A DNA stretch of 64,000 bases from an uncultured Candidatus Saccharibacteria bacterium (GTDB taxonomy: Bacteria; Patescibacteriota; Minisyncoccia; Phycocordibacterales; UBA1006). A program made the position numbers and the translations under genes. The notes below the pieces were generated by a model. The model ran no database searches. It was not told the DNA's origin and was given only the letters and a program-made list of their open reading frames with translations. The DNA is taken from the NCBI GenBank assembly GCA_964507625.1, contig CAZDPR010000001.1:5012-69011 (forward strand), written 5' to 3'. How positions within the stretch are numbered: position 1 is the stretch's first letter; every line of letters begins with the position of its first letter. Below are positions 1 to 64,000 of the stretch, one piece after another.

Positions 1-2
1 TA

Positions 3-170
3 TTTACTAAATTTAAACGAGGTGCGGCTGGAAAATCATCAGCAAGTGGTTCTGGTTTAGGACTTTATTTAAGTAAAAAAATTATTGAACTTCATAAAGG
101 TAATATTATAGTTTCTTCGGATGGAGAAAATAAAGGAAGCACCTTTACAGTAATTATTCCCAAAGAATAG
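3..170 (+). CDS. C-terminal fragment of a sensor histidine kinase (HATPase_c region), 5'-truncated by the window edge
   Basis: Frame-3 translation ...FKRGAAGKSSASGSGLGLYLSKKIIELHKGNIIVSSDGENKGSTFTVIIPKE* shows the G-box GSGLGL typical of HATPase_c. Confidence 0.6.
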   Translation, partial: FTKFKRGAAGKSSASGSGLGLYLSKKIIELHKGNIIVSSDGENKGSTFTVIIPKE

Positions 171-209
171 TTCCTTGTAATATTATAGAAAAAAATTATA
201 CTGTATTAT

Positions 210-686
210 ATGTTTCCTCCTGAACTTATTGAATTTTCTTGGACCGCACAAGAATATGAACATCGCAAAAAAAGCACCGATTGGTATTGGGCATTAGGTA
301 TTATTATTATTGCAGGATCAGTAATTGCTTTTATAAAAGGAAACTTCCTTTTTGGTTTTTTTATTCTGTTAGGGGGATTTCTCATTGGAATCCTTGCAAC
401 AAAAAAACCCGATGCTATTGCTGTAGAAATTACTGATGAAGCATTTTCAATAAATAAACTACTGGTAAAATTTACTGATGTTGAAGCATTTTGGATGTAT
501 CGCAACCCTTTTGGTACAAGGAAATTAATATTAAAAACCAAAAAAAACTTTAATACTATTATTTCAATACCTATTAATGAAGACATTGCGACCGCTGAAC
601 TCCGTTCATTTTTGTCAGAAAAAATTCCTGAAAAAGAACTCCAGGAAACTTTTACGGATATTCTCCTTGAAAGAATTGGATTTTAA
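210..686 (+). CDS. hypothetical small membrane protein
   Basis: 158-aa ORF with two hydrophobic segments; no recognisable motif. Confidence 0.4.
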   Translation: MFPPELIEFSWTAQEYEHRKKSTDWYWALGIIIIAGSVIAFIKGNFLFGFFILLGGFLIGILATKKPDAIAVEITDEAFSINKLLVKFTDVEAFWMYRNPFGTRKLILKTKKNFNTIISIPINEDIATAELRSFLSEKIPEKELQETFTDILLERIGF

Positions 687-755
687 AAACACCATAGTTA
701 TGGTGTTTTTAAATTATCTTGAATATTCTCAATATTGTGGTAGTATGACTGCATT

Positions 756-827
756 GCTTTCGTAGTTCAATGGATAGAACATCAGTTTGCGGTACTGACG
801 ATCCAGGTTCGATTCCTGGCGAGAGCA
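756..827 (+). tRNA. tRNA-Arg, anticodon read as GCG
   Basis: Hand-folded cloverleaf: acceptor GCTTTCG/CGAGAGC (one G-U), D-arm GTTC-AATGGATA-GAAC, anticodon stem TCAGT/ACTGA with loop TTGCGGT, T-arm CCAGG-TTCGATT-CCTGG; the D-loop resembles bacterial tRNA-Arg. Confidence 0.6.
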
Positions 828-1060
828 CACTGAACGAACTAAACGGCTTTTTCAAAGCCAAATGGTGGGCGCGCCGAAGGCACGCCCACTGGTTTTCCCC
901 CGCAGAATTCGCATTTTGGAGCGCGCAAGCGCGCACTGATTTTTCGCCAAGGAGGAGGTTCGAACCAAAAATTTCTTTTGCTACGACCTTTTTCGCAAAA
1001 AGGTCGGCATCAAAGAGGAATCCGCGCGGGCGAGACCGCATTTCAGAAAAACATTAGCCG
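828..1060 (+). other. GC-rich structured island 3' of tRNA-Arg (possible small ncRNA or terminator cluster)
   Basis: Local GC far above the flanks; perfect hairpins GCGCGCAAGCGCGC (+T-run), GACCTTTTTCGCAAAAAGGTC and GTGGGCG...CGCCCAC; the overlapping six-frame ORFs here look spurious. Confidence 0.35.
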
Positions 1061-1181
1061 AATTTTTGTGAATCCTTTTCCCCAGAAAAATTGTTTCGCA
1101 AAAATTCGTCCGCTTTATTTATTTTGGAAATAGGTTCTGATTTGGTAGAATAAACCCACAAAAAAACACCAAAAGATGGTT

Positions 1182-1793
1182 TTATTTGTTTAAAAATTCT
1201 AAATTAATATATTTCATAAAATATTTTTTTAACACTTTAAAAAACATAATACCGAGAACGATAATAACAATTCCAATCGTAATGTTTTGAAAAATTCCAA
1301 TCCCTGCAACAATGCGTTCTATTCTATTTCTCAAGAAAAAACCAAGAAAAATAAAAAAAGTAACATATACTGATAACGAAACGGTTTCATGACGAGCAAA
1401 CGTTTTAAAAGGAAGTTTATAATGTCCTGATAAAAACGGTGCAAGAAATCGAAAGTAAGGCAAAAACCGTGCAACGACAATAACCCGTTCAAGTTTTTCT
1501 GGGTCAGAAAGTCCTTGTAAAAAATCAAAACGTTTTGCAAATAATCGATTATAAAAATGTTGGGTAATACGAGATCCGTGATATGCCAACAAATAAAGTA
1601 CCGTATCACTCAAAAATAACCCAGCCATGGCAATCGGGGTAATAAGAACCCAGTGAAAAACACCTATCCCTGCAAGATAACCTAATACTAATAAAGTAAT
1701 TTCTTCAGGAAATGGAAGTACAATATTTGCAAGCAACGAAACCCCAAAAACTCCCAAATATGAAAGACCTCCTAGTTGATTAACAAATTCCAT
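1182..1793 (-). CDS. DedA/SNARE-associated (TVP38) family membrane protein
   Basis: 203 aa, polytopic; LPFPEE...G-rich DedA signature and overall hydrophobic pattern. Confidence 0.65.
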   Translation of the reverse strand: MEFVNQLGGLSYLGVFGVSLLANIVLPFPEEITLLVLGYLAGIGVFHWVLITPIAMAGLFLSDTVLYLLAYHGSRITQHFYNRLFAKRFDFLQGLSDPEKLERVIVVARFLPYFRFLAPFLSGHYKLPFKTFARHETVSLSVYVTFFIFLGFFLRNRIERIVAGIGIFQNITIGIVIIVLGIMFFKVLKKYFMKYINLEFLNK

Positions 1794-1800
1794 AGCACTC

Positions 1801-2088
1801 TTATTGTACTACATTTCCACCCATTGCCCAAGATTGTAACTGTTTGTAAGAAACTTCACCACATAACACGACCCCTGTCTGAGTATTTACCAACACCGGA
1901 ATTCCAGGACAATCAGTGTGCTCCAGATAATTTTCTAATAATCGATAATTTGATTCATTCCCCCATACTTCTTTTTCTTGTACTACAATACCTAATTCTT
2001 GTTCAAGTCGATCGAGTAATTTTTTCATAAGAGCGCAGTGCGGACAATCAGATCCAAAAAAAAATATTAAATGAGATAATTTTTGCAT
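1801..2088 (-). CDS. thioredoxin-fold protein (CPHC active site)
   Basis: FFFGSDCPHCALMKKLL... CxxC motif; start moved to internal Met (cat at 2086-2088) to avoid overlap with rpsT. Confidence 0.55.
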   Translation of the reverse strand: MQKLSHLIFFFGSDCPHCALMKKLLDRLEQELGIVVQEKEVWGNESNYRLLENYLEHTDCPGIPVLVNTQTGVVLCGEVSYKQLQSWAMGGNVVQ

Positions 2089-2131
2089 AGATAGTCCAGT
2101 ATACCACAAAATAAAAAGCCTTTTCGGCTTA

Positions 2132-2368
2132 TTATTTTGCCATTGCTTTTGCAAGGCGAGATTTTTTTCGAGAAGCGGTATTTTTTTTAATAACCCCTCG
2201 TTTTGCAGCTTTATCAATTGCTTGAAATGCTTTTGATAAATCTTCTGCTGTTTTAGTTGATTTTACTGATTTTACAGCTACTTTCATTGCACGACGACGT
2301 CGGTCATTAATAACTCGTTTACGAGCAGCAACACGAAGTGCTTTTTTTGCATTTTGTAGATTAGGCAT
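2132..2368 (-). CDS. rpsT: 30S ribosomal protein S20
   Basis: 78 aa, basic; MPNLQNAKKALRVAARKRVINDRRRRAMK... matches the S20 pattern. Confidence 0.85.
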   Translation of the reverse strand: MPNLQNAKKALRVAARKRVINDRRRRAMKVAVKSVKSTKTAEDLSKAFQAIDKAAKRGVIKKNTASRKKSRLAKAMAK

Positions 2369-2501
2369 AGAATTATAAGTAAATTTGAGAGCGTTTTTTT
2401 AATAACCATTTGATATGGTAGACACACCAAATGTTGAAAGGAGCAGGATTTCCTTTCTGAACTGCTTTTACACTATAGCACAAATCAATAGTTTTGCAAA
2501 T

Positions 2502-3077
2502 CTACTTTGCTAGGAATTTAAGTGATTCACGAATAATTTCACTCGTATTAGTAAGTGTGGAAACTTCTGGAACCCGTAAAGCTTCCCTGATCACTTTTTC
2601 GTTATACCCCATTGCAAGGAGCGCGTCGATAACGTCTCGCATATGATCAGATTCTTGAGTATCAGTAGTGATGGCAATTTTTTCTACTTTATCTTTTAAT
2701 TCAATAACAATTCGTTCTGCTGTTTTTTTACCGATACCTGAAACTTGTGTTAAATACCCAAGATTTTCTGTTTTAATTGCATGAATCAATGATCCCATAT
2801 CAGCAACCGATAAAATACCGAGTGCTGACTTTGGACCAATACCCGAAACATTTAATAAGAGCTCAAACACTTCTTGTTCAAGAGACGAATGAAAACCAAA
2901 TAAATCAAGTGTGTCTTCTCGAACTGCAGTAAAAATCCACAGACTCAATACGTCACCGTAATTACTGTTTTGTATAACAGTTGGGCCTACAAAAATCTTA
3001 TATCCTACCCCAGAAACATCGAGAATAATACTTTTTTCCTGTACAGAAATAATCTTTCCTGATAAATAACCAATCAT
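2502..3077 (-). CDS. ruvA: Holliday junction DNA helicase RuvA
   Basis: MIGYLSGKIISVQEKSIILDVSGVGYKIFV... N-terminal OB fold plus HhH domain; start trimmed to MIGYL. Confidence 0.85.
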   Translation of the reverse strand: MIGYLSGKIISVQEKSIILDVSGVGYKIFVGPTVIQNSNYGDVLSLWIFTAVREDTLDLFGFHSSLEQEVFELLLNVSGIGPKSALGILSVADMGSLIHAIKTENLGYLTQVSGIGKKTAERIVIELKDKVEKIAITTDTQESDHMRDVIDALLAMGYNEKVIREALRVPEVSTLTNTSEIIRESLKFLAK

Positions 3078-3127
3078 ATATATAAAGTATACCATAGTTC
3101 ATAATATGGTGTTATACTGAAAGCATT

Positions 3128-3304
3128 ATGGCAGATGATAAAAAACCAAAAGAAAAAAATGAAAAGAAAGATGAAAAAACTCCAAGTTTTGTATCACTTT
3201 TTATTGCAGGATTTATTATTGTTTTTGTGTTATGGATTATTTTAGGTGGACCGAATCGTAACCCAGAAGCTCGCAATGAACCTTTTATTTATTTTAGTTT
3301 GTAA
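3128..3304 (+). CDS. hypothetical 58-aa lysine-rich small membrane protein
   Basis: ATG at 3128; MADDKKPKEKNEKKDEKTPSFVSLFIAGFIIVFVLWIILGG...; below the length cutoff of the ORF track; followed by a terminator. Confidence 0.3.
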   Translation: MADDKKPKEKNEKKDEKTPSFVSLFIAGFIIVFVLWIILGGPNRNPEARNEPFIYFSL

Positions 3305-3310
3305 TAATAG

Positions 3311-3345
3311 CAAAAAACCAAACATATAACATGTTTGGTTTTTTG
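3311..3345. terminator. bidirectional Rho-independent terminator
   Basis: AAAAAACCAAACAT-ataac-ATGTTTGGTTTTTT. Confidence 0.6.
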
Positions 3346-3354
3346 CTATGTATG

Positions 3355-3427
3355 TGCGTCCGGTAGGAATCGAACCTACGACCCTCTGCTTAAAAGGCAG
3401 GTGCTCTACCGACTGAGCTACGAACGC
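3355..3427 (-). tRNA. tRNA-Lys (anticodon UUU)
   Basis: Reverse complement folds as GCGTTCG-TA-GCTC-AGTCGGTA-GAGC...anticodon loop CTTTTAA...GTAGG-TTCGATT-CCTAC-CGGACGC-A. Confidence 0.85.
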
Positions 3428-3468
3428 GAATAATGCAATTATACATAAAATAAGTATAATGACAAGAT

Positions 3469-3978
3469 ATGTCAGTAAAAAAACCACAACCTATCCGCGC
3501 TATTCCTGAATGTATATTATTATTACACGATATCCGCAGTATTACTAATGTTGGAGCATTATTCCGCACAGCAGACGCTGTAGGTGTTAATCAAATTATC
3601 CTTTCTGGGATTACCCCTGCACCAATTGATCGATTTGGACGTAAGCGATCTGATTTTACTAAATCATCCCTCGGAGCAGAAGAATCAGTACCTTGGAAAC
3701 AGGTGTCTAATATTATCACAACAATCACAAACCTTAAAAAACAAGGATACACAGTGTACGCACTCGAACAAAATCTACGATCGGTTGATTATAAATCAAT
3801 AAAAATTAACAAAAATGATAAAATAGTGCTCATTCCAGGGAATGAAATCGACGGTGTACCAAAAAATATTCTTAAAAAAATGGATGCTATTATTGAAATT
3901 CCTATGCGTGGAATAAAAGAATCGTTGAATGTATCAGTTGCAACAGGAATTGTTCTCTATCAATTATTAGATCAGTAG
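3469..3978 (+). CDS. SpoU/TrmH-family (SPOUT) RNA 2'-O-methyltransferase
   Basis: 169 aa; LLLHDIRSITNVGALFRTADAVGV... and C-terminal IPMRGIKESLNVSVATGIVLYQL SPOUT motifs. Confidence 0.75.
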   Translation: MSVKKPQPIRAIPECILLLHDIRSITNVGALFRTADAVGVNQIILSGITPAPIDRFGRKRSDFTKSSLGAEESVPWKQVSNIITTITNLKKQGYTVYALEQNLRSVDYKSIKINKNDKIVLIPGNEIDGVPKNILKKMDAIIEIPMRGIKESLNVSVATGIVLYQLLDQ

Positions 3979-3980
3979 AG

Positions 3981-3989
3981 TTATCCACA
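3981..3989. promoter_or_regulatory. perfect DnaA box TTATCCACA
   Basis: exact 9-mer consensus directly after the trmH-like stop. Confidence 0.4.
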
Positions 3990-3999
3990 GTTTTATTTT

Positions 4000-4027
4000 T
4001 TATAACGCTTGCGCGTTATTTTTTGTT
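4000..4027 (+). terminator. Rho-independent terminator
   Basis: ATAACGC-ttgc-GCGTTAT followed by TTTTTTG. Confidence 0.6.
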
Positions 4028-4317
4028 TACATATACTATAAGTGAGGATTTGAAAATTGAAGTAGAGCTTACACCACGGTTTGTGGAATTTTATAAAGCT
4101 ACTTCTTTCAAATGTTCTTTATATTGTTCCTTATAAACCTGTTCTCTATTTTTCTTTTTTATAGTTAATTCTATAAAACAAAACTCCTCACAATTTAATA
4201 TTTTTAATTTTTCTTTCCATTATCACATAGTTTATGTAGTAATAGAAAGTTAAAATATATCGTGTCCATTCTTTCCAAGATTGGGCACTTTTTTTATCAT
4301 CTTTTTTATGGTATTGT

Positions 4318-4794
4318 ATGTTTATGAATTATGAAATTGAACGAAAATTTTTAGTAACAAATAGTGACTGGCGAACTAATGTTACCGGAACTAATTATTA
4401 TCAAGGATATATTATATCTGACGAACTAAAATCAGTTCGTATTAGAATTGCAGGAGAAAAAGGATTTATTACTATTAAAGGAAAATCTGACAAAGACAGT
4501 ATTAGTCGTCCAGAATTTGAATATGAAATCCCTAAAAAAGAAGCAGAGTTTTTACTAGAAAATTTCTGTCTTCCTGGAAAAATACGTAAAATTCGCTATG
4601 AGAAAAAAATTGGTGATCATATTTGGGAAATTGATGAATTTTTAGAAGAAAACGAAGGATTGATTGTTGCAGAAATAGAACTTTCTTCTGAAAATGAACA
4701 TTTTGAAAAACCTGAATGGATAGGTGAGGAAGTTTCCTATGATAAAAAATATACCAATGGAGCACTGTCTCGAAATCCCTATAAAAACTGGTAA
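4318..4794 (+). CDS. CYTH-domain protein (triphosphate tunnel metalloenzyme)
   Basis: N-terminal EIERKFLV (ExExK signature) and 158-aa size. Confidence 0.7.
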   Translation: MFMNYEIERKFLVTNSDWRTNVTGTNYYQGYIISDELKSVRIRIAGEKGFITIKGKSDKDSISRPEFEYEIPKKEAEFLLENFCLPGKIRKIRYEKKIGDHIWEIDEFLEENEGLIVAEIELSSENEHFEKPEWIGEEVSYDKKYTNGALSRNPYKNW

Positions 4795-4823
4795 TAAAAA
4801 AGACCTACGCGAGGTCTTTTTTA
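4795..4823. terminator. bidirectional terminator
   Basis: AAAGACCT-acgc-GAGGTCTTTTTT. Confidence 0.65.
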
Positions 4824-5422
4824 TTAATTGATAGTAATAATTGTTCTAACTGCATTTCAAGGTTTCCATACTTACGGGCATTTGTATATGTTTCTAAAAA
4901 GCGATGTGTTGTTTGTTTTAATTCGTGTGATACTGTTTTCTTTTTTTTAATAATATCTTTTAATTTCCACCACAATATTCCAAAAATTACTTCAGGATCA
5001 TTCCCTTCAGTAAGTAACTGATGATATGTCACCCATAAAACCTTTGTATCACCTGACAGTAGTGTATTCGCAATACTAAAAGGATTTTGTTTAATTTCTT
5101 TTACTGTTTTTTCTTCCCACAAAACATGATTTGGTATTTTTTTAATTATTGCTGCGGGAAAATTTTCTTCTACCCAAAACACTTGCGTGGTTTTTGGTAG
5201 ATGCTCTAATGAATCAATAATAGTATTCCAGAAATCAGCATCAATTCTTGCAAGAATAATAACCCGAGGAATTTGAAATATATTTTCCGAAAGTAATTCT
5301 TGCTGTACGCGATCAATAGTGCTTACAATATCATACAATCGAGTAATATCATGGTGAGGAAAATTTTTTTTAATTTTTTCGTTTATTAATTCATGGGAAA
5401 TGTTTTTACAAAGCGTAATCAT
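4805..5422 (-). CDS. hypothetical protein, possibly DNA polymerase III delta subunit-like (HolA C-terminal pattern)
   Basis: ...IANTLLSGDTKVLWVTYHQLLTEGNDPEVIFGILWWKLKDI... resembles the delta-subunit domain III pattern; directly downstream of polA; start set to MITLCKN. Confidence 0.4.
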   Translation of the reverse strand: MITLCKNISHELINEKIKKNFPHHDITRLYDIVSTIDRVQQELLSENIFQIPRVIILARIDADFWNTIIDSLEHLPKTTQVFWVEENFPAAIIKKIPNHVLWEEKTVKEIKQNPFSIANTLLSGDTKVLWVTYHQLLTEGNDPEVIFGILWWKLKDIIKKKKTVSHELKQTTHRFLETYTNARKYGNLEMQLEQLLLSINKKDLA

Positions 5423-5438
5423 AATAGTATTAATATAA

Positions 5439-7823
5439 TTATATTTTATCAAAATTATCCCCAACCGCCAAAGAAACTTTTAGTGGTATGTCTGAACGTA
5501 GTAATTCTTTTACAACAATGTCTTTATGTCGAACTATTACTTGTTCCATAGTTTCTATGAGTTTTTGAGAAAAGTTATCTACTAATTCATTTGGAACTTC
5601 ATACACCAATTCATCATGAATTTGAAGTACGGGAAAAATTTTTGTATTCCAGTGTTCATTATGGATTACTTGATCAATATCAATCATTGCAAGTTTTATG
5701 ATATCAGCAGCGGTTCCCTGAATCGGAGCATTAATCGCAGTTCGTTCAGCAAGCGCAATCATGAATGGTAGTTTTGAACGAAACATTGGAAAATTTCGAA
5801 TTCTTCCAAAGAGTGTTTTTGTTTGCAATGTTTCTTTTGCAGATTTTTTAATACTATCCAGATAATCTTTAATCGAAGGAAACTCTCGAAAATATGCTTC
5901 ATAAAAAACTTCAGCTTCTTTACGAGAAGTATTCAAGTTTTTTTGGAGTGCAGTAATTCCCATTCCATAAATAATTCCAAAATTAATCACCTTTGCATTT
6001 CTCCGATGATTACTGGTTACTTGTGATTCGTCAATATGAAAAACGCGGGATGCAACAGTTGTATGAATATCTTTATTTTCTCTAAAAACTTGTTCTAAGA
6101 TCGGGTCTCCAGAAAGCATTGCTAGTACACGTAGCTCTATTTGAGAATAATCAGCAGAGACAAGTTTTGTTTTTGGTGAAGCGATAAATGCTTTTCTAAT
6201 TTCTCTTCCTAAATCACTGCGAATAGGGATATTTTGCAAGTTTGGATTTTGCGAAGAAAACCTTCCTGTGGTTGTTCCATGTTGTAAAAATTGTGCATGT
6301 AGTCGATTGTGACTATCAACTAGTGTAGGGAGTACATCAATATAGGTAGAAAGTAATTTTTGTAATTCTCGATAATCAACTATTTTTTGTACAACTTCAT
6401 GTTTATCAACGAGTTCCTCAAGAACTTCCGATCTGGTTGAATAACTACCCGTTTTGTTTTTTTTACCTTTTGGTGGTAGTTGTAAATCGCCGAAAAGAAT
6501 TTCTGATAATTGTTTTGGTGAATTAATATTAAATTCTTTTTGGGTGTATGTAAAAATTTCTTTTTCTTTTTTTTGTAACTGCTGATGATAATCTTTTGAA
6601 AGGTTTTCTAAAAACTTAACATCCAGTAAGATTCCGTGGTCAGACATTTTTTGTACAATAGCCACTAAAGGTTCTTCGATTGTTTGAAATACCTGGAGTA
6701 AATTTTGTTGCTGTAATTTTTGAATAATCACCTGATAGGCACTTTCTAGATTATTGGTTTCTGTTTCTTGAAAAATTTCTTCTTGTGTTGGTTTTACCAT
6801 GTCAGAATTAATCATCCATAAACCAATAGATGTTTTTAGAGGAAGGAGTGGATCACTATTTTTATGATGTGTATCAAATTCTTCTGTTGGTTCAAGGCTA
6901 TTTTTTTTGTTAAACAATTGTTCAAATTTTGGAGTAAGTGTTCTGAATTCGTATTCCCGAGTTAATCGAACAATTTTTTCTGGAGTATATATTTCTGAAA
7001 AAATTTTTTCCGGAAGGACAAAATCAATAGGTGCATCATTTCGAATTGTTGCTAATGTTTTTGAAAATAACGCATCAGCTTCGTGCTGAATAAGTAAATC
7101 AATAATTCTTGGTTTTATTTTTTTATCAACAAGTTTTTGCTTGTTCGTATGTATTGTTTCATATAATTGTTCAATAGTACCAAATTGAGTAATAAGTTCT
7201 GTTGCTGTTTTTTCTCCAATACCCGGAACTCCGACAATATTATCAGATGGATCGCCTCGTAGGCCCTTATAATCAGGAATATATTCTGGACCAAAACCAA
7301 AACGGTCAATAACTGCTTGTTCGTTATATACAACAGTTTCATGTACTCCTTTTTTCATAGTATAAACAACCACTTCTTCAGATCGAACTAATTGAAGTGT
7401 ATCCATATCACCCGAAACAATAACAATAGAAATTTCCTTTTCTGTTTTTAATTGTTCTACAATCGTTCCAAGCATATCATCTGCTTCAAATCCTGCTATT
7501 TGATACATAGGAATTTGGAGTGCTTCAAAAATGTTTCGAGATTCTTCAATTTGAACCTTTAACGTATCTTCTGTTTGTTTTCTCCCCTTTTTGTATCCAT
7601 CATATGATTCGTGACGAAAAGTTGGTTGAGGGAGATCGTAACATGCAATAATATAGTCAGGTTGAATATCTTGTACCATTTTTAAAAACATATTTAATAA
7701 TCCATATAACGCCCCGGTAGGAATTCCGGTAGATGAAGTGAGTGGTGGAACTGCGTGGAATGCACGATGAATAATCGCATGCACATCCAAAAGAACCAAT
7801 CGTTTTGTTCCATGTTTTGTCAT
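5439..7823 (-). CDS. polA: DNA polymerase I (5'-3' exonuclease plus polymerase domains)
   Basis: 794 aa; N-terminal LVLLDVHAIIHRAFHA (5' nuclease), C-terminal QIHDELVYEVP (Pol A motif C), KVINFGIIYG, RRNAK. Confidence 0.9.
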   Translation of the reverse strand: MTKHGTKRLVLLDVHAIIHRAFHAVPPLTSSTGIPTGALYGLLNMFLKMVQDIQPDYIIACYDLPQPTFRHESYDGYKKGRKQTEDTLKVQIEESRNIFEALQIPMYQIAGFEADDMLGTIVEQLKTEKEISIVIVSGDMDTLQLVRSEEVVVYTMKKGVHETVVYNEQAVIDRFGFGPEYIPDYKGLRGDPSDNIVGVPGIGEKTATELITQFGTIEQLYETIHTNKQKLVDKKIKPRIIDLLIQHEADALFSKTLATIRNDAPIDFVLPEKIFSEIYTPEKIVRLTREYEFRTLTPKFEQLFNKKNSLEPTEEFDTHHKNSDPLLPLKTSIGLWMINSDMVKPTQEEIFQETETNNLESAYQVIIQKLQQQNLLQVFQTIEEPLVAIVQKMSDHGILLDVKFLENLSKDYHQQLQKKEKEIFTYTQKEFNINSPKQLSEILFGDLQLPPKGKKNKTGSYSTRSEVLEELVDKHEVVQKIVDYRELQKLLSTYIDVLPTLVDSHNRLHAQFLQHGTTTGRFSSQNPNLQNIPIRSDLGREIRKAFIASPKTKLVSADYSQIELRVLAMLSGDPILEQVFRENKDIHTTVASRVFHIDESQVTSNHRRNAKVINFGIIYGMGITALQKNLNTSRKEAEVFYEAYFREFPSIKDYLDSIKKSAKETLQTKTLFGRIRNFPMFRSKLPFMIALAERTAINAPIQGTAADIIKLAMIDIDQVIHNEHWNTKIFPVLQIHDELVYEVPNELVDNFSQKLIETMEQVIVRHKDIVVKELLRSDIPLKVSLAVGDNFDKI

Positions 7824-7884
7824 AATTGTATTATATCACAAGGGTTTTATTTTTTCTCCCTAAATATGTGGTATAGTGCATGAT

Positions 7885-8376
7885 ATGAAAATTATCGCTA
7901 TTGACCCTGGTTATGATCGTGTAGGGGTTGCAATTCTTGAAAAAAAACCTAATAAAAGTAAGGAAGTTATTCTTTTTTCAACCTGTATCACCACTGATAA
8001 AAAGAAAGATTTTTATACCCGATTAACAGAAATTCAAGAAAAATTAACTGAATATATTACGGTATATAATCCAGAATTTTTTGTATTTGAAGAGCTTTAT
8101 TTTTCAAATAACACAAAAACAGCTCTCAAAGTAGCAGAGGCACGGGGTGTAATTAGTAGTTGTGCGCTTGCTAAAAAAATACCTATTCATGAAATACATC
8201 CTAATCATGTAAAAATTGCGATTACTGGGCATGGTGGTGCAAAAAAGGAAGATATTTTATGGATGTTACCAAAACTTATCACTTTAGAAACAGAGAACAA
8301 ACTTGATGATGAATTAGACGCAATTGCAATTGGACTTGCTTTTTTTGCGCAATATCGTATTTCACAGATTTCTTAA
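7885..8376 (+). CDS. ruvC: crossover junction endodeoxyribonuclease RuvC
   Basis: MKIIAIDPGYDRVGVAIL... and C-terminal DELDAIAIGLAF; the ORF-track start at 7876 is GTG, ATG at 7885 preferred. Confidence 0.85.
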   Translation: MKIIAIDPGYDRVGVAILEKKPNKSKEVILFSTCITTDKKKDFYTRLTEIQEKLTEYITVYNPEFFVFEELYFSNNTKTALKVAEARGVISSCALAKKIPIHEIHPNHVKIAITGHGGAKKEDILWMLPKLITLETENKLDDELDAIAIGLAFFAQYRISQIS

Positions 8377-8465
8377 AAAAGGTATTGCAAAAAACACAAA
8401 AGATTGTTACAACTACTGATAACCCTTCGCGTTGGTCATTGCGATTGGGTGTATTAGTAACCTAA

Positions 8466-8699
8466 TTGTTCATATGCTTATTGATCATTATGAGTAATGA
8501 TGCATATTACGATGACTCTATCGATCCTGAACTCGCTGATGGATTTCACCCAGTCGATGAAGATGATGAAATTTTCGATGAGGAAGATGAGATTATCCCA
8601 AAGAAAAAAATTGAACTTGATGATCTGGAAGAAGATATTGATACAGATCTCATAGACGAGGAAGAACTTGAAGAATTTCTTCACGATGAAGACTACTAA
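8466..8699 (+). CDS. highly acidic small protein (D/E-rich)
   Basis: ...DDSIDPELADGFHPVDEDDEIFDEEDEIIPKKKIELDDLEEDIDTDLIDEEELEEFLHDEDY; true start may be Met at 8490. Confidence 0.35.
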   Translation: MFICLLIIMSNDAYYDDSIDPELADGFHPVDEDDEIFDEEDEIIPKKKIELDDLEEDIDTDLIDEEELEEFLHDEDY

Positions 8700-8727
8700 A
8701 AAAGAACCCTTACGGGTTCTTTTTAGT
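8697..8727. terminator. bidirectional terminator
   Basis: AAAGAACCC-ttac-GGGTTCTTTTT. Confidence 0.65.
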
Positions 8728-8734
8728 AGTCTTA

Positions 8735-11377
8735 TTATTGAATAATATTAAGAGGAATGATTTGAGATGTTCGACTAAACACGGAATCTATTACTGTTAT
8801 CTCCAGATCGACCGTGCCTGGAATACTCACATAATCAGCAGGAATAAATTGATAATCTCCTGATTCTGATTCTTTACTACCAATAATTTGTCCATTTAAA
8901 CGAAACTCATATTTACGAATAGTTCTTCCTGGGAATGGTTGCGCAGTGGCAGTAATAATTATTGGTTGTTCTAGTTCGATTGTCTGATTTTCTGTTGGAG
9001 TAGCTATGGTTAATAATGGTTGTGTTTGTGCTGTGTGTACATCATCAAAACTAGAAGGTTTTTGTGGGGTTGTAGGAATGTTTCCTAAACCATTATTTCT
9101 AATCCACTCTTGAAAAGCAGCTTCCCAATTTTTATATTGACTGTCTGAAATTCCGATACCTGGGCGCGATTGTGTAAGATCGTTTTTATTAACCCAATAT
9201 AAAATTGATCGTGGTTCTTTAATAACATATTCTTGTCGAGTTTCTTTTGGAGTAAATTCTGTTGCTAATTTTCCTGAAATTTTATCAATAATAAATGATT
9301 CACCTCCCCACCATAATCCTCGAATTACTGGAGGTACATTATCAGGTGCGTCGCTATACATTCCAAATGATTGAACTGGCTTATCCACGAGCGCAGTGTT
9401 CATTACCGATCTCCATGTTGGTACTGAAATTGTTGAACCTCGCTTCATAGAAGTATTATTGTTGTTTCCAGACCATACCCCAACTACTATTTGTGGAGTA
9501 TATCCAACAATCCATGCGTCTTTATTATCATTTGTTGTTCCTGTTTTTGCGGCAACTGGTCGATCTCCAAAATTTAATTGGGAATTCGCCCCAAATAATG
9601 GTGTTCGTGCAACATTATCAGCCATTACCGATGAAATCATTCTCGCCGCATCACTAGAAATTACTTGTTCTCCTGGAATTTGTTTATATTCTTCTAAAAC
9701 TTTTCCTTGTAAATCTTCTATTTTTAATATTCCTGTTGGTGGTAATCGGACTCCATCATTTGCAAAAACACCGTACACTGAAGTTAGTTCGAGAAGAGAT
9801 ACTTCTCCACCTCCTAATACTAATGTTAATCCATAACGGTCAAAATTTCTATCAAGAGTTGTAATTCCTAATTTTTTTGCAGTTTGGAGTGCATCACCAA
9901 TACCCACTAAATAAAGCAATTTTACTGCTGGAACGTTTCGTGACTGACCTAATGCGTTTCGTAAACTAATTGGTCCTACAAATTTTCCATCATAATTATC
10001 TGGAGCATAACAATTTCCAGTACTTTCCCGAGAAAAAGCTCCACAAGAAGCACTAAACTGGGTTGGAACATCAAAAAGTACTGTTTCTGGCCGATATCCT
10101 TTTTCAAACGCTCGTGCATATACAATAGGTTTAAATGATGATCCTGGTTGTCTTCGTGCAGTAGTTACATTAAACTGACCATCAATATCTGGATCTAAAT
10201 ATCCTCGAGAACCTACCATAGCGAGAATCTGACCTGTTTTTGGATCAAGCGCTACTAATGCTTGGTTAGATGCATTCCATTCAGATTCATTTTTTAATGC
10301 ATTTTCTCGAACCTGTTTTTCTGCTTGTTCTTGAATTTTCCAATCAAGTGTTGTGGTTACTTTTAACCCATCAACTAACAGCGCATCTTTTCCATATTTT
10401 TCTTCTAAATACGCACGAATATAATCAACAAAATGAAGTGCTTTACCGCTACTTTCAGATAATGGCCTAAATTCTACTTCTTGCTCTCGTGCATCTTGGT
10501 ATTCTGATTCTGAAATATATCCCTGGTTAAACATTCTTTGTAATACTAAGTTTTTACGATTTTCTAATCGTTCTTTGTTTCTCCCGTAAGGTGAATAGAA
10601 TGTTGGCGCATTTGGAATTGAAGCAAGATATGCAGCTTCTGCAATAGTTATATCGTTACTTGATTTTCCAAAAAAGGTTTTAGCTGCTTGTTCAACCCCA
10701 TAAATTGCACCTCCGTAAGGAGCTTCGTTTAAATAAAGTGTAAGAATTTCATCTTTTGACATTGTTTGTTCTAATTTTAATGCTAAAATCCATTCTTTTA
10801 CTTTGCGAGAAATTCTTTTTTCAGAAGTTAGTAGTGTGTTTTTAATTACTTGTTGAGTAATGGTAGATCCACCACTTTCAGTAATAATATTCCCTGGAAT
10901 AATTTGAGATAATGCACCACGAACCATGGATGAAATTTTAATTCCATTGTGATTATAAAAATCCTTATCTTCAATAGCAATTACTGCATCTTTTATATCC
11001 TGATCAATAAAATCTCCCCCAACGACAGTTCTTTTAATGTTTTCATGAACATCATATAAAATTACTTCACCTGTTCGATCATAAATTTTTGTTGAACTTG
11101 CAACTTTTCGTTCAGAAAAATTATCAAGAGTTGGTAGTTGTAATGTCGCAACCCAAATAAAAAATCCTCCAACAGCTAACATTCCTAAAACTAAACAACT
11201 CCAAAATACTAATTGTGTATGATGACTAATCCAGTCAAACATTTTTTGAAACAATGAGTGTGATTTTTTTGCAACCTTTCGCACATGAGGCTCTGCATGT
11301 TTTTGATATGTTTTTTGTGTCTGTGTTTTTACTGAACGTACTGTATCAAAAAACTTTTTTGATTTATTTTGATTCAT
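8735..11377 (-). CDS. class A penicillin-binding protein (transglycosylase plus transpeptidase), PBP1A-like
   Basis: 880 aa; N-terminal TM; GT51 motifs (EDKDFYNHNGI), transpeptidase SxxK (GSSFKP), SxN (SRN), KTG (KTGTT). Confidence 0.85.
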   Translation of the reverse strand: MNQNKSKKFFDTVRSVKTQTQKTYQKHAEPHVRKVAKKSHSLFQKMFDWISHHTQLVFWSCLVLGMLAVGGFFIWVATLQLPTLDNFSERKVASSTKIYDRTGEVILYDVHENIKRTVVGGDFIDQDIKDAVIAIEDKDFYNHNGIKISSMVRGALSQIIPGNIITESGGSTITQQVIKNTLLTSEKRISRKVKEWILALKLEQTMSKDEILTLYLNEAPYGGAIYGVEQAAKTFFGKSSNDITIAEAAYLASIPNAPTFYSPYGRNKERLENRKNLVLQRMFNQGYISESEYQDAREQEVEFRPLSESSGKALHFVDYIRAYLEEKYGKDALLVDGLKVTTTLDWKIQEQAEKQVRENALKNESEWNASNQALVALDPKTGQILAMVGSRGYLDPDIDGQFNVTTARRQPGSSFKPIVYARAFEKGYRPETVLFDVPTQFSASCGAFSRESTGNCYAPDNYDGKFVGPISLRNALGQSRNVPAVKLLYLVGIGDALQTAKKLGITTLDRNFDRYGLTLVLGGGEVSLLELTSVYGVFANDGVRLPPTGILKIEDLQGKVLEEYKQIPGEQVISSDAARMISSVMADNVARTPLFGANSQLNFGDRPVAAKTGTTNDNKDAWIVGYTPQIVVGVWSGNNNNTSMKRGSTISVPTWRSVMNTALVDKPVQSFGMYSDAPDNVPPVIRGLWWGGESFIIDKISGKLATEFTPKETRQEYVIKEPRSILYWVNKNDLTQSRPGIGISDSQYKNWEAAFQEWIRNNGLGNIPTTPQKPSSFDDVHTAQTQPLLTIATPTENQTIELEQPIIITATAQPFPGRTIRKYEFRLNGQIIGSKESESGDYQFIPADYVSIPGTVDLEITVIDSVFSRTSQIIPLNIIQ

Positions 11378-11444
11378 ATATGCGCACTATACAACATTTT
11401 TTGATTTTTTACAAAAAATCGTTTTTCTGGTACTGTGTCGGTAT

Positions 11445-12656
11445 ATGACCGATACAAATCCAGAAAAAATACAAGAATTTCTTTATCGTGGAGTAGAAAA
11501 AATTCTTCCTTCTCGAGACTTTGTGCAACAACAACTCGAATCTGGAAAACGATTAAAAATCTATTATGGAATTGACCCAACAGGCCCTAATCTCCATATT
11601 GGACACGCTATTGCAATTAAAAAATTAGCTCAACTACAACGTATGGGTCATGAGATTATATTCTTGATTGGAGACTTTACCGCAATGATTGGTGATCCGA
11701 CAGATAAACTCGCTGCCCGGGTAACTCTTACTCCAGAACAAATTGTAGAAAACTTGAAAAATTACAAAGAACAAGCTTCAAAACTGGTTCGATTTGACGG
11801 AGAAAATCCTGCAGAATTACGATTTAATAATGACTGGTTGGGAAAAATGGATTTTCCTGAAGTTATTAATCTTTGTTCAAAAGTAACCGTTCAACAACTT
11901 CTCGAACGTGATATGTTCCAGGTTCGTATAAAAGAAGAAAAACCAATCTACGCCCATGAAATCCTTTACCCATTAATGCAAGGGTATGACAGTGTCGCAC
12001 TGATGGTAGATGGTGAAATCGGAGGAAATGATCAATTATTTAATATGATGATGGGTCGTGAACTTTTAAAAGAACATGGGAAAGAAAAATTTGTCATGAC
12101 TGTAAAACTCCTGGCTGATGCAAACGGTAAAAAAATGGGGAAATCAGAAGGAAATATGATTACACTTGAAGACTCACCTGATGACATGTTTGGAAAAATT
12201 ATGTCATGGACTGATGGAATGATTATTGCAGGATTTGAATTATGTACCGATATTCCTGACCAAGAAATCACCACTATCGCAATCTCTATTCAAAATGGTG
12301 ATAATCCAATGCAGTACAAAAAACAACTCGCACGAGAAATTATTACTCTCTACCATAGCGCAGATCAAGCTATTAATGCACAAAATAATTGGGAACAAAC
12401 GTTTTCTGAAGGTGGAATTCCAGAAAATATTCCAGAAATCAACGGAGAATCTGAAAAATTGTTATCAGAAGTATTAGTAGAACATGATTTTATTGGATCA
12501 AAAGCAGAATTTAGACGATTAACTGATGAAGGTGGTGTAAAAATTATTACCAAGGATCTATCTGAAGAAAAAATTACGGATTTCCAATATAAACTTTCTG
12601 AAACGATTATTGTAAAGGTTGGGAAAAAGAAGTTTGTGAAAATAATTATAAACTAA
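11445..12656 (+). CDS. tyrS: tyrosyl-tRNA synthetase (class I, HIGH/KMSKS)
   Basis: YYGIDPTGPNLHIGHA...LIGDFTAMIGDPTDK...KMGKS; C-terminal S4-like RNA-binding tail. Confidence 0.7.
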   Translation: MTDTNPEKIQEFLYRGVEKILPSRDFVQQQLESGKRLKIYYGIDPTGPNLHIGHAIAIKKLAQLQRMGHEIIFLIGDFTAMIGDPTDKLAARVTLTPEQIVENLKNYKEQASKLVRFDGENPAELRFNNDWLGKMDFPEVINLCSKVTVQQLLERDMFQVRIKEEKPIYAHEILYPLMQGYDSVALMVDGEIGGNDQLFNMMMGRELLKEHGKEKFVMTVKLLADANGKKMGKSEGNMITLEDSPDDMFGKIMSWTDGMIIAGFELCTDIPDQEITTIAISIQNGDNPMQYKKQLAREIITLYHSADQAINAQNNWEQTFSEGGIPENIPEINGESEKLLSEVLVEHDFIGSKAEFRRLTDEGGVKIITKDLSEEKITDFQYKLSETIIVKVGKKKFVKIIIN

Positions 12657-12686
12657 AAAACCGCATATGCGGTTTTTTAGTTTTTT
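12651..12686. terminator. terminator (copy 1 of an identical 36-nt repeat)
   Basis: AACTAAAAAACCGCATATGCGGTTTTTTAGTTTTTTA; hairpin CCGCATATGCGG flanked by A- and T-runs; identical copy at 14824-14859. Confidence 0.7.
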
Positions 12687-13222
12687 AATTGATAATTTTT
12701 AATTAAAAAATCAATTAGTTTTTTATAGTCTGTTCCAAAAATTACTTCATTATTTGAAAATTCTTTTTTTGCAGCATAGGTGATATTTTTTAATTCATCA
12801 GATACGCCACCAGTTCCTTCAATTACCGCTACTGGTAATCCTTCCTCGATCGCGATTCCGAATTCTGATAATGTTCCAATACGACCATTTAATACAATAG
12901 CTGCATCAACATTTTTAATCATTTCAAGTGATCGAGCCGTAAAACCAGAAATAAAATGTGCTGTTGAATAAAATTTTATATCATGAGTATTTTCTTCGTG
13001 TTGTCGGTCATAATATTCATTATGATCACTATGAGGAAAATATCCAATTGTTTTTCCTGATGATGAATAAGCAGATTCAATACATACTGCAGGAATTCCA
13101 TTACATCCACCAGTCACCGTCGTAATATCTTTTTCTGCAAGATATTTCCCTATTTGCTCTGCAAGTTTTCTATTCTCTGCAGTAATTTCAGGAAGCCAAG
13201 AACTAAATATTGCTATTTTCAT
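12677..13222 (-). CDS. LOG/SLOG-family (TIGR00725-like) Rossmann-fold nucleotide-binding protein, copy A
   Basis: 181 aa; TGGCNGIP...NGRIGTLSEF motifs of the Lonely-Guy family. Confidence 0.6.
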   Translation of the reverse strand: MKIAIFSSWLPEITAENRKLAEQIGKYLAEKDITTVTGGCNGIPAVCIESAYSSSGKTIGYFPHSDHNEYYDRQHEENTHDIKFYSTAHFISGFTARSLEMIKNVDAAIVLNGRIGTLSEFGIAIEEGLPVAVIEGTGGVSDELKNITYAAKKEFSNNEVIFGTDYKKLIDFLIKNYQLKN

Positions 13223-13225
13223 AAA

Positions 13226-13933
13226 TTATTTTTTACGAGCTTTAATAATAAAATAAGTCGGGTAGTTTCCATTATGGAATTGTTCTGATGCAGGGAAATC
13301 TTTTTCCTCAAGAAATGAAAGTATTTCAAAATTATTCAAAAAATCTCGATTGAAATATTCGTTAAGTGTATGTGTTGGTTCTTTTAAAGTAATTTTTCCA
13401 TTAAAAATATGAAGTGTGCTTACTTTTGATTCAAAATAATCAACACTCTCTCCGTATTCTCGAATTTTTCCAAAATATTGTTGCATTGGATGTTTTGTAA
13501 GTAATACAAATACTCCATCTTTTTTCAATACACGTGCACACTCTGATAATGCTTTAGGAATATTAAAACATGTTTGAAGTGCCCATGTTGAAATTACAAT
13601 ATCAAACATATCATCAGAAAACGGTATGTTTTCTGCAACCCCTTCTTTGATAATTCCTGTTGGATTTAATTCTTTTGCTTTATTAATAAATTCTTCACTT
13701 GGCTCTACTCCATAAATAATTGCACCTTTTTTATTTATTTCCCTTAAAACAGTTCCATCTCCACAACCAATATCGAGTACTTTTTTGTTCATTAATTCTG
13801 GTAATTCTTTAAAGAAGTTGTGTTTACTAATATCATCATAATTAATATTATCTGAATAAATACTTGAAAAGTTATTATATTGTTTTTTTATTTTATTATT
13901 CATACCTAAATTATATCTAAAAATACTTGACAT
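13226..13933 (-). CDS. class I SAM-dependent methyltransferase, copy A
   Basis: VLDIGCGDGT (motif I)...FDIVIS...LKKDGVFVL; shares LKEPTHTLNEYFNRDFL with the paralog at 15380-16066. Confidence 0.7.
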   Translation of the reverse strand: MSSIFRYNLGMNNKIKKQYNNFSSIYSDNINYDDISKHNFFKELPELMNKKVLDIGCGDGTVLREINKKGAIIYGVEPSEEFINKAKELNPTGIIKEGVAENIPFSDDMFDIVISTWALQTCFNIPKALSECARVLKKDGVFVLLTKHPMQQYFGKIREYGESVDYFESKVSTLHIFNGKITLKEPTHTLNEYFNRDFLNNFEILSFLEEKDFPASEQFHNGNYPTYFIIKARKK

Positions 13934-14000
13934 TTCAAAATTATATTGTTTTTATGTATATTTTTAAAAAAATATTTTAAAAATTGATATACTTAATAAT

Positions 14001-14825
14001 ATGTTGTTTTCAAACCATGAAAAATTAGAAGATACTCTTGTTCGAATGCTTTTTCCTGAACGAAAAACCGCAAAAGTACTGTTACGAGAATTATTAAAGG
14101 AAAATCAAGATTATACAATCCAGTCTGTTTATAACTCGTTACGGGAACTTATTCGTTTAGAAATTGTAATAAAAACAGGGTTTTATTACCAAATTAACGA
14201 GGAATGGAAGAATAAAATTATAGAAACCGTATCTGACAGTTCTGATGATATTTTTGATGGAGAAAAGACAATATTTCTCCTTAATTCACTTACTCATTAT
14301 GATCTTCAATGGAAAAACACTATTTTACCACTCCATAATAAATATCCTAAAGATCCTATATTTTTCTATAACTACCATTATATTTGGATTCATTTAGGAG
14401 AAACTCGTGAGAAATCAGAAATTGATTATTATGAGTCATTTTTAAAACAAAAAAGATATGCTTTTTCATTAATTGGATCACATCACCCTTTAGAAGTAGA
14501 GACAAAAAAGATGGTTGAGAATGAATTTGTACGTATTTTTATTGATGATAAACCCATCCAATCATCAGGATATATTACTATTATTAATGATTATATTATT
14601 ACTTCATATTTAACTAAAAAAACACTTTCAGAAATTGATAGTTGTTATAAAAAATCAAAAACTATTCCTGAATTACGCAGGAATATTCAAAAAATTGATT
14701 TTAAATCTAATAAAGTAAAGATTATTATCGAACGCAACCGAGAAAAGGCTAAGAAGTTGCGTAAAAAAATATCAAAAGATTTTTATATTCCACGAGAATT
14801 ACGTGAAAAGTTTGATTTATTTTAA
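14001..14825 (+). CDS. winged-helix (TrmB/MarR-like) putative transcriptional regulator, paralog 1
   Basis: N-terminal IQSVYNSLRELIRLEIVIK wHTH-like segment; divergent from the MTase/LOG pair; C-terminal KVKIIIERNREKAKKLRKKI shared with paralogs. Confidence 0.45.
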   Translation: MLFSNHEKLEDTLVRMLFPERKTAKVLLRELLKENQDYTIQSVYNSLRELIRLEIVIKTGFYYQINEEWKNKIIETVSDSSDDIFDGEKTIFLLNSLTHYDLQWKNTILPLHNKYPKDPIFFYNYHYIWIHLGETREKSEIDYYESFLKQKRYAFSLIGSHHPLEVETKKMVENEFVRIFIDDKPIQSSGYITIINDYIITSYLTKKTLSEIDSCYKKSKTIPELRRNIQKIDFKSNKVKIIIERNREKAKKLRKKISKDFYIPRELREKFDLF

Positions 14826-14859
14826 CTAAAAAACCGCATATGCGGTTTTTTAGTTTTTT
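14824..14859. terminator. terminator (copy 2 of the identical 36-nt repeat)
   Basis: same sequence as 12651-12686. Confidence 0.7.
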
Positions 14860-15371
14860 ATTATCCAATTAATTACCTCTTCGTAATCGTCAGAGAAAAA
14901 TACTTGTCCAGGAAACTCTTTTTCGGCTACAGAGAGGATATATTCTAAATGATCAGCAATACCTCCTGTATTTGTAATTACACCAACCTTTTTCCCTTCT
15001 TCAAGCGCTATTGTAAATTCTGACAGCGTTCCAATACGACCATTTAATAAAAGGATTTTATCAGCATCGTGAATCATTTGTAAACTTCTTGCTGTAAATC
15101 CGGGTATAAACTTAATTTCATTAAAATATTCTGTATGAAGATTATCAAAACGATTATTATGATCTTTTGTGTGTTTATCAGGAGAATATGCGATTGTTTT
15201 TATTCCAAATTCTTTTGCTTTTTGTACTATTAATCCAGGAACTCCTAATGATCCACCTGTCATTATTTCAATATTTTTAATTTCTGAAATTTTTTTAACA
15301 ATTTGATAAATTAAATTTTCTGATTCTTCTGAAATCTTTTCTAATGCAGAAGAAATAATTACTATTTTCAT
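14850..15371 (-). CDS. LOG/SLOG-family protein, copy B
   Basis: 173 aa; MTGGSLGVPG...NGRIGTLSEF; about 40% identical by eye to copy A. Confidence 0.6.
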   Translation of the reverse strand: MKIVIISSALEKISEESENLIYQIVKKISEIKNIEIMTGGSLGVPGLIVQKAKEFGIKTIAYSPDKHTKDHNNRFDNLHTEYFNEIKFIPGFTARSLQMIHDADKILLLNGRIGTLSEFTIALEEGKKVGVITNTGGIADHLEYILSVAEKEFPGQVFFSDDYEEVINWIIKN

Positions 15372-15379
15372 TATAATTA

Positions 15380-16066
15380 TTATCTTTTTTTATAAACTCC
15401 AATAAAATATCCGGGATAAATTCGACCATCAACCTGTTCTGCTGCTGGGTCAAAAACTTCTTTAAAATCAACAAGGTCAAATTTTAAAAGAAAATCTTTA
15501 TTAAAATATTCATTAAAGGTGTGTGTTGGTTCATGAAGTGTAACCGAGTTGTTTAAAATATTACAGGTAACTATTTCTTTTTTAAAATAATCGGCTTTAT
15601 TATTTCTTTTTTCAAAATATTGACGAAACGGGTGGGTCATTAAATAAATAAAATATCCACCTGGTTTTAAAACACGATCAACTTCATTAAAAATTGGATT
15701 CATATCTGAAGATGTCATGATTGCATATTTTGAAACTACAATATCAAATGAATTATTTTTATAGGGAAGATTTTCTGCAAGTCCTACTTTAAAATTAATT
15801 CCTTTATATTTTTCTTTTGCAATTTTAATTAATTCTTCTGATGCATCAACAGCAGACACAGAGAAACCTTTTTGTTTATAATTACTTGCATCATATCCAT
15901 CACCACAAGCAAGGTCTAATAAATTATTATATTTAACCACATCAACTTCATTAATATATTTATAAAATTCACTACGATTTTGATTATTTGAATTATCACC
16001 TAAATTATGATTATTCGAGAAATCTATTGCAAAATTATTGTATTGTTTTCTTATATCAGTATTCAT
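15380..16066 (-). CDS. class I SAM-dependent methyltransferase, copy B
   Basis: LLDLACGDGYD...FDIVVS...LKPGGYFIYL...LHEPTHTFNEYFNKDFL. Confidence 0.7.
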   Translation of the reverse strand: MNTDIRKQYNNFAIDFSNNHNLGDNSNNQNRSEFYKYINEVDVVKYNNLLDLACGDGYDASNYKQKGFSVSAVDASEELIKIAKEKYKGINFKVGLAENLPYKNNSFDIVVSKYAIMTSSDMNPIFNEVDRVLKPGGYFIYLMTHPFRQYFEKRNNKADYFKKEIVTCNILNNSVTLHEPTHTFNEYFNKDFLLKFDLVDFKEVFDPAAEQVDGRIYPGYFIGVYKKR

Positions 16067-16162
16067 GCCCTAATTATATCTTTTTTATATTGACATTTCA
16101 AAATTATATTGTTTTTTGGTATTTTTTTAAACACTTTGTTTAAAAATTGATATACTCTAATT

Positions 16163-16993
16163 ATGATATATTCTAAAAATGAACATTTAGAGGATTTGGT
16201 TATTAAAATATTACTCATTAAAGAGCAGAGTGTGAAAAGTATTCATAAAACATTATCTAGTCAACAAGAAAATTTTACCCTTCAAGGTATTTATCGCGTA
16301 CTTCGAGATCTTATAAAAGATGAAATAGTTATAAAAAGAAAGAATATTTATTTAATTTCTGAGGAGTGGCGTGATCGTGTTATTAATAGTTTTAGAAGAA
16401 AACAAAACAGTATTACCCTTTCGGAACACGAAAGTATTCAATTTAACTTAGATTCTCTTGTCCATCTTGATCAACAATGGAAAAATATAATTATTCCCTT
16501 ACAAGAATCTTTTTCTGATTTTCCTGTTTTTTTATATAATACCCATGAAATTTGGATACATTTAAGTGTTAGTAGAAAAGAAAGTGAATATAACTATTAT
16601 GAATCTTTTAAAGAAAATTCTTATTCTTCGTATTGTCTTTTTGGTGGAAATACAAAGTTTGATAAACAAATAGCTATGGAATTAAAACACGAGAAATTAA
16701 ATATTAATTATGGCTATAAACCTTTTCCAGAAACAGATTATATAATAATAATTGATGATTATATAATTACAACAAGAATTTCTCGGAAAATTGCAAATAA
16801 AATAAAAGATGTTTATTTAAAAAGTAAAAATTTTGATGAACTTGAATATAATTTACAAGAACTTGGTATTGAAAAGAAAAAAGTGAAATTAATCATCGAA
16901 CGTAATCGAGAAAAGGCTAAAATTTTTAGAAAAAGAATTTCTCGTAATTTTTATATCCCAATGCAATTACGAAAACAATTTGATTTGTTTTAA
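16163..16993 (+). CDS. wHTH putative regulator, paralog 2
   Basis: LQGIYRVLRDLIKDEIVIK...ISEEWRDR...KVKLIIERNREKAKIFRKRI; collinear with 14001-14825. Confidence 0.45.
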   Translation: MIYSKNEHLEDLVIKILLIKEQSVKSIHKTLSSQQENFTLQGIYRVLRDLIKDEIVIKRKNIYLISEEWRDRVINSFRRKQNSITLSEHESIQFNLDSLVHLDQQWKNIIIPLQESFSDFPVFLYNTHEIWIHLSVSRKESEYNYYESFKENSYSSYCLFGGNTKFDKQIAMELKHEKLNINYGYKPFPETDYIIIIDDYIITTRISRKIANKIKDVYLKSKNFDELEYNLQELGIEKKKVKLIIERNREKAKIFRKRISRNFYIPMQLRKQFDLF

Positions 16994-16995
16994 TT

Positions 16996-17026
16996 AAAAA
17001 AAACCTTATAAAATAAGGTTTTTTTA
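16996..17026. terminator. terminator of the CCTTATAAAATAAGG family
   Basis: AAAAAAACCTTATAAAATAAGGTTTTTTT. Confidence 0.6.
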
Positions 17027-17290
17027 GAATATTCGCTCTATTCGCTCTAAATATCCTTTTTCTTGTAATTCATTATTAATTTCATTTAATAATTCTGGAA
17101 ACCAAGTAATAATTCTAGATTTAATAATAGGGGAAATATCAAGAAATATATGGTTTTTTTTCTGTATTTGAATACTGGATCGTGGAATAGTAATGGACTG
17201 TTTTTCTAAAAAAGAAAGCGTGGTATTACGAATTACTGTTTCCGCAGGTGGTTTTCCTAAAAAACCCTGTAATCGTTCTGAAATATCCAT
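17024..17290 (-). CDS. hypothetical 88-aa protein downstream of dnaN, possibly DUF721/DciA-like
   Basis: position after dnaN and a ...FLDISPIIKSRIITWFPELLNEINNEL... pattern reminiscent of DUF721; weak. Confidence 0.35.
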   Translation of the reverse strand: MDISERLQGFLGKPPAETVIRNTTLSFLEKQSITIPRSSIQIQKKNHIFLDISPIIKSRIITWFPELLNEINNELQEKGYLERIERIF

Positions 17291-17293
17291 ATT

Positions 17294-18400
17294 TTACCGA
17301 TTCATCGGCATTACGAGGTAGAGAAATGAAGTATCTCCTTGCCCTTTAATAACTAATGGTTTTTTAATATCTAACCATTCAAAATATAATGAATCACTAG
17401 AAATACTCGCAATTCCTTCTTGGATATATCGTGCATTTAACCCAACTTCAATAGTATTCCCTTGAACTACCGCATCAACAGAAGTGTGGATTTCACCTAC
17501 AGTAGTGTTTTCAGCTTGAAAAATAAGGTTTTTTTGATCTGGTTGTACAGAAACATGAATATGATGGTAATGATTTGAAAAAAGAGGAAGTGTTCGTAAC
17601 ACTTGAATTATATCACTTTTTAAAATAATCGCCTGAGTTGTATGCTCTGTAGGAATAATTTTTGTGTAATCAGGGAAATTTCCATGGGTTAATTGAGCAG
17701 TAATGAATATATTTTTTGTTTCAATATGCACCTGATGTTCACTGATAGTAATTATAATATCTTCTTCGGTATCAGAAAGTACTTTCAGAATATCTTGAGC
17801 ATTTTTAATAGGGAGAAGAAATGAGTTTATTAAATCAGCATTTTTAAAGGAAATTTTCTTTTCTGCAAGACGGAACGCGTCTGTTGCTACGAAATAAAGG
17901 TTTTTTTCTTTTCCATGAATATAAATACTGGAAAGTTCTGGTTTTATATCACTTTGTGATCCTGCAAACATTACTGAACGAATACCGGTAATAAAATCTG
18001 TCACAGGAAGCGAAATTTCAGCCTCCTCACCACTTTTCTTTGGTAGTTCAGGGAAATCATCAAAAGGTACTGTTTTAAGTTTTGTACGGCTTTTTTTTGA
18101 CTGCATATGGAGTACATCACCTTCTAATTCACAAAGAATTGTATCTTGATTTGAAAAACCGTTAAGTACCTGAGCAAAAGTGTTTCCAGGAATAGCACAA
18201 ATACCTGATTGTTCTACTTTTGCTGGAATAATAATTTCTGTACCTGTATGGAGATTAGTTGCACGAAAGGTAACTCTTCCATCAGAACTTGCAATACATA
18301 AAATACAGGATAATACCGGTAGGGTAGGGTGTTTACCTGTTACTTTCTCTGCCTTACTCACTGCTGATATTATTTTTTCATGAGAGCATTCAAATTTCAT
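17294..18400 (-). CDS. dnaN: DNA polymerase III beta subunit (sliding clamp)
   Basis: 368 aa; MKFECSHEKIISAVSKAEKVTGKHPTLPVLSCI... three-domain clamp; follows dnaA. Confidence 0.9.
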   Translation of the reverse strand: MKFECSHEKIISAVSKAEKVTGKHPTLPVLSCILCIASSDGRVTFRATNLHTGTEIIIPAKVEQSGICAIPGNTFAQVLNGFSNQDTILCELEGDVLHMQSKKSRTKLKTVPFDDFPELPKKSGEEAEISLPVTDFITGIRSVMFAGSQSDIKPELSSIYIHGKEKNLYFVATDAFRLAEKKISFKNADLINSFLLPIKNAQDILKVLSDTEEDIIITISEHQVHIETKNIFITAQLTHGNFPDYTKIIPTEHTTQAIILKSDIIQVLRTLPLFSNHYHHIHVSVQPDQKNLIFQAENTTVGEIHTSVDAVVQGNTIEVGLNARYIQEGIASISSDSLYFEWLDIKKPLVIKGQGDTSFLYLVMPMNR

Positions 18401-18652
18401 AATATAGTATTTTTTTAAATTTATAAATTTTTCAAATAATATTATTAGTATAGTATGTGGATACTGTGGATAAATCCAGAAACCTTTTTAAATAAAACTA
18501 TTTTAATAATTCGACCTGTGTATAATAATTATTATTATACACATATGAAATGTAGATAAATTGAAGGGAATGTAAAAAGAAATTGTATCCAAAATGTTTT
18601 CAGAAATTATCCCTCTCTATTTTCCCTGATTATAAACAAGTTTTTCCACAGA
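18401..18652. promoter_or_regulatory. oriC segment between dnaA and dnaN (DnaA boxes plus AT-rich unwinding element)
   Basis: TGTGGATAC at 18457 and perfect TGTGGATAA at 18466; flanking AT-rich run AAATTTATAAATTTTTCAAATAATATTATTAG. Confidence 0.6.
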
Positions 18653-20005
18653 TTAAGTTTGTAACATTGCACGAATTTGTTCTATATCATGAATGAGTGA
18701 AGAGTTTTCTTGAAGTTCTTTTGTAATTTTCTCATAAGAGTGCATTACTGTTGTATGATCTCGTCCACCCATTTTCTTTCCAATATGAGGAAAAGATATA
18801 TTAAAATCTTCTCGTAAAATATACATTGCTATTTGACGAGCTTCTACCACCTCTTTTCTTCTATTTTTTTCATACATTGCAGATTCTTCAATGTTATAAA
18901 AATGAGCAACAACTTTAATAATATCCTCAATAGAAATATTTTTCTTCGGTTTTATATTGTTTTTTATTAATAACTTAATTTCCTGAAGGTTTAATTCCCT
19001 TTTTCTGAGCTCCATTTGCATTATTAATGTATTAATAATCCCCTCTAATTCACGAATATTACCTTCTACATGAGAAGCAATATAATCAACTGTTTCTTCA
19101 GAAAGAGCTATTTTATATTGATTTATTTTAGATCGTAATATAGCTATACGAGATTCATATTCAGGGCGAGCTACATCAACAATCATACCTGCGGAAAACC
19201 TTGATTTTAAACGATCTTCGAGTCCTGCAATATAGTTTGGGTGTTTATCTGATGAAAAGATTAATTGTCGGTTTCTGTCATGTAAGGTGTTAAAAAGGTG
19301 GAATAATTCTTCCTGCACCCGTTCTTTTCCGCTTGAAAAGAACTGAATATCATCCATAATAATCACATCATAACTACGATATCGGTTTCTAAACTGATCA
19401 ATACGCTTATTTTGTAACGATTGAATATAATCATTTAAAAAGGTTTCAGAACTGACATAGAAAATATTTAATCCAGGGTATTTTTCTACCAAAGCATTTC
19501 CAAGAGCTTGAATAAGGTGAGTTTTTCCAATCCCCGTTGATCCGTAAATAAAAAATGGATTAAAAGTACCAAGACTTTTTAATACTGTCTGAGATGCTGA
19601 ATAAGCAACTTCATTAAATGGTCCAATAATAAATGTTTCAAATGTGTATTTTGGGTTTAAATTACTACTTTTTGGTAAAGAATGATCCAAAGGTAGTTGA
19701 GGAGCTTCTGGAGGCACAGGAGCCGTTTTTTGAGGCACAGGAGCCGTTTTTTGAGGCTTTTTAGCAATAATAAACTCAATAGATCGAATAGTATCTTTAT
19801 GGTTACGGATTGCTTTTAAAACATCTTTATAAAATTTAGTAGTAAGCCAATCCTTAACAAATTCATTAGGAACACCTACAAAGAAAACCCCCTCCTCTTC
19901 TTTTACTGCATGAGTATTTTTAAACCATGTGGTAAAATTTGCTTTTGAGACGTTCATTTCGATTTCCGCAAGAATCGTTTCCCAGAGTGTGTGTATATCG
20001 TACAT
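18653..20005 (-). CDS. dnaA: chromosomal replication initiator DnaA
   Basis: 450 aa; Walker A GSTGIGKTHL, IDDIQF, C-terminal HTTVMHSYEKI DNA-binding domain; internal PQKTAPVPQKTAPVP duplication in the linker. Confidence 0.9.
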   Translation of the reverse strand: MYDIHTLWETILAEIEMNVSKANFTTWFKNTHAVKEEEGVFFVGVPNEFVKDWLTTKFYKDVLKAIRNHKDTIRSIEFIIAKKPQKTAPVPQKTAPVPPEAPQLPLDHSLPKSSNLNPKYTFETFIIGPFNEVAYSASQTVLKSLGTFNPFFIYGSTGIGKTHLIQALGNALVEKYPGLNIFYVSSETFLNDYIQSLQNKRIDQFRNRYRSYDVIIMDDIQFFSSGKERVQEELFHLFNTLHDRNRQLIFSSDKHPNYIAGLEDRLKSRFSAGMIVDVARPEYESRIAILRSKINQYKIALSEETVDYIASHVEGNIRELEGIINTLIMQMELRKRELNLQEIKLLIKNNIKPKKNISIEDIIKVVAHFYNIEESAMYEKNRRKEVVEARQIAMYILREDFNISFPHIGKKMGGRDHTTVMHSYEKITKELQENSSLIHDIEQIRAMLQT

Positions 20006-20182
20006 AGGCTTTAAAATAAATAACGAAACGAGCTAATAAAAAGATATCCACAGTATACACTGTTTTTATATTTTATTAAAATGTCCTTAAAAGAGGAAAA
20101 AACTGTGGAAAACTTGTTGAAACAGTGGATAACTAAACAAGGACTTGTCTTTTTTGTTTTTTTGTGTAATATAAGAAATATT
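20006..20182. promoter_or_regulatory. oriC segment upstream of dnaA, plus dnaA and rpmH promoters
   Basis: DnaA-box-like ATATCCACA at 20044, TGTGGAAAA at 20104, AGTGGATAA at 20123. Confidence 0.5.
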
Positions 20183-20317
20183 ATGTCAGTGACCTATCAA
20201 CCAAAAGTCGGAAAAAGAAAGCGAAAGCATGGTTTTTTAGTACGACAAGCAACTACTGCTGGACGAAATGTTATTCGTAACCGTCGCCGTAAAGGACGAG
20301 CTAAACTAAGTGTTTAA
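20183..20317 (+). CDS. rpmH: 50S ribosomal protein L34
   Basis: [44 protein letters not shown]; classic L34. Confidence 0.85.
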
Positions 20318-20318
20318 A

Positions 20319-20351
20319 TAAAAAATCCTTATAAAATAAGGATTTTTTATT
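20319..20351 (+). terminator. terminator of the CCTTATAAAATAAGG family
   Basis: AAAAAATCCTTATAAAATAAGGATTTTTTATT. Confidence 0.6.
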
Positions 20352-20385
20352 TTAATTTTTATTATAATCATGATATACTTATTAT

Positions 20386-20709
20386 ATGATCAGTAAAAAA
20401 AACAAGATTTCTAAAGACTTTTTTCCTCAAGTAATGAAAGGAAAAAGAAAGTTAGGTAAATTTGCTGATATTATTATATCCCCTTCCCTTTCTCATAAAG
20501 TCCATGCAGGGGTAGTAATAAGTAAAAAAAATGTAAAAACGGCAGTATTAAGAAATACTTTAAAAAGAATGTTTTATAATAAAATATCTGTACAAAAAGA
20601 TAGAATTCCTCAAAAAACATATGTGTTATATGTTAAAAAACTAATAACTAAAGATATGTTAGAAGAATTTAAAAAAGATCTCTATGAATTATGTATATTT
20701 TCTTCTTAA
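20386..20709 (+). CDS. rnpA: ribonuclease P protein component
   Basis: 107 aa, basic; conserved rpmH-rnpA-yidD-yidC synteny. Confidence 0.6.
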
Positions 20710-20914
20710 AAAAATAATATTATTGAGTATTTCTTTATATCAACGTATTATTCGTCCAATATTACCTCATTCATGTCGGTTTCACCCTTCGTGTTCAGAA
20801 TATACTCGTCAGAGTATTGAAAAATATGGACCTATTAAAGGATCTTTACAAGGGGTAAAAAGAATTTTTCAATGTCATCCATGGAATCCCGGCGGATATG
20901 ATCCAGTAGAGTAA
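20684..20914 (+). CDS. yidD: membrane protein insertion efficiency factor YidD
   Basis: [19 protein letters not shown]...[16 protein letters not shown] signature. Confidence 0.8.
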
Positions 20915-20942
20915 TTATTTTATTAGTATTTATTAAATTTAT

Positions 20943-21644
20943 ATGTTTCAAACATTTATTATTATCCCTTTAAGTAATGCTTTAGTGTTTCTCACAAGTT
21001 TATTTTTTAATAATTTAGGTATTGCAGTGATAGTACTAACACTTCTTGTTAAAATAATACTTTTTCCATTATCACTGTCGACCTTAAAAAGTCAGGCAGC
21101 CCTTAAAAAAATTCAACCACTTATTGATGATATTAAGAAAAAATATACTGATAAAAATGAACAAGCTATTAAAATAATGGAACTTTATAAGGAACACAAA
21201 GCAAATCCTCTTACTGGATGTTTACCACTATTAATCCAATTACCAATTATTATTGGGCTATATCAAGTATTTTTACGAGGAGATACCTCATTAAATCCTG
21301 ATATTATTTATTCTTTTATACAAGTCCCAGAATCAATATCGCATATGTTTTTAGGATTTGATTTACGAGAAAAAAGTGCATTACTAGCACTATTTGCTGG
21401 TGTTGCTCAATATTTTCAACTATATTATTCACCAATGCATGCTCAAAAAAATGAACAAAAAGAAAAAAGTACTGATCCACAAATGGTTATGATGGAAAAT
21501 ATGCAAAAGAATTTACGTTATATACTTCCTATTATGATTGTTATTTTTACTTTCTTTACCCCGTCGGCCATAGCATTATATTTAATTGTTTCAAGTATTT
21601 TCACATTAGTACAAGAAATTATTATTACTAAAAAAATATCATAA
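20943..21644 (+). CDS. yidC: YidC/Oxa1-family membrane insertase (short form)
   Basis: 233 aa; ...KIMELYKEHKANPLTGCLPLLIQLPIIIGLYQVF... and synteny. Confidence 0.75.
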   Translation: MFQTFIIIPLSNALVFLTSLFFNNLGIAVIVLTLLVKIILFPLSLSTLKSQAALKKIQPLIDDIKKKYTDKNEQAIKIMELYKEHKANPLTGCLPLLIQLPIIIGLYQVFLRGDTSLNPDIIYSFIQVPESISHMFLGFDLREKSALLALFAGVAQYFQLYYSPMHAQKNEQKEKSTDPQMVMMENMQKNLRYILPIMIVIFTFFTPSAIALYLIVSSIFTLVQEIIITKKIS

Positions 21645-21645
21645 T

Positions 21646-21671
21646 AAAAACACTCGTACGAGTGTTTTTAT
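21646..21671. terminator. bidirectional terminator
   Basis: AAACACTCG-tac-GAGTGTTTTTATT. Confidence 0.65.
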
Positions 21672-21676
21672 TATGA

Positions 21677-23197
21677 TTAATCATTACCTCCCATACGATA
21701 TGACCAAAGTTCATATGTATTTTTATTCATAAAAAATAGGTATTCTGCAGTTTTATCAGATTCAATACGAATCACATCAACTGATTCAGGAAATACAGCT
21801 AAATTTTCTAATTCTCCAGTAGATAAGGTATATTTTTGCAAAGTATCTGAAAAACGACTAATTCCTTTATACCAAACATCAGGATACACACCCTGAGGTA
21901 TAGTATTAGGAACACCACAAATAAGTATATCATCGTTATACCAAGTACACTTTTCAGGGAGGGTTATAAATGGAACAAGAGTACTCTGAAGATTGTTTAG
22001 TGTAATAATTTTAGTTACTAATTGATTGTTTTCCCAAGCACTAATTAATGTTTTTGTTCCACTCGGGTTTGTATTGGTAGTAAGCCCATTTATAGGACCT
22101 AGTTTTTTCTGAAAACTATTTGTTTGTGGATTTAATTGATACATATACCCCTCTACAGTACCAGCTGCGTAGGTAGTAAGAGTAATAATTGAATCAGAAA
22201 CAAATTGTGGTAACCATTCAGAAAATGGTGAATTGAAAATAATTTCTCTTTTTTTGTTAGTAAAATCTTCTAAAATTCCTTGTATTTCTCCAGTTTCCTT
22301 ATTTTGAATAATTGAGAAGAAAATATTACTCGTAGGATTTTTTACTAACTGTTTATAATAACCAGAAAGAGGTAATCCAGTAATATTTTGTGAAGTATTT
22401 TTAATTTCATTATAATAATTTCTTAAATCTTCACATGTTTTATTAATAAATAAAAGAGTTTCATTATTAACAATACCATCAACAGGAAGATTATTATTTT
22501 TTTGATATATTTTTATATATTCACTTGTTTTATTACCAAAGGATCCATCGCTAATTATTGGTATAGTAATTCTATCATTTAAAAATTTTTGTATATTAGA
22601 AACATTATTATTTTTGTCACCAATTTTTGCTGGTGAAAAATCTTGTAAACAATAATCAGGAGTTGTTTCAGTTTTAGGGAAATTAATAATAAAACTTTCT
22701 ATAGAATTATTTTGTTCATACCGAAGAATACTAGTATTTGCATTATTATTAAAAATAAGCTCTTCCCCAGAAGGAAGGTCTGTATTTGTTATTTTTCTAT
22801 TTATTATATTATTAATATTAATAATACCTTCAAAAAAATGTCCATTTCTTTGGTCATTATAACGAATAAAGTGTTCACTATTTTTAATAAATGATTTATA
22901 ACCAGAAACTGGGAAATTGGTAATTTTTCTCAAACGATTTGTAGTATTATTATAATTAGGATCTCCAAGAAAAATAATATCAGAACTATCAAAAGGATTA
23001 TTATTTAACTCAGCAGGAATTATATCTTCAACTAACATTTCTCGATCACTAAAAGGAAATAAATTTGAATTAGTAATTGGATTTATTAAGGTTTCTTTAT
23101 TCCTATTAAAAATAATATACCCTACAATACCTAAAAAAATAATCAGAAAAATAAATGCAATAATAAAAAGTCGTTTACCTTTTTGGTCCATATGCAA
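21677..23197 (-). CDS. N-terminally anchored, N-rich hypothetical protein with a peptidoglycan-binding (PG_binding_1-like) segment
   Basis: 506 aa; TM near the N-terminus; ...GNKTSEYIKIYQKNNNLPVDGIVNNETL... resembles the PG_binding_1 repeat; last gene of the T4SS-like operon. Confidence 0.45.
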   Translation of the reverse strand: MHMDQKGKRLFIIAFIFLIIFLGIVGYIIFNRNKETLINPITNSNLFPFSDREMLVEDIIPAELNNNPFDSSDIIFLGDPNYNNTTNRLRKITNFPVSGYKSFIKNSEHFIRYNDQRNGHFFEGIININNIINRKITNTDLPSGEELIFNNNANTSILRYEQNNSIESFIINFPKTETTPDYCLQDFSPAKIGDKNNNVSNIQKFLNDRITIPIISDGSFGNKTSEYIKIYQKNNNLPVDGIVNNETLLFINKTCEDLRNYYNEIKNTSQNITGLPLSGYYKQLVKNPTSNIFFSIIQNKETGEIQGILEDFTNKKREIIFNSPFSEWLPQFVSDSIITLTTYAAGTVEGYMYQLNPQTNSFQKKLGPINGLTTNTNPSGTKTLISAWENNQLVTKIITLNNLQSTLVPFITLPEKCTWYNDDILICGVPNTIPQGVYPDVWYKGISRFSDTLQKYTLSTGELENLAVFPESVDVIRIESDKTAEYLFFMNKNTYELWSYRMGGND

Positions 23198-23225
23198 AAG
23201 TATACCATAAATATTAAAAATTAAA

Positions 23226-23252
23226 TAAAAATACCTTATAAGGTATTTTTAT
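23226..23252 (-). terminator. terminator of the CCTTATAAGG family
   Basis: AAAATACCTTATAAGGTATTTTTATT. Confidence 0.6.
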
Positions 23253-24409
23253 TCTATATCTAATTGAGTAAAACCTTTATTTGTTGAATTTATATCACAT
23301 GACCATTGATTATTAATTATTTTTTTATAAGCAGCAACGACTTTTGGTCCATACGTTCTATTTTCAGGATTACTTGTATTTGAACATAACCACTTTACTC
23401 TATTATTACATTGAGAAGATTTTTCATTAGCACCCCTTCCTCCATTATATGCATGAGCTGCGTATCTAACAATACCCTTTCCTTGAGTGTTTCCTGGGTT
23501 ATTTAAAAAACCTTTTATTAAATTTGCTCCAATATTTGCATTAATTTGAGGGTCATCGAGATTAATTCCTTGTTTTTTTAAAGCAATATGAAGTTGATTT
23601 TGTTTATCTGCAGGCCATTTATAATTAATAGTTTCATTAAATTCTGACTGAATTTTCCTTCGCGTAGCATCAGGAAGTGTATCATAAGCAGTAGTTGGCA
23701 TAATCTGTATAATACCTCGAGCACCAACAGGACTTAAAATTAAACCCTGGTTATTTTTTGCTGTTCCCGCTGAAGACTCTACATACATAAAAGCCTTTAA
23801 AACTGAACAATCTAAACCTACATTATTTGATGCTGATTTTAACACTGAATCATATTCAGTGTTATTTTTGTTATATATGTTTGAAATATCAAGAGGTGTA
23901 GTACTTTGTCCACCACCAGAAACACTTTGATCAAGAGAGAGTTTTCCTACATCCAACTCAAACCCCACCCCACTAATTCTTGGATCCACTAACAATAAAT
24001 CAGGATTAATAGTACGTAAAAGAACAAAAGTACCTAAAAGTAGTAGTAAACCAAGCATAACACTGGTAACTCGTTTCTGTATTTCAGTAAACTTACCAAC
24101 ACTCTGTTCATTGGTTGCATATTGAAATCCATAGATAACTAACATAACCACTCCTAATACTCCTCCAATACCAATACCAATTTCAAATACAAAATTAATA
24201 AATCCTCCAATTCCTTGATATTGTTCTTCATTACCCCCTACTTGTATTCCTTCCACATCACCTAACGGTTCTAAAAGTGTATAGCAACCTTCAGAAAGTT
24301 CTGAGTTACAAGAGGTGAAGTTGGTGGTATTTTGTGCAAAAACTGAAAAAGAAAAAGACATGCCCAATAGAATAAAAAATATAAAAATTTTTCTTTTTTC
24401 TCGTTTCAT
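23249..24409 (-). CDS. membrane-associated lytic transglycosylase (SLT domain), VirB1-like
   Basis: 386 aa; signal/TM; hydrophobic G-rich segment; C-terminal ...MYVESSAGTAKNNQGLILSPVGARGIIQIMPTTAYD... fits the SLT family-1 ES...S.AGA.GLMQ.MP.TA motif. Confidence 0.6.
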   Translation of the reverse strand: MKREKRKIFIFFILLGMSFSFSVFAQNTTNFTSCNSELSEGCYTLLEPLGDVEGIQVGGNEEQYQGIGGFINFVFEIGIGIGGVLGVVMLVIYGFQYATNEQSVGKFTEIQKRVTSVMLGLLLLLGTFVLLRTINPDLLLVDPRISGVGFELDVGKLSLDQSVSGGGQSTTPLDISNIYNKNNTEYDSVLKSASNNVGLDCSVLKAFMYVESSAGTAKNNQGLILSPVGARGIIQIMPTTAYDTLPDATRRKIQSEFNETINYKWPADKQNQLHIALKKQGINLDDPQINANIGANLIKGFLNNPGNTQGKGIVRYAAHAYNGGRGANEKSSQCNNRVKWLCSNTSNPENRTYGPKVVAAYKKIINNQWSCDINSTNKGFTQLDIE

Positions 24410-24413
24410 ATAA

Positions 24414-25412
24414 TTATTCGTTTATTTTTTTAAAATAAGCAGTAAGAACACTAGATGTATTCTGAAGAAAAGTAATAGGATTTTCTATTGTTACAGAGAA
24501 ATTTGTTCTCCCTGTTTGGTTTGGGTGAGAAATAAGAATCTCATTTTTAGGAGCGTTTGAATCTAAGTAAAATATTTGACCACCAATTTTCCAATTAAAA
24601 ATTAAATCATTAAGAGTATTTAATGAAAAAAAGTAAGGTTCAGCAGTAATAATTGATGATTGTTGTGCAATATTTATACCGTTATTTACAGCAGTTAACC
24701 TTCTATATCCTCTATCATTTTTTACATACCAATTAACTTCTGGATTAACAGTAGGTATGTTAATACTTTTTTCTGAAACAATGCGATTATTTTGAGATGA
24801 AATTATTGCTTTTATAAACTCATTATTTCTTAGTTTGTTTTGTTCAATAATAATTGAACTCTTTTTATACCCACCTACATTAAGTATTCTATTTCCATTT
24901 CTTTCCCATAAATAAACTGCATTTTGATGAGATAAACCAGTAGTTTGTTGAAAATCAGGAATACCAGTTATGCGAATATATGACTCTCTTCCAGGCATTT
25001 TTTTACCTTTATAAAAAACTGGAACATAGGAATCTATAGCCTCCCAGAGAAGTGTACTATCTTGAGGACTGATAGTTAATTGTTTTTGAACTGAATTTAA
25101 CCCTAAATTAATAGTTACTAAAATATTAACAACAGAATTATATCCGCCAATAGTAACCTGTTGATCTCGTGCTCCAATTCCTGAATTTTTTGTTTCATTA
25201 TTAATAGTCCAATTGATTTGGTAACGATTTAAATCAACAGTATTACTTAAAAGACGGAGAGAAACAGTGGAAAAAGGTTCAGGAAATTTAGGGTTCATAA
25301 TAATTTCAATATCACTTGCATCAATATTCCCACCAAAAGACCCTATTTGAGCATACACAGGAAGTGAAATAAATATTCCTAAAAACAGTAAAAAATAACT
25401 AATTATTTTCAT
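24414..25412 (-). CDS. secreted hypothetical protein (signal peptide)
   Basis: 332 aa; MKIISYFLLFLGIFISLPVYAQ signal; 4-nt gap to the next gene. Confidence 0.45.
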   Translation of the reverse strand: MKIISYFLLFLGIFISLPVYAQIGSFGGNIDASDIEIIMNPKFPEPFSTVSLRLLSNTVDLNRYQINWTINNETKNSGIGARDQQVTIGGYNSVVNILVTINLGLNSVQKQLTISPQDSTLLWEAIDSYVPVFYKGKKMPGRESYIRITGIPDFQQTTGLSHQNAVYLWERNGNRILNVGGYKKSSIIIEQNKLRNNEFIKAIISSQNNRIVSEKSINIPTVNPEVNWYVKNDRGYRRLTAVNNGINIAQQSSIITAEPYFFSLNTLNDLIFNWKIGGQIFYLDSNAPKNEILISHPNQTGRTNFSVTIENPITFLQNTSSVLTAYFKKINE

Positions 25413-25446
25413 ACGGTAAGTATATCATTATTTATAGTAAAATTAA

Positions 25447-25478
25447 ACTAAAAACAGTGAGGATACTCACTGTTTTTA
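25447..25478 (-). terminator. terminator overlapping the virB4-like stop
   Basis: AAAAACAGTGAG-gata-CTCACTGTTTTTAG. Confidence 0.6.
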
Positions 25479-27287
25479 GTTTAATTCATTTTTTACTTTT
25501 TTCATTTTTAAAATCTGATTAGGATCAGATGTTACAATTTGATCTTCGGTATAACTAGAAATAATTTTAATTGCAACATGTTTTAATCCTGCAAAAAATA
25601 TTCCTTCCCCTACCCCAGATTCTAACAAGGTGTATTTTTCTTCGTTAGTTAAATGGAAAACCTCCTGAAGTGTATCAATTGCAGTTGGAGATTGTTTTAA
25701 AAGTAACTGAATAGAAGAATTGGTAATAATAGGTATTCCGTATCGCGATCGCACAAAATCTCCTACATCCTGAGTAATAGTGGTAATACCCAAAAAATAT
25801 TTTCTTCCTCGTTTTGCAAGCATAAAAAGAAATGCTGCTGCTTCTTCATTTTGCATCATTACCCATGCTTCATCAACAACTAATAATCGTTTTTTAATAT
25901 TTTTTCGAACTGCATTCCAGATAAAATGAGTAATAATATACATTGCTGCAGTTTTAAGCTCATCTTCCATGTCTCGAATAGAGAAAACAATCATTTTCTT
26001 ATTAATATCAACATTAGTCGGACTATTAATAAATCCTGCCCAAGTTCCTCGGGTATATTTTCGGAGTCGTTCAATGAGTGATCCAGCCCCTTCCATTGAG
26101 GCAAGTACCATTTCAAAATCAGACATAAGCGGTGCTTCTGCTTTAGTAAAATCTGAATTAGCCGTAATATCTTTTAATGCATAGGTTTCAGTAATAGCGC
26201 GATCAATTATAGAATCTTCTTCTGGAGTAAGTCCTCCTAGTAAAATTCTAAATAATCCTACTAAATGAATAATGTTCGAGCGAAGAACATCGGAAGGTGC
26301 TTCATCTGGTCCAGGAACAGGTACATCAAATGGATTAATATGGTGCTCAGAAGAAAGAGAAATATTAAAATATCTTCCCCCTACTGACTCTGCAAGGTAT
26401 TCATACTCACTTTCTGGGTCGATAACAATAACTTCTGTTTCAAACATTAATGTTCGTAGTATTTCTAGTTTTGTTGCATATGATTTTCCTGCACCAGAAG
26501 TTGCGAAAATTACCGAATTATAGTTTGGCATCGAATATCGATCAAACAAAACAAGACCAGCATTTTGTCGATTTACTCCATATAAAATACCTTTATTATC
26601 AGTTAATTCAGAAGAGATAAAAGGAAAAAATGATGATAGTGGCCCAGTATTTAATTTTGTAGGAATATGAAGATTATCAATTCCTAATGGAATACCTGTA
26701 ATAAAACCTTGTTCTTGTTGAAAAAGTGCAGGTTTTAAATAAATCATTTGAGATTCTAACTGTGAACGAATTTCATTTTCTACCTTAAAAAGCTCTTTAT
26801 CACTATTTGCGTATATTGTAATATAAAGCCCTACCTCAAACATTTTTTCTTGTGCTTGCTGGAGACTATCCCTCAAGTTTTCAAGGTTTTGATAGGCAAT
26901 ATCAAGTTCGGGATCACGTACCATTCCTTGTTTTTCTCGTACATAAATTTGACTCTGTACTTCCGCAACTTTTTTCTGAAAATCTTTCATGATTTGTGCT
27001 GTATTAATCGGTGAAACATGCACAGAAACATCAAAAATTTTATCCATATTAACAATCGGAGCCAACCATCCTTCTGTTAAAAACTTTGGGTATGACATAG
27101 TAAAATAGGTTTTACAAATTTTGTCTCCAATTCTAATAAATCCAGAATTAATTTCTACCGCAGAAGGAGCAAGGATATCACGAAGCTCGAGTGCTGCGTT
27201 AGTATAAATATCAGTCGGAAGAACTGGGATAGCTTCGGGTTGATTATTCTGTTTTGTTTTGCTGAATAGGCTATCAAAAATTCCCAT
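25476..27287 (-). CDS. virB4: VirB4/TraE/CagE-family type IV secretion ATPase
   Basis: 603 aa; Walker A FATSGAGKSYATK, Walker B LLVVDEAWVMM; overall VirB4 architecture. Confidence 0.8.
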   Translation of the reverse strand: MGIFDSLFSKTKQNNQPEAIPVLPTDIYTNAALELRDILAPSAVEINSGFIRIGDKICKTYFTMSYPKFLTEGWLAPIVNMDKIFDVSVHVSPINTAQIMKDFQKKVAEVQSQIYVREKQGMVRDPELDIAYQNLENLRDSLQQAQEKMFEVGLYITIYANSDKELFKVENEIRSQLESQMIYLKPALFQQEQGFITGIPLGIDNLHIPTKLNTGPLSSFFPFISSELTDNKGILYGVNRQNAGLVLFDRYSMPNYNSVIFATSGAGKSYATKLEILRTLMFETEVIVIDPESEYEYLAESVGGRYFNISLSSEHHINPFDVPVPGPDEAPSDVLRSNIIHLVGLFRILLGGLTPEEDSIIDRAITETYALKDITANSDFTKAEAPLMSDFEMVLASMEGAGSLIERLRKYTRGTWAGFINSPTNVDINKKMIVFSIRDMEDELKTAAMYIITHFIWNAVRKNIKKRLLVVDEAWVMMQNEEAAAFLFMLAKRGRKYFLGITTITQDVGDFVRSRYGIPIITNSSIQLLLKQSPTAIDTLQEVFHLTNEEKYTLLESGVGEGIFFAGLKHVAIKIISSYTEDQIVTSDPNQILKMKKVKNELN

Positions 27288-27289
27288 AA

Positions 27290-27952
27290 TTAATTATTTT
27301 CCAATGCTCCTACAGAACTGTGGAGCTCTCCTGGGTTAAAGTTAGATTGATAAAGTTCAATAAGCTCTGCGGTTTCGAGTTGCTTTGATTGAATTCCCAT
27401 ACTAGTAAGACCGCTTGTAACAACTGCAATACGTTGCTCAATTTGTGATCGAGATTCTTCAAACCGACGAACATCAATAGATTGTTCATAAAGTGTTTTT
27501 TTCTTTGATGCCCCAAACAAGTCTCCAATACCACCAAGTAATGATGTTTGTCTTGCATTATTGAGCGGTCCACCAGCAAAGGTGACTACAACATAAAAAT
27601 ACTTTGTCATTATGTTGTAAGATTCATTAAACCAACGAATAAATTCGATATATTCCCGGGTTTGAATACGGAGAAGTTCTTCAGGAATCTCTTCAAGCCG
27701 TTTCTCAAGCGATAAAATGTAAGGACGAATATCGAGTCTTCGAGAAGATGCTTGTATTTGAATTGGAAATTCAAGTGAATTAAGAAAATTTTGAAAACTC
27801 ATAATGGTTGCCTGTTGTTCATCCACTGATTTTAAACCAAGATTTACTGGGGTTGCCATAACCACAGCCCGCATTTCTCCGTTTTGGAGAACTACAATCC
27901 CATCTCGAATTTCTTTGATAGGGACAAATTTTTGTGAAGGAGTTTGTGCCAT
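27290..27952 (-). CDS. hypothetical protein translationally coupled upstream of virB4-like
   Basis: 220 aa; 2-nt gap to virB4; could be a split N-terminal VirB4 domain or an accessory factor. Confidence 0.4.
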   Translation of the reverse strand: MAQTPSQKFVPIKEIRDGIVVLQNGEMRAVVMATPVNLGLKSVDEQQATIMSFQNFLNSLEFPIQIQASSRRLDIRPYILSLEKRLEEIPEELLRIQTREYIEFIRWFNESYNIMTKYFYVVVTFAGGPLNNARQTSLLGGIGDLFGASKKKTLYEQSIDVRRFEESRSQIEQRIAVVTSGLTSMGIQSKQLETAELIELYQSNFNPGELHSSVGALENN

Positions 27953-27956
27953 ACAG

Positions 27957-28370
27957 TTAATTATATCTTGTTTTATCTAAAATATCCAAATTACGCGCAA
28001 TAGATTCAATTTTTCTATGATCAACAACATTTGGTTGTGGTTCTGGTGATGAAATAATAGCAGGTTTTTGATTAACAGGTTTTTGTTTTGATGTAACCTT
28101 CTCCCACACATAGAGTTTATCTTTAGATAAATATTGAATAAATGATTGAACAATACTTAAAAAAGGTTGATTATTAAACTTATAAAAAGAAAGCGCTAAT
28201 GAAATTGATGCAATAATAACCATTAAAGGAATTGCAAAAATGATAGGAAGAATTTTATAAAGAACAAAAACAATTCCTCCGCCACCTGCAAGATAAATAA
28301 ACTGTTTAAAAGTAAGTGGTCCAAAAAGTTTATCTTCGATGTCAATAAATTGTGGTACTTCAAATCTCAT
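27957..28370 (-). CDS. small 2-TM membrane protein, VirB3/PrgI-like by position
   Basis: 137 aa; two hydrophobic helices; sits just upstream of the ATPase, as VirB3 homologs do. Confidence 0.4.
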   Translation of the reverse strand: MRFEVPQFIDIEDKLFGPLTFKQFIYLAGGGGIVFVLYKILPIIFAIPLMVIIASISLALSFYKFNNQPFLSIVQSFIQYLSKDKLYVWEKVTSKQKPVNQKPAIISSPEPQPNVVDHRKIESIARNLDILDKTRYN

Positions 28371-28426
28371 ATAGTTTTAGTATACCAGATAAAAAGAAAA
28401 GACAGTATGGAATACATACTGTCAGT

Positions 28427-29086
28427 CTATAAATTTTCGATCGTGGTGTCGACGATCTGTTTTTTTTTGATTAACATATCGCGTAATTTTTCAGTACTGA
28501 GAAGTGGTGTGGTTTCTGGGATTGGAGAAGTTGTTTTTTGTGGATTAAAAATAATAGGATTCCCAACAGGTTTTGTTTCCGGTATTATTGGCGAACTTCC
28601 AACGGTTCGAACCAACTTTGCTTCAGGTGTAATAATAGGTGTTTCTTCTGTAGTTAATTCAATACCATTTGATAATAACGAGTCTTTCGTATTTATTTCT
28701 GATACAGGATTAAAATTAATATTTGGTTCTGATTTTTTTTCACCACCATGTACAATATAATCATGAATAGGGGTAAACACTTTCTTGACTACTTCTCCTA
28801 AAAGAGATTCCACTTGAGCTGGAGAAAGTGCAAGTCGAACTGCAAGTTCGTTTGGATAATCATTAGGTGAAACCATGCCTACAAGTACTAAAATAGTTTC
28901 AATTTGAAAATCTTCAATTTCACTATCAATAATTCCATTACTTTTCCCAATTTCAGTTATTTGTTTAAGCCAATCAAAAGAAAGGAGTGCCCTTCGGTTA
29001 ATTTCAGGAAGTTTCTGCAATTCTTCCTCAAATACTTGTTTCATTTTTTCATTTTTAAATGTGAGCATAGATGCTATAAGTATCAC
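28427..29086 (-). CDS. hypothetical protein with a P/T-rich C-terminal tail
   Basis: 219 aa; C-terminal TTEETPIITPEAK...PIPETTPLLS low-complexity linker. Confidence 0.4.
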   Translation of the reverse strand: MILIASMLTFKNEKMKQVFEEELQKLPEINRRALLSFDWLKQITEIGKSNGIIDSEIEDFQIETILVLVGMVSPNDYPNELAVRLALSPAQVESLLGEVVKKVFTPIHDYIVHGGEKKSEPNINFNPVSEINTKDSLLSNGIELTTEETPIITPEAKLVRTVGSSPIIPETKPVGNPIIFNPQKTTSPIPETTPLLSTEKLRDMLIKKKQIVDTTIENL

Positions 29087-29123
29087 ATGTATAAAATAAA
29101 AATCAAGGATTTCTCCTTGATTT

Positions 29124-31856
29124 TTATTTTTTCATACGACCTCGAGCATCATTAGCGGCTCTATTTGCTGCTTGATTGTTCTTAATATTAGACCCACCAA
29201 TATTTCCGTTAGTAATAACTCCTAAAAGCCCAGAAAGACCTTGAGTATACATACCGCGATCTTTTTTTAACTCATACGAACCGGCAATATTTTCAAGAGT
29301 GGTATTTAAAACTTGTTGCCCCCGAAACTGAGTATCAAGTAATTGTGTTTGTAAACCTGTTCCAATATCGATAAATGTTTGAAGTCTCCCCATTTCTTGT
29401 TCTTGATATTTTTTAGTTGTATCTTTAATCGAGTCTTCGTAAATTTTAATTCTATTATCAAAATTCTCTTTAAGTTTTGAATCAGCTTTTTTAAGAATTG
29501 CAGCAGTTTCATTTATCTTAATATTTCTTTTTGTAATTAGATCTTTAATTCTATTCATTTCTTCTTGATTATTAAGTGTTTCCGCATCTTTAAATTCTTT
29601 CGCTAATTTTTCTCCTTCTGTTTTTTCTTTTAAATAATCTTCACGAGCTTTATCGTAATCTTTCTGTTCTTGACTATTTGTTTTTTGAATTTTTAGTTTT
29701 TCAATTTCATTTTTTAACCCGTTAATTGATTGGTTTTCCATTTCGTTAACATATTCTCCTAATTTATTATTTTCGTTCAAGTATGTTCCTTTTTCTTTTT
29801 CCAATATTAATTTTTCATTTTCCAATTGTTTTTTATAGTTTTTAGTTTCAATAATTTTTTTCTGTAATTCAATGCCTTTGTTTAATAATTTATCCCCTTC
29901 TCCTTCCGTATAATTACCTGCAGTTAGTTGTTTATCTATTGCATCATACTCTGCTTCCAATTTACTCAAATCTTCAAGACCATCAATTTTTGTGTTAACA
30001 TCATCAATTTTTGTGTTAACATCATCAATTTTTTTATTGTTTTCATTAATTTTACTATTTACTTTATCACTTTGAACTGTTTGATTTCCTGTTTCGATTT
30101 CAATTTTTTGTTTCTCTGCTTCTAATTTTTCTTGGTTTTCAGCTAATTCTTTTCTAATAATATCTTCTCGTTCTTTGTTTTTAGCTTCTCGTTTACCTGC
30201 AACATAATCAGTATTTTCTTTCGATCGTTTTTCTGCATTTTTTGAAACATCGCCTAAATAATTATCAATACTTTTCTTACCATACTTACCTTCTGTTAAA
30301 TAGTTACTTTTACTACCAGTTCCAATATTAATATCACCAGCACCAATTTTATTGGTTGCTTGACCAAATCTTTTCATAAATTGGGCATTATTACGAACAT
30401 CAAATGTTAGCGCGCTTGTTTTATCTCCTGCCTGCATAAAGTTTCGTGCAGCCCAACCAGAAATACCGCCTTTTTCTGCTGTTTTTAATAATCCCTCACT
30501 ATTCCCAATAGCAGCACCTGCGCGTCCAAGTGTTTGTCTCCCTAAAAAGGCTGCTCCCCCCAATGTTGCACCTGCGGCAACACCTGTCGCCATTGTTCCA
30601 ATAGTACCACTCACCTTTGCGGCCATTTCACCGATCACTCCAGCCATTTGTGTTGCAAATTTTTTCCCTTGCATGAGAATAAAAAGAGAAATAAGTAATG
30701 GGATTAATGTTTTTAAAACAATTCCTACAACATTAATAAGCCAAAACCCATCTCCTTCTAGTTGACTCGCAACACTATTCCCAATATCAAGTTTTAAAAG
30801 AGTAGCCGCCAGATAAACAAAAAATAAATATAATGGAGTTAAAAAAGCAAGATTAGTAAAATTTTTCATCCAATTTTCAAAACCAATATAGGGATTTTTT
30901 TCTAAAAAAGGAATTGCAAATGAAACAAAAGCAATTGGAGATAAAATAATTCCAAGCCACAAACCAATAATTCGTCCAAGAAAAATTAATCCCATTTGTA
31001 CAAACATGGCAATTAATATAAGGAGTATAAAAAATATCATAAACCCAACAATAAGATATGAAGTATAAGAACCTTCTTGGTCAGTTTTTATGTTGGCCTG
31101 CTTAAAAAGTGTTTGAGGTTGAACATTTTTTATTAACTGCATGGATATTGGTTTTACTTGATTATCTCGCATTACTCTTTCAATGGTTCCAACCTTATCA
31201 ATATTAGCTTGACCGACTACAATCTGGTTTGCGATTACATGAGAAAAAACATCTGCAGTTTGAATAATTATTCTACAAAAAAACATACTGAAATTAACAA
31301 GGAGTGCCATAATAACAACGCGCACAACTGTTTTTTTTGGACTAAACCCATTCAAAACTCCATCACCTCCTTCTTTTCCTGCGATAAGCATAAAGGCAGA
31401 AGTAAAGAGGGCAAAAATAAATCCAATATTTGCCAAGTCACGAGTAATTTTCCATGCAGATTGAATACCGCTCTCAATAGAGCTCCCAGGAACACCATAC
31501 ACTATTGGGTTGATTGACATTGTTAAAAAAACATCAGCTAAAATACCGGTAAGCATTGCAATAGCATTAGGAACAAAGGTTACCAGGTCTATAATCACAA
31601 GCACTAATGAACACCCAAAATCTTTCCAGCCACAGTCGACAAAATCGTTTGCCTGAGACTCTGTTCCAGAAGTTTGAGCCAAAACAAAACTTTTTTCGAC
31701 AGACACGTTAAATAAGTTTCCACCCACATTATCAAAATCTATAGATTGACCAATGGGATTTTTAACACCCTTCTGGGTAACAGAAAAAGTCATAGGAGTA
31801 AAAATTCCCATGAAACTAAAAAAAAGTATTAACGATGCAATAAATGAACGCATCAT
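29124..31856 (-). CDS. VirB6/TrbL-like polytopic membrane protein with a long C-terminal coiled-coil extension
   Basis: 910 aa; at least 6 hydrophobic helices in the first 450 aa, G/A-rich segment, then a K/E/N-rich coiled coil containing a KIDDVNT tandem repeat. Confidence 0.5.
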   Translation of the reverse strand: MMRSFIASLILFFSFMGIFTPMTFSVTQKGVKNPIGQSIDFDNVGGNLFNVSVEKSFVLAQTSGTESQANDFVDCGWKDFGCSLVLVIIDLVTFVPNAIAMLTGILADVFLTMSINPIVYGVPGSSIESGIQSAWKITRDLANIGFIFALFTSAFMLIAGKEGGDGVLNGFSPKKTVVRVVIMALLVNFSMFFCRIIIQTADVFSHVIANQIVVGQANIDKVGTIERVMRDNQVKPISMQLIKNVQPQTLFKQANIKTDQEGSYTSYLIVGFMIFFILLILIAMFVQMGLIFLGRIIGLWLGIILSPIAFVSFAIPFLEKNPYIGFENWMKNFTNLAFLTPLYLFFVYLAATLLKLDIGNSVASQLEGDGFWLINVVGIVLKTLIPLLISLFILMQGKKFATQMAGVIGEMAAKVSGTIGTMATGVAAGATLGGAAFLGRQTLGRAGAAIGNSEGLLKTAEKGGISGWAARNFMQAGDKTSALTFDVRNNAQFMKRFGQATNKIGAGDINIGTGSKSNYLTEGKYGKKSIDNYLGDVSKNAEKRSKENTDYVAGKREAKNKEREDIIRKELAENQEKLEAEKQKIEIETGNQTVQSDKVNSKINENNKKIDDVNTKIDDVNTKIDGLEDLSKLEAEYDAIDKQLTAGNYTEGEGDKLLNKGIELQKKIIETKNYKKQLENEKLILEKEKGTYLNENNKLGEYVNEMENQSINGLKNEIEKLKIQKTNSQEQKDYDKAREDYLKEKTEGEKLAKEFKDAETLNNQEEMNRIKDLITKRNIKINETAAILKKADSKLKENFDNRIKIYEDSIKDTTKKYQEQEMGRLQTFIDIGTGLQTQLLDTQFRGQQVLNTTLENIAGSYELKKDRGMYTQGLSGLLGVITNGNIGGSNIKNNQAANRAANDARGRMKK

Positions 31857-31903
31857 AACTGTTGTTAGTATAACATAGGTAGTTATTTAATTACAATAAA
31901 AAT

Positions 31904-31930
31904 AAAAAGCCATAACGGCTTTTTATTGTG
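31904..31930 (-). terminator. internal terminator/attenuator within the T4SS-like operon
   Basis: AAAAAGCC-ataa-CGGCTTTTTATT. Confidence 0.55.
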
Positions 31931-34793
31931 AAAATGAATCTTTAAAAATATAACTCACAATTTCACTTTCTTTTGTGGTATACCACTGAGATCCATTAAT
32001 AAGTTTACATCGTAATTCTCCATTTTTCTTTGTACCCCTATCATCATTAACTTCTAATAACCATACAGAAAATGGACAAAGATAATGACGATTTAAACTT
32101 CTTTCTCCTGGGTCTTGATTAAAAATTTCCCAAATATTTCGCGCAGGTTGTACCTGGTATTTATCGCTCGAATCACGACTTTCCCGAATACCTGTATCCT
32201 GATAACAAGGTCCAGTGGTTGGGTTTGCGCATTGACCACCCTCTATCATATCTTCTGGAAAACGGGTTGGGTCAGTAGTAAGAATCGATGAACTACCATC
32301 CTGAATACCCAAACGAACTACATCAGTTCTAAACTCATTTTGTCGTCGTATTAGTATTTGTCGTAATTGTTCATGAGCATTTTTATTTGTTGGAGCACTT
32401 GGGTTTCCAATAAGCCCAACATTTTGTTCAGTAATAGTTCTAAGTAATCTACAATCATGGAGATTGTCTTGAATGTCTAAGGTTATGGATCGTAATTCAT
32501 TAATATCTAATTCTGACTGGTCAACATCTCTTTTTATTGAAACTCTTTCAGCAACTGCATTATATTCTGTTCTGATTTGATTTTTTTTCTCTAAAAATAA
32601 TTCAGATCGGGATATTGGTGCGGTTCCCAATATCTGCTCTCGTCGTTGTTGCAACTCTACAACAGAAGGTTGTCCAAAATTCCAATAATCAGATGCAGTA
32701 ATACTGGTCCCTTGAATAGTATCTATTTGAACTAATTTAAAATATGCTTCTGGTTTTTCCCAAATATTCCAAAAATGATTCATTACATAGTCAAACTCAC
32801 CTTGTTCACTAGTTGGAACATCTGTAGCAGTTGAATTTTTTACCCAATTCAGCATTTCTGTTTTATCCGCCCTTGAAAGCGCTTTCCATTCCGAAGGGGA
32901 AAAAACAATTTTTGTTCGTATTGATTCAGGAATAATTCCACTAGGAATCAATGCAAAGCTTTGACGAATATCATTTTTAAGCTTTCTTAAAACATTTAAT
33001 GCAGTTTGTTTTTTAATTAGATCGGATCGTTTTTTTCCGTATACTTTTTGCACATCAATTAATTTATTGGTTTGAGATTGAAAAGTAAATGCTCCTGGAA
33101 TATTTCGCTCTGGGTCTGACATCCATACTTCTACTTCTGCCTTAGCGAGAGGTACTGCGGTTTCAATAATATCTTTTGCTTGCTCTCTATTTTCTTGTTT
33201 ATTATCAGTTCCTCCCCCTGATGCAAGTTTTGCTTCTAAATTTCTTGTTTGTACTTGAACATATTTATCAATTTTATCTACAAAATCAAAGTCAGGACCA
33301 GGAACACATGCGCTGAGTTGCGAAACGAGCTTTGGAAATGATTTGTTTTCATTTACTCCATTTTCTTCTACAGACACCAGTGGTTTACCTCCGATAATAG
33401 ATATGTATTCTTGAATTAGTCGTAATTCTTGCTCTGTATATTCAAGCGCAAGACTAAAATCAGATCGTAAATCCACAACGTTTATAGGGGCTTGTGTCCA
33501 ATTTATAATTCCACCTGAAACTGATTGGAGTTGTTCTGGTCCTCCAATGGCGGGGGGTGATTGTCGATAATCAGCACGAAGTGATGCAAGTCCCGACTGA
33601 AGAAAGCTGTTTGCCATACTTACAAAAATACCCGCAACCACCTCTCCAATTTCATCAACGTTTTTAATTTTATCCATCGCGAGATCAGTAGCTCCTTGCA
33701 GACCACTCGATACTAACCCTAAAGGATTTTGGATTGTTTCTACTAAACATCGTCCAAAATCTTCAACTAAAACTTGTGTATTTGTTGCGAGCGTGTTTCT
33801 TAATCCCTGTACCTGACCCTGAATTTCTTTTATTTCCTCTAGTTCTTTATTATACCGGGCAATATCATTTCCCCAGTTTTTATATTCATCTTGTAACATT
33901 GACATTTCTATTTGTAGTTGTTGTGCTCTCGTTTCATTTCCCGCATTTTTTGCTTCTTGTATTTTAGGTGGAAATGCAGTAATTTTGGGAGATAAAAGCA
34001 TTTGTTCCTGTATTGCTTCTTGTATAAGTGTATTTAATCGATTGATTTCTTGTTGCGCCATTTTTAATGCGGTAGTATCTTCACCTGTTTCAATCTGTTG
34101 TTGATTTACACCCTGAAACTCATCTCTATTTTTCTTTATTGTTTTAATTTGTTGTGCATAGTCAGAAAAATTAAGTGAACACGCCTGTTGCTGAGGGAGT
34201 ATTCCTGGGCTCGTTAATTTAATCATTTCGTTTTCCCGAGCACGCTCAATAGTTACCCCTAATTGTCGTTGTGCGATCAAGCTTGAACCAATTCCAGTAT
34301 TTCCAGGAATAGACATGGCGAGCAATCCATCGTAACCACCAACACTTGCGTCTTCGTAAAATTCCTGCCAGCGACTACCAACAACTCTATCAAGATTAAA
34401 ACCACCAATAGTGTCAGGTATACCAGGTCCTCCAGCTGTTGAATAAGCAAAAATCATACTACGTGCAATATTTTGAGCGAAAGGGTTTTGTGAAACCTCT
34501 AAGTCAGTAACAAATTTTTGAATTTTTGTTCGTTCGAGATCTGCAAAATAACTATTAAAATCATTTACAAAACTTGGCTGACTATCGTCACCACTGGCCC
34601 CACCATTTGCCTTATTAAAAATTTTATTAGCAAGTTTCGTTCCCGCAGTAGACGCAAGTACATATGCAAGCGTGTCGAGTCCATATTCTTTTATTTGGTT
34701 TGCAACATCAACAAATTGAGCTTGGGATATTTGAGGAACCATGATTACAAAAAGTAATAAAAGGGTAATATTTTTTTTTGTTTTCTTAAACAT
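31923..34793 (-). CDS. large secreted hypothetical protein (956 aa, signal peptide)
   Basis: MFKKTKKNITLLLLFVIMVPQISQAQ signal; no recognisable catalytic motif; candidate surface, pilus or adhesin component. Confidence 0.5.
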   Translation of the reverse strand: MFKKTKKNITLLLLFVIMVPQISQAQFVDVANQIKEYGLDTLAYVLASTAGTKLANKIFNKANGGASGDDSQPSFVNDFNSYFADLERTKIQKFVTDLEVSQNPFAQNIARSMIFAYSTAGGPGIPDTIGGFNLDRVVGSRWQEFYEDASVGGYDGLLAMSIPGNTGIGSSLIAQRQLGVTIERARENEMIKLTSPGILPQQQACSLNFSDYAQQIKTIKKNRDEFQGVNQQQIETGEDTTALKMAQQEINRLNTLIQEAIQEQMLLSPKITAFPPKIQEAKNAGNETRAQQLQIEMSMLQDEYKNWGNDIARYNKELEEIKEIQGQVQGLRNTLATNTQVLVEDFGRCLVETIQNPLGLVSSGLQGATDLAMDKIKNVDEIGEVVAGIFVSMANSFLQSGLASLRADYRQSPPAIGGPEQLQSVSGGIINWTQAPINVVDLRSDFSLALEYTEQELRLIQEYISIIGGKPLVSVEENGVNENKSFPKLVSQLSACVPGPDFDFVDKIDKYVQVQTRNLEAKLASGGGTDNKQENREQAKDIIETAVPLAKAEVEVWMSDPERNIPGAFTFQSQTNKLIDVQKVYGKKRSDLIKKQTALNVLRKLKNDIRQSFALIPSGIIPESIRTKIVFSPSEWKALSRADKTEMLNWVKNSTATDVPTSEQGEFDYVMNHFWNIWEKPEAYFKLVQIDTIQGTSITASDYWNFGQPSVVELQQRREQILGTAPISRSELFLEKKNQIRTEYNAVAERVSIKRDVDQSELDINELRSITLDIQDNLHDCRLLRTITEQNVGLIGNPSAPTNKNAHEQLRQILIRRQNEFRTDVVRLGIQDGSSSILTTDPTRFPEDMIEGGQCANPTTGPCYQDTGIRESRDSSDKYQVQPARNIWEIFNQDPGERSLNRHYLCPFSVWLLEVNDDRGTKKNGELRCKLINGSQWYTTKESEIVSYIFKDSFSQ

Positions 34794-34798
34794 ATTGT

Positions 34799-35752
34799 TT
34801 ATAAGTTAAATAAAATAGTAAATTCAGAAATTTTTTTTTCAACAACATTTATATTTTTTTGAAGCACTAGAAATAAAATCATATTCATCATATCTTGGTC
34901 TTCTGCCGGAAGGTTATTTTTTTGTAAAAAAGTGTCATGAATTTTTGCTAGCGCATTCATAAGTGCTAAGTGTTGATCGATATAATCAAAAGGTACCGGG
35001 ATAGTATATATTTCTCGAGTAAGATTTTGGAATAATATTCTATCTGCTGAAGTGTCAGTATTATTGAAAAAGTTTGGATACCGATTATAAATATCTTGAA
35101 TATTTATTCTTTCGATTATTTTTTTTATTTTTTCCTCATAATCAGATAGTTCTTTGTTTATATTTACCCCTTCTTCATCAAAAATAACTACAACATCTTG
35201 TTCTGCATAAGTTGTCATTTGTCTATCAATAGTGTCTGCAAGATCGAGAATTTCTTTTGCAGTTGCTGCTTGAAGATTTTCTTGGTAATTCCTTCCTATA
35301 GGATTTGTTCGTGCTCTCTCATAAATTGCAAGCGCTAATTGATCACTCGTAGTTAAAATACCTATAGTGTCATTAATAATTGACCGCATTTCAATAGGAA
35401 CTTCTTCGATTGTGGTAAATACCTCAGAATCAGTTCCAATTAATGCTTCTTGCCAATCAGGAATTCCATCCCCATCTGTATCTTTATTAATAACAAAGGA
35501 AACATTTCTCTTGTTGGTATCTATAACTGGTGCAGGAATATCATTCGGTGGAAAAACCTTGGTTTCTATTTTTTTAAATAGTCCAATGATTTGAGACCGC
35601 AACATAATAATGATTACTACGACGAGTATTCCAAATACAGTGAATACTAATTTTTTACTCGGTAAATAACTACTCAATGATCCTGAATATTGTTTTGGTG
35701 GTTCCATGTAATTCTGATCATTTTTTTGTTCATAAAAAAATTTATTTCGCAT
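34799..35752 (-). CDS. membrane-anchored hypothetical protein with a DxDxDG calcium-binding-like motif
   Basis: TM LVFTVFGILVVVIIIML; DTDGDGIPDWQEA (thrombospondin-type-3-like); start set to MRNKFF. Confidence 0.4.
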   Translation of the reverse strand: MRNKFFYEQKNDQNYMEPPKQYSGSLSSYLPSKKLVFTVFGILVVVIIIMLRSQIIGLFKKIETKVFPPNDIPAPVIDTNKRNVSFVINKDTDGDGIPDWQEALIGTDSEVFTTIEEVPIEMRSIINDTIGILTTSDQLALAIYERARTNPIGRNYQENLQAATAKEILDLADTIDRQMTTYAEQDVVVIFDEEGVNINKELSDYEEKIKKIIERINIQDIYNRYPNFFNNTDTSADRILFQNLTREIYTIPVPFDYIDQHLALMNALAKIHDTFLQKNNLPAEDQDMMNMILFLVLQKNINVVEKKISEFTILFNL

Positions 35753-35818
35753 ATCATATAATAGTGTACCAAAAAAGAAAAAAAATAGATATAAAAAACA
35801 CACCACACGGTATGTTTT

Positions 35819-36622
35819 TTATATTAATTGTTCTGCAATAAAAAGCCATGTATCGAGACATATGTCTTCTGCACGAACCGTAGGAGAAAGTTTTGCTTCC
35901 TGGAATAATTTTTCTAATATTTCTTGTGGAATAGAGAGTTCTTGATGTATGTTTTTTAATGCAAGTTTTCTTTTATGTGCAAATCCAGCATGGATTAGTT
36001 GAAAGAACATGTTTTCGTGTTTATGAGAAGTGAAATTTTTTCGAGAAATATCATAAACCGCAATAACACTGGAATCAACTTTTGGGGGAGGGTTAAAGTT
36101 TCCTTTTCCAACATGGGTAATTAATTTTGGTGTTCCATAAGCCTGAACACTCAATGATAATAATGAGTGTTTTTGATCACGAGCTAGAATTCGGGTTGCA
36201 ACTTCTTTCTGAATTAATATAACCATCTGTTTTGGTTGATTATTAAGTGTTAAAAAGTGCCGTAAAATGAGACCGGTAATATTATAAGGAATATTGGCAG
36301 CAATTTGATACTCTTCTCTACCAATAACGGTCTCCAAAGGAAATTGAATAACGTCATCATGAACAAGTTGTAAGTTTCCCTGCTGAATGTCGATAATAAA
36401 TTTTTCTCCAAGAATGGTGAAAAGTTCTCTGTCTTTTTCAATAGCTAATACTCTTTTTCCTGTTCGGATCAGTTTTTCCGTAATTGCCCCCAATCCAGGA
36501 CCAATTTCAACAATCCAGGGAGCAGGACACGATCGGGTCTGCTCTACAATAGTTTTAATAACTCTTTGGGAGTTGAGAAAGTTTTGACCAAGAGATTTTT
36601 TTGGGATTACCGGAAGTGGCAT
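35819..36622 (-). CDS. ksgA: 16S rRNA (adenine1518/1519-N6)-dimethyltransferase RsmA/KsgA
   Basis: SLGQNFL motif, EIGPGLGAIT SAM site; start at MPLPVIP. Confidence 0.8.
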   Translation of the reverse strand: MPLPVIPKKSLGQNFLNSQRVIKTIVEQTRSCPAPWIVEIGPGLGAITEKLIRTGKRVLAIEKDRELFTILGEKFIIDIQQGNLQLVHDDVIQFPLETVIGREEYQIAANIPYNITGLILRHFLTLNNQPKQMVILIQKEVATRILARDQKHSLLSLSVQAYGTPKLITHVGKGNFNPPPKVDSSVIAVYDISRKNFTSHKHENMFFQLIHAGFAHKRKLALKNIHQELSIPQEILEKLFQEAKLSPTVRAEDICLDTWLFIAEQLI

Positions 36623-36640
36623 ATGTTCGCACAGTACCAC

Positions 36641-36938
36641 AAAAAAGACATCTTGTCCTTATTTTGACAATTTTTGTATAATGTTTCTTAACTATGAATG
36701 TTCCTTGTCAGAGGGTGATACTATGCTACCCTAGTAAGGTACATAAAAGTTTACCTTTTATATTCTGTTACTGAAGTATGATAGACATGGATGCACGAAT
36801 GGATACCTGTAAAAAGGGGTAAAAACTCATTCTTTTTCGAAATAATGGTCTTGTTTTTATCTCTAAAGCTTTTGGCTTATAAATAATCATTTTTTTGGGA
36901 AAAAAACCCTAAATATAATAACATACATCACATTAACA
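36641..36938 (+). promoter_or_regulatory. long 5' leader/intergenic region upstream of the LysM-M23 peptidase gene, with hairpins
   Basis: TTGACA at 36664 and TGTATAAT at 36675; hairpins AGGGT...ACCCT and GGTA...TACC; about 250 nt untranslated. Confidence 0.3.
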
Positions 36939-38006
36939 TTGGTTGCTGTATGGCTTACTAGCCCTACAGTTGTTTTTGCAACTCTCTTTAAATCATTTGC
37001 CTCAGCAAGTGCTACAAAATCAGAAAGTTTACAAACACTTCCAATTTTACAAGCAAAATTATCACCTATGGTACTCACTTCCGTTGGGGGTCCATCAGCA
37101 GACATTACGAGTGATGCACTTTCAGGAAATTTTTCATTGTATACTCTGGATAATGTATTTGTTCCTGAAAAAGAAACAATTACTACCTATGTGGTACAGC
37201 CTGGTGATACCATTTCTCAAATTGCAGAAAAATTTGGAGTAAGCACTAATACGATTCGTTGGGCAAATGATATTCCAGCAAAAGGAACTATTCGTGTCGG
37301 ACAAAATTTAGTAATTTTACCAATTACCGGAGTAAAACACGCAGTTGTAAAGGGGGATACATTGGCAAGTATTGCTAAAAAATATAAAGCTGATATTAAT
37401 GAAATTTCTTCGTACAATGATATACCACTAAACGAACCACTGGTTACAGGGTCAGAACTTTTAATTCCTGATGGAGAAATTGTATATTCACAAACACAAA
37501 TTGCTCAAAATACACAAAAAACTAAACCAGTAACAAGTACAGGTAGTCAATCTGTTGTAGTGAGTAGTAATGCTGGAAAAAGTAGTGATGCGCAATATAC
37601 CTCAGCAATGCTCCAGGCTCAACAAGTTGGAAGAAATAATACAAAATCAGCTCCTGCAGGATACTTTATTAAACCAGTAAAAGGAATTAAAACACAAGGA
37701 TTCCATGGCCCATATAATGCAGTTGATATCGGGGCGCCAGTAGGAACACCAATTGTGGCAGCTGCTGCTGGAACAGTGATTCTCGCAAAAGCATCTGGAT
37801 GGAACGGTGGGTATGGAGGTCTTACTATCATCCAACATGACAACGGTTCTCAGAGTTTGTATTCTCATCAAAGCAAAGTAATTGTTTCGGTAGGTCAAAA
37901 AGTTTCCCAAGGACAAAAAATTGGAGAAGTTGGAAATACTGGACGATCTTCAGGTCCTCATCTCCACTTAGAGTTCCGCGGAGTGAAAACGCCAATATTA
38001 TATTAA
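36939..38006 (+). CDS. LysM-domain M23 family metallopeptidase
   Basis: two LysM repeats (YVVQPGDTISQIAEKFGVS..., AVVKGDTLASIAKKYKADI...) and a C-terminal M23 core (HxxxD...GNTGRSSGPHLHLE). Confidence 0.8.
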   Translation: MVAVWLTSPTVVFATLFKSFASASATKSESLQTLPILQAKLSPMVLTSVGGPSADITSDALSGNFSLYTLDNVFVPEKETITTYVVQPGDTISQIAEKFGVSTNTIRWANDIPAKGTIRVGQNLVILPITGVKHAVVKGDTLASIAKKYKADINEISSYNDIPLNEPLVTGSELLIPDGEIVYSQTQIAQNTQKTKPVTSTGSQSVVVSSNAGKSSDAQYTSAMLQAQQVGRNNTKSAPAGYFIKPVKGIKTQGFHGPYNAVDIGAPVGTPIVAAAAGTVILAKASGWNGGYGGLTIIQHDNGSQSLYSHQSKVIVSVGQKVSQGQKIGEVGNTGRSSGPHLHLEFRGVKTPILY

Positions 38007-38009
38007 TTA

Positions 38010-38037
38010 TAAAAACAGTCTTTTCAGACTGTTTTTA
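38010..38037. terminator. bidirectional terminator
   Basis: AAAAACAGTCT-tttc-AGACTGTTTTTAT. Confidence 0.65.
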
Positions 38038-38043
38038 TAATTA

Positions 38044-39558
38044 TCATTGTTTTGGTCGGTATTGTAACGCTTCTAATATATGATCAGGCATAATCACTGG
38101 ACAATGTTCCAAATCTGCAATTGTTTGAGCAAGTTTAATGACTCGATGATATGCACGAGGAGATAATTTTAACTTTTCAGCGCTCGTATTGAGTATATTT
38201 TTTACTTCAGGAGAAAGTGATATTTTTTCAATATCACGTGCAGACATGTGTGCATTACATTTTGATTTTGAATTAAATCGCTTTTCTTGAATAGCTCTTG
38301 TTTTTATAACTCGATTACGAACATTATTACTGGATTCGCTATTTTGGGAAGTACTGAGTTTTTCATAATCAATATGTTCTACCGGAATCCAAATATCAAT
38401 ACGGTCAATAATTGGTCCAGAAATTTTTCTAGCATAACGTGCAATATCAGATTGTGTGCATATACATTTTTTATGGAGCGACCCTTTATTTCCGCATGGG
38501 CAAGGATTCATTGCTGCAATTAAAATAAATTGCGACGGAAACGAAATAGTTCCTTTTGCACGGGAAATGGTTACAATCCTGTCTTCTAAAGGCTGTCGTA
38601 ATGATTCTAGTACTCTATTTTCAAACTCAGGAAATTCATCAAGAAACAAAACCCCGTGATGTGCTAATGTTACCTCACCGGGTTTTGGAATAGCGCCTCC
38701 TCCAATTAATGAAACATAACTGGCAGTGTGGTGTGGTGAACGAAACGGAGGATGGGTAATGAGTGGTTCTTGTAATATTCCTGAAATACTATGAATACCA
38801 GTAATAACAAGTGCTTCATCTGTTGATAGTTGAGGAAGTATTCCTGAAAAAGCTCGTGCAAGCATTGTTTTTCCAGTTCCTGGTGGGCCGTACATAACAA
38901 TATTATGACACCCTGCTGCAGCTATTTCGAGTCCTCGTTTTGCAATTTCTTGACCTTTGATGTCGTTAAAATCAGTCGCTACCTGGGATTCTTTTTTAAT
39001 AATTATTGTTTTTTCTTGGGGTTGTATTTTCTGTTTATCAGTGAGATGGTTAATAATTTCAATGAGGGTTTTTGTAGGATAAATAGTAATTCCGTCGATG
39101 AGTGCAGCTTCTTCTCGATTATCGTAGGGTACAAAAATTTCTAAAAAACCTTTTGCTTTAGCGTGTTGTACCAAAGGAAGTATTCCATTCACTTTTCCAA
39201 CATCACCATTCAATGATAATTCTCCTAAAAATATTTTTGATTCAGGATCAAATACGATAGAGTGTGATGATAACAAGTATCCAAGCGCAATTGCAACATC
39301 AAAATAGGAACCTTCCTTTTTTATTTCTGCTGGAGCCAACGATACCACGGTTTTAAAATTTTCTTGTTTCGGAGAAATGAATCCAGAATTTTTAAGTGCA
39401 CTTGATACGCGATCACGAGATTCTTCCACCGCTTTATCAGGTAGGCCGATAATCGTAAAACTGTGCATACCGTTCGTAATATCTACTTCAACCGTAATGA
39501 TGTGTCCCTGTAAATGAAATGGCTGTGCACTATATACACGTGAAAATGTGGAGAGCAT
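38044..39558 (-). CDS. comM: YifB/ComM-family Mg-chelatase-like AAA+ ATPase
   Basis: 504 aa; Walker A MYGPPGTGKTMLA; N-terminal Lon-like domain; C-terminal Mg-chelatase domain. Confidence 0.8.
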   Translation of the reverse strand: MLSTFSRVYSAQPFHLQGHIITVEVDITNGMHSFTIIGLPDKAVEESRDRVSSALKNSGFISPKQENFKTVVSLAPAEIKKEGSYFDVAIALGYLLSSHSIVFDPESKIFLGELSLNGDVGKVNGILPLVQHAKAKGFLEIFVPYDNREEAALIDGITIYPTKTLIEIINHLTDKQKIQPQEKTIIIKKESQVATDFNDIKGQEIAKRGLEIAAAGCHNIVMYGPPGTGKTMLARAFSGILPQLSTDEALVITGIHSISGILQEPLITHPPFRSPHHTASYVSLIGGGAIPKPGEVTLAHHGVLFLDEFPEFENRVLESLRQPLEDRIVTISRAKGTISFPSQFILIAAMNPCPCGNKGSLHKKCICTQSDIARYARKISGPIIDRIDIWIPVEHIDYEKLSTSQNSESSNNVRNRVIKTRAIQEKRFNSKSKCNAHMSARDIEKISLSPEVKNILNTSAEKLKLSPRAYHRVIKLAQTIADLEHCPVIMPDHILEALQYRPKQ

Positions 39559-39592
39559 ATGAATAAATTATAATACAAAATGTGTAATTAAA

Positions 39593-39622
39593 AAATAAAA
39601 CACCGTACGGTGTTTTATTTTT
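39593..39622 (-). terminator. terminator
   Basis: AAAACACCG-tac-GGTGTTTTATTTTTT. Confidence 0.65.
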
Positions 39623-39993
39623 TAATTCATGTGTGCCTTACAGGTTCGAGCTGATGGATTAGCCTGGAGTCGATCGATTTCAATCGGTTGTCCAGATTTT
39701 TCACAAACCCCATAATTACCACCCTCTATTTTTTTGAGTGCATCACGAACATCATGTAACTTTTTTTCCAATTCACCTAACCGTGCTGATCGTGATTCAA
39801 ATTCTTCAACATAATCAGCTTGATCTGAATAATCTGCATCAGCTTCACCGTCGTTTTCCATAGGAACGGCATACCAATCCCCCGTTTGGGGATTTTCTCT
39901 CCCAATATCAGTTAATTCTTCGATCAAGTTTTTTTGCTCACCAAGAAGTTGTTCTTTAAGTGATGCGAGCAATGTTTTTTCTATGTGTTTCAT
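39622..39993 (-). CDS. DksA/TraR-family C4-type zinc-finger protein (degenerate Cys set)
   Basis: 123 aa; coiled-coil N-terminus, acidic stretch, C-terminal ...GNYGVCEKSGQPIEIDRLQANPSARTCKAH. Confidence 0.55.
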   Translation of the reverse strand: MKHIEKTLLASLKEQLLGEQKNLIEELTDIGRENPQTGDWYAVPMENDGEADADYSDQADYVEEFESRSARLGELEKKLHDVRDALKKIEGGNYGVCEKSGQPIEIDRLQANPSARTCKAHMN

Positions 39994-40010
39994 AAAATTT
40001 TACAGTATTA

Positions 40011-41636
40011 TTACCGTTCAATAATCCTTCTAATAAGTGGTTGTAGTATATCAGGTTCAGGGGTAATGACAAGGATATTTCTGGTTATAAAACCATAATA
40101 GAGTTCTTGTCCATCTTTGGTTCCAAATCGAACAGGGACATTATTACGAACTATTTGAGTAAATACTGTTTCTTCAGGAATATTTGAAACAATATTGGAT
40201 TCTAATACGGGCTCCTCTATTGTCACCACCTGTTCATTATCCTCTACAATTTCTATTGGTATATTTTCAATAATTTCAACTGGATTCAAAACGATAACAT
40301 CTTCTTCTCTAGGAATATTTTCAGTTGATTCTGATAGTAATTGCTCTGGAGTAGTTTCAGTAATATTTTCCATTGATTCGTAATAGAAGCTAAATAGGTC
40401 TTTTGTATCAGGTAAAATTGTTTTCTCCCAGTTTTTCATAAAGAGAGTTACTGTTTCAGGATCGTTTATTATGAGTGCAAGAAACGGAGCAGGTGTCGTA
40501 TTTTCAGATAGTGTAAAAGTTCCATATATCCAATTATCAGTTTTTCCAGAAAGTCCAGAAGGAATGGTAACTGAAAATAATTTCATAGCATCATTTAAAA
40601 GTAAAAACTCGTTATTGCGAACAGGTAAAATCGCATGAAATACTTTTTGTTCAAAAAACTTCTGTTGCAATTCTTTTAACTCTGTAACAATGTCACTATT
40701 TTCACGAACACGAATAATTGATTCATGTTCGACTTTCATAAACGTATTATAGATTGGTCGATTAATAAAATTAGGGGCAACTCGATCAATCATTGGGCGA
40801 AGTCCATACACCAATAATCCTAGGCCAAAAATTATAAATAAAATAGTTCCGATGATAAATCCAATATTTTTTGGATTTTTTATGCTTGCTTGTTTTTTCA
40901 AATCTTCGTTTACCTTTGCTTCTGCGAGGAGTTCCGAAATTACCCTTCCTTGGTATCCTGCAATACTTTTCGCAAGCGCAGTGTCATAGGTAGTTGTTGC
41001 GGAAAGTGATGTTGCAACAATATGTTCTCGATCTACTTGTTTTTGTTGTTCTATTTGAATTTTTTCTTGTTCTATAATTTCTTGAGTAATTTGATTAAAT
41101 TCTTTTTGTAGGATTTGAAATAATGCTGGTTCAGATTCATTTACAAAATGGTCGGTACCGTTTAGTGGAAAATTGAGTCCTGGAATTTTTTCTGCAAAGA
41201 AAATTGAAAATGATGGATCTATAAAAGGGTCGGCAGTATTCCAGATATGAATAACTTTTTTTGTATGTGCAATGACTTGTTCTGTTAACACTGGGGTTTC
41301 CAAAAAAGTTTTTGCAATAGGTACATATCCCTTATGGTCAGGTGTTTGTGCGGTACCTGCAACACTCACATAAAGTTTAATTGAAACTGAAAGTGTTTCT
41401 AAAAATTTTAATAGAAGGAGTGAGCTGATACCATGGGTGATAACGATAGTTTCTGGAGTGAATTGTTCTCGATATTTTTCAAGTGCAGGAATCCAAAATT
41501 CTGCACCTTGTAAATTACCTTCTGGAAGTTCGGGGGTAATGAGTGTATATCCTTTTGGAAGAATTGTTTCCACTGATTGATACCAGATATCTGTTGGTTT
41601 TAAAAACGCATCATGCAATACAATAACCTGTTTCAT
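40011..41636 (-). CDS. hypothetical membrane protein with an N-terminal alpha/beta-hydrolase-like segment
   Basis: VIVLHDAF...ITHGISS (GxSxG-like); mid-protein TM IGFIIGTILFIIFGLGLLVYGL; start set to MKQVIV. Confidence 0.4.
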   Translation of the reverse strand: MKQVIVLHDAFLKPTDIWYQSVETILPKGYTLITPELPEGNLQGAEFWIPALEKYREQFTPETIVITHGISSLLLLKFLETLSVSIKLYVSVAGTAQTPDHKGYVPIAKTFLETPVLTEQVIAHTKKVIHIWNTADPFIDPSFSIFFAEKIPGLNFPLNGTDHFVNESEPALFQILQKEFNQITQEIIEQEKIQIEQQKQVDREHIVATSLSATTTYDTALAKSIAGYQGRVISELLAEAKVNEDLKKQASIKNPKNIGFIIGTILFIIFGLGLLVYGLRPMIDRVAPNFINRPIYNTFMKVEHESIIRVRENSDIVTELKELQQKFFEQKVFHAILPVRNNEFLLLNDAMKLFSVTIPSGLSGKTDNWIYGTFTLSENTTPAPFLALIINDPETVTLFMKNWEKTILPDTKDLFSFYYESMENITETTPEQLLSESTENIPREEDVIVLNPVEIIENIPIEIVEDNEQVVTIEEPVLESNIVSNIPEETVFTQIVRNNVPVRFGTKDGQELYYGFITRNILVITPEPDILQPLIRRIIER

Positions 41637-41676
41637 AGTGATAGTATACCAGACAAAAAAATTTTTGTATTCAAAA

Positions 41677-41708
41677 AACAACACCATGATCATGGTGTTG
41701 TTTTTTGA
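41677..41708 (-). terminator. terminator
   Basis: CAACACCATGATCATGGTGTTGTTTTTTG. Confidence 0.65.
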
Positions 41709-41709
41709 A

Positions 41710-41973
41710 TTATTTTAATCCAACTTTTTTCAAGATTGACTCATATGCTTCAGGATTTTTTTTCTTGAGATAAGTAAGAAGTTTTCTTCGTTCAGAAACC
41801 ATCATTACTAACCCTCGGCGTGAATGAACATCTTTTTTGTGCAGCTGCAAATGAGCGGTCAAGTGATTAATTTGCTCACTGAGTAACGCAACTTGTACTT
41901 CAGGTGATCCAGTATTTTTATCAGAACCTCCAAAGTTTTTCACAATTTTTGCTTTTGATTCTTTCGTTAGCAT
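41710..41973 (-). CDS. rpsO: 30S ribosomal protein S15
   Basis: MLTKESKAKIVKNFGGSDKNTGSPEVQVALLSEQINHLTAHLQLHKKDVHSRRGL...; ORF trimmed to the internal Met. Confidence 0.85.
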   Translation of the reverse strand: MLTKESKAKIVKNFGGSDKNTGSPEVQVALLSEQINHLTAHLQLHKKDVHSRRGLVMMVSERRKLLTYLKKKNPEAYESILKKVGLK

Positions 41974-42126
41974 AACTACAGTATAGCATATATTATATTT
42001 TTTTGCAAGTATCCCAAGTTGCAAATATGATTCTCTTGTTTTATATAAATTTGAATATGAAGAGTCTGATTTTTGGTAATTGCGTAACCAGAAAATGTCG
42101 TAAAATATGCTATACTCATTCATAGT

Positions 42127-43083
42127 ATGAACGTAATAGAAGCGCTCCAACAATTTTTAGAATATGTAGAAATTGAACGAGGTCGGTCACTCAATACCGT
42201 CCGTAATTATGATCACTATCTGCACACCTTTTTTAATCACGGAAAAATTGTGAAACTGTCTGATATTACCGAATCAAAAATTCGTGAGTTTCGACTCCAC
42301 TTGAATCGGAGTCAGGGAATAAAAATAAAAGGTCAGTCACAAGGAACTATGAAAAAAGTTACTCAGAATTATTACATGATTGCGATTCGTTCCTTTCTCA
42401 AGTTTCTCAAGAAACGAAACCTTAACTCCCTTTCTCCTGATGCTATTGAACTTGCAAAAGTTGGAGCTCGCGACATTGATCATTTATCAAGTGATGAACT
42501 CAAACGATTGTTACACGCGCCAAAAATTGCATACGAACAACTGATTAACGGAAAAAAAGAAAGCGATAAACAAGGGTATGAAAGAGAACGATTACTACGA
42601 GACGCTGCAATTTTGGAATTGTTTTTTTCTACTGGATTGCGTTTATCAGAACTGTGCTCACTCAATCGTGATTTAGATTTACAAAAAGATGAATTCAGTA
42701 TCAGAGGTAAGGGCGATAAAGTTCGTGTGGTATTTTTATCAGATACTGCAAAACAATCAATTCGTGAATATTTAAAAATACGTAAAGATTTTGCAGAACC
42801 TTTGTTTACTAATATGTCGTTTCATAAGACTAATGATGCACGACTAACCCCACGATCAATTCAGCGTATTGTGAAACAGTATGCAACGATTGCAGGTATT
42901 TCAAAAAAAGTTACCCCACACATGTTGCGACACAGTTTTGCAACTGATCTACTATCTAATGGTGCTGATATTCGATCGGTACAAATGATGTTAGGTCATG
43001 CAAATATTGCAACGACACAAGTCTATACGCATGTGACGGATAAACAATTACGAGACATTCATAAAAAGTTTCATGGGAAATAA
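42127..43083 (+). CDS. tyrosine site-specific recombinase, XerC/XerD family
   Basis: 318 aa; N-terminal SAM-like domain, catalytic R...HxxR...Y: LRHSFATDLLSNGADIRSVQMMLGHANIATTQVYTHV. Confidence 0.8.
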   Translation: MNVIEALQQFLEYVEIERGRSLNTVRNYDHYLHTFFNHGKIVKLSDITESKIREFRLHLNRSQGIKIKGQSQGTMKKVTQNYYMIAIRSFLKFLKKRNLNSLSPDAIELAKVGARDIDHLSSDELKRLLHAPKIAYEQLINGKKESDKQGYERERLLRDAAILELFFSTGLRLSELCSLNRDLDLQKDEFSIRGKGDKVRVVFLSDTAKQSIREYLKIRKDFAEPLFTNMSFHKTNDARLTPRSIQRIVKQYATIAGISKKVTPHMLRHSFATDLLSNGADIRSVQMMLGHANIATTQVYTHVTDKQLRDIHKKFHGK

Positions 43084-43813
43084 AAAGTTTCATAATTATG
43101 AAACTTTTTTTCGTGACAAAAAATTTTACCAACGTATAATAGAAATAATTATGGACACACAAAAGCAATACAACTATTTTGATCTTTCCTATCGCACCGG
43201 ATCTGATGTATGGACGCATACACCATATCATAAAACTGCATTGCGCATACTTCCCCCGCTCCCTGCAGGAACCATTGTGCTCGACATTGGATCAGGTCGT
43301 GGTATATGGGCTGTGAAACTCATCGAACAAGGATACCGTGTAATCGGCGTTGATTATGTAAAATCAATCGTAGAAAAATTAAATCAAGACATCAAAGAAT
43401 ATGCGAACGCAGAAAAAATTCGTTTCATTCAGGCTGAAGCAACCGATCTCCCTTTTACAGACAATAGTATTGAGCTTGCAACCGAAATTGGTCTTATGCA
43501 ACATTTTGATCACGACCATCAATTAAAGTATGTAACAGAATTACAGAGAATTATAAAATCAGGTGGATATGTATTATCGGTTAATCTTTCAGATCAAACA
43601 CCGCGATATTTAGATTTCACTCCAAAAACAAAAAATAATTCCCCATATGAAAAATTTGGGGTGAGTTATACCTTTTTTTCAAAAGAAGAAGTTGCAGAAA
43701 TGTTTGGCCAATACGGCTTTACAACAATACATCAAGAAATTGAATTTTTTGATTCTCGTACTGATCCAGGTGAATCGCTCGGGTTACTGTTTACGCTCGC
43801 ACAAAAAAAATAG
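43073..43813 (+). CDS. class I SAM-dependent methyltransferase
   Basis: VLDIGSGRGIWA (motif I), VIGVD, ...IKSGGYVL; true start possibly Met at about 43151. Confidence 0.6.
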   Translation: MGNKKFHNYETFFRDKKFYQRIIEIIMDTQKQYNYFDLSYRTGSDVWTHTPYHKTALRILPPLPAGTIVLDIGSGRGIWAVKLIEQGYRVIGVDYVKSIVEKLNQDIKEYANAEKIRFIQAEATDLPFTDNSIELATEIGLMQHFDHDHQLKYVTELQRIIKSGGYVLSVNLSDQTPRYLDFTPKTKNNSPYEKFGVSYTFFSKEEVAEMFGQYGFTTIHQEIEFFDSRTDPGESLGLLFTLAQKK

Positions 43814-43833
43814 CACCCGAAGGTGCTTTTTTG
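43806..43833. terminator. bidirectional terminator
   Basis: AAAAAAATAGCACC-cgaa-GGTGCTTTTTTG. Confidence 0.65.
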
Positions 43834-44094
43834 TTATAACAATTTTTCAGCTATAAGGAATAATCCAATATAGCCGACTAGTTGCATAAAACGAATCTTT
43901 TCATGTTGTTCGTATGTTTCAGATAATGAGTTACGAACAGTGTAGAAAAAATCGTCAGCGTAATTTTGGACAGTTCTCGAATGTTTTGGTTGCACTTCTT
44001 CACCGTCCTTGAGTTCGTAGATGAATTCTCTTTTTTCTTGAATTGCTACACGTACACACTCTAACTCTGATAAGAGATTGCTCAAAGACCGCAT
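43834..44094 (-). CDS. hypothetical 86-aa protein
   Basis: ORF only; a G9 homopolymer lies 46 nt upstream of its start. Confidence 0.3.
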   Translation of the reverse strand: MRSLSNLLSELECVRVAIQEKREFIYELKDGEEVQPKHSRTVQNYADDFFYTVRNSLSETYEQHEKIRFMQLVGYIGLFLIAEKLL

Positions 44095-44139
44095 TGCATC
44101 TTTTTTAATTGATTTTATTTCTCCTACAGAAAGTTTTCT

Positions 44140-44148
44140 GGGGGGGGG
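44140..44148. repeat. G9 homopolymeric tract in an intergenic/promoter region
   Basis: ctgGGGGGGGGGtt in a roughly 30% GC background. Confidence 0.7.
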
Positions 44149-44296
44149 TTAATTTTTCAGAGTTGTATGTTTCAATGGTTGTTTCAATTTTAGTCATCAC
44201 AACACTATCAGGGAGACACATATTTTTTTATTTGGTTCAAATATACTATACCATATATACAAAAATAATCAAACTCAACAATGTTGTGCTATACTC

Positions 44297-45100
44297 ATGT
44301 ATATGAAACTCGTCACATGGAATGTAAATGGAATTCGGTCGGTGCATAAAAAAGGAGTATTCGAACCGATGATTGCAATGCTTGAACCTGATGTTATCTG
44401 TCTCCAAGAAACCAAGGCACACCAACATCAGTCCCCGCTTGATCTGGCTGATTATCACGAATATTGGAATTCAGCAGAAAAAAAGGGTTACAGTGGTACG
44501 GCGATTTTTACCAAAGAAAAACCAATTACGGTGATTAATAATTTCCCAGAACATATTGTTAAAAAATATAAATTGGAAAATGACGGGTATGGGGATCCAA
44601 ATAACGAAGGTCGTGTGATTGCAGTAGAGCTTAAAAAAGTTTTTGTCGTGTGTGTGTACACGCCGAATGCAAAACCGGATTTATCACGATTGGCACTCCG
44701 TGCAAAACAATGGGATCCAGCGTTTTTGGAATTTTGTAAAGAATTAGAAACTAAAAAACCGGTATTATTTTGTGGAGATTTAAATGTTGCACATACTTTT
44801 GATGATCTCGCAAACCCCAAAGCCAACATCGGTGAACATGGATTTACTAATGAGGAACGATCAGGAATCGATAACATTATTCAATCAGGATTTATTGATA
44901 CATTCAGAATGTTTTATACGGGGAATGGTCACTACACCTGGTGGAGTAATTTTGGAAATGCACGAACAAGGAATGTTGGCTGGAGAATTGACTATTGGTT
45001 TGTTTCAAAAAAACTACAATCAAAAGTCATTGATACAAAAATATATCCCGAAATCACCGGGTCTGACCACTGCCCTGTCTTGCTTGAAATTAATATATAA
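44297..45100 (+). CDS. xth: exodeoxyribonuclease III / AP endonuclease
   Basis: WNVNGIRS...ICLQETK...SDHCPV signature motifs. Confidence 0.85.
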   Translation: MYMKLVTWNVNGIRSVHKKGVFEPMIAMLEPDVICLQETKAHQHQSPLDLADYHEYWNSAEKKGYSGTAIFTKEKPITVINNFPEHIVKKYKLENDGYGDPNNEGRVIAVELKKVFVVCVYTPNAKPDLSRLALRAKQWDPAFLEFCKELETKKPVLFCGDLNVAHTFDDLANPKANIGEHGFTNEERSGIDNIIQSGFIDTFRMFYTGNGHYTWWSNFGNARTRNVGWRIDYWFVSKKLQSKVIDTKIYPEITGSDHCPVLLEINI

Positions 45101-45128
45101 GTATACTGTTTTTTGAAAAGCAGAAAAT

Positions 45129-45335
45129 ATGAATATAACACAAGAAGGTGTACAGCTCGAATTGTTTGAACGTACCCCAAAAGAGCAAGCAGAGATAATT
45201 TTCCATAACTGTGGAACTGTTATCGAATTGCAAAATGCAACATCAGATAGAAAATACTCAAAAGAAGTTCAAGCTGAACTTCTCAGGTTACTACAAACTG
45301 ATCCTCGGGTGAAAAATCTACCAGAGGGCTTGTAA
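45129..45335 (+). CDS. hypothetical 68-aa protein
   Basis: ORF only. Confidence 0.25.
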   Translation: MNITQEGVQLELFERTPKEQAEIIFHNCGTVIELQNATSDRKYSKEVQAELLRLLQTDPRVKNLPEGL

Positions 45336-45424
45336 AGAACACCGGGTCACCTGACTCGGTTTTTTGTAATATATTTTTTCTTTGTAAAGATTATGTCTTT
45401 TATGGTTTGTGTATATAATTAATT

Positions 45425-47038
45425 ATGCACACTCAAAACAATACTCAAAAATATATTTTTATTACTGGCGGGGTCGTATCAGGATTGGGAAAAGGAATTA
45501 TGGGGGCCAGTATTGGACTCATTTTAAAATCCAGCGGGATAACAGTGGAAGCATTAAAAATGGATCCTTATTTAAATGTTGATCCAGGAACGATGTCACC
45601 CTACGAACATGGCGAGGTATATGTACTGGCCGATGGTGCGGAAACCGACCTTGATCTTGGGCACTATGAACGATTCCTGAACACGAACCTCACCGGACGG
45701 AGCTCTGTTTCTGCAGGTAAAATTTACCAATCAGTACTCGATAAAGAACGTAAGGGTGAATATCTAGGTCATACCGTACAACTCATTCCCCATATTACTG
45801 ATAAAATCAAACAAATTTATACAACTTCAGACAGCGAAATAAAGATTATTGAAATTGGTGGTTCGACTGGTGATATGGAAGCAGAAGTTTTTCTGGAAGG
45901 TATCCGACAGTTTAAACGAGATCGTCCTGACCAGGTGCTCCATGTTCATCTGGGTTATATTCCCTATCTGGCGGTTTCTGGAGAATATAAAACAAAACCA
46001 ATTCAAAATTCTATCAAAGAGTTGCTTCGCATCGGATTACAACCAGATATTATTGCTGCACGATTTGAACCAAAAGACGATGAAACACTTGCTGATGGAA
46101 TTCTGGAAAAAATTGCTCTGTTTTGTAACTTGTCCAAAGATCGTGTTATTCCCTGCCCTGACCTGAACAATATTTATCAAGTCCCACTCCACCTGCTCCA
46201 GAATACAGCAATTACCAATATTTTAGGAGAATTCTACGAACAATCAATTAATCCGAAACTCCCTCAGTTTTTTACCGACTATCAATCAGAAAAAACAAAA
46301 AAAGTTTCTATTGCGCTCGTTGCAAAATATACCAAACTTTCTGATTCATATCTCAGCGTTATTGAATCAATTAAAATTGCTGCTACTGCACAAGGGGTCA
46401 TGGCACACATTGATATACTTGATGCTGATGATCCACAATTACTTGATACGCTTGCTACCTATGACGGGATTATTGTACCCGGTGGATTCGGTTCGCGTGG
46501 AATGGAAGGGAAAATAAAAGCAATTCAATATGCTCGAGAAAACAAAAAACCATTCCTTGGGATTTGTTTAGGGTTACAATTAGCAACAATTGAATTTGCA
46601 CGACACGTTGCAGGAATCACTAACGCTGTGAGTCGTGAAATGGACCACACTAATGACACCGATGCGTTTATTATTGATTACATTCCAGAACAATTAAAAA
46701 TAGAACATAAAGGCGGTACGATGCGGTTAGGTAATTATGTATGCACGCTCGAACCAAACACCAAAATTGGATCGTTGTTCGGATCATTTGAAACTATCGA
46801 ACGACATCGTCACCGACTAGAGGTGCAAAACCAATATGTTCCAGATTTAGAAAAACATGGATTCAAAGTTTCTGGAAAGTTCAAAAAATCTGGTTCCGAT
46901 GATTATTTGGTAGAAATGATTGAGTTATCAGAAAACCTTCATCCATATTTTGTAGCTACGCAATCACACCCCGAATTTCTATCACGCCCCGACCTCCCTC
47001 ATCCGTTGTTTGCAGGACTCGTTAAAGCATGTTTGTAA
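45425..47038 (+). CDS. pyrG: CTP synthase
   Basis: FITGGVVSGLGKGI N-terminus; GATase domain GICLGLQ; 537 aa. Confidence 0.9.
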   Translation: MHTQNNTQKYIFITGGVVSGLGKGIMGASIGLILKSSGITVEALKMDPYLNVDPGTMSPYEHGEVYVLADGAETDLDLGHYERFLNTNLTGRSSVSAGKIYQSVLDKERKGEYLGHTVQLIPHITDKIKQIYTTSDSEIKIIEIGGSTGDMEAEVFLEGIRQFKRDRPDQVLHVHLGYIPYLAVSGEYKTKPIQNSIKELLRIGLQPDIIAARFEPKDDETLADGILEKIALFCNLSKDRVIPCPDLNNIYQVPLHLLQNTAITNILGEFYEQSINPKLPQFFTDYQSEKTKKVSIALVAKYTKLSDSYLSVIESIKIAATAQGVMAHIDILDADDPQLLDTLATYDGIIVPGGFGSRGMEGKIKAIQYARENKKPFLGICLGLQLATIEFARHVAGITNAVSREMDHTNDTDAFIIDYIPEQLKIEHKGGTMRLGNYVCTLEPNTKIGSLFGSFETIERHRHRLEVQNQYVPDLEKHGFKVSGKFKKSGSDDYLVEMIELSENLHPYFVATQSHPEFLSRPDLPHPLFAGLVKACL

Positions 47039-47067
47039 CAAAAAACTACCTAACAGGTAGTTTTTTG
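47039..47067. terminator. bidirectional terminator
   Basis: AAAAAACTACC-taaca-GGTAGTTTTTTG. Confidence 0.65.
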
Positions 47068-47069
47068 TT

Positions 47070-47876
47070 TTATATATTTTTATTAAAAAGTTCCTGAACA
47101 CGTCTTTTATATGTTATATCTGCATTAAAATAATCATCTGAAAAGTTGGGATTTGTAATATAAATATCTGTTTCAAATACTCCTTTTTCAAATTCCATAA
47201 AAGTAAACATTTTATCAGCAAGTTCTTTAGGTGTAATCCAAAATTCAGGATTTACTTTTGTTGAAAAAATAAAGGGTCGTTCGATCATTTCATCAACCGT
47301 AAAGATTGTGCTTGTGTTAAATAGATATATACTAACATTTTGAAAAGTTCCCTGGATTTTCTTTGAAAAGTTTTTTACCACATCTCGTGATTTTTTAAAT
47401 GATTGAAAAACTGGAATATTGTGCATATCAGCAAGTGAACCAAAAGAGACAACTCTTAGTTCTTTGTTTAAACTATTTGTTTTTTCAGCTAGAATCTCAA
47501 CCATTTCTATATAAGATTTTGCAACAAGATTATAAACCTCGTCATCAATTCCGTCATTGTCAAAATCATTTGCAACATTAATTTCTAGATTACTATTAAT
47601 TTCAGTTTTAAATTCACCAACAAGATGAAAATACTCAACAGAATTTACATTCGTAAAAGATATTTTTTTTAGAAAGTCTTTAATGCTATTTGAGTCAGCA
47701 AGGTCAACTTTAACAATTAAGTGGTGCTCAGGCAGTTTTTCAATACTTGAAATATCTACTCCTCTACGAGAAATACCATAAACTATAGTATTTTTTTGAC
47801 TAATATATTTTCGAGCAACTTCTTGCCCAATTGATCCGGTAATTCCAGACACGATAATAATTTTTTTATTTTCCAT
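47070..47876 (-). CDS. NAD(P)-binding Rossmann-fold protein (SDR/epimerase-like)
   Basis: N-terminal IIIVSGITGSIGQEVARK glycine-rich dinucleotide-binding motif. Confidence 0.5.
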   Translation of the reverse strand: MENKKIIIVSGITGSIGQEVARKYISQKNTIVYGISRRGVDISSIEKLPEHHLIVKVDLADSNSIKDFLKKISFTNVNSVEYFHLVGEFKTEINSNLEINVANDFDNDGIDDEVYNLVAKSYIEMVEILAEKTNSLNKELRVVSFGSLADMHNIPVFQSFKKSRDVVKNFSKKIQGTFQNVSIYLFNTSTIFTVDEMIERPFIFSTKVNPEFWITPKELADKMFTFMEFEKGVFETDIYITNPNFSDDYFNADITYKRRVQELFNKNI

Positions 47877-47986
47877 ATTGAAATAATAGCATTTATTTAA
47901 TAAAAAGTCAATTTATAATAATAAAATATGTATTTAGTAAAAAAATACTTTACTTTTTATTAAAAAACAGATATGATACAAGGTAT

Positions 47987-48802
47987 ATGAACCTCACAAA
48001 ACCAGAAACTACCGAGGAACGAATCATTTCCCTCCTCCTTAAAAATTCGCTTTCTGGGGTTGAGTTATTAGAAATACTTGATGTTTCTGGTAAAAAAATT
48101 ACAAAACAAGCGTTATATAGTGTTTTAAGAAAATTAATCCAAGATGAAATAGTCGTAAAACATGCAAAAATGTTTTCAATTTCTCGATTATGGCTCAAAA
48201 ATATGGCGAATATGTTTACCTCGGCTCAGGATCGTTACGGGATTGAACTTGAAAAAAACGACTTTCTTTCATTGCATGAAGGTGACAAGATTTCATATAC
48301 CTTTAAAAATCCATACGAAGCAGACCAGTTTTGGGGTCATGCATTTGATATTCTAATTGATAAAACACCATTAGAAATTCCTATTGTATTATACAATCCC
48401 CATCAGTGGTTTTTACTAGTTCGTAAGGACAGTGAATATCAGTTATTAGAACGAATTAGTAAAGAGGGAAAAAAGTTACATAACCATGTTGGGAGTTCGA
48501 ATGCGTTAGATAGATATGTAGAAAAGTATTTTAATTTACCGGGATTGCAATATGTAATGAATGAACAAGGGTATTTTGAAGCAAGGAATTATTATATCAA
48601 TATATTTAATAACTATATTATTGAAGTATATATTGATGAAAAAGTTGCCGAAGAAATTGATCGTTTTTATGAGCAATATACAGATTTTGATAAAATCGCT
48701 GAAAAGAAATTACAATCTATTGTATCCCAGGGTAAAACAAAACTTATTATTTCTCTGAATACCAAAAAAGCAGATAGATTAAGAGGGTTGATTGAAGCTT
48801 AA
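47987..48802 (+). CDS. wHTH putative regulator, paralog 3 (same family as 14001 and 16163)
   Basis: KQALYSVLRKLIQDEIVVK...ISRLW...NPHQWFLL...KTKLIISLNTKKADRLRGL; collinear motifs with paralogs 1 and 2; divergent from the SDR-like gene. Confidence 0.45.
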   Translation: MNLTKPETTEERIISLLLKNSLSGVELLEILDVSGKKITKQALYSVLRKLIQDEIVVKHAKMFSISRLWLKNMANMFTSAQDRYGIELEKNDFLSLHEGDKISYTFKNPYEADQFWGHAFDILIDKTPLEIPIVLYNPHQWFLLVRKDSEYQLLERISKEGKKLHNHVGSSNALDRYVEKYFNLPGLQYVMNEQGYFEARNYYINIFNNYIIEVYIDEKVAEEIDRFYEQYTDFDKIAEKKLQSIVSQGKTKLIISLNTKKADRLRGLIEA

Positions 48803-48836
48803 AAAACACCTGTTTCATATGAAACAGGTGTTTTTG
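48801..48836. terminator. terminator whose stem is a parS-like palindrome
   Basis: AAAAAACACCTGTTTCATATGAAACAGGTGTTTTTG. Confidence 0.65.
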
Positions 48837-48873
48837 TTATGGATTAGATAAAAAATGGTTACATGTGAAACGT

Positions 48874-50364
48874 TTATTTATTAGCTTTCTTGGCAACATT
48901 ATGTTTCATGTGTAACTTGGTAATTTCTTGATTATCAATTTGTTCTTTGGTTTCCTTCCCTTTTTCTCCTAATGTACGAAGAATTGTATCATCTAGCTCA
49001 TTAAGATCTTTTACTCGTTCTGTTAATGTTTCCAGGGTGTTTTTTGTGGGGTCTTCCAAAACCTCTTCGAGTAATGCATGTAATATCCACCCCATGCGTG
49101 GCCCTGGTTTCATGTGTAACGTATGGAGTAAATAGTTCCCATCAATAGCGAGCTGTTTTACACTGATCGGATCACGCAAACATTCCTCAATCATGGCAAA
49201 ATATTTACGCAGACGATAGGGTGCCTCTGTTTTAGACATTCCAACACGGTCACATTCACGGACTTTCATGAGATCCCAAATATATTCCTTACCGACATTT
49301 TGAATCATTCTCCGCACAGCAGACAATGTGATTTGTTCTGTGTCGCTAAAAAACATATGCCAACGGACAAACATAACAACGATTTCAATGTCCTTTTTAG
49401 GAAATTTTAATCTTTCAAGGACTTTCTGGGTTATTCGTGCACCAACTACCTCATGTCCGTAAAAAGTATATGCTTTTTTATTTCCAGGCCTACGTGTTTT
49501 TGGTTTTCCGATATCGTGGAACAACGCTGCCAGTTTCACATGAAACGGATAGTCTTTATCTGCAGCATGCTGTAATGCATATACCAAATGGTCAAAAACA
49601 TCGTATTTATGGACTCCTCCTTGTTCACAATTAATTCCAGGAACGAATTCAGGGAGAATTATCTCCAGTACCCCTAATTGTTTCATGAGAAACATTCCAA
49701 TACCAGGATTTTTAGAATCTATTATTTTAATAAACTCATCCCTAATCCGCTCTATTGATATATTTTTCAATAAATCTTTGGTTTCTGATATTGCGGATAG
49801 GGTTTCATATGAAACAGGTAGGTTTAACTGAGCTGAAAAGCGGATAGCACGCATAATACGGAGTGCATCCTCTGAAAAACGTTCCACAGGATTACCAACC
49901 GATTCAATAATTCCCTTTTCTAATGATTGTTTCCCATGAAACGGATCAATAAACTCATATGTTTCAGGATTTAACGCAATTGCATTCATGGTGAAATCTC
50001 GACGAGAAAGGTCATCAATGATGTTTTTACTAAAAGACACAGAATCAGGATGTCTGTTATCAGAGTAATTACCTTCTGTCCGATATGGGGTCACCTGGAT
50101 TTCTCGCACAGTACTGGTGAGATCTTCATCTTCAAAAACAACAGAAACTGTTCCAAATTGGTTTTCGTACACCACCTTGAGATCGTCTAATTCAAATATG
50201 GGGATCATTTCCTCTGGGATTGCATTTGTTGTAATATCCCAATCTTTGGGTTCACGTGAAACGATAATGTCGCGTACACAACCTCCTACTAGGTACGCCT
50301 CAAAACCCGCTTTGGCAAGCAAGTTCGTTACACGGGAAACATTGTGAGGAATACGCGCATTCAT
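48874..50364 (-). CDS. cca: CCA-adding enzyme / tRNA nucleotidyltransferase with an HD domain
   Basis: LVGGCVRDIIVSREPKDWDITT (PolB-type NTase), HD motif LAALFHDIGKP; 496 aa. Confidence 0.8.
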   Translation of the reverse strand: MNARIPHNVSRVTNLLAKAGFEAYLVGGCVRDIIVSREPKDWDITTNAIPEEMIPIFELDDLKVVYENQFGTVSVVFEDEDLTSTVREIQVTPYRTEGNYSDNRHPDSVSFSKNIIDDLSRRDFTMNAIALNPETYEFIDPFHGKQSLEKGIIESVGNPVERFSEDALRIMRAIRFSAQLNLPVSYETLSAISETKDLLKNISIERIRDEFIKIIDSKNPGIGMFLMKQLGVLEIILPEFVPGINCEQGGVHKYDVFDHLVYALQHAADKDYPFHVKLAALFHDIGKPKTRRPGNKKAYTFYGHEVVGARITQKVLERLKFPKKDIEIVVMFVRWHMFFSDTEQITLSAVRRMIQNVGKEYIWDLMKVRECDRVGMSKTEAPYRLRKYFAMIEECLRDPISVKQLAIDGNYLLHTLHMKPGPRMGWILHALLEEVLEDPTKNTLETLTERVKDLNELDDTILRTLGEKGKETKEQIDNQEITKLHMKHNVAKKANK

Positions 50365-50372
50365 ATAGTTTA

Positions 50373-50660
50373 TTATTGATCACTTGATACATCTTTTGCA
50401 TCAGATTTTATATCACTTGTTTCATGTGGAACATTAAAATCTTCATGATGATTATTTGTTTCACGTGAAACTTGCTCTTGTTTTTTTGGAATAATAGCCC
50501 AACAAATAATATAGAACAGTATTCCAGGTAGATTAAAGATTAATGTAATTAATACATAAGCCAGTCGTACCAATGTCGGATCTTTTTCAATATGTTCAGC
50601 AAAACCACCTAAAACACCACCAAGTATTTTTTCTTGATTTGATCGATATAGTTTTTTCAT
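50373..50660 (-). CDS. PspC-domain membrane protein
   Basis: LYRSNQEKILGGVLGGFAEHIEKDPTLVRLAYVLITLIF...YIICWAIIP fits the PspC-domain consensus; start moved to the internal Met to clear tRNA-Arg. Confidence 0.55.
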   Translation of the reverse strand: MKKLYRSNQEKILGGVLGGFAEHIEKDPTLVRLAYVLITLIFNLPGILFYIICWAIIPKKQEQVSRETNNHHEDFNVPHETSDIKSDAKDVSSDQ

Positions 50661-50727
50661 AAGTATTATGGCAAGTTCTTTAGTTTCTTGCTCATTATTA
50701 GTATACAACATTCTTAAAGAATTTATG

Positions 50728-50799
50728 TGCACCTACCAGGACTCGAACCTAGAATAACAGTTCCGAAGACTGCTGTGATATCCATTTCACCATAGGTGC
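50728..50799 (-). tRNA. tRNA-Arg (anticodon UCG)
   Basis: reverse complement folds as GCACCTA-TG-GTGA-AATGGATA-TCAC-A-GCAGT-CTTCGGA-ACTGT-TATT-CTAGG-TTCGAGT-CCTGG-TAGGTGC-A. Confidence 0.75.
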
Positions 50800-50872
50800 T
50801 TTTTAATTATTCGAACTTAGTAAAAATAGCATATATTTTACATTAAATCAAGTTATATTCATTATTAGCTAG

Positions 50873-50943
50873 TGCAAGCAGAGGGAATCGAACCCTCGAC
50901 TTCTCCTTGGCAAGGAGATATTTTACCACTAAACCATGCCTGC
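50873..50943 (-). tRNA. tRNA-Gly (anticodon GCC)
   Basis: reverse complement has anticodon arm TCTCC-TTGCCAA-GGAGA, T-arm GAGGG-TTCGATT-CCCTC, acceptor GCAGGCA/TGCTTGC. Confidence 0.8.
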
Positions 50944-51393
50944 GATAAATCGAGTATATCATAAGGACTTTATTTTTGAACAGATAAGTTAATAAAGGAC
51001 TTATACACAAATTCCCCAAGTTATCCACATATTGTGTAAGACAAGAATAAAAAAATCAGGAACAATTTTGTCAAAAAATTATTGACATATAATAATTTTA
51101 TTATTTTTAAATCAAAAATAGCCTTTATTTTTATTAAAAATGTGGATAAACCTGTGGTATATGTTTATAACCGACAAGTCAATATTGTCTATTGTTAAAA
51201 AAATTGTGTCTCACAATAGTCTTATATAAAATTTTTTTATCAAAATATTCATATAAAATAAGCTTATTTTGAATAAAAACTTTTTATCAGACAAAAAAAT
51301 AATATTGTGGATATTAATATGTTTCACGTGAAACATATTAATTTTATTAAACTAATAAAAATTTGAACTAAAATATATTATAATAAACCTGCT
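50944..51393. promoter_or_regulatory. AT-rich intergenic region with a DnaA-box cluster (second origin-like element)
   Basis: perfect TTATCCACA at 51021, perfect TGTGGATAA at 51140, TGTGGTATA at 51152, TGTGGATAT at 51306, perfect parS at 51319; about 20% GC. Confidence 0.5.
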
Positions 51394-51843
51394 ATGAAAC
51401 GCTTTACTACAGGAAAACAAAAAATTGGTGAATTAGGTGAAACGTTTGCGCAGAATTTTTTAGTTGAACAAGGGTATGTAACTATTCAGAGAAACTTTAA
51501 TTGTCGTTTTGGTGAAATTGACTTGATTATGAAAAAGGGAAGTCGGTTACATTTTATTGAAGTAAAGACAGTAGTACAAAAAAGTGCTACTGACCTGGTA
51601 GTAAACTCGCAAATGTCTTTGAGTAACCGAGAGTTATTTATTAAAGAATATCGATCACTTACTAATCCTTTTGAAAATATTTCGTTTCGCAAGAAAAAGA
51701 AGCTCATAAAAACAGTAAGGTATTATTATTTAGTGAATAAAAAAATACCAGAAAATTTTTCCATTGATGGCATTGGAATTATTTTAAATAAAAATAATGA
51801 AGTCACTGATTGTAAAGTTATCCACAATATCATTATTCAATAG
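51394..51843 (+). CDS. YraN-family (UPF0102) endonuclease-like protein
   Basis: ...FGEIDLIMKKGSRLHFIEVKTV... PD-(D/E)xK-type signature of the YraN family. Confidence 0.65.
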   Translation: MKRFTTGKQKIGELGETFAQNFLVEQGYVTIQRNFNCRFGEIDLIMKKGSRLHFIEVKTVVQKSATDLVVNSQMSLSNRELFIKEYRSLTNPFENISFRKKKKLIKTVRYYYLVNKKIPENFSIDGIGIILNKNNEVTDCKVIHNIIIQ

Positions 51844-51884
51844 TATAGGGAATATGAATATTTACTTTATAATAGTAAGTATCT

Positions 51885-54800
51885 ATGTCTAACGCTAATA
51901 CATTTGGAACAATTGGAAGTAAAAAAGTAAACACTGTTTCGATAGAAAAAGTTGTACCTCAATCAAATTCAAAAAATCCCAACCTTGATTTTATTAAAGG
52001 TCGCCCACCAGTGGATTCGCTCGCAGCAAAAATGAAAATTATTCCTGAGGGACAGACGGAGGCTGATCATGTTTCAAAAGATATAGAATCAAAAAATACA
52101 GTTGACCTTACTTTTGGGTCCACAAAAATTGGTCAAGAGCCTCCACAGCATATTTTAATGTTGTTAAAAAAATTAAATATACCATTTTCTATTGATAAAA
52201 ATTATATTCAACATACTCCAAACGAAACATTTTTTACAGTCTTTGAACCTGGTTCTAATAGAAAAATAATGATTGATTTAAAAAATCAAGATATAGTAAC
52301 CTCTTTTGATAGTTCTCAATTTACGAAATTTTTTGAAAATAAATCTATTTCTAATTCTGAGCTTAAGGATGATGAGGAAATAAAAAATCCTTTTGCTAAT
52401 ATAGTCGAAGGTTTTTCACCTGATAATTTAAAAAAAATATACGGAGAACAAGAAGGAGTTTCTAATGGGGAAGAAAAAACAGTAAAAACTATTGAAGATC
52501 GAATTAAAGAAATTGATGCAGAGTTCCGTTCGATTATGACAAAGTCAGATGATGCTTCAAAATTACGAAGACTTGAATTAACACGAGAAAAAACAAAATT
52601 AACACGGGAAAAAAATAAAATTAAGGAAATAGATACTGAAGATCAGAAGATTGAAAAAGATTGGTCGTTCGGTAAAAAGTTTATTGAAGGCAAAAAAGAA
52701 CCCGTTTCTTCTGATGATGCAATTCGTCAAGAATATCAAGAGTTAAGTAATAAGGTGAGCGCAGAAGGGTATACAGAACAAGAACGTGAAGCATTCCTTG
52801 AAAAAGGAATTGCAATTGAAAAAGTTTTAACTAATTTAAAACAAGAAAAAATAGCAAGTCCTGTAGTGACATTAGAAAATAAAATTGGGAATACTACTGG
52901 TCTCATAGACCTTTTCAAAGTAATTGAGCAGTCAAATGGCATTCGTCGTGGAGAAGATTTCTTTACTCCAGGAGAAATAAGGGAACGCATTGTTAAATTC
53001 TTACAGAGTAATGGTGATATTCGAGATATACCAGAAACTGATGGTTTGAGGAAAAAAGTTCTTGAAATTAAAAAAAATCGCGAACAAGAAAATATGTTAC
53101 TTGAAATGGATGGTGCTTCAGAATTAAAATCAGACAATGTCATACCCGTAGCCCTTGAACAAGGGTTAGAAAGTGTTACTGTTAAAAATGTCTTACCAGA
53201 TGATGTTTTTTTGGATGAGCCTGTACTCATCGCACAAGAACAAAACAAAAAAAGGCTTGAGCAAGAAGCGTTAGAACTACAAAAACAAGATCAGCAAAGA
53301 ATAAAAATGGAAATGCTGAAAAATAATCTTAATGCAGCACGTGCTGAATACGCAAAACAACAAGGTGAATACAATAAACGTTCTTACATCGATCGGTTTA
53401 GTGCAAAAGTTGCTAATATTTTTGGAAACAATTCAGAAGTAACCCGAGAAAAATTCAACGCACAAAACGCTTATGAATCTGCAAAACAGGCATATCTCCA
53501 GGAAATGGCGCAACAGAAAAAACCAGTAACTGAAATTATTGGTTTCATACAACAAGAGCAGGTGACTTTTGCAGAATCAATGCCGCTCAAGCGTCGACAA
53601 CAATTGGCAAGGTTTGCTGGTAAATTAGGGATGGGGGCGCTATCAACAGTTGCAACCACTGTCGGTACTGTTGCAAATTCTTATACTCAAGCTACTGAAT
53701 CAGCATTGAAAACAATTGGTTTGAGTGAAGCATCTGCAAAAACTGCTTCAAAATGGATTGGTCGTGGACTCCTTGCTACTACGTTTGGATTAGTGTCAGG
53801 AGGGGGAGGTATTGTCGCAACAGCTGGAAATGTTGCGGTTCGCATGGCTGGCGCAGAACTCGCTGATTGGGCAGTACTCAAAAGAGTATTTGGGAATGAT
53901 ACGGAAGCAAAAGTTTTGGAAAAAACGGTAGAAAAATTTGCAGAAACCGATCTTACCAATGCAAAAAACTTGGCAACGCTTGAACGTAAAGTGAAAAATG
54001 CTAAAAAAACGAGCACATTAAACAGGTTTATGCGTGGTGCGTTAAAAATTGGCGCAGGAATGGGAACCGGGGCTGCAGTAAATGCAATTGATGCAGCGTA
54101 CTTTACACCACAGGTGGAAGTCCCTCAAACACCCAATGATATGCAAATTGGAAAAATAGAAGAAGATATTGGTATCCGGCCAGAGGCTACTCCAGGGACA
54201 GGAGTTGAAAATCTTTCATCTGATGCACTGGTAAGAACTGGGGAAGGGGTTACTCATCCAATTTTACGACAACTCCAAGCTGACCCCGAGCTTGCAAAAG
54301 CGTTCGGTGTTGAAGGTACTCCTACCGGAGCTGATGCTGCGCGTGTAGCAAAAGAATTTGGATATATTGACACAAATGGTACAGAAATCCGAGTATTTGA
54401 TGGTAATAATGCTGCATATGAGTTGAAAATTGATAGTAATGGAAACCCTGTAATAAATGAATACAAAAATGGGATTTTTATGGAGTCAAAATCAATTGGG
54501 TCAGCATTTGAAGGTTCTGGTGCTGAGCCTTATGAATACATAGAAAATAAAACTCCTATAACATCATTTAATGCAGGTTCTGCAAATAATTTCCCAGAAC
54601 AGTTTGATCAACCCGCTCCTGGTTATCAACCAGAAGCTACGACAACGCTTGAAAAAATCCAATCTAATATTGTTGGCGGTGGAATAAGTATTCCACAATC
54701 ATTAAATCCATTTATTGATGGCAGTGCTCCGTTTGATCCAAGTAATATAGCTCTTAATAAAATTTTGTTAACAGAAGCTTATCCAAATGCAACTAGTGAT

Positions 54801-54923
54801 CAGTTAATAAAAATGGCAGAGGGTGTAAAAAATCTTTATGCGCAAGGGGTTACGACTCCGCCGGATCAATTATTTAACCAGGCTCAGTCAGTAAAAGTTA
54901 CTCCTGATACACTCTTCAACTAA
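51885..54923 (+). CDS. large hypothetical protein (1012 aa) with coiled-coil N-half and glycine-zipper hydrophobic segments
   Basis: locally elevated GC (spurious antisense ORFs appear); segments GALSTVATTVGTVANSY, GLLATTFGLVSGGGGIVATAGNVAVRMAG, ALKIGAGMGTGAAVNAIDAAY; no N-terminal signal peptide. Confidence 0.5.
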   Translation: MSNANTFGTIGSKKVNTVSIEKVVPQSNSKNPNLDFIKGRPPVDSLAAKMKIIPEGQTEADHVSKDIESKNTVDLTFGSTKIGQEPPQHILMLLKKLNIPFSIDKNYIQHTPNETFFTVFEPGSNRKIMIDLKNQDIVTSFDSSQFTKFFENKSISNSELKDDEEIKNPFANIVEGFSPDNLKKIYGEQEGVSNGEEKTVKTIEDRIKEIDAEFRSIMTKSDDASKLRRLELTREKTKLTREKNKIKEIDTEDQKIEKDWSFGKKFIEGKKEPVSSDDAIRQEYQELSNKVSAEGYTEQEREAFLEKGIAIEKVLTNLKQEKIASPVVTLENKIGNTTGLIDLFKVIEQSNGIRRGEDFFTPGEIRERIVKFLQSNGDIRDIPETDGLRKKVLEIKKNREQENMLLEMDGASELKSDNVIPVALEQGLESVTVKNVLPDDVFLDEPVLIAQEQNKKRLEQEALELQKQDQQRIKMEMLKNNLNAARAEYAKQQGEYNKRSYIDRFSAKVANIFGNNSEVTREKFNAQNAYESAKQAYLQEMAQQKKPVTEIIGFIQQEQVTFAESMPLKRRQQLARFAGKLGMGALSTVATTVGTVANSYTQATESALKTIGLSEASAKTASKWIGRGLLATTFGLVSGGGGIVATAGNVAVRMAGAELADWAVLKRVFGNDTEAKVLEKTVEKFAETDLTNAKNLATLERKVKNAKKTSTLNRFMRGALKIGAGMGTGAAVNAIDAAYFTPQVEVPQTPNDMQIGKIEEDIGIRPEATPGTGVENLSSDALVRTGEGVTHPILRQLQADPELAKAFGVEGTPTGADAARVAKEFGYIDTNGTEIRVFDGNNAAYELKIDSNGNPVINEYKNGIFMESKSIGSAFEGSGAEPYEYIENKTPITSFNAGSANNFPEQFDQPAPGYQPEATTTLEKIQSNIVGGGISIPQSLNPFIDGSAPFDPSNIALNKILLTEAYPNATSDQLIKMAEGVKNLYAQGVTTPPDQLFNQAQSVKVTPDTLFN

Positions 54924-54958
54924 TAGGTCGAAGTTATATTTTTAATTATATATATTTT

Positions 54959-55303
54959 ATGGATGCACAAAAATTTCATGAGACGCTTGTTCAAGAATTT
55001 AATCTCCAAGCGTACTCACCACAAGAGCAAGCACAATATATCGATCAGTTGGGCGAATTAGTACTCCAAGGGGTATTACTCAAAGCGTTTTCTGCTATTT
55101 CAGATGAACAAGCTGATCAAATGGAAAAATCTATGGAACAGGGAATGGAGCCTGAACAGATGATGAGCATGCTCCAATCAATGATCCCAGGGTTTGCAGA
55201 ATTGGTTCGAGACGAGGTGATGCAAGTAAAACAAGATCTTGCCACCGGGACCAATTCATCAGACGTTACACCTTCAACAAATTCTGATTCTATTTTTGGA
55301 TAA
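54959..55303 (+). CDS. acidic, Q/M-rich hypothetical 114-aa protein
   Basis: ORF only; follows the 1012-aa gene; terminator after it. Confidence 0.35.
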   Translation: MDAQKFHETLVQEFNLQAYSPQEQAQYIDQLGELVLQGVLLKAFSAISDEQADQMEKSMEQGMEPEQMMSMLQSMIPGFAELVRDEVMQVKQDLATGTNSSDVTPSTNSDSIFG

Positions 55304-55337
55304 TAAAAAAGAGCATTCGAGACATGCTCTTTTTTGT
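55304..55337 (+). terminator. terminator
   Basis: AAAAAAGAGCAT-tcgagac-ATGCTCTTTTTTG. Confidence 0.65.
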
Positions 55338-55374
55338 ATAAAAAACATAATGTTCCTGTGATATACTTTATTAT

Positions 55375-57297
55375 ATGAATTTTGATTATTTAAATGATTT
55401 AAACAATGAACAGCGAAAAGCGGTAATGCATACAGCAGGACCGCTTTTAATTGTTGCTGGTGCAGGAACTGGAAAAACAAAAACATTAACCTATCGAATT
55501 ATGCATTTAATAGAACAAGGGGTAGATGCGCATGCAATTTTAGCAATTACTTTTACCAATAAAGCAGCTAATGAAATGAGGGAACGATTACGTCATATGC
55601 TCGGCGAACACAGAACTATGCCAATGATGAAAACTTTTCACGGACTCGGAGTGTATATACTGCGTAGGTTTTATCAAGAAGTGGGAATTCGCAAAGAGTT
55701 TGCTATTCTTGATACTCAGGACACAATGAAATTAATTAAAGAATGCATGGAAGAATTATCGATTGACCCCAAAAAATATGACCCACGAACCATCCGTACT
55801 ATTATTAGTAATGCAAAAAATGCAGGAAAATCAGTTTTTGATTTTGAATCAGAAATACACAACGAAACATCGAATTTTGCTTTACAAATTTGGAAACTTT
55901 TTGAAACCAAGAAAAAAGCAGAACACGCACTTGATTTTGATGATTTATTAATAAAAACACGCGATGTTTTAAAAAATAATGCATTGGTACGCGAAACATT
56001 GCAAAAACAATTCCAGTATATTCATATTGATGAGTATCAGGACACCAATCAGGTACAATATGAAATTGCAAAAATTTTGGCGGCAGATGATCACAATATT
56101 TGCGCAGTGGGCGATACTGATCAAAATATCTACAGTTGGCGTGGAGCAAATATTAAAAATATGCTCAATTTTGAAAAAGATTTTCCTGGAACCATTACTA
56201 TTATGCTCGAACAAAACTATCGTTCGTCAGGAAATATTTTATCTGTAGCTGATGCGATTATTACCAAAAACACTGCTCGTATTGAAAAAACATTGCGCAC
56301 AGAAAAATCAGCAGGTGAAAAAATTGCAGTATATATAGGACTGAACGAGTCCCATGAAGGAAACTTGATTGCAGGTGAAATCAAGCAAATCTTATCCCAT
56401 GGAGTTCCAGCAAACGAAATTGCAATATTATTCCGAACACATTTTCAATCACGAGTATTAGAAGAATCGTGTTTGAAAAATGATATTCCGTACCACGTAT
56501 TGGGGGTAAAATTCTTTGATCGTAAAGAAATCAAGGATCTTGTCTCGTATATTCGTGCAAGCGTTAATCCAGACAGTTTAACTGACGTAAAGCGAGTTAT
56601 TAATGAACCTAAAAGAGGTATTGGAAAGGTAGCTTTAGCAAAAATTTTTGCAAACCAGGCGAATGATCTTTCGGGGGCCGCAGCACAAGGGTATCGAGAC
56701 TTTCAAATGATATTGCACGATATTCGTACCAGTGCTTCAGAAAAAATACCATCAGAGGTAGTGCGATTTGCAATAGACCGATCTGGAATGAAATATGCTT
56801 ATATGAATGGTCCAGCAGATGAACAGGAGCGGTTAGAAACGATGGAGGAATTGGTAACCTATGCGCTTCGTTATGATGAATTACCAATTGGAGATGGAAT
56901 ATTGCAAATGCTTGAAGATATTGCATTATTATCAGAACAGGACAATATCAGAGATGATCGACCTGCGGTAAAGTTAATGACCGTGCATGCTGCAAAAGGG
57001 CTCGAGTTTAATTATGTATTTGTATCAGGAATGGAGCAGGGATTATTCCCTCATGCAGGATATGACCAGAAAAAAGGTAAGGAAGAGCAAGAAGAAGAGC
57101 GTCGTCTGTTTTATGTAGCAGTAACCCGAGCCCGGGAACAGCTGTATCTGTCCTATGCATATTCTCGAACCGTATACGGACAACAGAATTTTAATGCTCC
57201 GAGTGAATTTTTAGCCGATATTCCGGATACTTTGTTGGAATATCAAGAAACGGATGCACCAGAAGAACCCTTAAAAACCGTGTATTTGGAGTGGTAA
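55375..57297 (+). CDS. pcrA: UvrD/PcrA/Rep-family superfamily 1 DNA helicase
   Basis: motif I AGAGTGKTKTLT, II DEYQDTN, III, V, VI VAVTRAREQL; 640 aa, lacking the usual C-terminal tail. Confidence 0.8.
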   Translation: MNFDYLNDLNNEQRKAVMHTAGPLLIVAGAGTGKTKTLTYRIMHLIEQGVDAHAILAITFTNKAANEMRERLRHMLGEHRTMPMMKTFHGLGVYILRRFYQEVGIRKEFAILDTQDTMKLIKECMEELSIDPKKYDPRTIRTIISNAKNAGKSVFDFESEIHNETSNFALQIWKLFETKKKAEHALDFDDLLIKTRDVLKNNALVRETLQKQFQYIHIDEYQDTNQVQYEIAKILAADDHNICAVGDTDQNIYSWRGANIKNMLNFEKDFPGTITIMLEQNYRSSGNILSVADAIITKNTARIEKTLRTEKSAGEKIAVYIGLNESHEGNLIAGEIKQILSHGVPANEIAILFRTHFQSRVLEESCLKNDIPYHVLGVKFFDRKEIKDLVSYIRASVNPDSLTDVKRVINEPKRGIGKVALAKIFANQANDLSGAAAQGYRDFQMILHDIRTSASEKIPSEVVRFAIDRSGMKYAYMNGPADEQERLETMEELVTYALRYDELPIGDGILQMLEDIALLSEQDNIRDDRPAVKLMTVHAAKGLEFNYVFVSGMEQGLFPHAGYDQKKGKEEQEEERRLFYVAVTRAREQLYLSYAYSRTVYGQQNFNAPSEFLADIPDTLLEYQETDAPEEPLKTVYLEW

Positions 57298-57320
57298 ATT
57301 TTTTATAGTATACTAGATTT

Positions 57321-59525
57321 ATGAATCAAATTTTTTTTAGAAACCAGCAAAGTATTTTAAAAGAAAAACCAGGTGATAAAAAAATTGAAAGTTTTGAAGA
57401 CCTTTCAAAGAATTTTGATTTCTATAACCTAGATCAAAAGGGATATAGTAATTTTGTAAAAGATTTCTCAAATGAATTTCTTGAAAGAGAATTTAAATTG
57501 GGGAGAATAATAAAAGACCCTACAGGAAGGCTTGTTGTAAATACTCAGACAGAGGATTTTATTAAAAGTGCTATTGATAGAATTAGTAAATTTAAAACAA
57601 GAAGGCCTGACGATGTTTCATTTTTACTTCTTTTATATAGTGATATTTTTATAAAAACTGAAAATGGACTAGAAAAATTCCTAGATATTCCAAAAACCAA
57701 AGATCATTTATTGACTGGATCAGAAGGTTTTCATGATTTTCTCTCCTTAAAAGGTGTTTCTCCAAAAGTGGAAATAGTTTTACCAGATGGAACAAAAACA
57801 AATCCTTTAGAAATCTCTTTTTTGAGAGCATGTAGGAAATATAACATTTCTAGACAAAAGGGTGATAAGCTTTTTTATACTAATCCAGAAACAGGAAAAA
57901 GAGAAAGATTTTTCATAAAAAGAATTGAAGATGGTTCTATAAAAATGAAATATTTTAAAGAAATGTTTAATATAGAAAAAATAAAAGAAATCCTACATAA
58001 TTGCTTCGAGGAAGAGATAATTAAAACTACAGATTTTCGACTAGACAATAGAGATAATTTTGGCTTAGATGAAAAAAGTTTTGAAAATAAAAAAGTTTTT
58101 TTTGGTCCCAAGTATGCAAGTTTTACCACTATTCCTGGCTATTCAATACGTTATTATTTAGGTAGAAATAAAATACCAGGTATTAATATTGACTGGAAGC
58201 CAACAATAAAATTATCTAGACTAGACAAAAACACCGCTGCGTTTATAGACTCAAGTTATGGTGTTAATAAAATTATTGCAACACTTGACTTATTCCAAGA
58301 TAAATATGCTATAGAGAAAATGTTTCTGACCGCAAAAGAGTTAGGAGTTAAAGATCCTGATGCAAATTTAGTACTCAATAATGATTATACAGAAAAGAAC
58401 ATACAATCTTTTGATATTAAAAATATTTTACCTCAATTTGTAAAGGAAAACCCACTAGATCACCTAGATTTCTTAAGTCAGGTTACTGATGTAAAAAATG
58501 TTATAAATATGACTAGAAGTGTATTAGAAAAATTAAACATTTCTGTTCTTGAAATACCATTCAAACAACAGGTATTACTGTTCGGCTCTCTTAGTCAAAT
58601 AGGAAAGGAGGATGAGGTTATAAATTTAGTTAAAAAATTTAAAATTAATGGATTAAAAACTTTCCTTTCTCTTGAACATGGTGGACAAGAAATGGGTGAT
58701 AAAATTCTTGAGCTAGGTAAGATACTCGAACAACACGATGCAGAGCGTGTATTTACTGGATACGCACAAATTATTGATCAAGCAGATTCGTTAAAAAATC
58801 GTCTAGAAAATTCATTACAAGATCGGGATATAGTCTCACTTGAACTAAAGAAGAAAATCCCCCACCAGATATATGATGCGTTGTTACTTCGTGCAAAAGA
58901 TATTTTAATAGGCGCTCATATGGTTGCAACAGGAACGATTGAAGGAAAACTCGATATTGATGAAGTGTGTAATGCACTTGCAGGTATTACTAAAATGCTT
59001 CATATTATTAATCATTTACATACCCAGGATTACTATCAGTTTACTAAAACACTTGAGACACCCCAAAATCATAAATATCATATTATTGATTCTGTAACAC
59101 AACATGAATACATCTTAAAAATTTTCTTGCGACCATATGCAGAAAAAAACGCTCAAGCCCGTGCCAATTTTGAATTATCTTTTGACACAAAAAATCCAGA
59201 TCCAATATTACAAAAAACATTTTATAATGAAATTATTTCACATACCCAGAATAAAAAGATATCAGGTTCAGTATTACGTATTGGTATTGATCGAGAGGAT
59301 TATGATGGAGTTGGTCGTGTATCACTCGATATAGGAAGGTCAGAACGCAGTGATACAGAACTTACTCGTACTGGAGATATACTTGGAAACTTACTTTCAT
59401 ATGCATCTATCGATGGCCACCATACCACAGAACCATTCAGTTCAGAATTTGGTGATCCAGAAACATTCGCACAACTTGTAAACCTACTAGGAACGTCATT
59501 AATAAAACAAAAACAGCCTAATTAG
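57321..59525 (+). CDS. hypothetical 734-aa protein
   Basis: long ORF with native codon usage; no recognisable motif. Confidence 0.45.
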   Translation: MNQIFFRNQQSILKEKPGDKKIESFEDLSKNFDFYNLDQKGYSNFVKDFSNEFLEREFKLGRIIKDPTGRLVVNTQTEDFIKSAIDRISKFKTRRPDDVSFLLLLYSDIFIKTENGLEKFLDIPKTKDHLLTGSEGFHDFLSLKGVSPKVEIVLPDGTKTNPLEISFLRACRKYNISRQKGDKLFYTNPETGKRERFFIKRIEDGSIKMKYFKEMFNIEKIKEILHNCFEEEIIKTTDFRLDNRDNFGLDEKSFENKKVFFGPKYASFTTIPGYSIRYYLGRNKIPGINIDWKPTIKLSRLDKNTAAFIDSSYGVNKIIATLDLFQDKYAIEKMFLTAKELGVKDPDANLVLNNDYTEKNIQSFDIKNILPQFVKENPLDHLDFLSQVTDVKNVINMTRSVLEKLNISVLEIPFKQQVLLFGSLSQIGKEDEVINLVKKFKINGLKTFLSLEHGGQEMGDKILELGKILEQHDAERVFTGYAQIIDQADSLKNRLENSLQDRDIVSLELKKKIPHQIYDALLLRAKDILIGAHMVATGTIEGKLDIDEVCNALAGITKMLHIINHLHTQDYYQFTKTLETPQNHKYHIIDSVTQHEYILKIFLRPYAEKNAQARANFELSFDTKNPDPILQKTFYNEIISHTQNKKISGSVLRIGIDREDYDGVGRVSLDIGRSERSDTELTRTGDILGNLLSYASIDGHHTTEPFSSEFGDPETFAQLVNLLGTSLIKQKQPN

Positions 59526-59537
59526 GCTGTTTTTGTT
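59506..59537. terminator. bidirectional terminator between convergent genes
   Basis: AAAACAAAAACAGCCTAATTAGGCTGTTTTTGTT. Confidence 0.65.
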
Positions 59538-60366
59538 CGTGGAGTGGATGTTTTTCTTTTGCAGTATTCCAAATAAAATTGAATATAATGAGGAATGTTG
59601 TATACGTAGCATAATCGTCAATAATAGTAGTAATCATTGTTTCTCCAAAAGAAGTAATACCAACTTTTTGTTTACCATAGAGAATAATTTGGGCTGGAAT
59701 ATTAAAAACCTCAATAGGAACAACTTGACGTTCTACAAAGTGTTTTTCATCAAATTCTTTTACCCAATGAAAAGTATCTTCTACTATTGGAGTGATTGCT
59801 TTAGTATGGATATTGTTTGTCACCTGTTTTTGAATTTGTTTTAATATTTTATCATCTACTTCGGGGTGGTTTCGATCAGCTGGTGATTGAATAAGAAAAA
59901 TATCTTTTTTTTCACTGATAATATCAGACCATAATCGTTCAAGCCCCTTGATACCTTCAAAAAATTGAACCCCTGGTTTTTCTTGAAATAAATTAAACTG
60001 AGATAAAAACGTGCCAAGATTCGCAGAAACAGTTTCTTTTGCAAGTTGGATATTTTTTTCTTGACTTTCCAACATGTCGATCAGGCGATCGGGATGAGAA
60101 GGGGAATAGGTGGTTACTGTCCCAGTACCACCTTTTTTCTGTACAAGTCCTAAATGCTCCAATTGTTCAAGTGTTTTATAAACTAACCCCCTTTTAACAC
60201 CTGTCCATTTTGAAAGTTCTCCAGCTTTTTGAGCACCTTTTTCTAATAATGACTGATAAATAAGCGCTTGATCTGCTGAGAGGCCTGATTGAATAAGAAT
60301 GTTTTCTTCTGTCATACCTCGATAGTATATACTATTTTGTTTTGTCATGCAAATATGACAAAACAT
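59518..60366 (-). CDS. wHTH (TrmB-like) putative regulator, divergent paralog 4
   Basis: N-terminal ...ALIYQSLLEKGAQKAGELSKWTGVKRGLVYKTLEQLEHLGLVQKK wHTH; divergently transcribed from the ncRNA-candidate promoter. Confidence 0.45.
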   Translation of the reverse strand: MFCHICMTKQNSIYYRGMTEENILIQSGLSADQALIYQSLLEKGAQKAGELSKWTGVKRGLVYKTLEQLEHLGLVQKKGGTGTVTTYSPSHPDRLIDMLESQEKNIQLAKETVSANLGTFLSQFNLFQEKPGVQFFEGIKGLERLWSDIISEKKDIFLIQSPADRNHPEVDDKILKQIQKQVTNNIHTKAITPIVEDTFHWVKEFDEKHFVERQVVPIEVFNIPAQIILYGKQKVGITSFGETMITTIIDDYATYTTFLIIFNFIWNTAKEKHPLHEQKQPN

Positions 60367-60430
60367 TTAATTAAAAAAGCTATATTTTATAATGTTTATT
60401 TTAAAAAATATAATTTTTATTCACAAGTCA

Positions 60431-60459
60431 TTGACAAAACAATATGATTATGCTATACT
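60431..60459 (+). promoter_or_regulatory. consensus sigma70-type promoter (TTGACA-17 nt-TATACT) firing rightward
   Basis: TTGACA at 60431-60436, 17-nt spacer, TATACT at 60454-60459; predicted TSS about 60466. Confidence 0.6.
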
Positions 60460-60465
60460 GTGGGT

Positions 60466-61264
60466 AAGAAAATGAGATATGAAATTAATCACATCTCAGA
60501 TTCAGTTCTTTCCATACAGATTATCTATTCAATTAAGAACGTACTACCGAATGGTCAGGGGAGCCAAAAATCGCCATAACGAAGAAGTAGAGACGAGGAG
60601 AGCTTAACCGAGTAGATAATGGTTCATAGAATGATCGGAGTAGGAAAACAATGACTTGAACCTCATCTGTTCCCTATATTCCACTAAGTGCTTAGCGGCC
60701 GACGGATTGCATCATTCACACAGTCTTATAACGAGATCTGCTGGGATAATACGACTAACCCCCGTATTACCTAGAAATCTCTTTAGAAGAAAATTATTTA
60801 AGAGGAGAGATCTTACATAATTCTAAAGAGGAGAGAAATCTTCTTTGTAAATTGAATAGACACTGACCACAAAACCTGATGAGGTGTGTAACGCACGGTA
60901 GGGGGTTGTGGGTGCAGATAACATATAAGTTTTAAAGACAATCTACTCACAAAGTAATAAACAGTGGAGGATGATTGTCTACCTTATTGAGCCGGCAGGG
61001 TTACCCGCGCCAGATCCGCGTCTCCATTGGAGACCTGGGATCATTTCCGGGTAGTCGGCTCATTGGGTTTGCACCCTCCTGAACTAGGGACCACCAGTTT
61101 AAGGATGGGGAGGGGCAGTGGCTGAGTTCACTATAACCCGTCCCGCTCCAAAGATGACTCAGTCACGACTCTGTTAGATCGGAGAACTGAGTTGAGATGT
61201 TAGTGAGGGTGCAAAAAAAATATAAGGGGAGAAAAACCGAGCAATCGGCCTCCCCTCTTTTATC
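60466..61264 (+). ncRNA. candidate large (about 800-nt) structured non-coding RNA of unknown family
   Basis: bounded by a consensus promoter and a GGGGAG...CTCCCC+TCTTTTAT terminator; no ORF of 60 aa or more in any frame across about 900 nt; GC well above the genome background; numerous local hairpins and a duplicated AAGAGGAGAGA element. Confidence 0.35.
61226..61264 (+). terminator. Rho-independent terminator ending the ncRNA candidate
   Basis: GGGGAG-aaaaaCCGAgcaaTCGGc-CTCCCC then TCTTTTAT. Confidence 0.55.
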
Positions 61265-61730
61265 CAGCAGAGGAGAGAATCGTCTGTTGGTAGAAGTTGT
61301 GAAATTGTTTCCAGAACTTTCTGTTCAATAGTATTGAATGGTTGGTTATGGAAATAATGTCAAATATGGTCAGCCTTCCGGGGCTGACCGTCGTGGGTAA
61401 GATAGATTTGCCCACGAAAACTGCGGGCAAAAAAGCCCGCAAAAAATATTTCAAACCTTTCACCGGTGGGTCGACCATCGGGGAAAGGTTGAAAGCCGCA
61501 GGTGTTACTTTAAAGTAACACCTGCGGTGGTCACCGAATGACCTCAAAAATGTCGGCGTGATAGAGTGATCCTTACGAGAAATGGATTGCAGGTTCATTA
61601 GACCAAAGCGTGTTTGCAAAGTAATGCCTTGGCATGAAATGCAGAGATCTTTGGCAAGCAAACAGAGCCTGTAAGCTCTGGCGGTACCTAAAATAAAACC
61701 GCGCTTTTCTTTTTTTAAATCATATAATAT

Positions 61731-62165
61731 ATGATTATAAAAAAAGAAGTCAATTCCCTTCAAATCCTCGAAATTTTCGACGGATTTGGAGGGGTGTTCC
61801 TTGGAGCACTGAGTCTGTTCTTGAAACAGCAGTGGGATATCTCCCTCTGCATTGAAAGAGCAGATTCACTTGCCGAAGGGCTCCACGAGGAGATTGATGG
61901 TTTTGAAACAGTAAACCTAAATTATTCCTGGGAGTCACAAGGTGACGATGAACTTGTAATCCACTACTTTTCACGTAGTGGAAATGAATACAAGTTCATC
62001 CTAAACAAGGGATTTGCTTTGTGGGATCGTAAAAAATCCCACAGAGTAGAATTTTTCAATGGAACCTCGTTAGAGAGTTTCATTGAAAAGGTGTGTGCCT
62101 CAGAAGGTACACACCCGAATCCTTTGTTTAGAAGGAACACGACCACCACAGACACCGAAATATAG
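61731..62165 (+). CDS. doubtful 144-aa ORF in the GC-elevated, hairpin-rich region
   Basis: starts right after the AT-rich palindrome ATCATATAaTATATGAT; region contains strong hairpins (for example GTGTGTGCC...GGTACACAC) and overlapping antisense ORFs, so coding status is uncertain. Confidence 0.2.
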   Translation: MIIKKEVNSLQILEIFDGFGGVFLGALSLFLKQQWDISLCIERADSLAEGLHEEIDGFETVNLNYSWESQGDDELVIHYFSRSGNEYKFILNKGFALWDRKKSHRVEFFNGTSLESFIEKVCASEGTHPNPLFRRNTTTTDTEI

Positions 62166-62759
62166 TAGGTGTCAGTGGTCCTCGGAGTTAGGAAGTTTTT
62201 TCCTTCGAGGTAAAACCGGACAATGTGTCTGGCGTAGTGAACCAATAAGCTACGAACAGGTGAATGATTGTGAAAGGTTTCCAAGGGAATCAATCAAAAC
62301 TTAGCCACCAAAAAGAACGGCGTTTGATAGTGAGTACGCTTCGTGCCAGCAATGGAATAACACGAGAAAACTGTCTGATAGTGTCACCTACTACGTGGTG
62401 AGCCTAGCGGAAGCAGATCCGACATGACGAGAAGTCACAGTTATCCCAAGCAGGCGTGGTTGCCTGCTTGGGCAAGAGGGTTATGGCAAAGTAATTTGCC
62501 ACTCTTATTCCATTATCAAGTTTGTAATTTGATAGTGGATTAGAGGTAAATTGGTAAGAGTATCAAGAATGCATGGTTCACCATGTTTTTTTATTACTCT
62601 TACCAAGGAACGCACGTTGTGCAAGTACCTTCCGAAAAACTGATTCTCGTGAAAGCCATGCCAGGCAGGAAGACGAGTGAGGTAAACAGTTCACGCCGAG
62701 TATGTTCTCGGAAAAATTCTGGATGAAATGAAATCCCTGGCCAGACAGGGTAAGAAAAT

Positions 62760-63314
62760 ATGGCTAAAACTTTGAGTTTGGCAGAATTTTCTCAAATCGC
62801 AAAAGCAGCGCAAGCGCGCGTTGCTGAGCGTGGTCCAGCCTACTATGGCTGGGTGAATGCGCCTGAAAGAACAGGTCGCATTTTCACCCAAACCCAAGGC
62901 TGGGGTCAATCAGCCAAAAAAGTAAAAGCCTCCCCAGTGGAGGCTTTAGAAATTTATAAGAAAAAATTGGATGGAGCGTACGGCGAACGGTTTGTAATGA
63001 GCCTGGGACTTATCGCCTCACTCATTGCGAACGGATATTCTGTTCGTTTTGTGCAATTCCAAAAGGAGGCAGGCGTGCCGTTTAACGCCTCCGGCTGGAC
63101 AGTCATCGTCGTGGAGACGATGCCAATTTTTCACATCGCTCCGGAGGATCTCCGGTTGAGCGATGTTCAGGATCTCGTAGAGATTCTGACTGATAACCAA
63201 GCTCCAGATGTGGCTTGGAAAAAAACCAATAAAGTCGGCGAATTCGCCGCCTTACTGGCTGGCTCAATCGAGCCCGGGCTGGACTTGGTAAAAATTGCTC
63301 AGGAGAATTCTTAA
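62760..63314 (+). CDS. hypothetical 184-aa protein with foreign (about 50% GC) composition
   Basis: clean ORF with protein-like composition; no recognised motif; lies in the GC-elevated island. Confidence 0.4.
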   Translation: MAKTLSLAEFSQIAKAAQARVAERGPAYYGWVNAPERTGRIFTQTQGWGQSAKKVKASPVEALEIYKKKLDGAYGERFVMSLGLIASLIANGYSVRFVQFQKEAGVPFNASGWTVIVVETMPIFHIAPEDLRLSDVQDLVEILTDNQAPDVAWKKTNKVGEFAALLAGSIEPGLDLVKIAQENS

Positions 63315-63533
63315 TCTCTTGAGCTATGTCCTACGCGAGACCGTAGGAAGAGCACATGCCTGACGTGCGAATTCTGGTTAATCAGGTAATGAGAGTTTGG
63401 TTGTAACTCTTGAAAAAACAATCGACAGGGTTAAAGGGTTAACATGGAGAGCAATCTCCAACTGTCTCCGTCTCATAGGCGGACTGATGAGTCTTGTTCT
63501 GAATAATACTGAAGAACGAAAGACGAAACAGGA

Positions 63534-63797
63534 ATGGTTCCAAACATGTTTGAGTGGGTATTTTTTATCTATTCAAATATGTTTGGAACCTGTAAGGTTC
63601 CCGGTTGCTGTAAACCAGCAATCGGGAGCTACTGGGGTGGTTCTCCTGGCGTATGTCAGGAGCACTTTGATGCCCCAAAAAAGGCCGAACGTGAAAAAAA
63701 AGAAAGAGTCTATAACGAGGCTCTTTCTGCAATCATGCGTAAGTATGATTGCTCACGTGAGGCTGCTGAAATAATACTTCGTAAAGGGGTATTATAA
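63534..63797 (+). CDS. small Cys-rich (putative zinc-binding) protein
   Basis: ...GTCKVPGCCKPAIGSYWGGSPGVCQEHF... C-x4-CC...C-x2-H cluster; GC-rich island. Confidence 0.3.
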   Translation: MVPNMFEWVFFIYSNMFGTCKVPGCCKPAIGSYWGGSPGVCQEHFDAPKKAEREKKERVYNEALSAIMRKYDCSREAAEIILRKGVL

Positions 63798-64000
63798 TTT
63801 CAGCTCCCCCTGTCTCGATGGCACAACAGGGGATTCCAAGAAGGCAAAGCCTTCATCGAGAATAAACTTCTTGGACATAGAAACTGATTCAACTATGTAA
63901 AAAAGATCAGAAAGCAGATTCGTGAACACTGCTTGGAATAAAGTTCACCCCAACGACTGCGGGTAAAAGTCACAAAGGTTCCACCCATCACGCGTGGTTG

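Follow-up and report, generated by a model that had tools for sequence, protein, structure and literature searches.

A dense array of parS-like palindromes as the probable centromere of a small Patescibacteria genome

Described parS systems and the array in the window

Chromosomal parS sites were reportedly surveyed by Livny et al. in 2007, and Corynebacterium glutamicum is said to carry 10 parS in 35 kb. Most species have 1-4 parS, scattered across regions that measure from kilobases to hundreds of kilobases (PMC3899335). These sites share a universal consensus, TGTTTCAC-GTGAAACA, in which G1 and A6 distinguish parS from Noc-binding sites (PMC7383237). Pseudomonas aeruginosa has the sites parS1-4. 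A single one is enough, and the others make the system more robust. Its ParB also binds half-parS heptamers, GTTCCAC/GTTTCAC (PMC7022226). Myxococcus xanthus presents 22-24 parS in ~3 kb, 4 kb from parA and ~35 kb from oriC. This cluster adjoins parAB, and its consensus is TGTTCCACGTGGAACG (PMC3899335). For parS or ParB in Patescibacteria/CPR, Parcubacteria and Saccharibacteria, the searchable literature gave nothing relevant.

We analyzed a stretch of 64 kb of DNA (the window). It contains 13 sites that match GTTNCAYRTGNAAC with at most one mismatch, all within 48812-51334 (Table 1). The exact sequence GTTTCAYRTGAAAC occurs 5 times, at 48812, 49533, 49802, 50458, and 51321; shuffles give 0.00. 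Allowing up to two mismatches to GTTTCAYRTGAAAC, there are 15 matches in the 64 kb compared with 1.5 expected, and 13 of the 15 fall inside the same interval. Likewise, the 16-mer TGTTTCACGTGAAACA with up to three mismatches has 11 matches in the window. All of them are in 48811-51335, and the remaining 61 kb have none. Thus, the dense palindrome array reported in the first-pass annotation is present in that place, with 13 sites in 2.5 kb, far above chance. The same annotation counted at least eleven copies of the literal motif, a number that the five exact copies do not reach.

Compared with the canonical 16-mer, one site matches at 16/16, one at 15/16, three at 14/16, and the others at 12-13/16. 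Most sites are 1-3 bases off the consensus, including changes of the central CG to TA or CA. The core centers found are CATATG, CACATG/CATGTG, and CACGTG, so the two variants described before (CATATG and CATGTG) are both seen. The perfect parS that had been placed at 51319 does match at 16/16, although it occupies 51320-51335. The site given at 50457, TGTTTCACGTGAAACT, is a 15/16 match as stated. On the other hand, the site given at 50248 as 14-15/16 reads GGGTTCACGTGAAACG and reaches 13/16.

Table 1. Coordinates of the parS-like sites, the tRNA-Gly/yraN spacer, and the genes around them in the window.
Feature	Position	Strand	Sequence and match	Location or remark
parS-like site 1	48812..48825		GTTTCATATGAAAC; 16-mer TGTTTCATATGAAACA, 14/16	non-coding, between convergent 271-aa wHTH gene and cca
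parS-like site 2	48858..48871		GTTACATGTGAAAC	immediately 3' of cca stop codon
parS-like site 3	48903..48916		GTTTCATGTGTAAC	cca, C-terminal tail, K-L-H-M-K-H
parS-like site 4	49107..49120		GTTTCATGTGTAAC	cca, L-H-M-K-P-G
parS-like site 5	49533..49546		GTTTCACATGAAAC	cca HD domain, F-H-V-K
parS-like site 6	49680..49693		GTTTCATGAGAAAC; 16-mer 14/16	cca, M-F-L-M-K-Q
parS-like site 7	49802..49815		GTTTCATATGAAAC	cca, V-S-Y-E-T
parS-like site 8	49929..49942		GTTTCCCATGAAAC	cca, F-H-G-K-Q
parS-like site 9	50249..50262		GGTTCACGTGAAAC	cca, V-S-R-E-P
parS-like site 10	50327..50340		GTTACACGGGAAAC	cca, V-S-R-V-T; weakest of all sites
parS-like site 11	50419..50432		GTTTCATGTGGAAC; 16-mer 14/16	pspC, V-P-H-E-T
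parS site 12	50458..50471		TGTTTCACGTGAAACT, 15/16	pspC, V-S-R-E-T
master parS	51320..51335		TGTTTCACGTGAAACA, 16/16	non-coding, 59 bp upstream of yraN
30-bp perfect palindrome	51313..51342			centered on the master parS
hairpin	48802..48835			site 1 at its tip; 15-bp stem
tRNA-Gly/yraN spacer, 450 bp, 20% GC	50944..51393			genes diverge; candidate oriC or DnaA-bound module
DnaA boxes in spacer	51001; 51021; 51141 (minus); 51306 (minus)		1 mismatch; perfect; perfect; 1 mismatch
cca, CCA-adding tRNA nucleotidyltransferase, 496 aa	48874..50364	-		8 sites
pspC, PspC-domain membrane protein, 119 aa	50373..50732	-		2 sites
tRNA-Arg(tcg)	50727..50799	-		syntenic anchor in all relatives
tRNA-Gly(gcc)	50872..50943	-		syntenic anchor in all relatives
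yraN (UPF0102), 149 aa	51394..51843	+		array carrier in relatives L054, L056, and L057
wHTH gene, 271 aa	47987..48802			adjoins the array in the window
TrmB-like wHTH gene	59518..60366
dnaA	18653..20005

The window sites have the form of the parS inverted repeat, tGTTtCAC-GTGaAACa. G1 and A6 are kept in nearly all half-sites, and only one half of site 8 has C6. The 16/16 and 15/16 sites match the universal consensus. The master site is identical to the 16-bp chromosomal parS of Bacillus subtilis, Caulobacter, and Thermus. As in these chromosomes, several copies occur together in the region of dnaA and of the origin (here a candidate one), and some of them are inside genes. The difference is that here 13 sites occupy 2.5 kb, ten of them within two genes, and ParB was not located in the window or near the arrays of relatives. 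The palindrome of the Noc-binding sites (NBS, TATTTCCCGGGAAATA) is related, and the protein that binds it is a paralog within the ParB family. However, each of its half-sites has A1 and C6 and its copies are scattered away from the terminus, whereas the present sites form a cluster and have G1 and A6.

The M. xanthus cluster is similar in density (~1 site per 140-200 bp), in its location on a chromosome near the origin (here a candidate one), and in consisting of degenerate variants of one consensus. In contrast, the cluster described here flanks a spacer with DnaA boxes, parAB is not nearby, and the sites are codon-constrained in housekeeping genes. The earlier remark that chromosomes carry few dispersed sites overstated the oddity of the array, since M. 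xanthus has 22 in a 3-kb cluster (PMC3899335). In C. glutamicum and P. aeruginosa, several parS near oriC make up one ParB nucleoprotein zone, as they probably would here, but their density is about tenfold lower, and a coding-embedded array is not reported there. Tandem-repeat plasmid centromeres, such as F sopC, also have many sites within few kilobases. They consist of regular, non-coding, head-to-tail units with a constant period and plasmid-specific sequences. Here, the consensus is chromosomal and the spacing is irregular, from 39 to 863 bp (in order, 46, 45, 204, 426, 147, 122, 127, 320, 78, 92, 39, and 863 bp). The likeness to plasmid centromeres suggested before does not hold, given this spacing, the lack of a tandem unit, and the setting among chromosomal housekeeping genes.

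DNA-uptake sequences, repeats of the REP/MITE type, and motifs related to restriction would also be short and over-represented, and CACGTG is a palindrome of the restriction type. Uptake sequences (DUS/USS) have a high, roughly uniform frequency, but full sites are absent from the other 61 kb. REP/MITE elements are conserved past the core, intergenic, and dispersed. In the array, the similarity among copies is limited to a core of 14-18 nt with different flanks, 10 of the 13 copies are coding, and none is dispersed. The motif is also conserved in synteny. The first-pass annotation had proposed half-site enrichment as the check for an uptake role. Outside the array, the window has 32 half-sites compared with ~27 expected. 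They are not enriched, and therefore the uptake sequence is rejected. The probability of this whole group of explanations is negligible.

Sites inside genes and constraint at the DNA level

The cca gene holds eight of the 13 sites and pspC two; three are non-coding. This agrees with the previous observation of several copies inside both coding sequences, and V-S-R-E is indeed encoded at sites in both (IIVSREPK in cca and EQVSRETN in pspC). The in-gene sites occupy just two reading frames, those that avoid a TGA stop.

We compared the number of sites with the expectation from codon usage. In 46 related cca genes, 254 in-gene sites were observed, and codon permutation predicts 25.5. The cca of the window has 7 sites in this analysis compared with 1.0 expected, and 0 of 1000 synonymous resamples reached 7. 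Synonymous positions are more conserved at the sites, with a major-codon fraction of 0.92 compared with 0.61 elsewhere (p=4e-10). The array is under DNA-level purifying selection inside coding sequence.

Another explanation is that conserved peptides (VSxE and [FL]HxK) and codon bias produce the in-gene copies as a by-product, or that these copies serve as mRNA hairpins, and that the intergenic copies alone are true parS. The host peptides show conservation in a set of 120 homologues, the protein sequence by itself predisposes to ~1 site per gene by resampling, and site 1 forms a strong hairpin. Nevertheless, the tenfold excess over codon permutation and the conservation of synonymous positions argue against it. 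Moreover, non-coding DNA, cca, pspC, yraN, and a gene of 588 aa all contain the motif, whichever strand is the coding one, and the outgroup CCA enzymes (L050-L053) have no sites. The bare 14-nt palindrome gives a stem of 5 bp only, with no Rfam match. This explanation is highly improbable. An RNA family or motif was rejected on the same two grounds (Rfam and stem length).

The hairpin at site 1 has a predicted dG of -20.5 kcal/mol (z -6). It is flanked by an A-run and a T-run, with convergent genes on either side. A terminator stem had been proposed at 48811. Folding supports the strong hairpin, but a simple terminator scan made no call.

The array is a natural case of two codes in one sequence. 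A palindrome predicted to bind a protein has been long maintained inside essential genes. The palindromes have visibly shaped the choice of amino acids and codons in their host genes.

Conservation among relatives and the putative binder

We examined the motif in ~50 Patescibacteria relatives. Its density around cca is 57 times that of the flanks, with 1.86 sites/kb within 2.5 kb of the cca start and 0.033/kb in 614 kb of flanks. The best site of each relative has 0-1 mismatch in nearly all cases. In an unbiased half-site test, GTTTCA half-sites are accompanied by the other half, Y-R-T-G-A-A-A-C, near cca only. In the DNA examined (the 64-kb window and the flanks of relatives), the sites are restricted to one region. 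They are conserved as DNA elements, with codon-level constraint and a syntenic master parS in ~32 relatives having the upstream flank.

The genes that carry the array differ among relatives. In L056 and L057, 14-16 sites are distributed to either side of the yraN/tRNA-Gly spacer. L054 shows 10 sites across yraN, a neighboring gene, and the spacer, with no strong one in cca. The 4 sites of L002 are downstream of cca. The array shifts between unrelated neighboring genes while its position and a cluster size of ~10-16 are kept, so the cluster, not any gene, seems to be selected. Similarly, the turnover of sites between genes with the cluster size preserved suggests selection on array density and not on individual sites.

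These shifts also bear on a regulatory explanation. ParB could bind the sites mainly as a roadblock or silencer of cca, pspC, yraN, and the tRNA operon, and not for segregation. Sites do lie in or near the regions where yraN, tRNA-Gly, and cca have their promoters and terminators, and in P. aeruginosa ParB affects expression near parS (PMC7022226). However, in B. subtilis the loss of Spo0J leaves the expression of parS-adjacent genes unaltered. An array that moves between unrelated genes, with its cluster size and its position at the spacer kept, is not expected of a regulator of any of them. We consider a mainly regulatory role quite unlikely.

We searched for the proteins of the partition system. 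Pfam on ~50 ORFs and tblastn for ParA/ParB found no ParA, ParB, or smc in the 64-kb window, in agreement with the absence of parA and parB noted before. In 53 relatives, tblastn gave no parA or parB match with E < 1e-3 within 10 kb of the array, and smc was not found there either. The queries were Spo0J and Soj, and the ParB query was validated against PDB. Weak tblastn matches in L040, L037, and L003 were rejected as ParB. These proteins are TrmB-like wHTH. In a metagenome scan with a profile of three ParB, the best 80 loci were all Firmicutes-like. As a control, these best 80 ParB loci had a maximum of 7 parS-like sites per 2.5 kb, usually 0-3.

This leads to a further alternative, in which the sites are operators of another DNA-binding protein, for example a TrmB-like or a Pfam-less winged-helix protein. 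They would then be a lineage-specific centromere or nucleoid-organizing site, or serve a regulator of yraN, tRNA, pspC, or cca. ParB is undetected near the array in the window and in the 53 relatives. TrmB-like wHTH genes lie 3-9 kb from the array in the window, L003, L037, L040, L054, and L056, and a 271-aa wHTH gene adjoins the window array. On the other side, the TrmB-like genes are multi-copy and their linkage to the array is not universal. At least ten sites in coding sequence are atypical of an operator. The 16-bp consensus is identical to the parS that ParB recognizes across phyla, and we know of no other protein family that binds it. Operators of another protein are unlikely. The 271-aa gene as a dedicated binder was rejected by synteny, because it is missing from the position beside the array in L001, L056, and L057, where the array is kept.

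From the sequence, the array is probably a ParB-parS nucleation zone, the centromere of the chromosome in a member of the Patescibacteria (CPR) whose genome is small and AT-rich. Elements of this type are already known; the lineage that carries this one is unstudied. The first-pass annotation had named a ParB nucleation zone as one possible reading. The support for it lies in the consensus match, the confinement to one place, the selection at the DNA level, and the syntenic locus with DnaA boxes, kept in ~50 relatives; neither the window nor the surroundings of the arrays in relatives yielded the cognate ParB. ParB would be the putative binder of the sites. Dimers of chromosomal ParB, a CTP-dependent DNA clamp, would use the sites for nucleation, then close and move by sliding onto the flanking DNA to form one large partition complex. 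Many close sites would increase the loading rate and give robustness to the loss of any one of them. This complex would tag the origin-proximal region, drive its segregation, and probably load SMC, as in other bacteria. The locus is a concrete, clonable candidate centromere, possibly also an origin, for a class of uncultivated ultra-small bacteria.

The DnaA-box spacer beside the array

The array is located ~29-31 kb from dnaA, in accordance with the ~30 kb given before. Conserved DnaA boxes lie ~155 bp from the master parS, in a module shared with relatives. At 51 kb the genes diverge in a strand switch, and the skew rises past that point. In L056 and L057, the orthologous spacer has the G-C skew minimum. 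In distant relatives, a clean origin-type reversal of GC skew is not seen, and the yraN-side flank is near zero instead of negative. The first reading missed the DnaA-box cluster and the strand switch beside the array, which may themselves be the origin. However, dnaA is flanked by another DnaA-box cluster, richer than this one (18.4-20.1 kb), and for this reason the spacer stays a candidate replication origin.

We tentatively propose, as a possibility, that in a CPR clade origin and centromere are one fused module. It would comprise a compact, AT-rich oriC with 2-3 DnaA boxes, 30 kb from dnaA, a master parS fixed at ~155 bp, and 10-16 further parS on one or both sides, in local coding sequences (cca, pspC, yraN). 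If this is true, the peptides VSRE, VTRE, and [FL]HVK would be fixed by the sites, down to ~50% protein identity. In these ultra-small cells, the loading of ParB would then be physically coupled to the initiation of replication.

Only half-sites (51394 and 51437) are left in the yraN gene of the window, which also contains a perfect DnaA box, at 51818. Heptamer half-sites form secondary clusters 6-9 kb from the array (42250-43428 in the window; at 18-20 kb in L056 and L057). In this they resemble the half-parS of P. aeruginosa. There, half-parS occur genome-wide, in hundreds, whereas here they exceed the background only near the array.

Arrangement of the parS-like sites

The first-pass annotation had described a dense group of parS-like palindromes, and this array is real. 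The window is AT-rich (GC ~33%). The exact GTTTCAYRTGAAAC is found five times in it, always within 48812-51334, against 0.00 in shuffled sequences. The earlier count of eleven copies holds for near-matches only, not for exact copies, and two of its coordinates were off by one. With up to two mismatches, GTTTCAYRTGAAAC has 15 matches in the window against 1.5 expected, 13 of them in the array. All 11 window matches to the canonical 16-mer TGTTTCACGTGAAACA (≤3 mismatches) fall within 48811-51335, with none in the other 61 kb. The GTTNCAYRTGNAAC criterion (≤1 mismatch) leaves free the position that differs among species. It gives exactly 13 window sites, every one in the array.

The spacing between sites is irregular (39-863 bp), and the shared sequence is limited to a 14-18-nt core. 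An Rfam search returned tRNAs only. Most sites lie in two genes (Table). The master parS is located in a 450-bp spacer of 20% GC, from tRNA-Gly(gcc) to yraN/UPF0102. The hairpin downstream of cca presents an A-run and a T-run at its sides and lies between convergent genes. Two of the non-coding sites, the master parS and the hairpin site, sit in far longer perfect palindromes, which could serve for cruciform extrusion or as bidirectional terminators. The orthologous master sites of distant relatives do not show such an extended palindrome.

Table. Coordinates of the main features in the window.
Feature	Position	Strand	Remark
DnaA boxes (≤1 mismatch) near dnaA	18456-18650 and 20044-20132		six between dnaA and dnaN, three upstream of dnaA
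VirB4/TraG-like P-loop ATPase	25476-27287	minus	in 21677-35806 cluster
PrgI	27957-28370	minus	in 21677-35806 cluster
parS-like site at tip of hairpin	48802-48835		15-bp stem, -20.5 kcal/mol, z = -6; 34-bp perfect palindrome
parS-like site	directly 3' of cca stop codon		one site
cca	48874-50364	minus	hosts 8 sites
PspC-domain gene	50373-50732	minus	hosts 2 sites
15/16 match to TGTTTCACGTGAAACA	50457-50472
30-bp perfect palindrome	51313-51342		master parS in its middle
master parS	51320-51335		16/16 match to TGTTTCACGTGAAACA

Heptamer half-sites number 51 in the window against 28 expected, and 19 of them are in or beside the array (48812-51443). They are not enriched elsewhere: the 32 heptamers outside the array are near the expected ~27. 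A secondary cluster of GTTTCAY half-sites is present at 42250-43428 (8 in 1.2 kb, over xerC and methyltransferase genes). Likewise, L056 and L057, two related loci, show 11-12 at 18000-20000 in a 567-aa gene. These clusters lie 6-9 kb away from the main array and may represent ParB sites that have decayed or that bind with low affinity.

Selection on the DNA and turnover of sites

In-gene sites occur in two reading frames, as read directly from the sequence, and encode V-S-x-E or [F/L]-H-x-K; a TGA would arise in the third. We compared the window cca with synonymous-codon resamplings. One site was expected (1.0, ≤3 mismatches) and 7 were observed, a number reached by 0 of 1000 resamples. In 46 related cca genes, within-gene synonymous permutation predicted 25.5 sites against 254 observed, and the highest summed simulation gave 40. 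Four blocks in 41 distant cca genes (VTRES, ISRER, VTREI, and VTQET) are each GTTACACGTGAAA-like. Their major-codon fraction is 0.92, compared with 0.61 elsewhere (p = 4e-10). The host peptides of the sites are kept across 120 homologues. Outgroup CCA genes from Firmicutes and Ignavibacteria show 0 sites. Selection acts on the DNA at the in-gene sites.

Judged by its cca protein, the window belongs to Patescibacteria (Paceibacteria/Nomurabacteria-like MAGs). The comparison set consisted of the window and 53 loci of species-representative genomes, 49 of these 53 from Patescibacteria relatives. Within 2.5 kb of the cca start the motif reaches 1.86 per kb, compared with 0.033 per kb over 614 kb of flanking DNA. 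In this set, the GTTTCA half-site is partnered by YRTGAAAC in the cca/array region only.

The relatives conserve the gene order yraN, spacer, tRNA-Gly, tRNA-Arg, (pspC), and cca, with yraN divergent from the rest. Locus L001 (84% identity) presents the same site pattern as the window. L056 and L057 (74%) have 14-16 strong sites that flank the spacer on both sides. In L054 (73%), 10 strong sites are distributed over yraN, the gene after it and the spacer, with none strong in cca, and L002 has 4 sites immediately downstream of cca. The array is not tied to cca. Since sites shift among the genes around the spacer, the conserved unit is a cluster of ~10-16 sites around it. This conservation argues for a DNA-level, locus-level function, and against single-gene regulation or a by-product of protein sequence.

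Locus L044 is labelled Alphaproteobacteria, with Patescibacteria-like cca/tRNA synteny. Within 2300-7500 it carries three near-perfect parS at exactly 100-bp spacing (5105, 5204, 5304) and three further parS-like sites. They lie 2.5-7.7 kb upstream of a cca that has none.

Proposed ParB loading at the array

CTP-bound ParB dimers load at parS and slide outward, which gives the partition complex. By its sequence, the motif of the array is parS, the target of chromosomal ParB in bacteria of different phyla. The G1 and A6 bases distinguish parS from the paralogous Noc site (PMC7383237), and nearly all half-sites of the array keep both. The variable position gives GTTTCAC or GTTACAC. The same position varies among species, with GTTCCAC in Myxococcus (PMC3899335) and Pseudomonas (PMC7022226). 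A ParB nucleation zone, as first proposed, is the best-supported model. CTP-bound dimers would load at each site, then slide outward to build the partition complex, and many sites would mean more loading and greater robustness. We infer that ParB binds the sites and tolerates variant centres (TA or CA in place of CG).

The window had been described as having no parA or parB, and our searches agree. Pfam found no ParA, ParB or SMC among ~50 window ORFs. Tblastn with Spo0J and Soj queries, whose sequences were confirmed as ParB against PDB, found no ParA/ParB in the window or the 53 loci. A metagenome scan gave only Firmicutes-like ParB among the best 80 loci. The adjacent 271-aa winged-helix gene was rejected as partner; L001, L056, and L057 show no linkage between it and the array. 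TrmB-like genes recur near the array, yet they are multi-copy.

Three paralogous ~270-aa proteins (14001-14825, 16163-16993, 47987-48802) present a winged-helix-like N-terminus without a Pfam family. They share 25-41% mutual identity; two are encoded 0.3-3.3 kb from dnaN, and the third adjoins the array. Among relatives, homologues turn up sporadically (L035, L036, L042).

In-gene parS are already known; B. subtilis has one within spo0J. In the best 80 metagenome contigs, 2.5 kb at a parB locus typically holds 0-3 parS-like sites (maximum 7), so the array density is unusual. It has a precedent in the ParB-bound cluster of M. xanthus, with 22 parS in 3 kb (PMC3899335). A few species are reported with at least 20 parS. 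What is new is the lineage, as our literature search found no CPR parS work. Also new are the demonstrable codon-level constraint with embedding in two frames, the turnover of sites among neighbouring genes, and the fixed coupling of sites to DnaA boxes.

The spacer as a candidate origin

Of the four DnaA boxes in the window spacer, two are perfect. Divergent genes lie on its sides, and GC skew climbs beyond. Relatives share a module in this order: yraN start, master parS, ~100 nt of AT-rich DNA, two DnaA boxes, a second parS-like site, and the tRNA promoter. The boxes are ~155 bp from the master parS. The cumulative G-C minimum of L056 and L057 is at the spacer. A second, richer box cluster flanks dnaA (18.4-20.1 kb). 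It represents either an oriC in the classical bipartite layout or a region for autoregulation, and it competes with the 51-kb spacer for the origin. Distant relatives also show near-zero skew in the yraN-side flank. We therefore keep the spacer as a candidate oriC and not as a result.

The window segment ~42.1-51.85 kb (xerC to cca-spacer-yraN, tRNAs included) is inverted relative to L056/L057. There, S15 adjoins yraN, and xerC adjoins the 567-aa gene, DUF5663, and uvrD. The inversion probably explains the flat GC skew of the window at 35-51 kb.

At 60400-64000 the GC content rises to 0.41-0.45 (~0.33 elsewhere). This region has short ORFs only, with no Pfam match and no rRNA or other Rfam match, and may be foreign or degraded DNA. 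A minus-strand cluster at 21677-35806 has a type-IV-secretion flavour and is syntenic in L056/L057. Besides the genes in the Table, it encodes an SLT transglycosylase and a peptidoglycan-binding protein, as well as two unknown proteins (910-956 aa).

Follow-up and report, generated by a model that had tools for sequence, protein, structure and literature searches.

In the DNA analyzed here, a 64-kb stretch of a Patescibacteria (CPR) genome with 33% GC (hereafter the window), a cluster of predicted DnaA boxes lies beside a perfect parS site in the AT-rich gap between tRNA-Gly(GCC) and yraN. The explanation that we favor, and consider probable if not assured, is that this is an origin-proximal, centromere-embedded cluster and not the place where replication starts, that the start lies instead at dnaA–dnaN, and that the cluster sequesters DnaA, couples DnaA to ParB, or does both. 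The region is more interesting as a conserved parS–DnaA unit than as a mere box cluster: DnaA-box clusters and centromere-bound DnaA are already known, and what is new is the fused, conserved arrangement of parS with a trio of boxes. DnaA and ParB binding, and every functional consequence discussed below, we infer from the sequence.

DnaA Boxes and parS Sites at 51 kb

The gap (50944–51393) measures 450 bp and 20.4% GC, close to the roughly 20% over 450 nt given by an earlier, sequence-only reading of this DNA, and has the lowest GC content of the intergenic gaps of at least 120 bp in the window. That reading had tRNA genes flanking the region, which is correct for the left side, where pspC (encoding a PspC-domain protein) and cca (encoding the CCA-adding enzyme) follow beyond tRNA-Arg, and incorrect for the right, where the neighbor is yraN (Table 1). 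An independent single-run assembly (Logan SRR13355622_11084) is identical to window 50726–59535, with zero mismatches. An Rfam search of the 51-kb region returned no credible match.

The DnaA-box cluster beside parS is real and nonrandom. The gap holds two perfect boxes, two with one mismatch, and four with two mismatches. In Markov simulations based on the region's own composition, at least two perfect boxes arise in the gap with P = 3e-5 and at least four boxes with at most one mismatch with P = 2e-4; moreover, three of the five perfect boxes in the 64 kb fall inside 0.8 kb. Chance, with AT-rich intergenic DNA simply yielding box-like words, could be suspected from the window as a whole, in which the 33 matches with at most one mismatch are a mild excess over the 23.8 ± 4.9 of shuffled sequences. 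Against it stand the two perfect boxes at gap composition and their concentration, and it is already refuted by the conservation of the box trio, whose box-defining columns are invariant in 33 of 33 sequences; we give a compositional artefact a negligible probability.

Most of the box positions read earlier hold. The boxes at 51021, at 51818 inside yraN and, in isolation, at 3981 are perfect as claimed, and the two variants graded 7–8/9 both proved to be 8/9 matches, at 51001 and 51306; the box placed at 51140 is likewise perfect, and its start had been set one base off. Boxes 51001 and 51021 face the trio over a 111-bp AT-rich spacer (51030–51140) and lie directly upstream of the tRNA-Gly promoter. 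The isolated box (3981–3989) lies 3 nt past the stop codon of a SpoU-type methyltransferase gene, within a 339-bp, 26% GC gap upstream of a gene for a CYTH-domain protein.

Table 1. Predicted features of the 51-kb region and of the dnaA–dnaN region, in window coordinates
Feature	Position	Strand	Remarks
dnaN	17294–18400	−	
Unwinding module	18401–18473	−	boxes, DnaA-trios and AT tract; dnaA–dnaN gap
Five consecutive xTA DnaA-trios	18451–18437	−	followed by AT tract up to dnaN start codon
Tandem DnaA boxes TTATCCACA-GTATCCACA	18473–18456	−	followed by 4-nt spacer
dnaA	18653–20005	−	
Ten degenerate parS-like sites	48811–50472		1–3 mismatches; mostly in cca and pspC coding sequence
tRNA-Arg(TCG)	50727–50799	−	left flank of 51-kb gap
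tRNA-Gly(GCC)	50872–50943	−	left flank of 51-kb gap
Promoter-like site TTCAAA, 16 nt, TGaTATACT	50953–50980	−	tRNA-Gly/tRNA-Arg/pspC/cca unit
DnaA box TTATACACA	51001–51009	+	8/9
DnaA box TTATCCACA	51021–51029	+	perfect
DnaA box TGTGGATAA on top strand (TTATCCACA on minus strand)	51141–51149	−	perfect; box 3 of trio
Trio box 2 TATACCACA	51161–51153	−	weaker than box 3
Trio box 1 TTATAAACA	51170–51162	−	weaker than box 3
DnaA box ATATCCACA	51306–51314	−	8/9; abuts parS palindrome
parS TGTTTCACGTGAAACA	51320–51335		perfect; just upstream of yraN
yraN (UPF0102)	51394–51843	+	right neighbor; reads away from parS/box module
DnaA box in 3′ end of yraN	51818–51826		perfect; lineage-specific

The perfect parS site, which the sequence-only reading had also recognized, is the center of a 30-bp perfect palindrome (51313–51342). 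Between 48811 and 51335 there are 11 parS-like sites with at most three mismatches, against 0.7 expected, so that this 16-bp palindrome is clustered in one perfect and 10 degenerate copies within 2.5 kb. The degenerate sites in cca and pspC (48874–50732) are fitted by VSRE, VSYE, FHVK, and VSRV codons, and the array thus appears to be written into coding sequence; one site about 560–660 nt into cca recurs in many relatives. Together, the perfect and the ten degenerate sites are the predicted centromere array of the chromosome, with parS 51320–51335 as its conserved primary site. The parAB genes adjoin the origin or parS sites in most bacteria. Here, Pfam found no ParA or ParB in the 64-kb window, and tblastn searches of local sequence, covering the window and 133 related loci, detected neither gene; within 10 kb of dnaA or of the parS module, no ParA/ParB homolog was seen in the 133 loci. 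This absence counts against the explanation that we favor.

The parS–Box Trio Unit in Relatives

A scan with the CCA enzyme, limited to one genome per species, yielded 49 Patescibacteria loci at 49–84% identity, of which 32 had sufficient upstream flank for comparison, giving 33 sequences with the window. An exact search of public assemblies for the cca protein of the window gave no record. All 32 relatives keep the same unit: yraN, parS, about 157 bp, three boxes, a degenerate second parS, the tRNA-Gly promoter, and cca. In each of them parS has zero to two mismatches and lies 25–40 nt from the yraN start codon, and the three boxes have an identical order and head-to-tail orientation in 33 of 33 sequences, with the alignment consensus cTGTCt.TTATaCaC..TaCcCACAGgtTTATCCaCA. 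The invariant columns (TGTC, TTAT.C.C, CAC, and TTATCC.CA) are those that define the boxes, except for TGTC, which lies outside them, directly 5′ of box 1 in the minus-strand reading. Box 3 is TTATCCCCA rather than TTATCCACA in about half of the relatives, a point against the explanation that we favor. The perfect box 51141–51149 of the window is thus a member of the conserved trio, adjoined by the two weaker boxes. The earlier reading had linked its cluster to the parS array; this link is borne out, in that main parS and box trio are conserved together as a single unit, and it is more important than had been stated.

The trio is spaced more tightly with respect to parS (parS to box 3: interquartile range 156–160 bp, range 134–186) than with respect to the tRNA gene (118–145 bp, range 63–220). 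The parS–box distances fall into indel classes of 134, 145, 156, 168, 177, and 186 bp. Helical phasing of this distance was considered and set aside, a Rayleigh test at 10.5 bp giving p ~0.08–0.12, which is not significant. A structured RNA in the module was likewise rejected: RNAalifold shows the parS palindrome only, without covariation.

In contrast to the trio, boxes 51001, 51021, 51306, and 51818 are missing from the closest relative, L001 (CCA enzyme 84% identical). Box 51306 sits in an insertion not present in L001, and boxes 51001 and 51021 are not alignable to L001, L032, or L011, the relatives having the degenerate second parS at this place. Sites resembling parS with at most two mismatches number seven in L001 and one or two in most other relatives. 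These four boxes and most of the parS array are recent, lineage-specific gains, and the addition of four boxes and about ten parS sites in the lineage of the window fits selection on binding capacity, not on unwinding geometry. Furthermore, parS, a DnaA box, and cca are linked in other arrangements in two distant relatives: L002 has cca, four parS sites, a box, and then xerC, and in L044 cca is preceded by six parS-like sites and a box.

The surroundings of the trio invite another reading, in which the boxes are purely transcriptional operators for tRNA-Gly/tRNA-Arg/pspC/cca, for yraN, or for both, with no role in replication or segregation. The trio does lie between promoter-like sites. Upstream, in about 13–15 of the 33 sequences, a near-consensus promoter (P1, TTGACA-16-TACAAT) ends 26 nt short of box 1; downstream, at about 80–100 bp, is the conserved tRNA promoter, and the promoter-like site of the window matches this conserved P2 of relatives (TTTTCA-17-TAGAAT, TTTCCA-17-TACAAT). 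Boxes 51001 and 51021 of the window would stand at about −45 to −75 of the tRNA promoter, the promoter-like site of yraN in relatives has a parS half-site as its −35, and DnaA is a known transcription factor at the DnaA-box clusters of Bacillus. However, P1 is missing from about half of the relatives, including L001, and from the window, whereas the trio is universal, and an account of the trio as a mere P1 operator was therefore dropped. The distance from trio to tRNA gene is also variable where that to parS is nearly fixed, and the linkage of parS and boxes recurs in the other gene arrangements described above. The trio thus has parS and the short TGTC motif as its invariant partners, and no particular promoter. 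We judge a purely transcriptional role improbable; as operators, the boxes would nevertheless be compatible with the explanation that we favor, the two not being exclusive.

Two further observations were made in relatives. Across the 133 related loci, perfect DnaA boxes have a 5.5-fold excess of A(A/G)GACA, or TGTC(C/T)T on the opposite strand, at distances of up to 60 bp (e.g., L002 2330–2400); the invariant TGTC next to box 1 is an instance of this motif, and so is the one next to parS. The motif shows no enrichment in the module of the window itself, and four copies are clustered at 36250–36850; it may be the site of some partner protein. In addition, L003–L049 share a second conserved noncoding region about 6–8 kb from the module in the direction of yraN (e.g., L049 2930–3600), flanked by rsmE and by a hypothetical gene close to clpP and rny. 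Repeated AAAAGACA motifs surround its one perfect DnaA box, and a TTGCAT-N17-TATTAT promoter comes directly after them; about 500 nt without an ORF or Rfam match follow, and the region may be an RNA gene under DnaA control.

Replication Most Likely Starts at dnaA–dnaN

The basal unwinding system (BUS) of bacterial origins consists of a DnaA box, a spacer of at most 16 bp, and at least three DnaA-trios (PMC8287927). We searched for boxes with at most two mismatches followed within 16 bp by at least three consecutive DnaA-trios, defined by a middle A on the trio strand (consensus 3′-GAT-5′). The best match in the 64 kb is the box pair of the dnaA–dnaN gap, with five xTA (six.T.) trios after its 4-nt spacer. 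Between 50944 and 51830, in contrast, the longest run beside any box is two to three xTA, and two at box 51141. Of all 60-bp duplexes in the 64 kb, the least stable (18392–18451) also lies beside the dnaA–dnaN boxes; among the least stable duplexes, the 51-kb gap comes fourth at 100 bp and is outside the top eight at 30 and 60 bp. In this part of the window dnaN and dnaA diverge from rpmH-rnpA-yidC, and the gaps flanking dnaA (18401–18652 and 20006–20182) each contain a box cluster; the box groups that the sequence-only reading had seen on both sides of dnaA are located at 18456–18473 and 20044–20132.

The same distinction is found in relatives. A metagenome scan with DnaA gave 80 loci, and DnaA-trios were scored in 69 dnaA–dnaN gaps: at least four stand by a box in 45 of the 69 and at least three in 59, while the parS modules have at most one in 26 of 32. 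The dnaA–dnaN gaps of relatives average 23% GC, compared with 37% for their loci, and the parS modules 33%, compared with 39%; the layout of the dnaA–dnaN gap is shared as well (e.g., TAATCCACATATCCACA-ggac-TAATAGTAATAATAA). These signatures suggest that the DNA opening for replication start is most likely in the dnaA–dnaN gap, 31 kb from the parS cluster.

Skew and the Possibility of an Origin at 51 kb

Several features of the 51-kb region are nevertheless origin-like, and one may propose that it is an active or second origin, in which DnaA opens the spacer 51030–51140 and the boxes flanking dnaA only autoregulate dnaA. Beyond the lowest GC content of the window's gaps, the region has boxes facing each other about the 111-bp AT tract, and transcription diverges from it; the genes at 51.4–59.5 kb are all directed away from it, with positive skew. 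In addition, parS sites usually lie near origins. The main evidence for such an origin comes from the third-codon GC (GC3) skew of the window, in which a likelihood scan gives dLL 4.9 at 34.8–35.8 kb, 3.2–4.4 at 47–51.9 kb, and 0.3–0.5 at dnaA. A switch at 35–52 kb is preferred over one at dnaA by 3.5–4.5 log units. The cumulative skew of the window also rises steadily after 51 kb.

Relative to L001 8260–16507, window 42127–51850 (9.7 kb, from xerC to yraN and including the whole centromere module) is inverted. The inversion by itself predicts a sign change at 51.85 kb, and the apparent switch there coincides with its breakpoint. We treat the skew of the window as confounded because of this inversion and of the opposite coding skew of a type IV secretion-like block that follows the dnaA region (21.7–35.8 kb), and, the effect also being small (r ~0.05), it was rejected as an origin locator. 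An origin at the skew minimum (~35.8–36.9 kb) was discarded too, there being no gap at 35.8 kb and no box with at most one mismatch in the ksgA–M23 gap. An origin at 51 kb would, moreover, leave ksgA to rpsO (35.8–42.1 kb) with a lagging-type skew. The flanks of the inversion keep their orientation, with rpsO on one side and h114-pcrA on the other, and its breakpoints coincide with an xerC-like tyrosine recombinase gene (42127–43083) at one end and the perfect box 51818 at the other.

To use relatives, GC3 skew was split into a coding term and a strand term. At their dnaA loci the strand term takes negative values toward the type IV secretion genes and positive ones toward dnaN, and the coding skew of PBP1 is −0.134 in the 36 genomes in which the gene points toward dnaA, versus +0.089 and +0.185 where it points away. 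Around the parS module, the strand term amounts to about +0.05 to +0.09 toward yraN, apart from about −0.09 within the nearest 1.5 kb, and to +0.12 to +0.23 toward cca. The 22 relatives with long flanks show no lasting reversal at the module. With a positive term on either side, replication forks appear to run through the module, from yraN toward cca. The step in skew at the module (r ~ +0.05 on one side, +0.2 on the other) stands against our favored explanation. Nonetheless, the replication component reverses at dnaA and not at the module, the 51-kb boxes lack adjacent runs of DnaA-trios, no 30- or 60-bp duplex of the region ranks with the least stable, and the facing boxes are missing from L001, and we consider an origin at 51 kb quite improbable.

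The sequence-only reading had offered the region as a displaced part of a bipartite oriC or as the principal DNA unwinding element, and neither proposal fits the evidence. Bipartite origins flank dnaA within about 1.5 kb, as in the Bacillus incAB-incC and Helicobacter oriC1-oriC2 (PMC8287927, PMC6669920); here both clusters flanking dnaA are already present, the 51-kb cluster is 31 kb off, without DnaA-trio runs, and the skew of relatives flips at dnaA. In every relative, over 10 kb separate the module from dnaA. The 51-kb region resembles the BUS and bipartite origins in having DnaA boxes in AT-rich intergenic DNA, but the run of box, spacer, and DnaA-trios that is present at dnaA–dnaN, together with the least stable 60-bp duplex, is absent from it, and a role as the unwinding element of the origin is not supported.

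A Possible Link between Initiation and Segregation

The remaining suggestion of that reading, a DnaA-titration or regulatory cluster, fits the conservation of trio and parS and the absence of an unwinding module at 51 kb. Under the explanation that we favor, a short DnaA oligomer would assemble on the three close, head-to-tail boxes, at a distance of about 15 helical turns from the parS site at which ParB would load, and within the zone of ParB spreading. Sequestration of DnaA on DNA that lies near the origin and is copied shortly after initiation could damp re-initiation, as for the Bacillus DnaA-box clusters, and DnaA occupancy and ParB loading or sliding might influence one another, so that segregation or SMC loading would be tied to the state of initiation, as at the Caulobacter centromere. 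The flanking promoters (yraN, with its −35 in parS, and the tRNA-Gly/cca unit) would become sensitive to DnaA and ParB. Of these effects, we favor DnaA sequestration near the origin and cross-talk between DnaA and ParB, with transcriptional effects on yraN and tRNA/cca as a by-product. A bolder version, which we think unlikely, is that centromere and initiator are hard-wired: the DnaA oligomer on the trio would gate ParB loading or sliding, or would itself be sequestered by ParB-condensed DNA, an arrangement amplified in the lineage of the window, where the region may even fire as an origin. If this is true, then the unit would be a minimal device for coupling replication and segregation.

Known systems offer partial precedents. 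In Escherichia coli, datA and DARS, small DnaA-box clusters located outside oriC, adjust how much active DnaA is available by driving DnaA-ATP hydrolysis or ADP release; IHF or Fis take part, and the box orientations are specific, with one inverted box in DARS. Here, in contrast, the trio is all head-to-tail and has parS attached. In Bacillus subtilis, origin-proximal DnaA-box clusters (DBCs) lie outside oriC (Okumura et al. 2012, PMC3245932), and their loss causes early initiation and is synergistic, or synthetically severe, with loss of Spo0J (ParB) (PMC3245932). As in the DBCs, consensus-like boxes are clustered here in intergenic DNA, 31 kb from the dnaA–dnaN unwinding module, in an origin-proximal domain with parS and between divergent or neighboring promoters. 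The predicted 51-kb cluster differs from the DBCs in that a nearly constant 157 bp and a fixed orientation join it to the primary parS, and in having a core of only three boxes that is kept across a whole Patescibacteria clade.

The Caulobacter crescentus centromere is another such precedent. There, domain IV of DnaA binds boxes in the parS region of this alphaproteobacterium, enabling segregation (Mera, Kalogeraki and Shapiro 2014; review PMC6399470). The two systems share initiator boxes inside a centromere region separate from the origin and a link between initiation and segregation, and differ in the arrangement and spacing of the sites and in the Caulobacter origin not being next to dnaA. 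The boxes described here are of the canonical TTATCCACA type in a phased trio, and no ParA/ParB was found in the window. In Deinococcus radiodurans, a noncoding region, cisII/cisMP, is reported to interact with both DnaA and ParB (PMC7671480). The likeness is that one noncoding region carries sites for both proteins (here predicted), and the difference is that the Deinococcus regions act as origins on secondary replicons and consist of direct repeats arrayed upstream of parAB, while the 51-kb element is on the main chromosome, away from dnaA and without nearby parAB.

Patescibacteria are ultra-small bacteria with tiny genomes, and their replication timing and chromosome segregation are almost unstudied. 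The box trio with the primary parS, kept down to about 50% CCA identity, provides a concrete and testable cis-element for the coupling of initiation and segregation. It also follows that origin predictors relying on DnaA-box density alone would be misled in this clade, where the box-plus-trio module at dnaA–dnaN is the better marker. Our search of the literature on origins or ParB in Patescibacteria returned nothing specific beyond type IV secretion genes near dnaA, an arrangement reported for Paceibacteria (PMC12102498).

Other Regions of the Window

The type IV secretion-like block (21677–35806) is anomalous in several respects. Its coding-strand GC3 skew is +0.05 to +0.37, compared with −0.04 to −0.13 for the orthologs in all relatives, which have the same orientation and adjoin yidC-dnaA. 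The distal genes of the block are 33–44% identical to those of L001, compared with 58–87% for neighboring housekeeping genes, and two independent contigs end exactly at the yidC/block junction (~21.65 kb). Horizontal replacement, structural variation, or an assembly join are possible causes. At the far end of the window, 60367–64000 has ORFs without a Pfam match and no rRNA or other Rfam family; its GC content is 44–46%, compared with 33% for the window, and it may be foreign or mobile DNA.

What the first reader, a model, noticed from the sequence alone, without database searches (positions are those of the whole stretch)
60400..64000. Abrupt GC-elevated island at the window end (possible mobile element, HGT block or assembly join)
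From about 60.4 kb to the window end, GC content is markedly higher than in the preceding 60 kb. The island contains the ncRNA candidate, a 1.5-kb stretch packed with strong hairpins (for example CCGCAGGTGTTACT-ttaa-AGTAACACCTGCGG, CCCAAGCAGGC-gtggtt-GCCTGCTTGGG and GTGTGTGCC...GGTACACAC) where only overlapping both-strand ORFs occur, a 184-aa protein with no recognisable family, and a small Cys-rich protein. No integrase, tRNA-end or direct repeats are visible within the window. The boundary coincides with a promoter, which fits an inserted element, a different replicon, or a chimeric contig.
Basis: seen in the sequence. Interest (0 to 1): 0.55.

Follow-up and report, generated by a model that had tools for sequence, protein, structure and literature searches.

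The report
Hairpin-saturated gene island with hammerhead ribozyme
The GC-rich block is real and not an assembly error: it is the start of a variable gene island in a candidate-phyla-radiation-type bacterium, sitting behind a conserved regulator, promoter and leader-RNA platform, and its whole transcript, protein-coding parts included, is packed with stable RNA hairpins and cut by a hammerhead ribozyme, which I found described for no other bacterial chromosomal locus.

Summary
The GC jump is confirmed (about 0.32 to 0.45; GC3 0.36-0.54 against 0.15-0.32). An independent assembly spans the boundary at 100% identity, so it is not a chimeric join. A divergent TrmB-family regulator, a near-consensus promoter, a ~410-nt leader RNA with covariation support and no Rfam family, and a ~50-aa ORF form a platform conserved in at least five genomes, with different cargo genes downstream. 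Everything transcribed from the platform is hairpin-saturated (dinucleotide-shuffle z -3 to -18; host genes about 0). This holds in a relative with no GC elevation, so the GC jump is a by-product of RNA structure. The hairpins are lineage-specific, and their loops show a sense-strand GNRA excess. The 184-aa gene is truly coding. Its product has a confident fold with no PDB match and is homologous to the C-terminal domain of S-4TM CBASS effectors encoded next to SMODS cyclases. Relatives' cargo adds an NrN-like DHH phosphodiesterase and DEAH RNA helicases. Type III hammerhead ribozymes lie between cistrons in five loci. One relative's island is an insertion flanked by 79-bp repeats, but W's lineage has held its island at the same site for a long time. 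The Cys-rich ORF is an orphan. Function is inferred: a conflict-system module on hairpin-protected RNA.

The parts
57321..59525 (+). 734-aa protein of unknown function. It is a conserved left-hand neighbour of the platform, with host-like GC and no excess RNA structure.
   Evidence: Homologues of 600-970 aa occupy the same position in L002, L005, L014, L036 and L039. No Pfam family. GC3 0.18. z about 0.
59518..60366 (-). TrmB-family winged-helix regulator, transcribed divergently from the island promoter.
   Evidence: Pfam PF01978, E 2.6e-11. A TrmB gene sits at the same place in L002, L005, L014, L036, L037, L039 and L040. z -0.6.
60338..60365 (.). Palindromic operator-like site TGTTTTGTCAT-N6-ATGACAAAACA at the TrmB start. 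Its half-site recurs at the -35 of the island promoter.
   Evidence: Perfect 11-nt arms (I20). Equivalent palindromes occur in L002, L036, L039 and L041, and the half-site and the -35 flank change together in W and L039. Binding by TrmB is inferred.
60431..60459 (+). Near-consensus sigma-70 promoter (TTGACA-17-TATACT, TG-extended) that starts the island transcript.
   Evidence: Best site in the scan, 11 of 12 matches. The same promoter precedes the leader in L002, L036, L039, L041 and L004.
60513..60928 (+). Conserved ~410-nt structured leader RNA domain with recurring AGAGGAGAG motifs. It has no Rfam family.
   Evidence: nhmmer hits to L041 (3.5e-84), L036 (2e-55), L039 (4e-46) and L002 (5e-42). 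On 5 sequences, 82 pairs are 94% paired against 41-48% in slid controls, 23 pairs change on both sides against 2-6, and 0 of 500 shuffles reach the score. Covariance model R1 scores 124-146 bits in these five loci only. The motif is exact 3 times in the window, all within 60801-61277 on the + strand. No Rfam hit.
60936..61341 (+). Leader segment with a ~330-nt insertion absent from L002; strongly structured.
   Evidence: The nhmmer blocks against L002 skip 60927-61259. MFE -160 against -121 kcal/mol for shuffles, z -6.7.
61342..61518 (+). Conserved small ORF (58 aa as listed; conserved core ...FKPF[TS]GGSTIGERL...), the last element of the platform. Its stop lies inside a perfect 16-bp hairpin (61496-61527).
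   Evidence: Homologue in L002. Five homologues at 53-73% identity, each downstream of the leader. z -7.5. Hairpin I5.
61731..62165 (+). Hairpin array that happens to be open as a 144-aa ORF; coding status doubtful.
   Evidence: z -14.3, 70% of bases paired, stems up to 16 bp. No homologue in any fetched locus. No Pfam, PHROG or PADLOC hit.
62166..62759 (+). Non-coding hairpin array upstream of the 184-aa gene.
   Evidence: MFE -213 against -157 kcal/mol for shuffles, z -9.2. The minus strand is weaker, z -7.4.
62760..63314 (+). Gene for a 184-aa protein: a free-standing homologue of the C-terminal domain of S-4TM CBASS effectors. The CDS is itself hairpin-saturated.
   Evidence: 76 homologues and 50 clusters at 50% identity among 1.84 billion representatives. 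Substitutions per codon position about 0.25/0.17/0.6. AlphaFold2 pLDDT 88. No fold match. 35% identity over 168 aa to P0092, E 6e-27. P0091 and P0092 are S_4TM fusions encoded next to SMODS genes. CDS z -9.2.
63462..63531 (+). Type III hammerhead ribozyme candidate. Predicted cleavage is after GUC at 63466, between the 184-aa cistron and what follows.
   Evidence: Complete core CUGAUGA...GAAA with stems I/II/III of 7/5/4 bp. Rfam Hammerhead_3 30.0 bits, E 0.0013, below the 48.5-bit gathering score. Five related sense-strand intercistronic copies in L004 (two), L018, L036 and L042.
63534..63797 (+). Array of six consecutive hairpins that is open as the 87-aa 'Cys-rich' ORF; probably not a conserved gene.
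   Evidence: z -15.9, 74% paired, stems of 25, 15, 11, 10, 10 and 8 bp. The only match among 5.8 billion proteins is itself.
63798..64000 (+). Continuation of the island, cut off by the end of the window.
   Evidence: GC 0.45, z -0.9 to -3.5. In the syntenic relative L002 a DEAD-family helicase gene follows and the GC-rich block ends about 2.6 kb after the 183-aa gene.

Best explanation
Window 60.4-64 kb is the beginning of a 4-7-kb cargo region that sits behind a conserved chromosomal expression platform. The platform is a divergent TrmB-family regulator with its palindromic operator, a near-consensus sigma-70 promoter, a ~410-nt structured leader RNA and a ~50-aa ORF. Shown: at least five genomes share the platform but carry different cargo genes. 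Shown: whatever the cargo is, the DNA downstream of the promoter encodes RNA saturated with stable local hairpins, coding regions included, while the adjacent regulator and host genes are ordinary. Shown: the hairpins are built largely from synonymous and non-coding positions, differ between lineages and are not kept by compensatory change, and their loops show a sense-strand GNRA excess. Inferred: what is maintained is the overall structuredness of the sense transcript, and the raised GC in this AT-rich genome is its compositional footprint. Shown: type III hammerhead motifs lie between cistrons. Inferred: they cut the polycistronic RNA into units. Shown: in W the cargo includes a 184-aa protein homologous to the C-terminal domain of S-4TM CBASS effectors, and in relatives it includes an NrN-like DHH phosphodiesterase and HrpA/Prp43-type DEAH RNA helicases. 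Inferred, my preferred mechanism: the island is a biological-conflict module (defence or counter-defence) acting on nucleotide second messengers and/or RNA. In this reading the 184-aa protein binds or sequesters a signalling nucleotide. The hairpin saturation protects the island's own transcripts from single-strand-specific RNases or RNA-guided targeting. The island-encoded helicase keeps the RNA translatable. TrmB keeps the promoter under control. The island type can move by site-specific integration (L004), but in W's lineage it is a long-term resident.
For: GC, GC3 and tetranucleotide shift. Boundary independently assembled. Platform synteny with variable cargo. Leader RNA conservation and covariation. 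Operator and -35 half-site changing together. Hyper-structure confined to the island: W, L004 between its direct repeats, helicase CDS included, L036 and L039 with flanks at z about 0, and L039 without GC elevation. 10 of 16 homologous 184-aa CDSs have z of -6 to -13. Coding signal, and only 0-15% of W's MFE pairs shared with homologues. No compensatory maintenance in close pairs. Stems of at least 8 bp: 6.5 per kb against 1.4 per kb in host; 15 GNRA against 2 TYNC among 52 tetraloops, counted by hand. z+ is more negative than z- in most W and L004 windows. Six sense-strand intercistronic hammerheads, with L036 and L042 keeping the core while stems I and II differ. 184-aa domain fused to S_4TM and encoded next to SMODS. 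DHH protein matches NrN, whose role is taken from PMC10600005. DEAH/RHA helicase. L004 insertion flanked by 79-nt repeats.
Against: No function was tested. No cyclase or membrane effector is present in the visible part of W's island or was recognised in the related islands, so this is not a CBASS operon. The sensor or sponge role of the 184-aa protein rests only on its position in two fusion proteins. The helicase and the DHH enzyme were seen in relatives, not in the visible part of W. Four of 16 homologous 184-aa CDSs are not structured, and the CBASS-fused versions are not either. In L039 the minus strand folds as well as or better than the plus strand in several windows, so a DNA-level or antisense contribution is not excluded. 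All hammerheads score below Rfam's gathering threshold, and L004's first copy has an A-A at positions 10.1/11.1. All structure is predicted (MFE), not measured. The host taxon of W was inferred from relatives' record titles only.
Confidence: 0.5

Rival explanations
1. Ordinary recently acquired foreign DNA (a genomic island or prophage remnant) whose higher GC simply reflects a GC-richer donor.
For: GC3 and tetranucleotide signature differ from the host. The family is rare and patchy across MAGs labelled as different phyla. L004's island is a repeat-flanked insertion beside tRNA-Leu remnants. Hammerheads are common in mobile contexts (my own knowledge).
Against: The same junction and platform occur in W, L002, L036, L039 and L041 although flanking proteins have diverged to 28-61% identity, which means long residence without drift towards host composition. 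The island GC exceeds the local host GC by 10-20 points in hosts ranging from 30% to 55% GC, which one donor cannot explain. L039 has the hyper-structure without the GC excess. No integrase or phage or plasmid gene was found in or near the island, and there is no DNA match to phages or plasmids. Only 1 IMG/VR contig carries a relative.
Confidence: 0.12
2. The hairpins are DNA-level palindromes of a cassette system that passes through a single-stranded DNA stage, analogous to an integron: a fixed platform with a promoter and exchangeable cassettes bounded by repeated folded sites.
For: A fixed platform with variable cargo. Repeated boundary elements: a ~130-nt element before each gene in L003, a 93-nt direct repeat round one gene in L002 and a 28-nt repeat round three genes in L005. 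The minus strand also folds far better than shuffles, sometimes better than the plus strand. Stems turn over without compensatory maintenance, as a mutational palindrome-generating process would predict.
Against: No integrase, Rep or relaxase was found in any island. The hairpins fill whole coding regions and are not limited to boundaries. GNRA tetraloops outnumber their reverse complement 15 to 2, and G-U pairs make up 14% of long stems. z+ is below z- across W and L004. The sense-strand hammerheads point to RNA processing.
Confidence: 0.13
3. A DNA-encoded stage, or a domesticated copy, of an RNA-replicon-like element (virus-like or viroid-like) whose RNA must be compact and nuclease-resistant, perhaps packaged or exported.
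For: Pervasive structure in coding RNA that is not conserved in position is otherwise a hallmark of some RNA virus genomes (my own knowledge; the literature search returned only viral examples). Hammerhead ribozymes. Island-encoded DEAH RNA helicases. A conserved 184-aa protein of unknown fold that is the commonest component.
Against: No RdRp, reverse transcriptase or capsid-like protein was detected. Transcription starts from a host-type sigma-70 promoter under a chromosomal regulator. The cargo differs between loci, which does not fit a replicon with a fixed genome.
Confidence: 0.06
4. A purely non-coding giant structured RNA locus of the OLE, GOLLD or ROOL kind, with all ORFs spurious.
For: Extreme fold z-scores. 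A leader with covariation support. Two orphan ORFs that are really hairpin arrays.
Against: The 184-aa gene shows a clear codon-position substitution pattern and a gap-free protein alignment across 25 sequences, gives a confident fold model and occurs as a domain in CBASS effector fusions. The small ORF is conserved at the protein level. Relatives' cargo encodes recognisable enzymes. No Rfam large-RNA family matches.
Confidence: 0.04
5. Assembly chimera: two unrelated contigs joined at about 60.4 kb.
For: An abrupt composition change at a promoter-rich AT tract.
Against: Logan contig L001, from independent reads and seen in 3 samples, is 100% identical to 59508-61525. The TrmB-promoter-leader junction is reproduced in L002, L036, L037, L039, L040 and L041.
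Confidence: 0.01

Closest known systems
Integrons (platform with promoter plus an array of exchangeable gene cassettes)
   Same: A fixed platform with a divergently transcribed gene and a strong outward promoter. Downstream gene content differs between otherwise syntenic loci. Repeated elements occur at gene boundaries in some relatives.
   Different: The divergent gene is a TrmB-type regulator, not an IntI tyrosine recombinase. No attI or attC sites were identified. A 410-nt structured leader RNA and a small ORF belong to the platform. Secondary structure fills whole genes and is not limited to the boundaries.
CBASS anti-phage systems with S-4TM membrane effectors (SMODS cyclase plus effector)
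   Same: The 184-aa protein is homologous (35% identity over 168 aa, E 6e-27) to the C-terminal domain of S_4TM proteins encoded directly downstream of SMODS genes.
   Different: The island protein lacks the 4TM effector part, and no cyclase gene is adjacent in the islands examined. The CBASS versions are neither GC-elevated nor hyper-structured. The ligand and role of the domain are unknown. Its model matches no solved structure, so it does not resemble any of the sensor or sponge folds (SAVED, CARF, STING, Acb2, Tad) that I know to be in the PDB.
NrN, the DHH phosphodiesterase of CorA-type III CRISPR systems that degrades SAM-AMP (PMC10600005)
   Same: The ~400-aa cargo protein of L004, L005, L010, L036 and L042 matches NrN chains (E 5.5e-9) and PADLOC's DHH_CorA model (E 6e-20).
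   Different: It is larger (about 400 aa against 260) with an unassigned N-terminal half. No Cas10 or CorA is nearby. It was not seen in the visible part of W.
Genome-scale ordered RNA structure (GORS) of some RNA viruses, and the compact genomes of ssRNA phages
   Same: Strong excess folding energy throughout coding RNA, without positional conservation of the individual stems.
   Different: Here it is encoded in a bacterial chromosome, is limited to one regulated transcription unit, and no replicase or coat gene is present.
Type III hammerhead ribozymes (Rfam RF00008), including those in bacterial and phage operons
   Same: The full catalytic core, three stems closed in the type III topology, and an intercistronic sense-strand position.
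   Different: Scores are 30-37 bits, below the 48.5-bit gathering score. Stem II is unusually long in W (34 nt). Cleavage has not been tested.
Large structured bacterial non-coding RNAs of unknown function (OLE, GOLLD, ROOL, raiA)
   Same: The leader is long (~410 nt), multi-helical, conserved with covariation and of unknown function.
   Different: It matches none of those Rfam models. It is the 5' part of an mRNA-bearing transcript and always follows a TrmB gene.
Site-specific integrative genomic islands at tRNA or gene 3' ends
   Same: The L004 island is bracketed by 79-nt direct repeats that include the 3' end of the target gene, next to tandem tRNA-Leu 3'-end remnants.
   Different: No integrase lies inside. 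In W, L002, L036 and L039 the island is tied to the TrmB platform instead, and the window ends before W's right boundary.

Membership tests
Hammerhead ribozyme, type III (RF00008) | Conserved catalytic core (C3-U4-G5-A6-N7-G8-A9 ... G12-A13-A14) and a cleavable N-U-H site | tested here: met
   W 63462-63531 reads CUGUC | stem I | CUGAUGA | stem II | GAAACAG, with H17 = C.
Hammerhead ribozyme, type III (RF00008) | Three helices in type III topology (stems I and II closed by loops, stem III open) | tested here: met
   Stems of 7/5/4 bp in W. Five related copies have stems of 5-8/3-5/4-5 bp. About 0.15 such matches are expected per shuffled dataset.
Hammerhead ribozyme, type III (RF00008) | Score at or above Rfam's gathering threshold (48.5 bits) | tested here: not met
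   30.0 bits (W), 32.2 (L018), 36.7 (L036), 34.1 (L042); E 1e-4 to 5e-3.
Hammerhead ribozyme, type III (RF00008) | Self-cleavage activity | not testable with these tools
   Needs in vitro transcription and cleavage, or mapping of the RNA end at 63466.
CBASS (cyclic-oligonucleotide-based anti-phage signalling system) | A CD-NTase or SMODS cyclase gene in the operon | tested here: not met
   No such domain in W 60.4-64 kb or among the recurrent island proteins of L002-L005 that I scanned. The cargo ORFs specific to L036, L039, L041 and L042 were compared only with the other loci by BLASTP and showed no such domain in the look-up's precomputed Pfam listing. SMODS is present only beside the fusion homologues in L034 and L035.
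CBASS (cyclic-oligonucleotide-based anti-phage signalling system) | An effector with a cell-killing domain (here S_4TM) | tested here: not met
   The 184-aa protein consists of the C-terminal domain only.
CBASS (cyclic-oligonucleotide-based anti-phage signalling system) | Homology of the protein to a CBASS component | tested here: met
   The profile hits P0091 and P0092 (E 2e-32 and 4e-32). BLASTP gives 35% identity over 168 aa, E 6e-27.
Integron | An IntI tyrosine recombinase next to the cassette promoter | tested here: not met
   The divergent gene is a TrmB-family HTH regulator with no Phage_integrase domain. No integrase was found in the related islands.
Integron | attC recombination sites bounding each cassette | tested here: inconclusive
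   Repeated boundary elements exist in L003, L002 and L005, but no common attC-like consensus was sought or seen, and W shows no repeated boundary element.
Integron | Variable gene content downstream of a fixed platform | tested here: met
   W, L002, L036/L042, L039 and L041 share the platform and differ in cargo.
Integrative genomic island | Flanking direct repeats (att sites) at both ends | tested here: inconclusive
   Met in L004 (79 nt, 97% identical). Cannot be decided for W because the window ends inside the island; none is visible in the part seen.
Integrative genomic island | An integrase or recombinase gene within the island | tested here: not met
   None in W's visible part or in the L004 island.
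Integrative genomic island | Absence from the same site in related genomes | tested here: not met
   The site is occupied in all relatives that carry the platform.
Known Rfam RNA families (for the leader) | A match to any of 4227 covariance models | tested here: not met
   No hit at gathering score, and only chance-level hits in E-value mode over 60300-64000.
TrmB family transcriptional regulators | An N-terminal TrmB winged-helix DNA-binding domain | tested here: met
   PF01978, 43.7 bits against a 25.6-bit cutoff, residues 28-92.
DEAH/RHA RNA helicases (partner seen in relatives only) | DEAD and Helicase_C core plus an HA2 ratchet domain | tested here: met
   L003 and L004 helicases: Pfam DEAD, Helicase_C and HA2_C; TIGR01967 E 9e-73, below the equivalog cutoff; PDB HrpA, Prp43 and Prp22 at E about 1e-58. 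This could not be examined in W because the gene would lie beyond 64000.

The most novel reading that the evidence does not exclude
Candidate-phyla-radiation-type bacteria carry a previously unrecognised kind of locus. A TrmB-controlled platform with its own ~410-nt structured leader RNA expresses exchangeable conflict genes as hairpin-protected polycistronic RNA. Every cargo gene has been recoded through synonymous sites to be hairpin-saturated and capped with GNRA loops. Cistrons are separated by hammerhead ribozymes, and the element supplies its own DEAH helicase to read the RNA. The structure would be an adaptation to RNA-targeting immunity or RNase warfare, and the 184-aa protein would be a new fold that binds or sequesters nucleotide second messengers.
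Probability: 0.22. Interest if true: 0.92.

Novelty: categorically new. Interest (0 to 1): 0.8.

Why it matters
Four things would matter if this holds.

1. It would show that a bacterial chromosome can keep a whole multi-gene transcription unit under selection for global RNA structuredness. That property is so far associated with RNA virus genomes, and here it is strong enough to shift local GC by 13 points. Some 'foreign-looking' GC islands would then need reinterpreting.

2. It adds a new ~410-nt structured RNA family with covariation support, and a recurrent use of hammerhead ribozymes as intercistronic processing sites.

3. It links a rare protein of unknown fold to the ligand-sensor position of CBASS effectors. 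It also places that protein beside an NrN-like messenger phosphodiesterase and RNA helicases in organisms whose immune repertoire is poorly known. This gives a testable entry point to a new signalling or anti-signalling component.

4. Practically, the platform is a compact natural design for making nuclease-resistant, self-processing polycistronic RNAs.

Tried and rejected
- **Extending the contig:** exact look-ups of the 184-aa and 87-aa proteins and of P0001 found no indexed contig. The identical protein is listed on a 176-kb NCBI contig that the tools cannot fetch, so W's right boundary was not seen.
- **Phage and plasmid DNA similarity:** none. PHROGs and PADLOC give nothing for the window's island ORFs.
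- **Remnants of other module genes in 61520-62760:** none.
- **First hammerhead scan:** it mis-registered stem III and found nothing real; it was corrected.
- **Aligning the leaders of L003 and L004 with W:** only patchy similarity. Covariance model R1 does not recover them, so I do not claim one leader family across all islands.
- **'CACCGAATG' motif:** weak, 2 hits in the window with one elsewhere on the other strand; dropped.
- **Conserved hairpin positions or compensatory evolution inside coding regions:** not found, so the idea of a specific conserved mRNA structure was rejected.
- **Literature searches:** hammerheads in CPR or Patescibacteria, GORS in bacteria and S-4TM returned nothing comparable.
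- **Considered and rejected on content:** CRISPR array, type III toxin-antitoxin RNA repeats and REP/MITE families, because the hairpins are unique sequences and not repeat families; group I or II introns and known large RNAs, because there are no Rfam hits.

Full report
OBSERVATION. GC per kilobase is 0.23-0.39 over the first 60 kb. It then reads 0.362, 0.451, 0.445 and 0.460 for the last four kilobases. The excess lies at synonymous positions: GC3 is 0.36-0.54 in the four island ORFs and 0.15-0.32 in 14 host genes. The tetranucleotide profile of 60001-63000 lies 3.4 sd outside the host's 3-kb windows. The best sigma-70 match in the region, TTGACA-17-TATACT with an upstream TG, is at 60431-60459. 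The window itself is an ordinary chromosome segment carrying DnaA, PolA, a class A PBP, CTP synthase, ComM, UvrD, the CCA-adding enzyme and four tRNAs.

NOT AN ASSEMBLY JOIN. The TrmB gene at 59518-60366 also lies on a Logan contig assembled from other reads and seen in three samples. That contig is 100% identical to window 59508-61525, so it crosses the boundary. Both of its ends fall in palindromes, which explains why that assembler stopped there. The same junction is present in other genomes, as described below.

RELATIVES AND THE PLATFORM. The 184-aa ORF (62760-63314) has 76 homologues, none with a Pfam domain. Its closest retrievable relative, L002, is syntenic with the window. It carries the CCA enzyme, tRNAs, UPF0102, a ~732-aa protein, TrmB on the minus strand, a gap, a 53-aa ORF, a 191-aa ORF, the 183-aa homologue and a DEAD helicase. 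It also has its own GC-rich block of 0.40-0.53 in a ~0.35 background. The 58-aa ORF at 61342-61518 is homologous to L002's 53-aa ORF and has four further homologues. Their contigs (L036-L042) all show a large protein, TrmB on the minus strand, a ~700-850-nt gap and the small ORF, followed by different genes:
- **L036/L042:** a 177-aa protein, a DHH enzyme, and 390-aa and 414-aa proteins, with no 184-aa gene.
- **L039 and L041:** other sets of genes.

L039 is the closest to W in its flanks (TrmB 61%, large protein 41%), while L002's flanks are only 28-30% identical to W's. The platform is therefore old and vertically retained, and the cargo is exchangeable.

THE LEADER RNA. Window 60430-60990 matches L041, L036, L039 and L002 with nhmmer E-values of 3.5e-84, 2e-55, 4e-46 and 5e-42, and the promoter is conserved in front of it. 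A five-sequence alignment of 60513-60928 gives 82 consensus pairs. Of the pair cells, 94.3% form standard pairs against 41-48% when partners are slid by 1-3 columns. Twenty-three pairs change on both sides against 2-6 in the slid controls, and 0 of 500 column shuffles reach the observed covariation. The caveats are that there are few sequences and that the structure was derived from them. Rfam 15 has no match. A covariance model of the core (60718-60847) scores 124-146 bits in these five loci and nothing convincing elsewhere. The motif AGAGGAGAG occurs exactly three times in 64 kb, all within 60801-61277 on the plus strand, and clusters in the leaders of L002, L003 and L004 as well. W carries an extra ~330 nt (about 60930-61260) that L002 lacks.

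REGULATION (inferred). A perfect palindrome, TGTTTTGTCAT-N6-ATGACAAAACA, overlaps the TrmB start. Equivalent palindromes occur in L002, L036, L039 and L041. The half-site is repeated at the island promoter's -35 and changes with it: W has ATGACAAAACA and TTGACAAAACA, while L039 has ATGACATATCA and TTGACATATAT. This suggests that TrmB controls both its own gene and the island.

PERVASIVE STRUCTURE. Dinucleotide-shuffle z-scores in W are as follows:

| Segment | z |
|---|---|
| 60467-60935 | -2.0 |
| 60936-61341 | -6.7 |
| Small ORF 61342-61518 | -7.5 |
| 61731-62165 | -14.3 |
| 62166-62759 | -9.2 |
| 184-aa CDS 62760-63314 | -9.2 |
| 63534-63797 | -15.9 |
| Four host controls | -1.7 to +1.2 |

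The structure consists of local hairpins with stems up to 25 bp, and 66-74% of bases are paired. In sliding windows the structured zone coincides with the island:
- **W:** from about 61.0 kb to the end of the window.
- **L004:** the zone fills the interval between its flanking repeats, helicase CDS included.
- **L036 and L039:** it begins after the leader and covers unrelated cargo, with z+ from -3 to -18, while the large protein and TrmB stay near 0.

L039 shows this with hardly any GC elevation, so structure is the primary trait and GC its consequence in AT-rich hosts. Ten of 16 homologous 184-aa CDSs have z between -6 and -13, and four are near 0.

The 184-aa gene is nonetheless coding. Differences from homologues fall at codon positions 1/2/3 as about 0.25/0.17/0.6. 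Stems are not conserved in position: only 0-15% of W's pairs are shared with homologues. In close pairs (L036/L042, L007/L026), substitutions in stems are no more pair-preserving than in shifted controls. So the hairpins turn over and only overall structuredness persists.

Several results favour sense-strand RNA. z+ is more negative than z- in most W and L004 windows. G-U pairs make up 14% of long stems. Among 52 tetraloops I counted 15 GNRA against 2 of the reverse complement TYNC, by hand. Long-stem hairpins occur at 6.5 per kb in W's island against 1.4 per kb in host sequence. The asymmetry is not universal, because in L039 z- is sometimes the stronger.

HAMMERHEADS. Rfam's Hammerhead_3 model hits 63459-63534 at 30 bits (E 0.0013), below the 48.5-bit gathering score. 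The element has the full core and stems of 7/5/4 bp. A stem-aware scan finds five more, all sense-strand and intercistronic: L018 1006-1056, L004 1942-1990 and 4568-4646, L036 5606-5670 and L042 1452-1512. Shuffled data give about 0.15 hits per dataset. Rfam scores three of these at 32-37 bits. L036 and L042 keep the core while stems I and II differ in sequence. I infer that these ribozymes cut the polycistronic RNA between cistrons, after GUC at 63466 in W.

In relatives' islands:
- **The ~400-aa protein:** it is a DHH phosphoesterase matching NrN (PDB 9lqc, E 5.5e-9; PADLOC DHH_CorA, E 6e-20). NrN specifically degrades the SAM-AMP messenger of CorA-type III CRISPR systems (PMC10600005).
- **The large protein:** it is a DEAH/RHA RNA helicase related to HrpA, Prp43 and Prp22 at E about 1e-58, with an HA2 domain.

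The 144-aa and 87-aa ORFs in W have no homologues and coincide with hairpin arrays, so I treat them as doubtful genes.

MOBILITY. In L004 a tRNA-Leu is followed by two further copies of its 3' end. A 79-nt direct repeat (97% identical; 939-1017 and 7687-7765) then brackets the 6.7-kb GC-rich, structured island. The right copy overlaps the last ~24 codons of a peroxiredoxin-like gene, and no integrase lies inside. Shorter repeats bracket single genes or groups of genes in L002 and L005, and a ~130-nt element precedes each island gene in L003. Relatives sit in MAGs labelled Saccharibacteria, Moranbacteria, Falkowbacteria and others, often between housekeeping genes. Only one IMG/VR contig has a relative. 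The island type therefore moves on long timescales, but W's copy is a long-term resident at the platform.

INTERPRETATION. What is shown is the anatomy: platform, leader RNA, variable cargo, pervasive hairpins, hammerhead motifs and the protein homologies. What is inferred is the function. Two of the three recognisable cargo families point to nucleotide-second-messenger immunity and the third to RNA remodelling. I therefore favour a conflict module (defence or counter-defence) whose transcripts are protected and organised by structure. In this reading the 184-aa protein would be a ligand-binding or sequestering component. I put about 0.5 on the whole package and much less on the specific rationale that the hairpins protect the RNA. 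The rivals are scored separately: plain HGT, a DNA-level cassette system, a DNA-encoded stage of an RNA replicon, purely non-coding RNA, and a chimera. I found no description of a DNA-encoded bacterial locus with this combination.

Noticed in passing
window 25476-27287 (and neighbouring large ORFs at 29124-34793): A TraG/VirB4-like P-loop ATPase (PF19044) lies next to two ~900-aa proteins with no Pfam family. This may be a type IV secretion or conjugation-like cluster in the chromosome.
   Followed up: no
window 18653-20005: A DnaA gene is present, so the replication origin may lie inside this window. The cumulative GC skew reaches its minimum near 35-36 kb, not at dnaA.
   Followed up: no
window 59506-59535 and 61496-61527; L001: The independent Logan contig ends exactly in two 30-nt palindromes. 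Hairpin-rich islands like this one will be fragmented in unitig-type assemblies and so under-sampled in databases.
   Followed up: partly
window 60462-60473 and 62748-62759: The 12-mer GGGTAAGAAAAT occurs just after the promoter's -10 and again immediately before the ATG of the 184-aa gene. It may be a shared 5' end or translation signal, or it may be chance.
   Followed up: no
L004 526-1017: tRNA-Leu(CAA) is followed by two extra copies of its 3' end within ~144-187-nt repeat units (one run of N), which looks like scars of repeated integration at this site. L015 also has a tRNA-Leu(CAA) about 400 nt from its 184-aa gene, and L039's island ends at a tRNA (6144-6197).
   Followed up: partly
L003 6354-6489, 7563-7692, 12209-12353 (weaker copies at 8300-8405 and 10453-10562): A ~130-nt element (GC hairpin plus T-run, promoter-like hexamers, a small GGCGC hairpin and a Shine-Dalgarno sequence) is repeated in front of successive island genes, like a portable terminator-promoter-UTR cassette boundary.
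   Followed up: partly
L002 13230-13322 and 14200-14292; L002 8477-8493 and 14901-14917: A 93-nt direct repeat (95% identical) brackets a 210-aa ORF just after the helicase. The 17-nt promoter -35 string AAGTATTGACAAAACAA recurs 6.4 kb downstream, near the far end of the GC-rich block.
   Followed up: no
L003 about 6190-6352: A small CxxC...CPKCG zinc-ribbon-like ORF lies inside that island's leader region. W's orphan 87-aa ORF also has a C-x4-CC...C-x2-H pattern. No homology between the two was detected.
   Followed up: no
P0077 (867 aa), P0080 (355 aa), P0120, P0121: Some family members are long proteins with two or three 184-aa-type stretches, or weak matches inside very large repeat proteins. 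Their architectures were not resolved.
   Followed up: partly
L017 2297-2403, L042 208-271, L036 7121-7172: Rfam microRNA-precursor models give sub-threshold hits in these bacterial islands. They are false positives caused by the long near-perfect hairpins, and could serve as a flag for finding more such islands.
   Followed up: no
L041 1307-1735; L007 9237-9689; L025 789-1235: A ~145-aa protein family is cargo behind the platform in L041. In L007 and L025 it lies beside the stand-alone 184-aa gene, on the opposite strand, which hints at a further recurrent partner.
   Followed up: no
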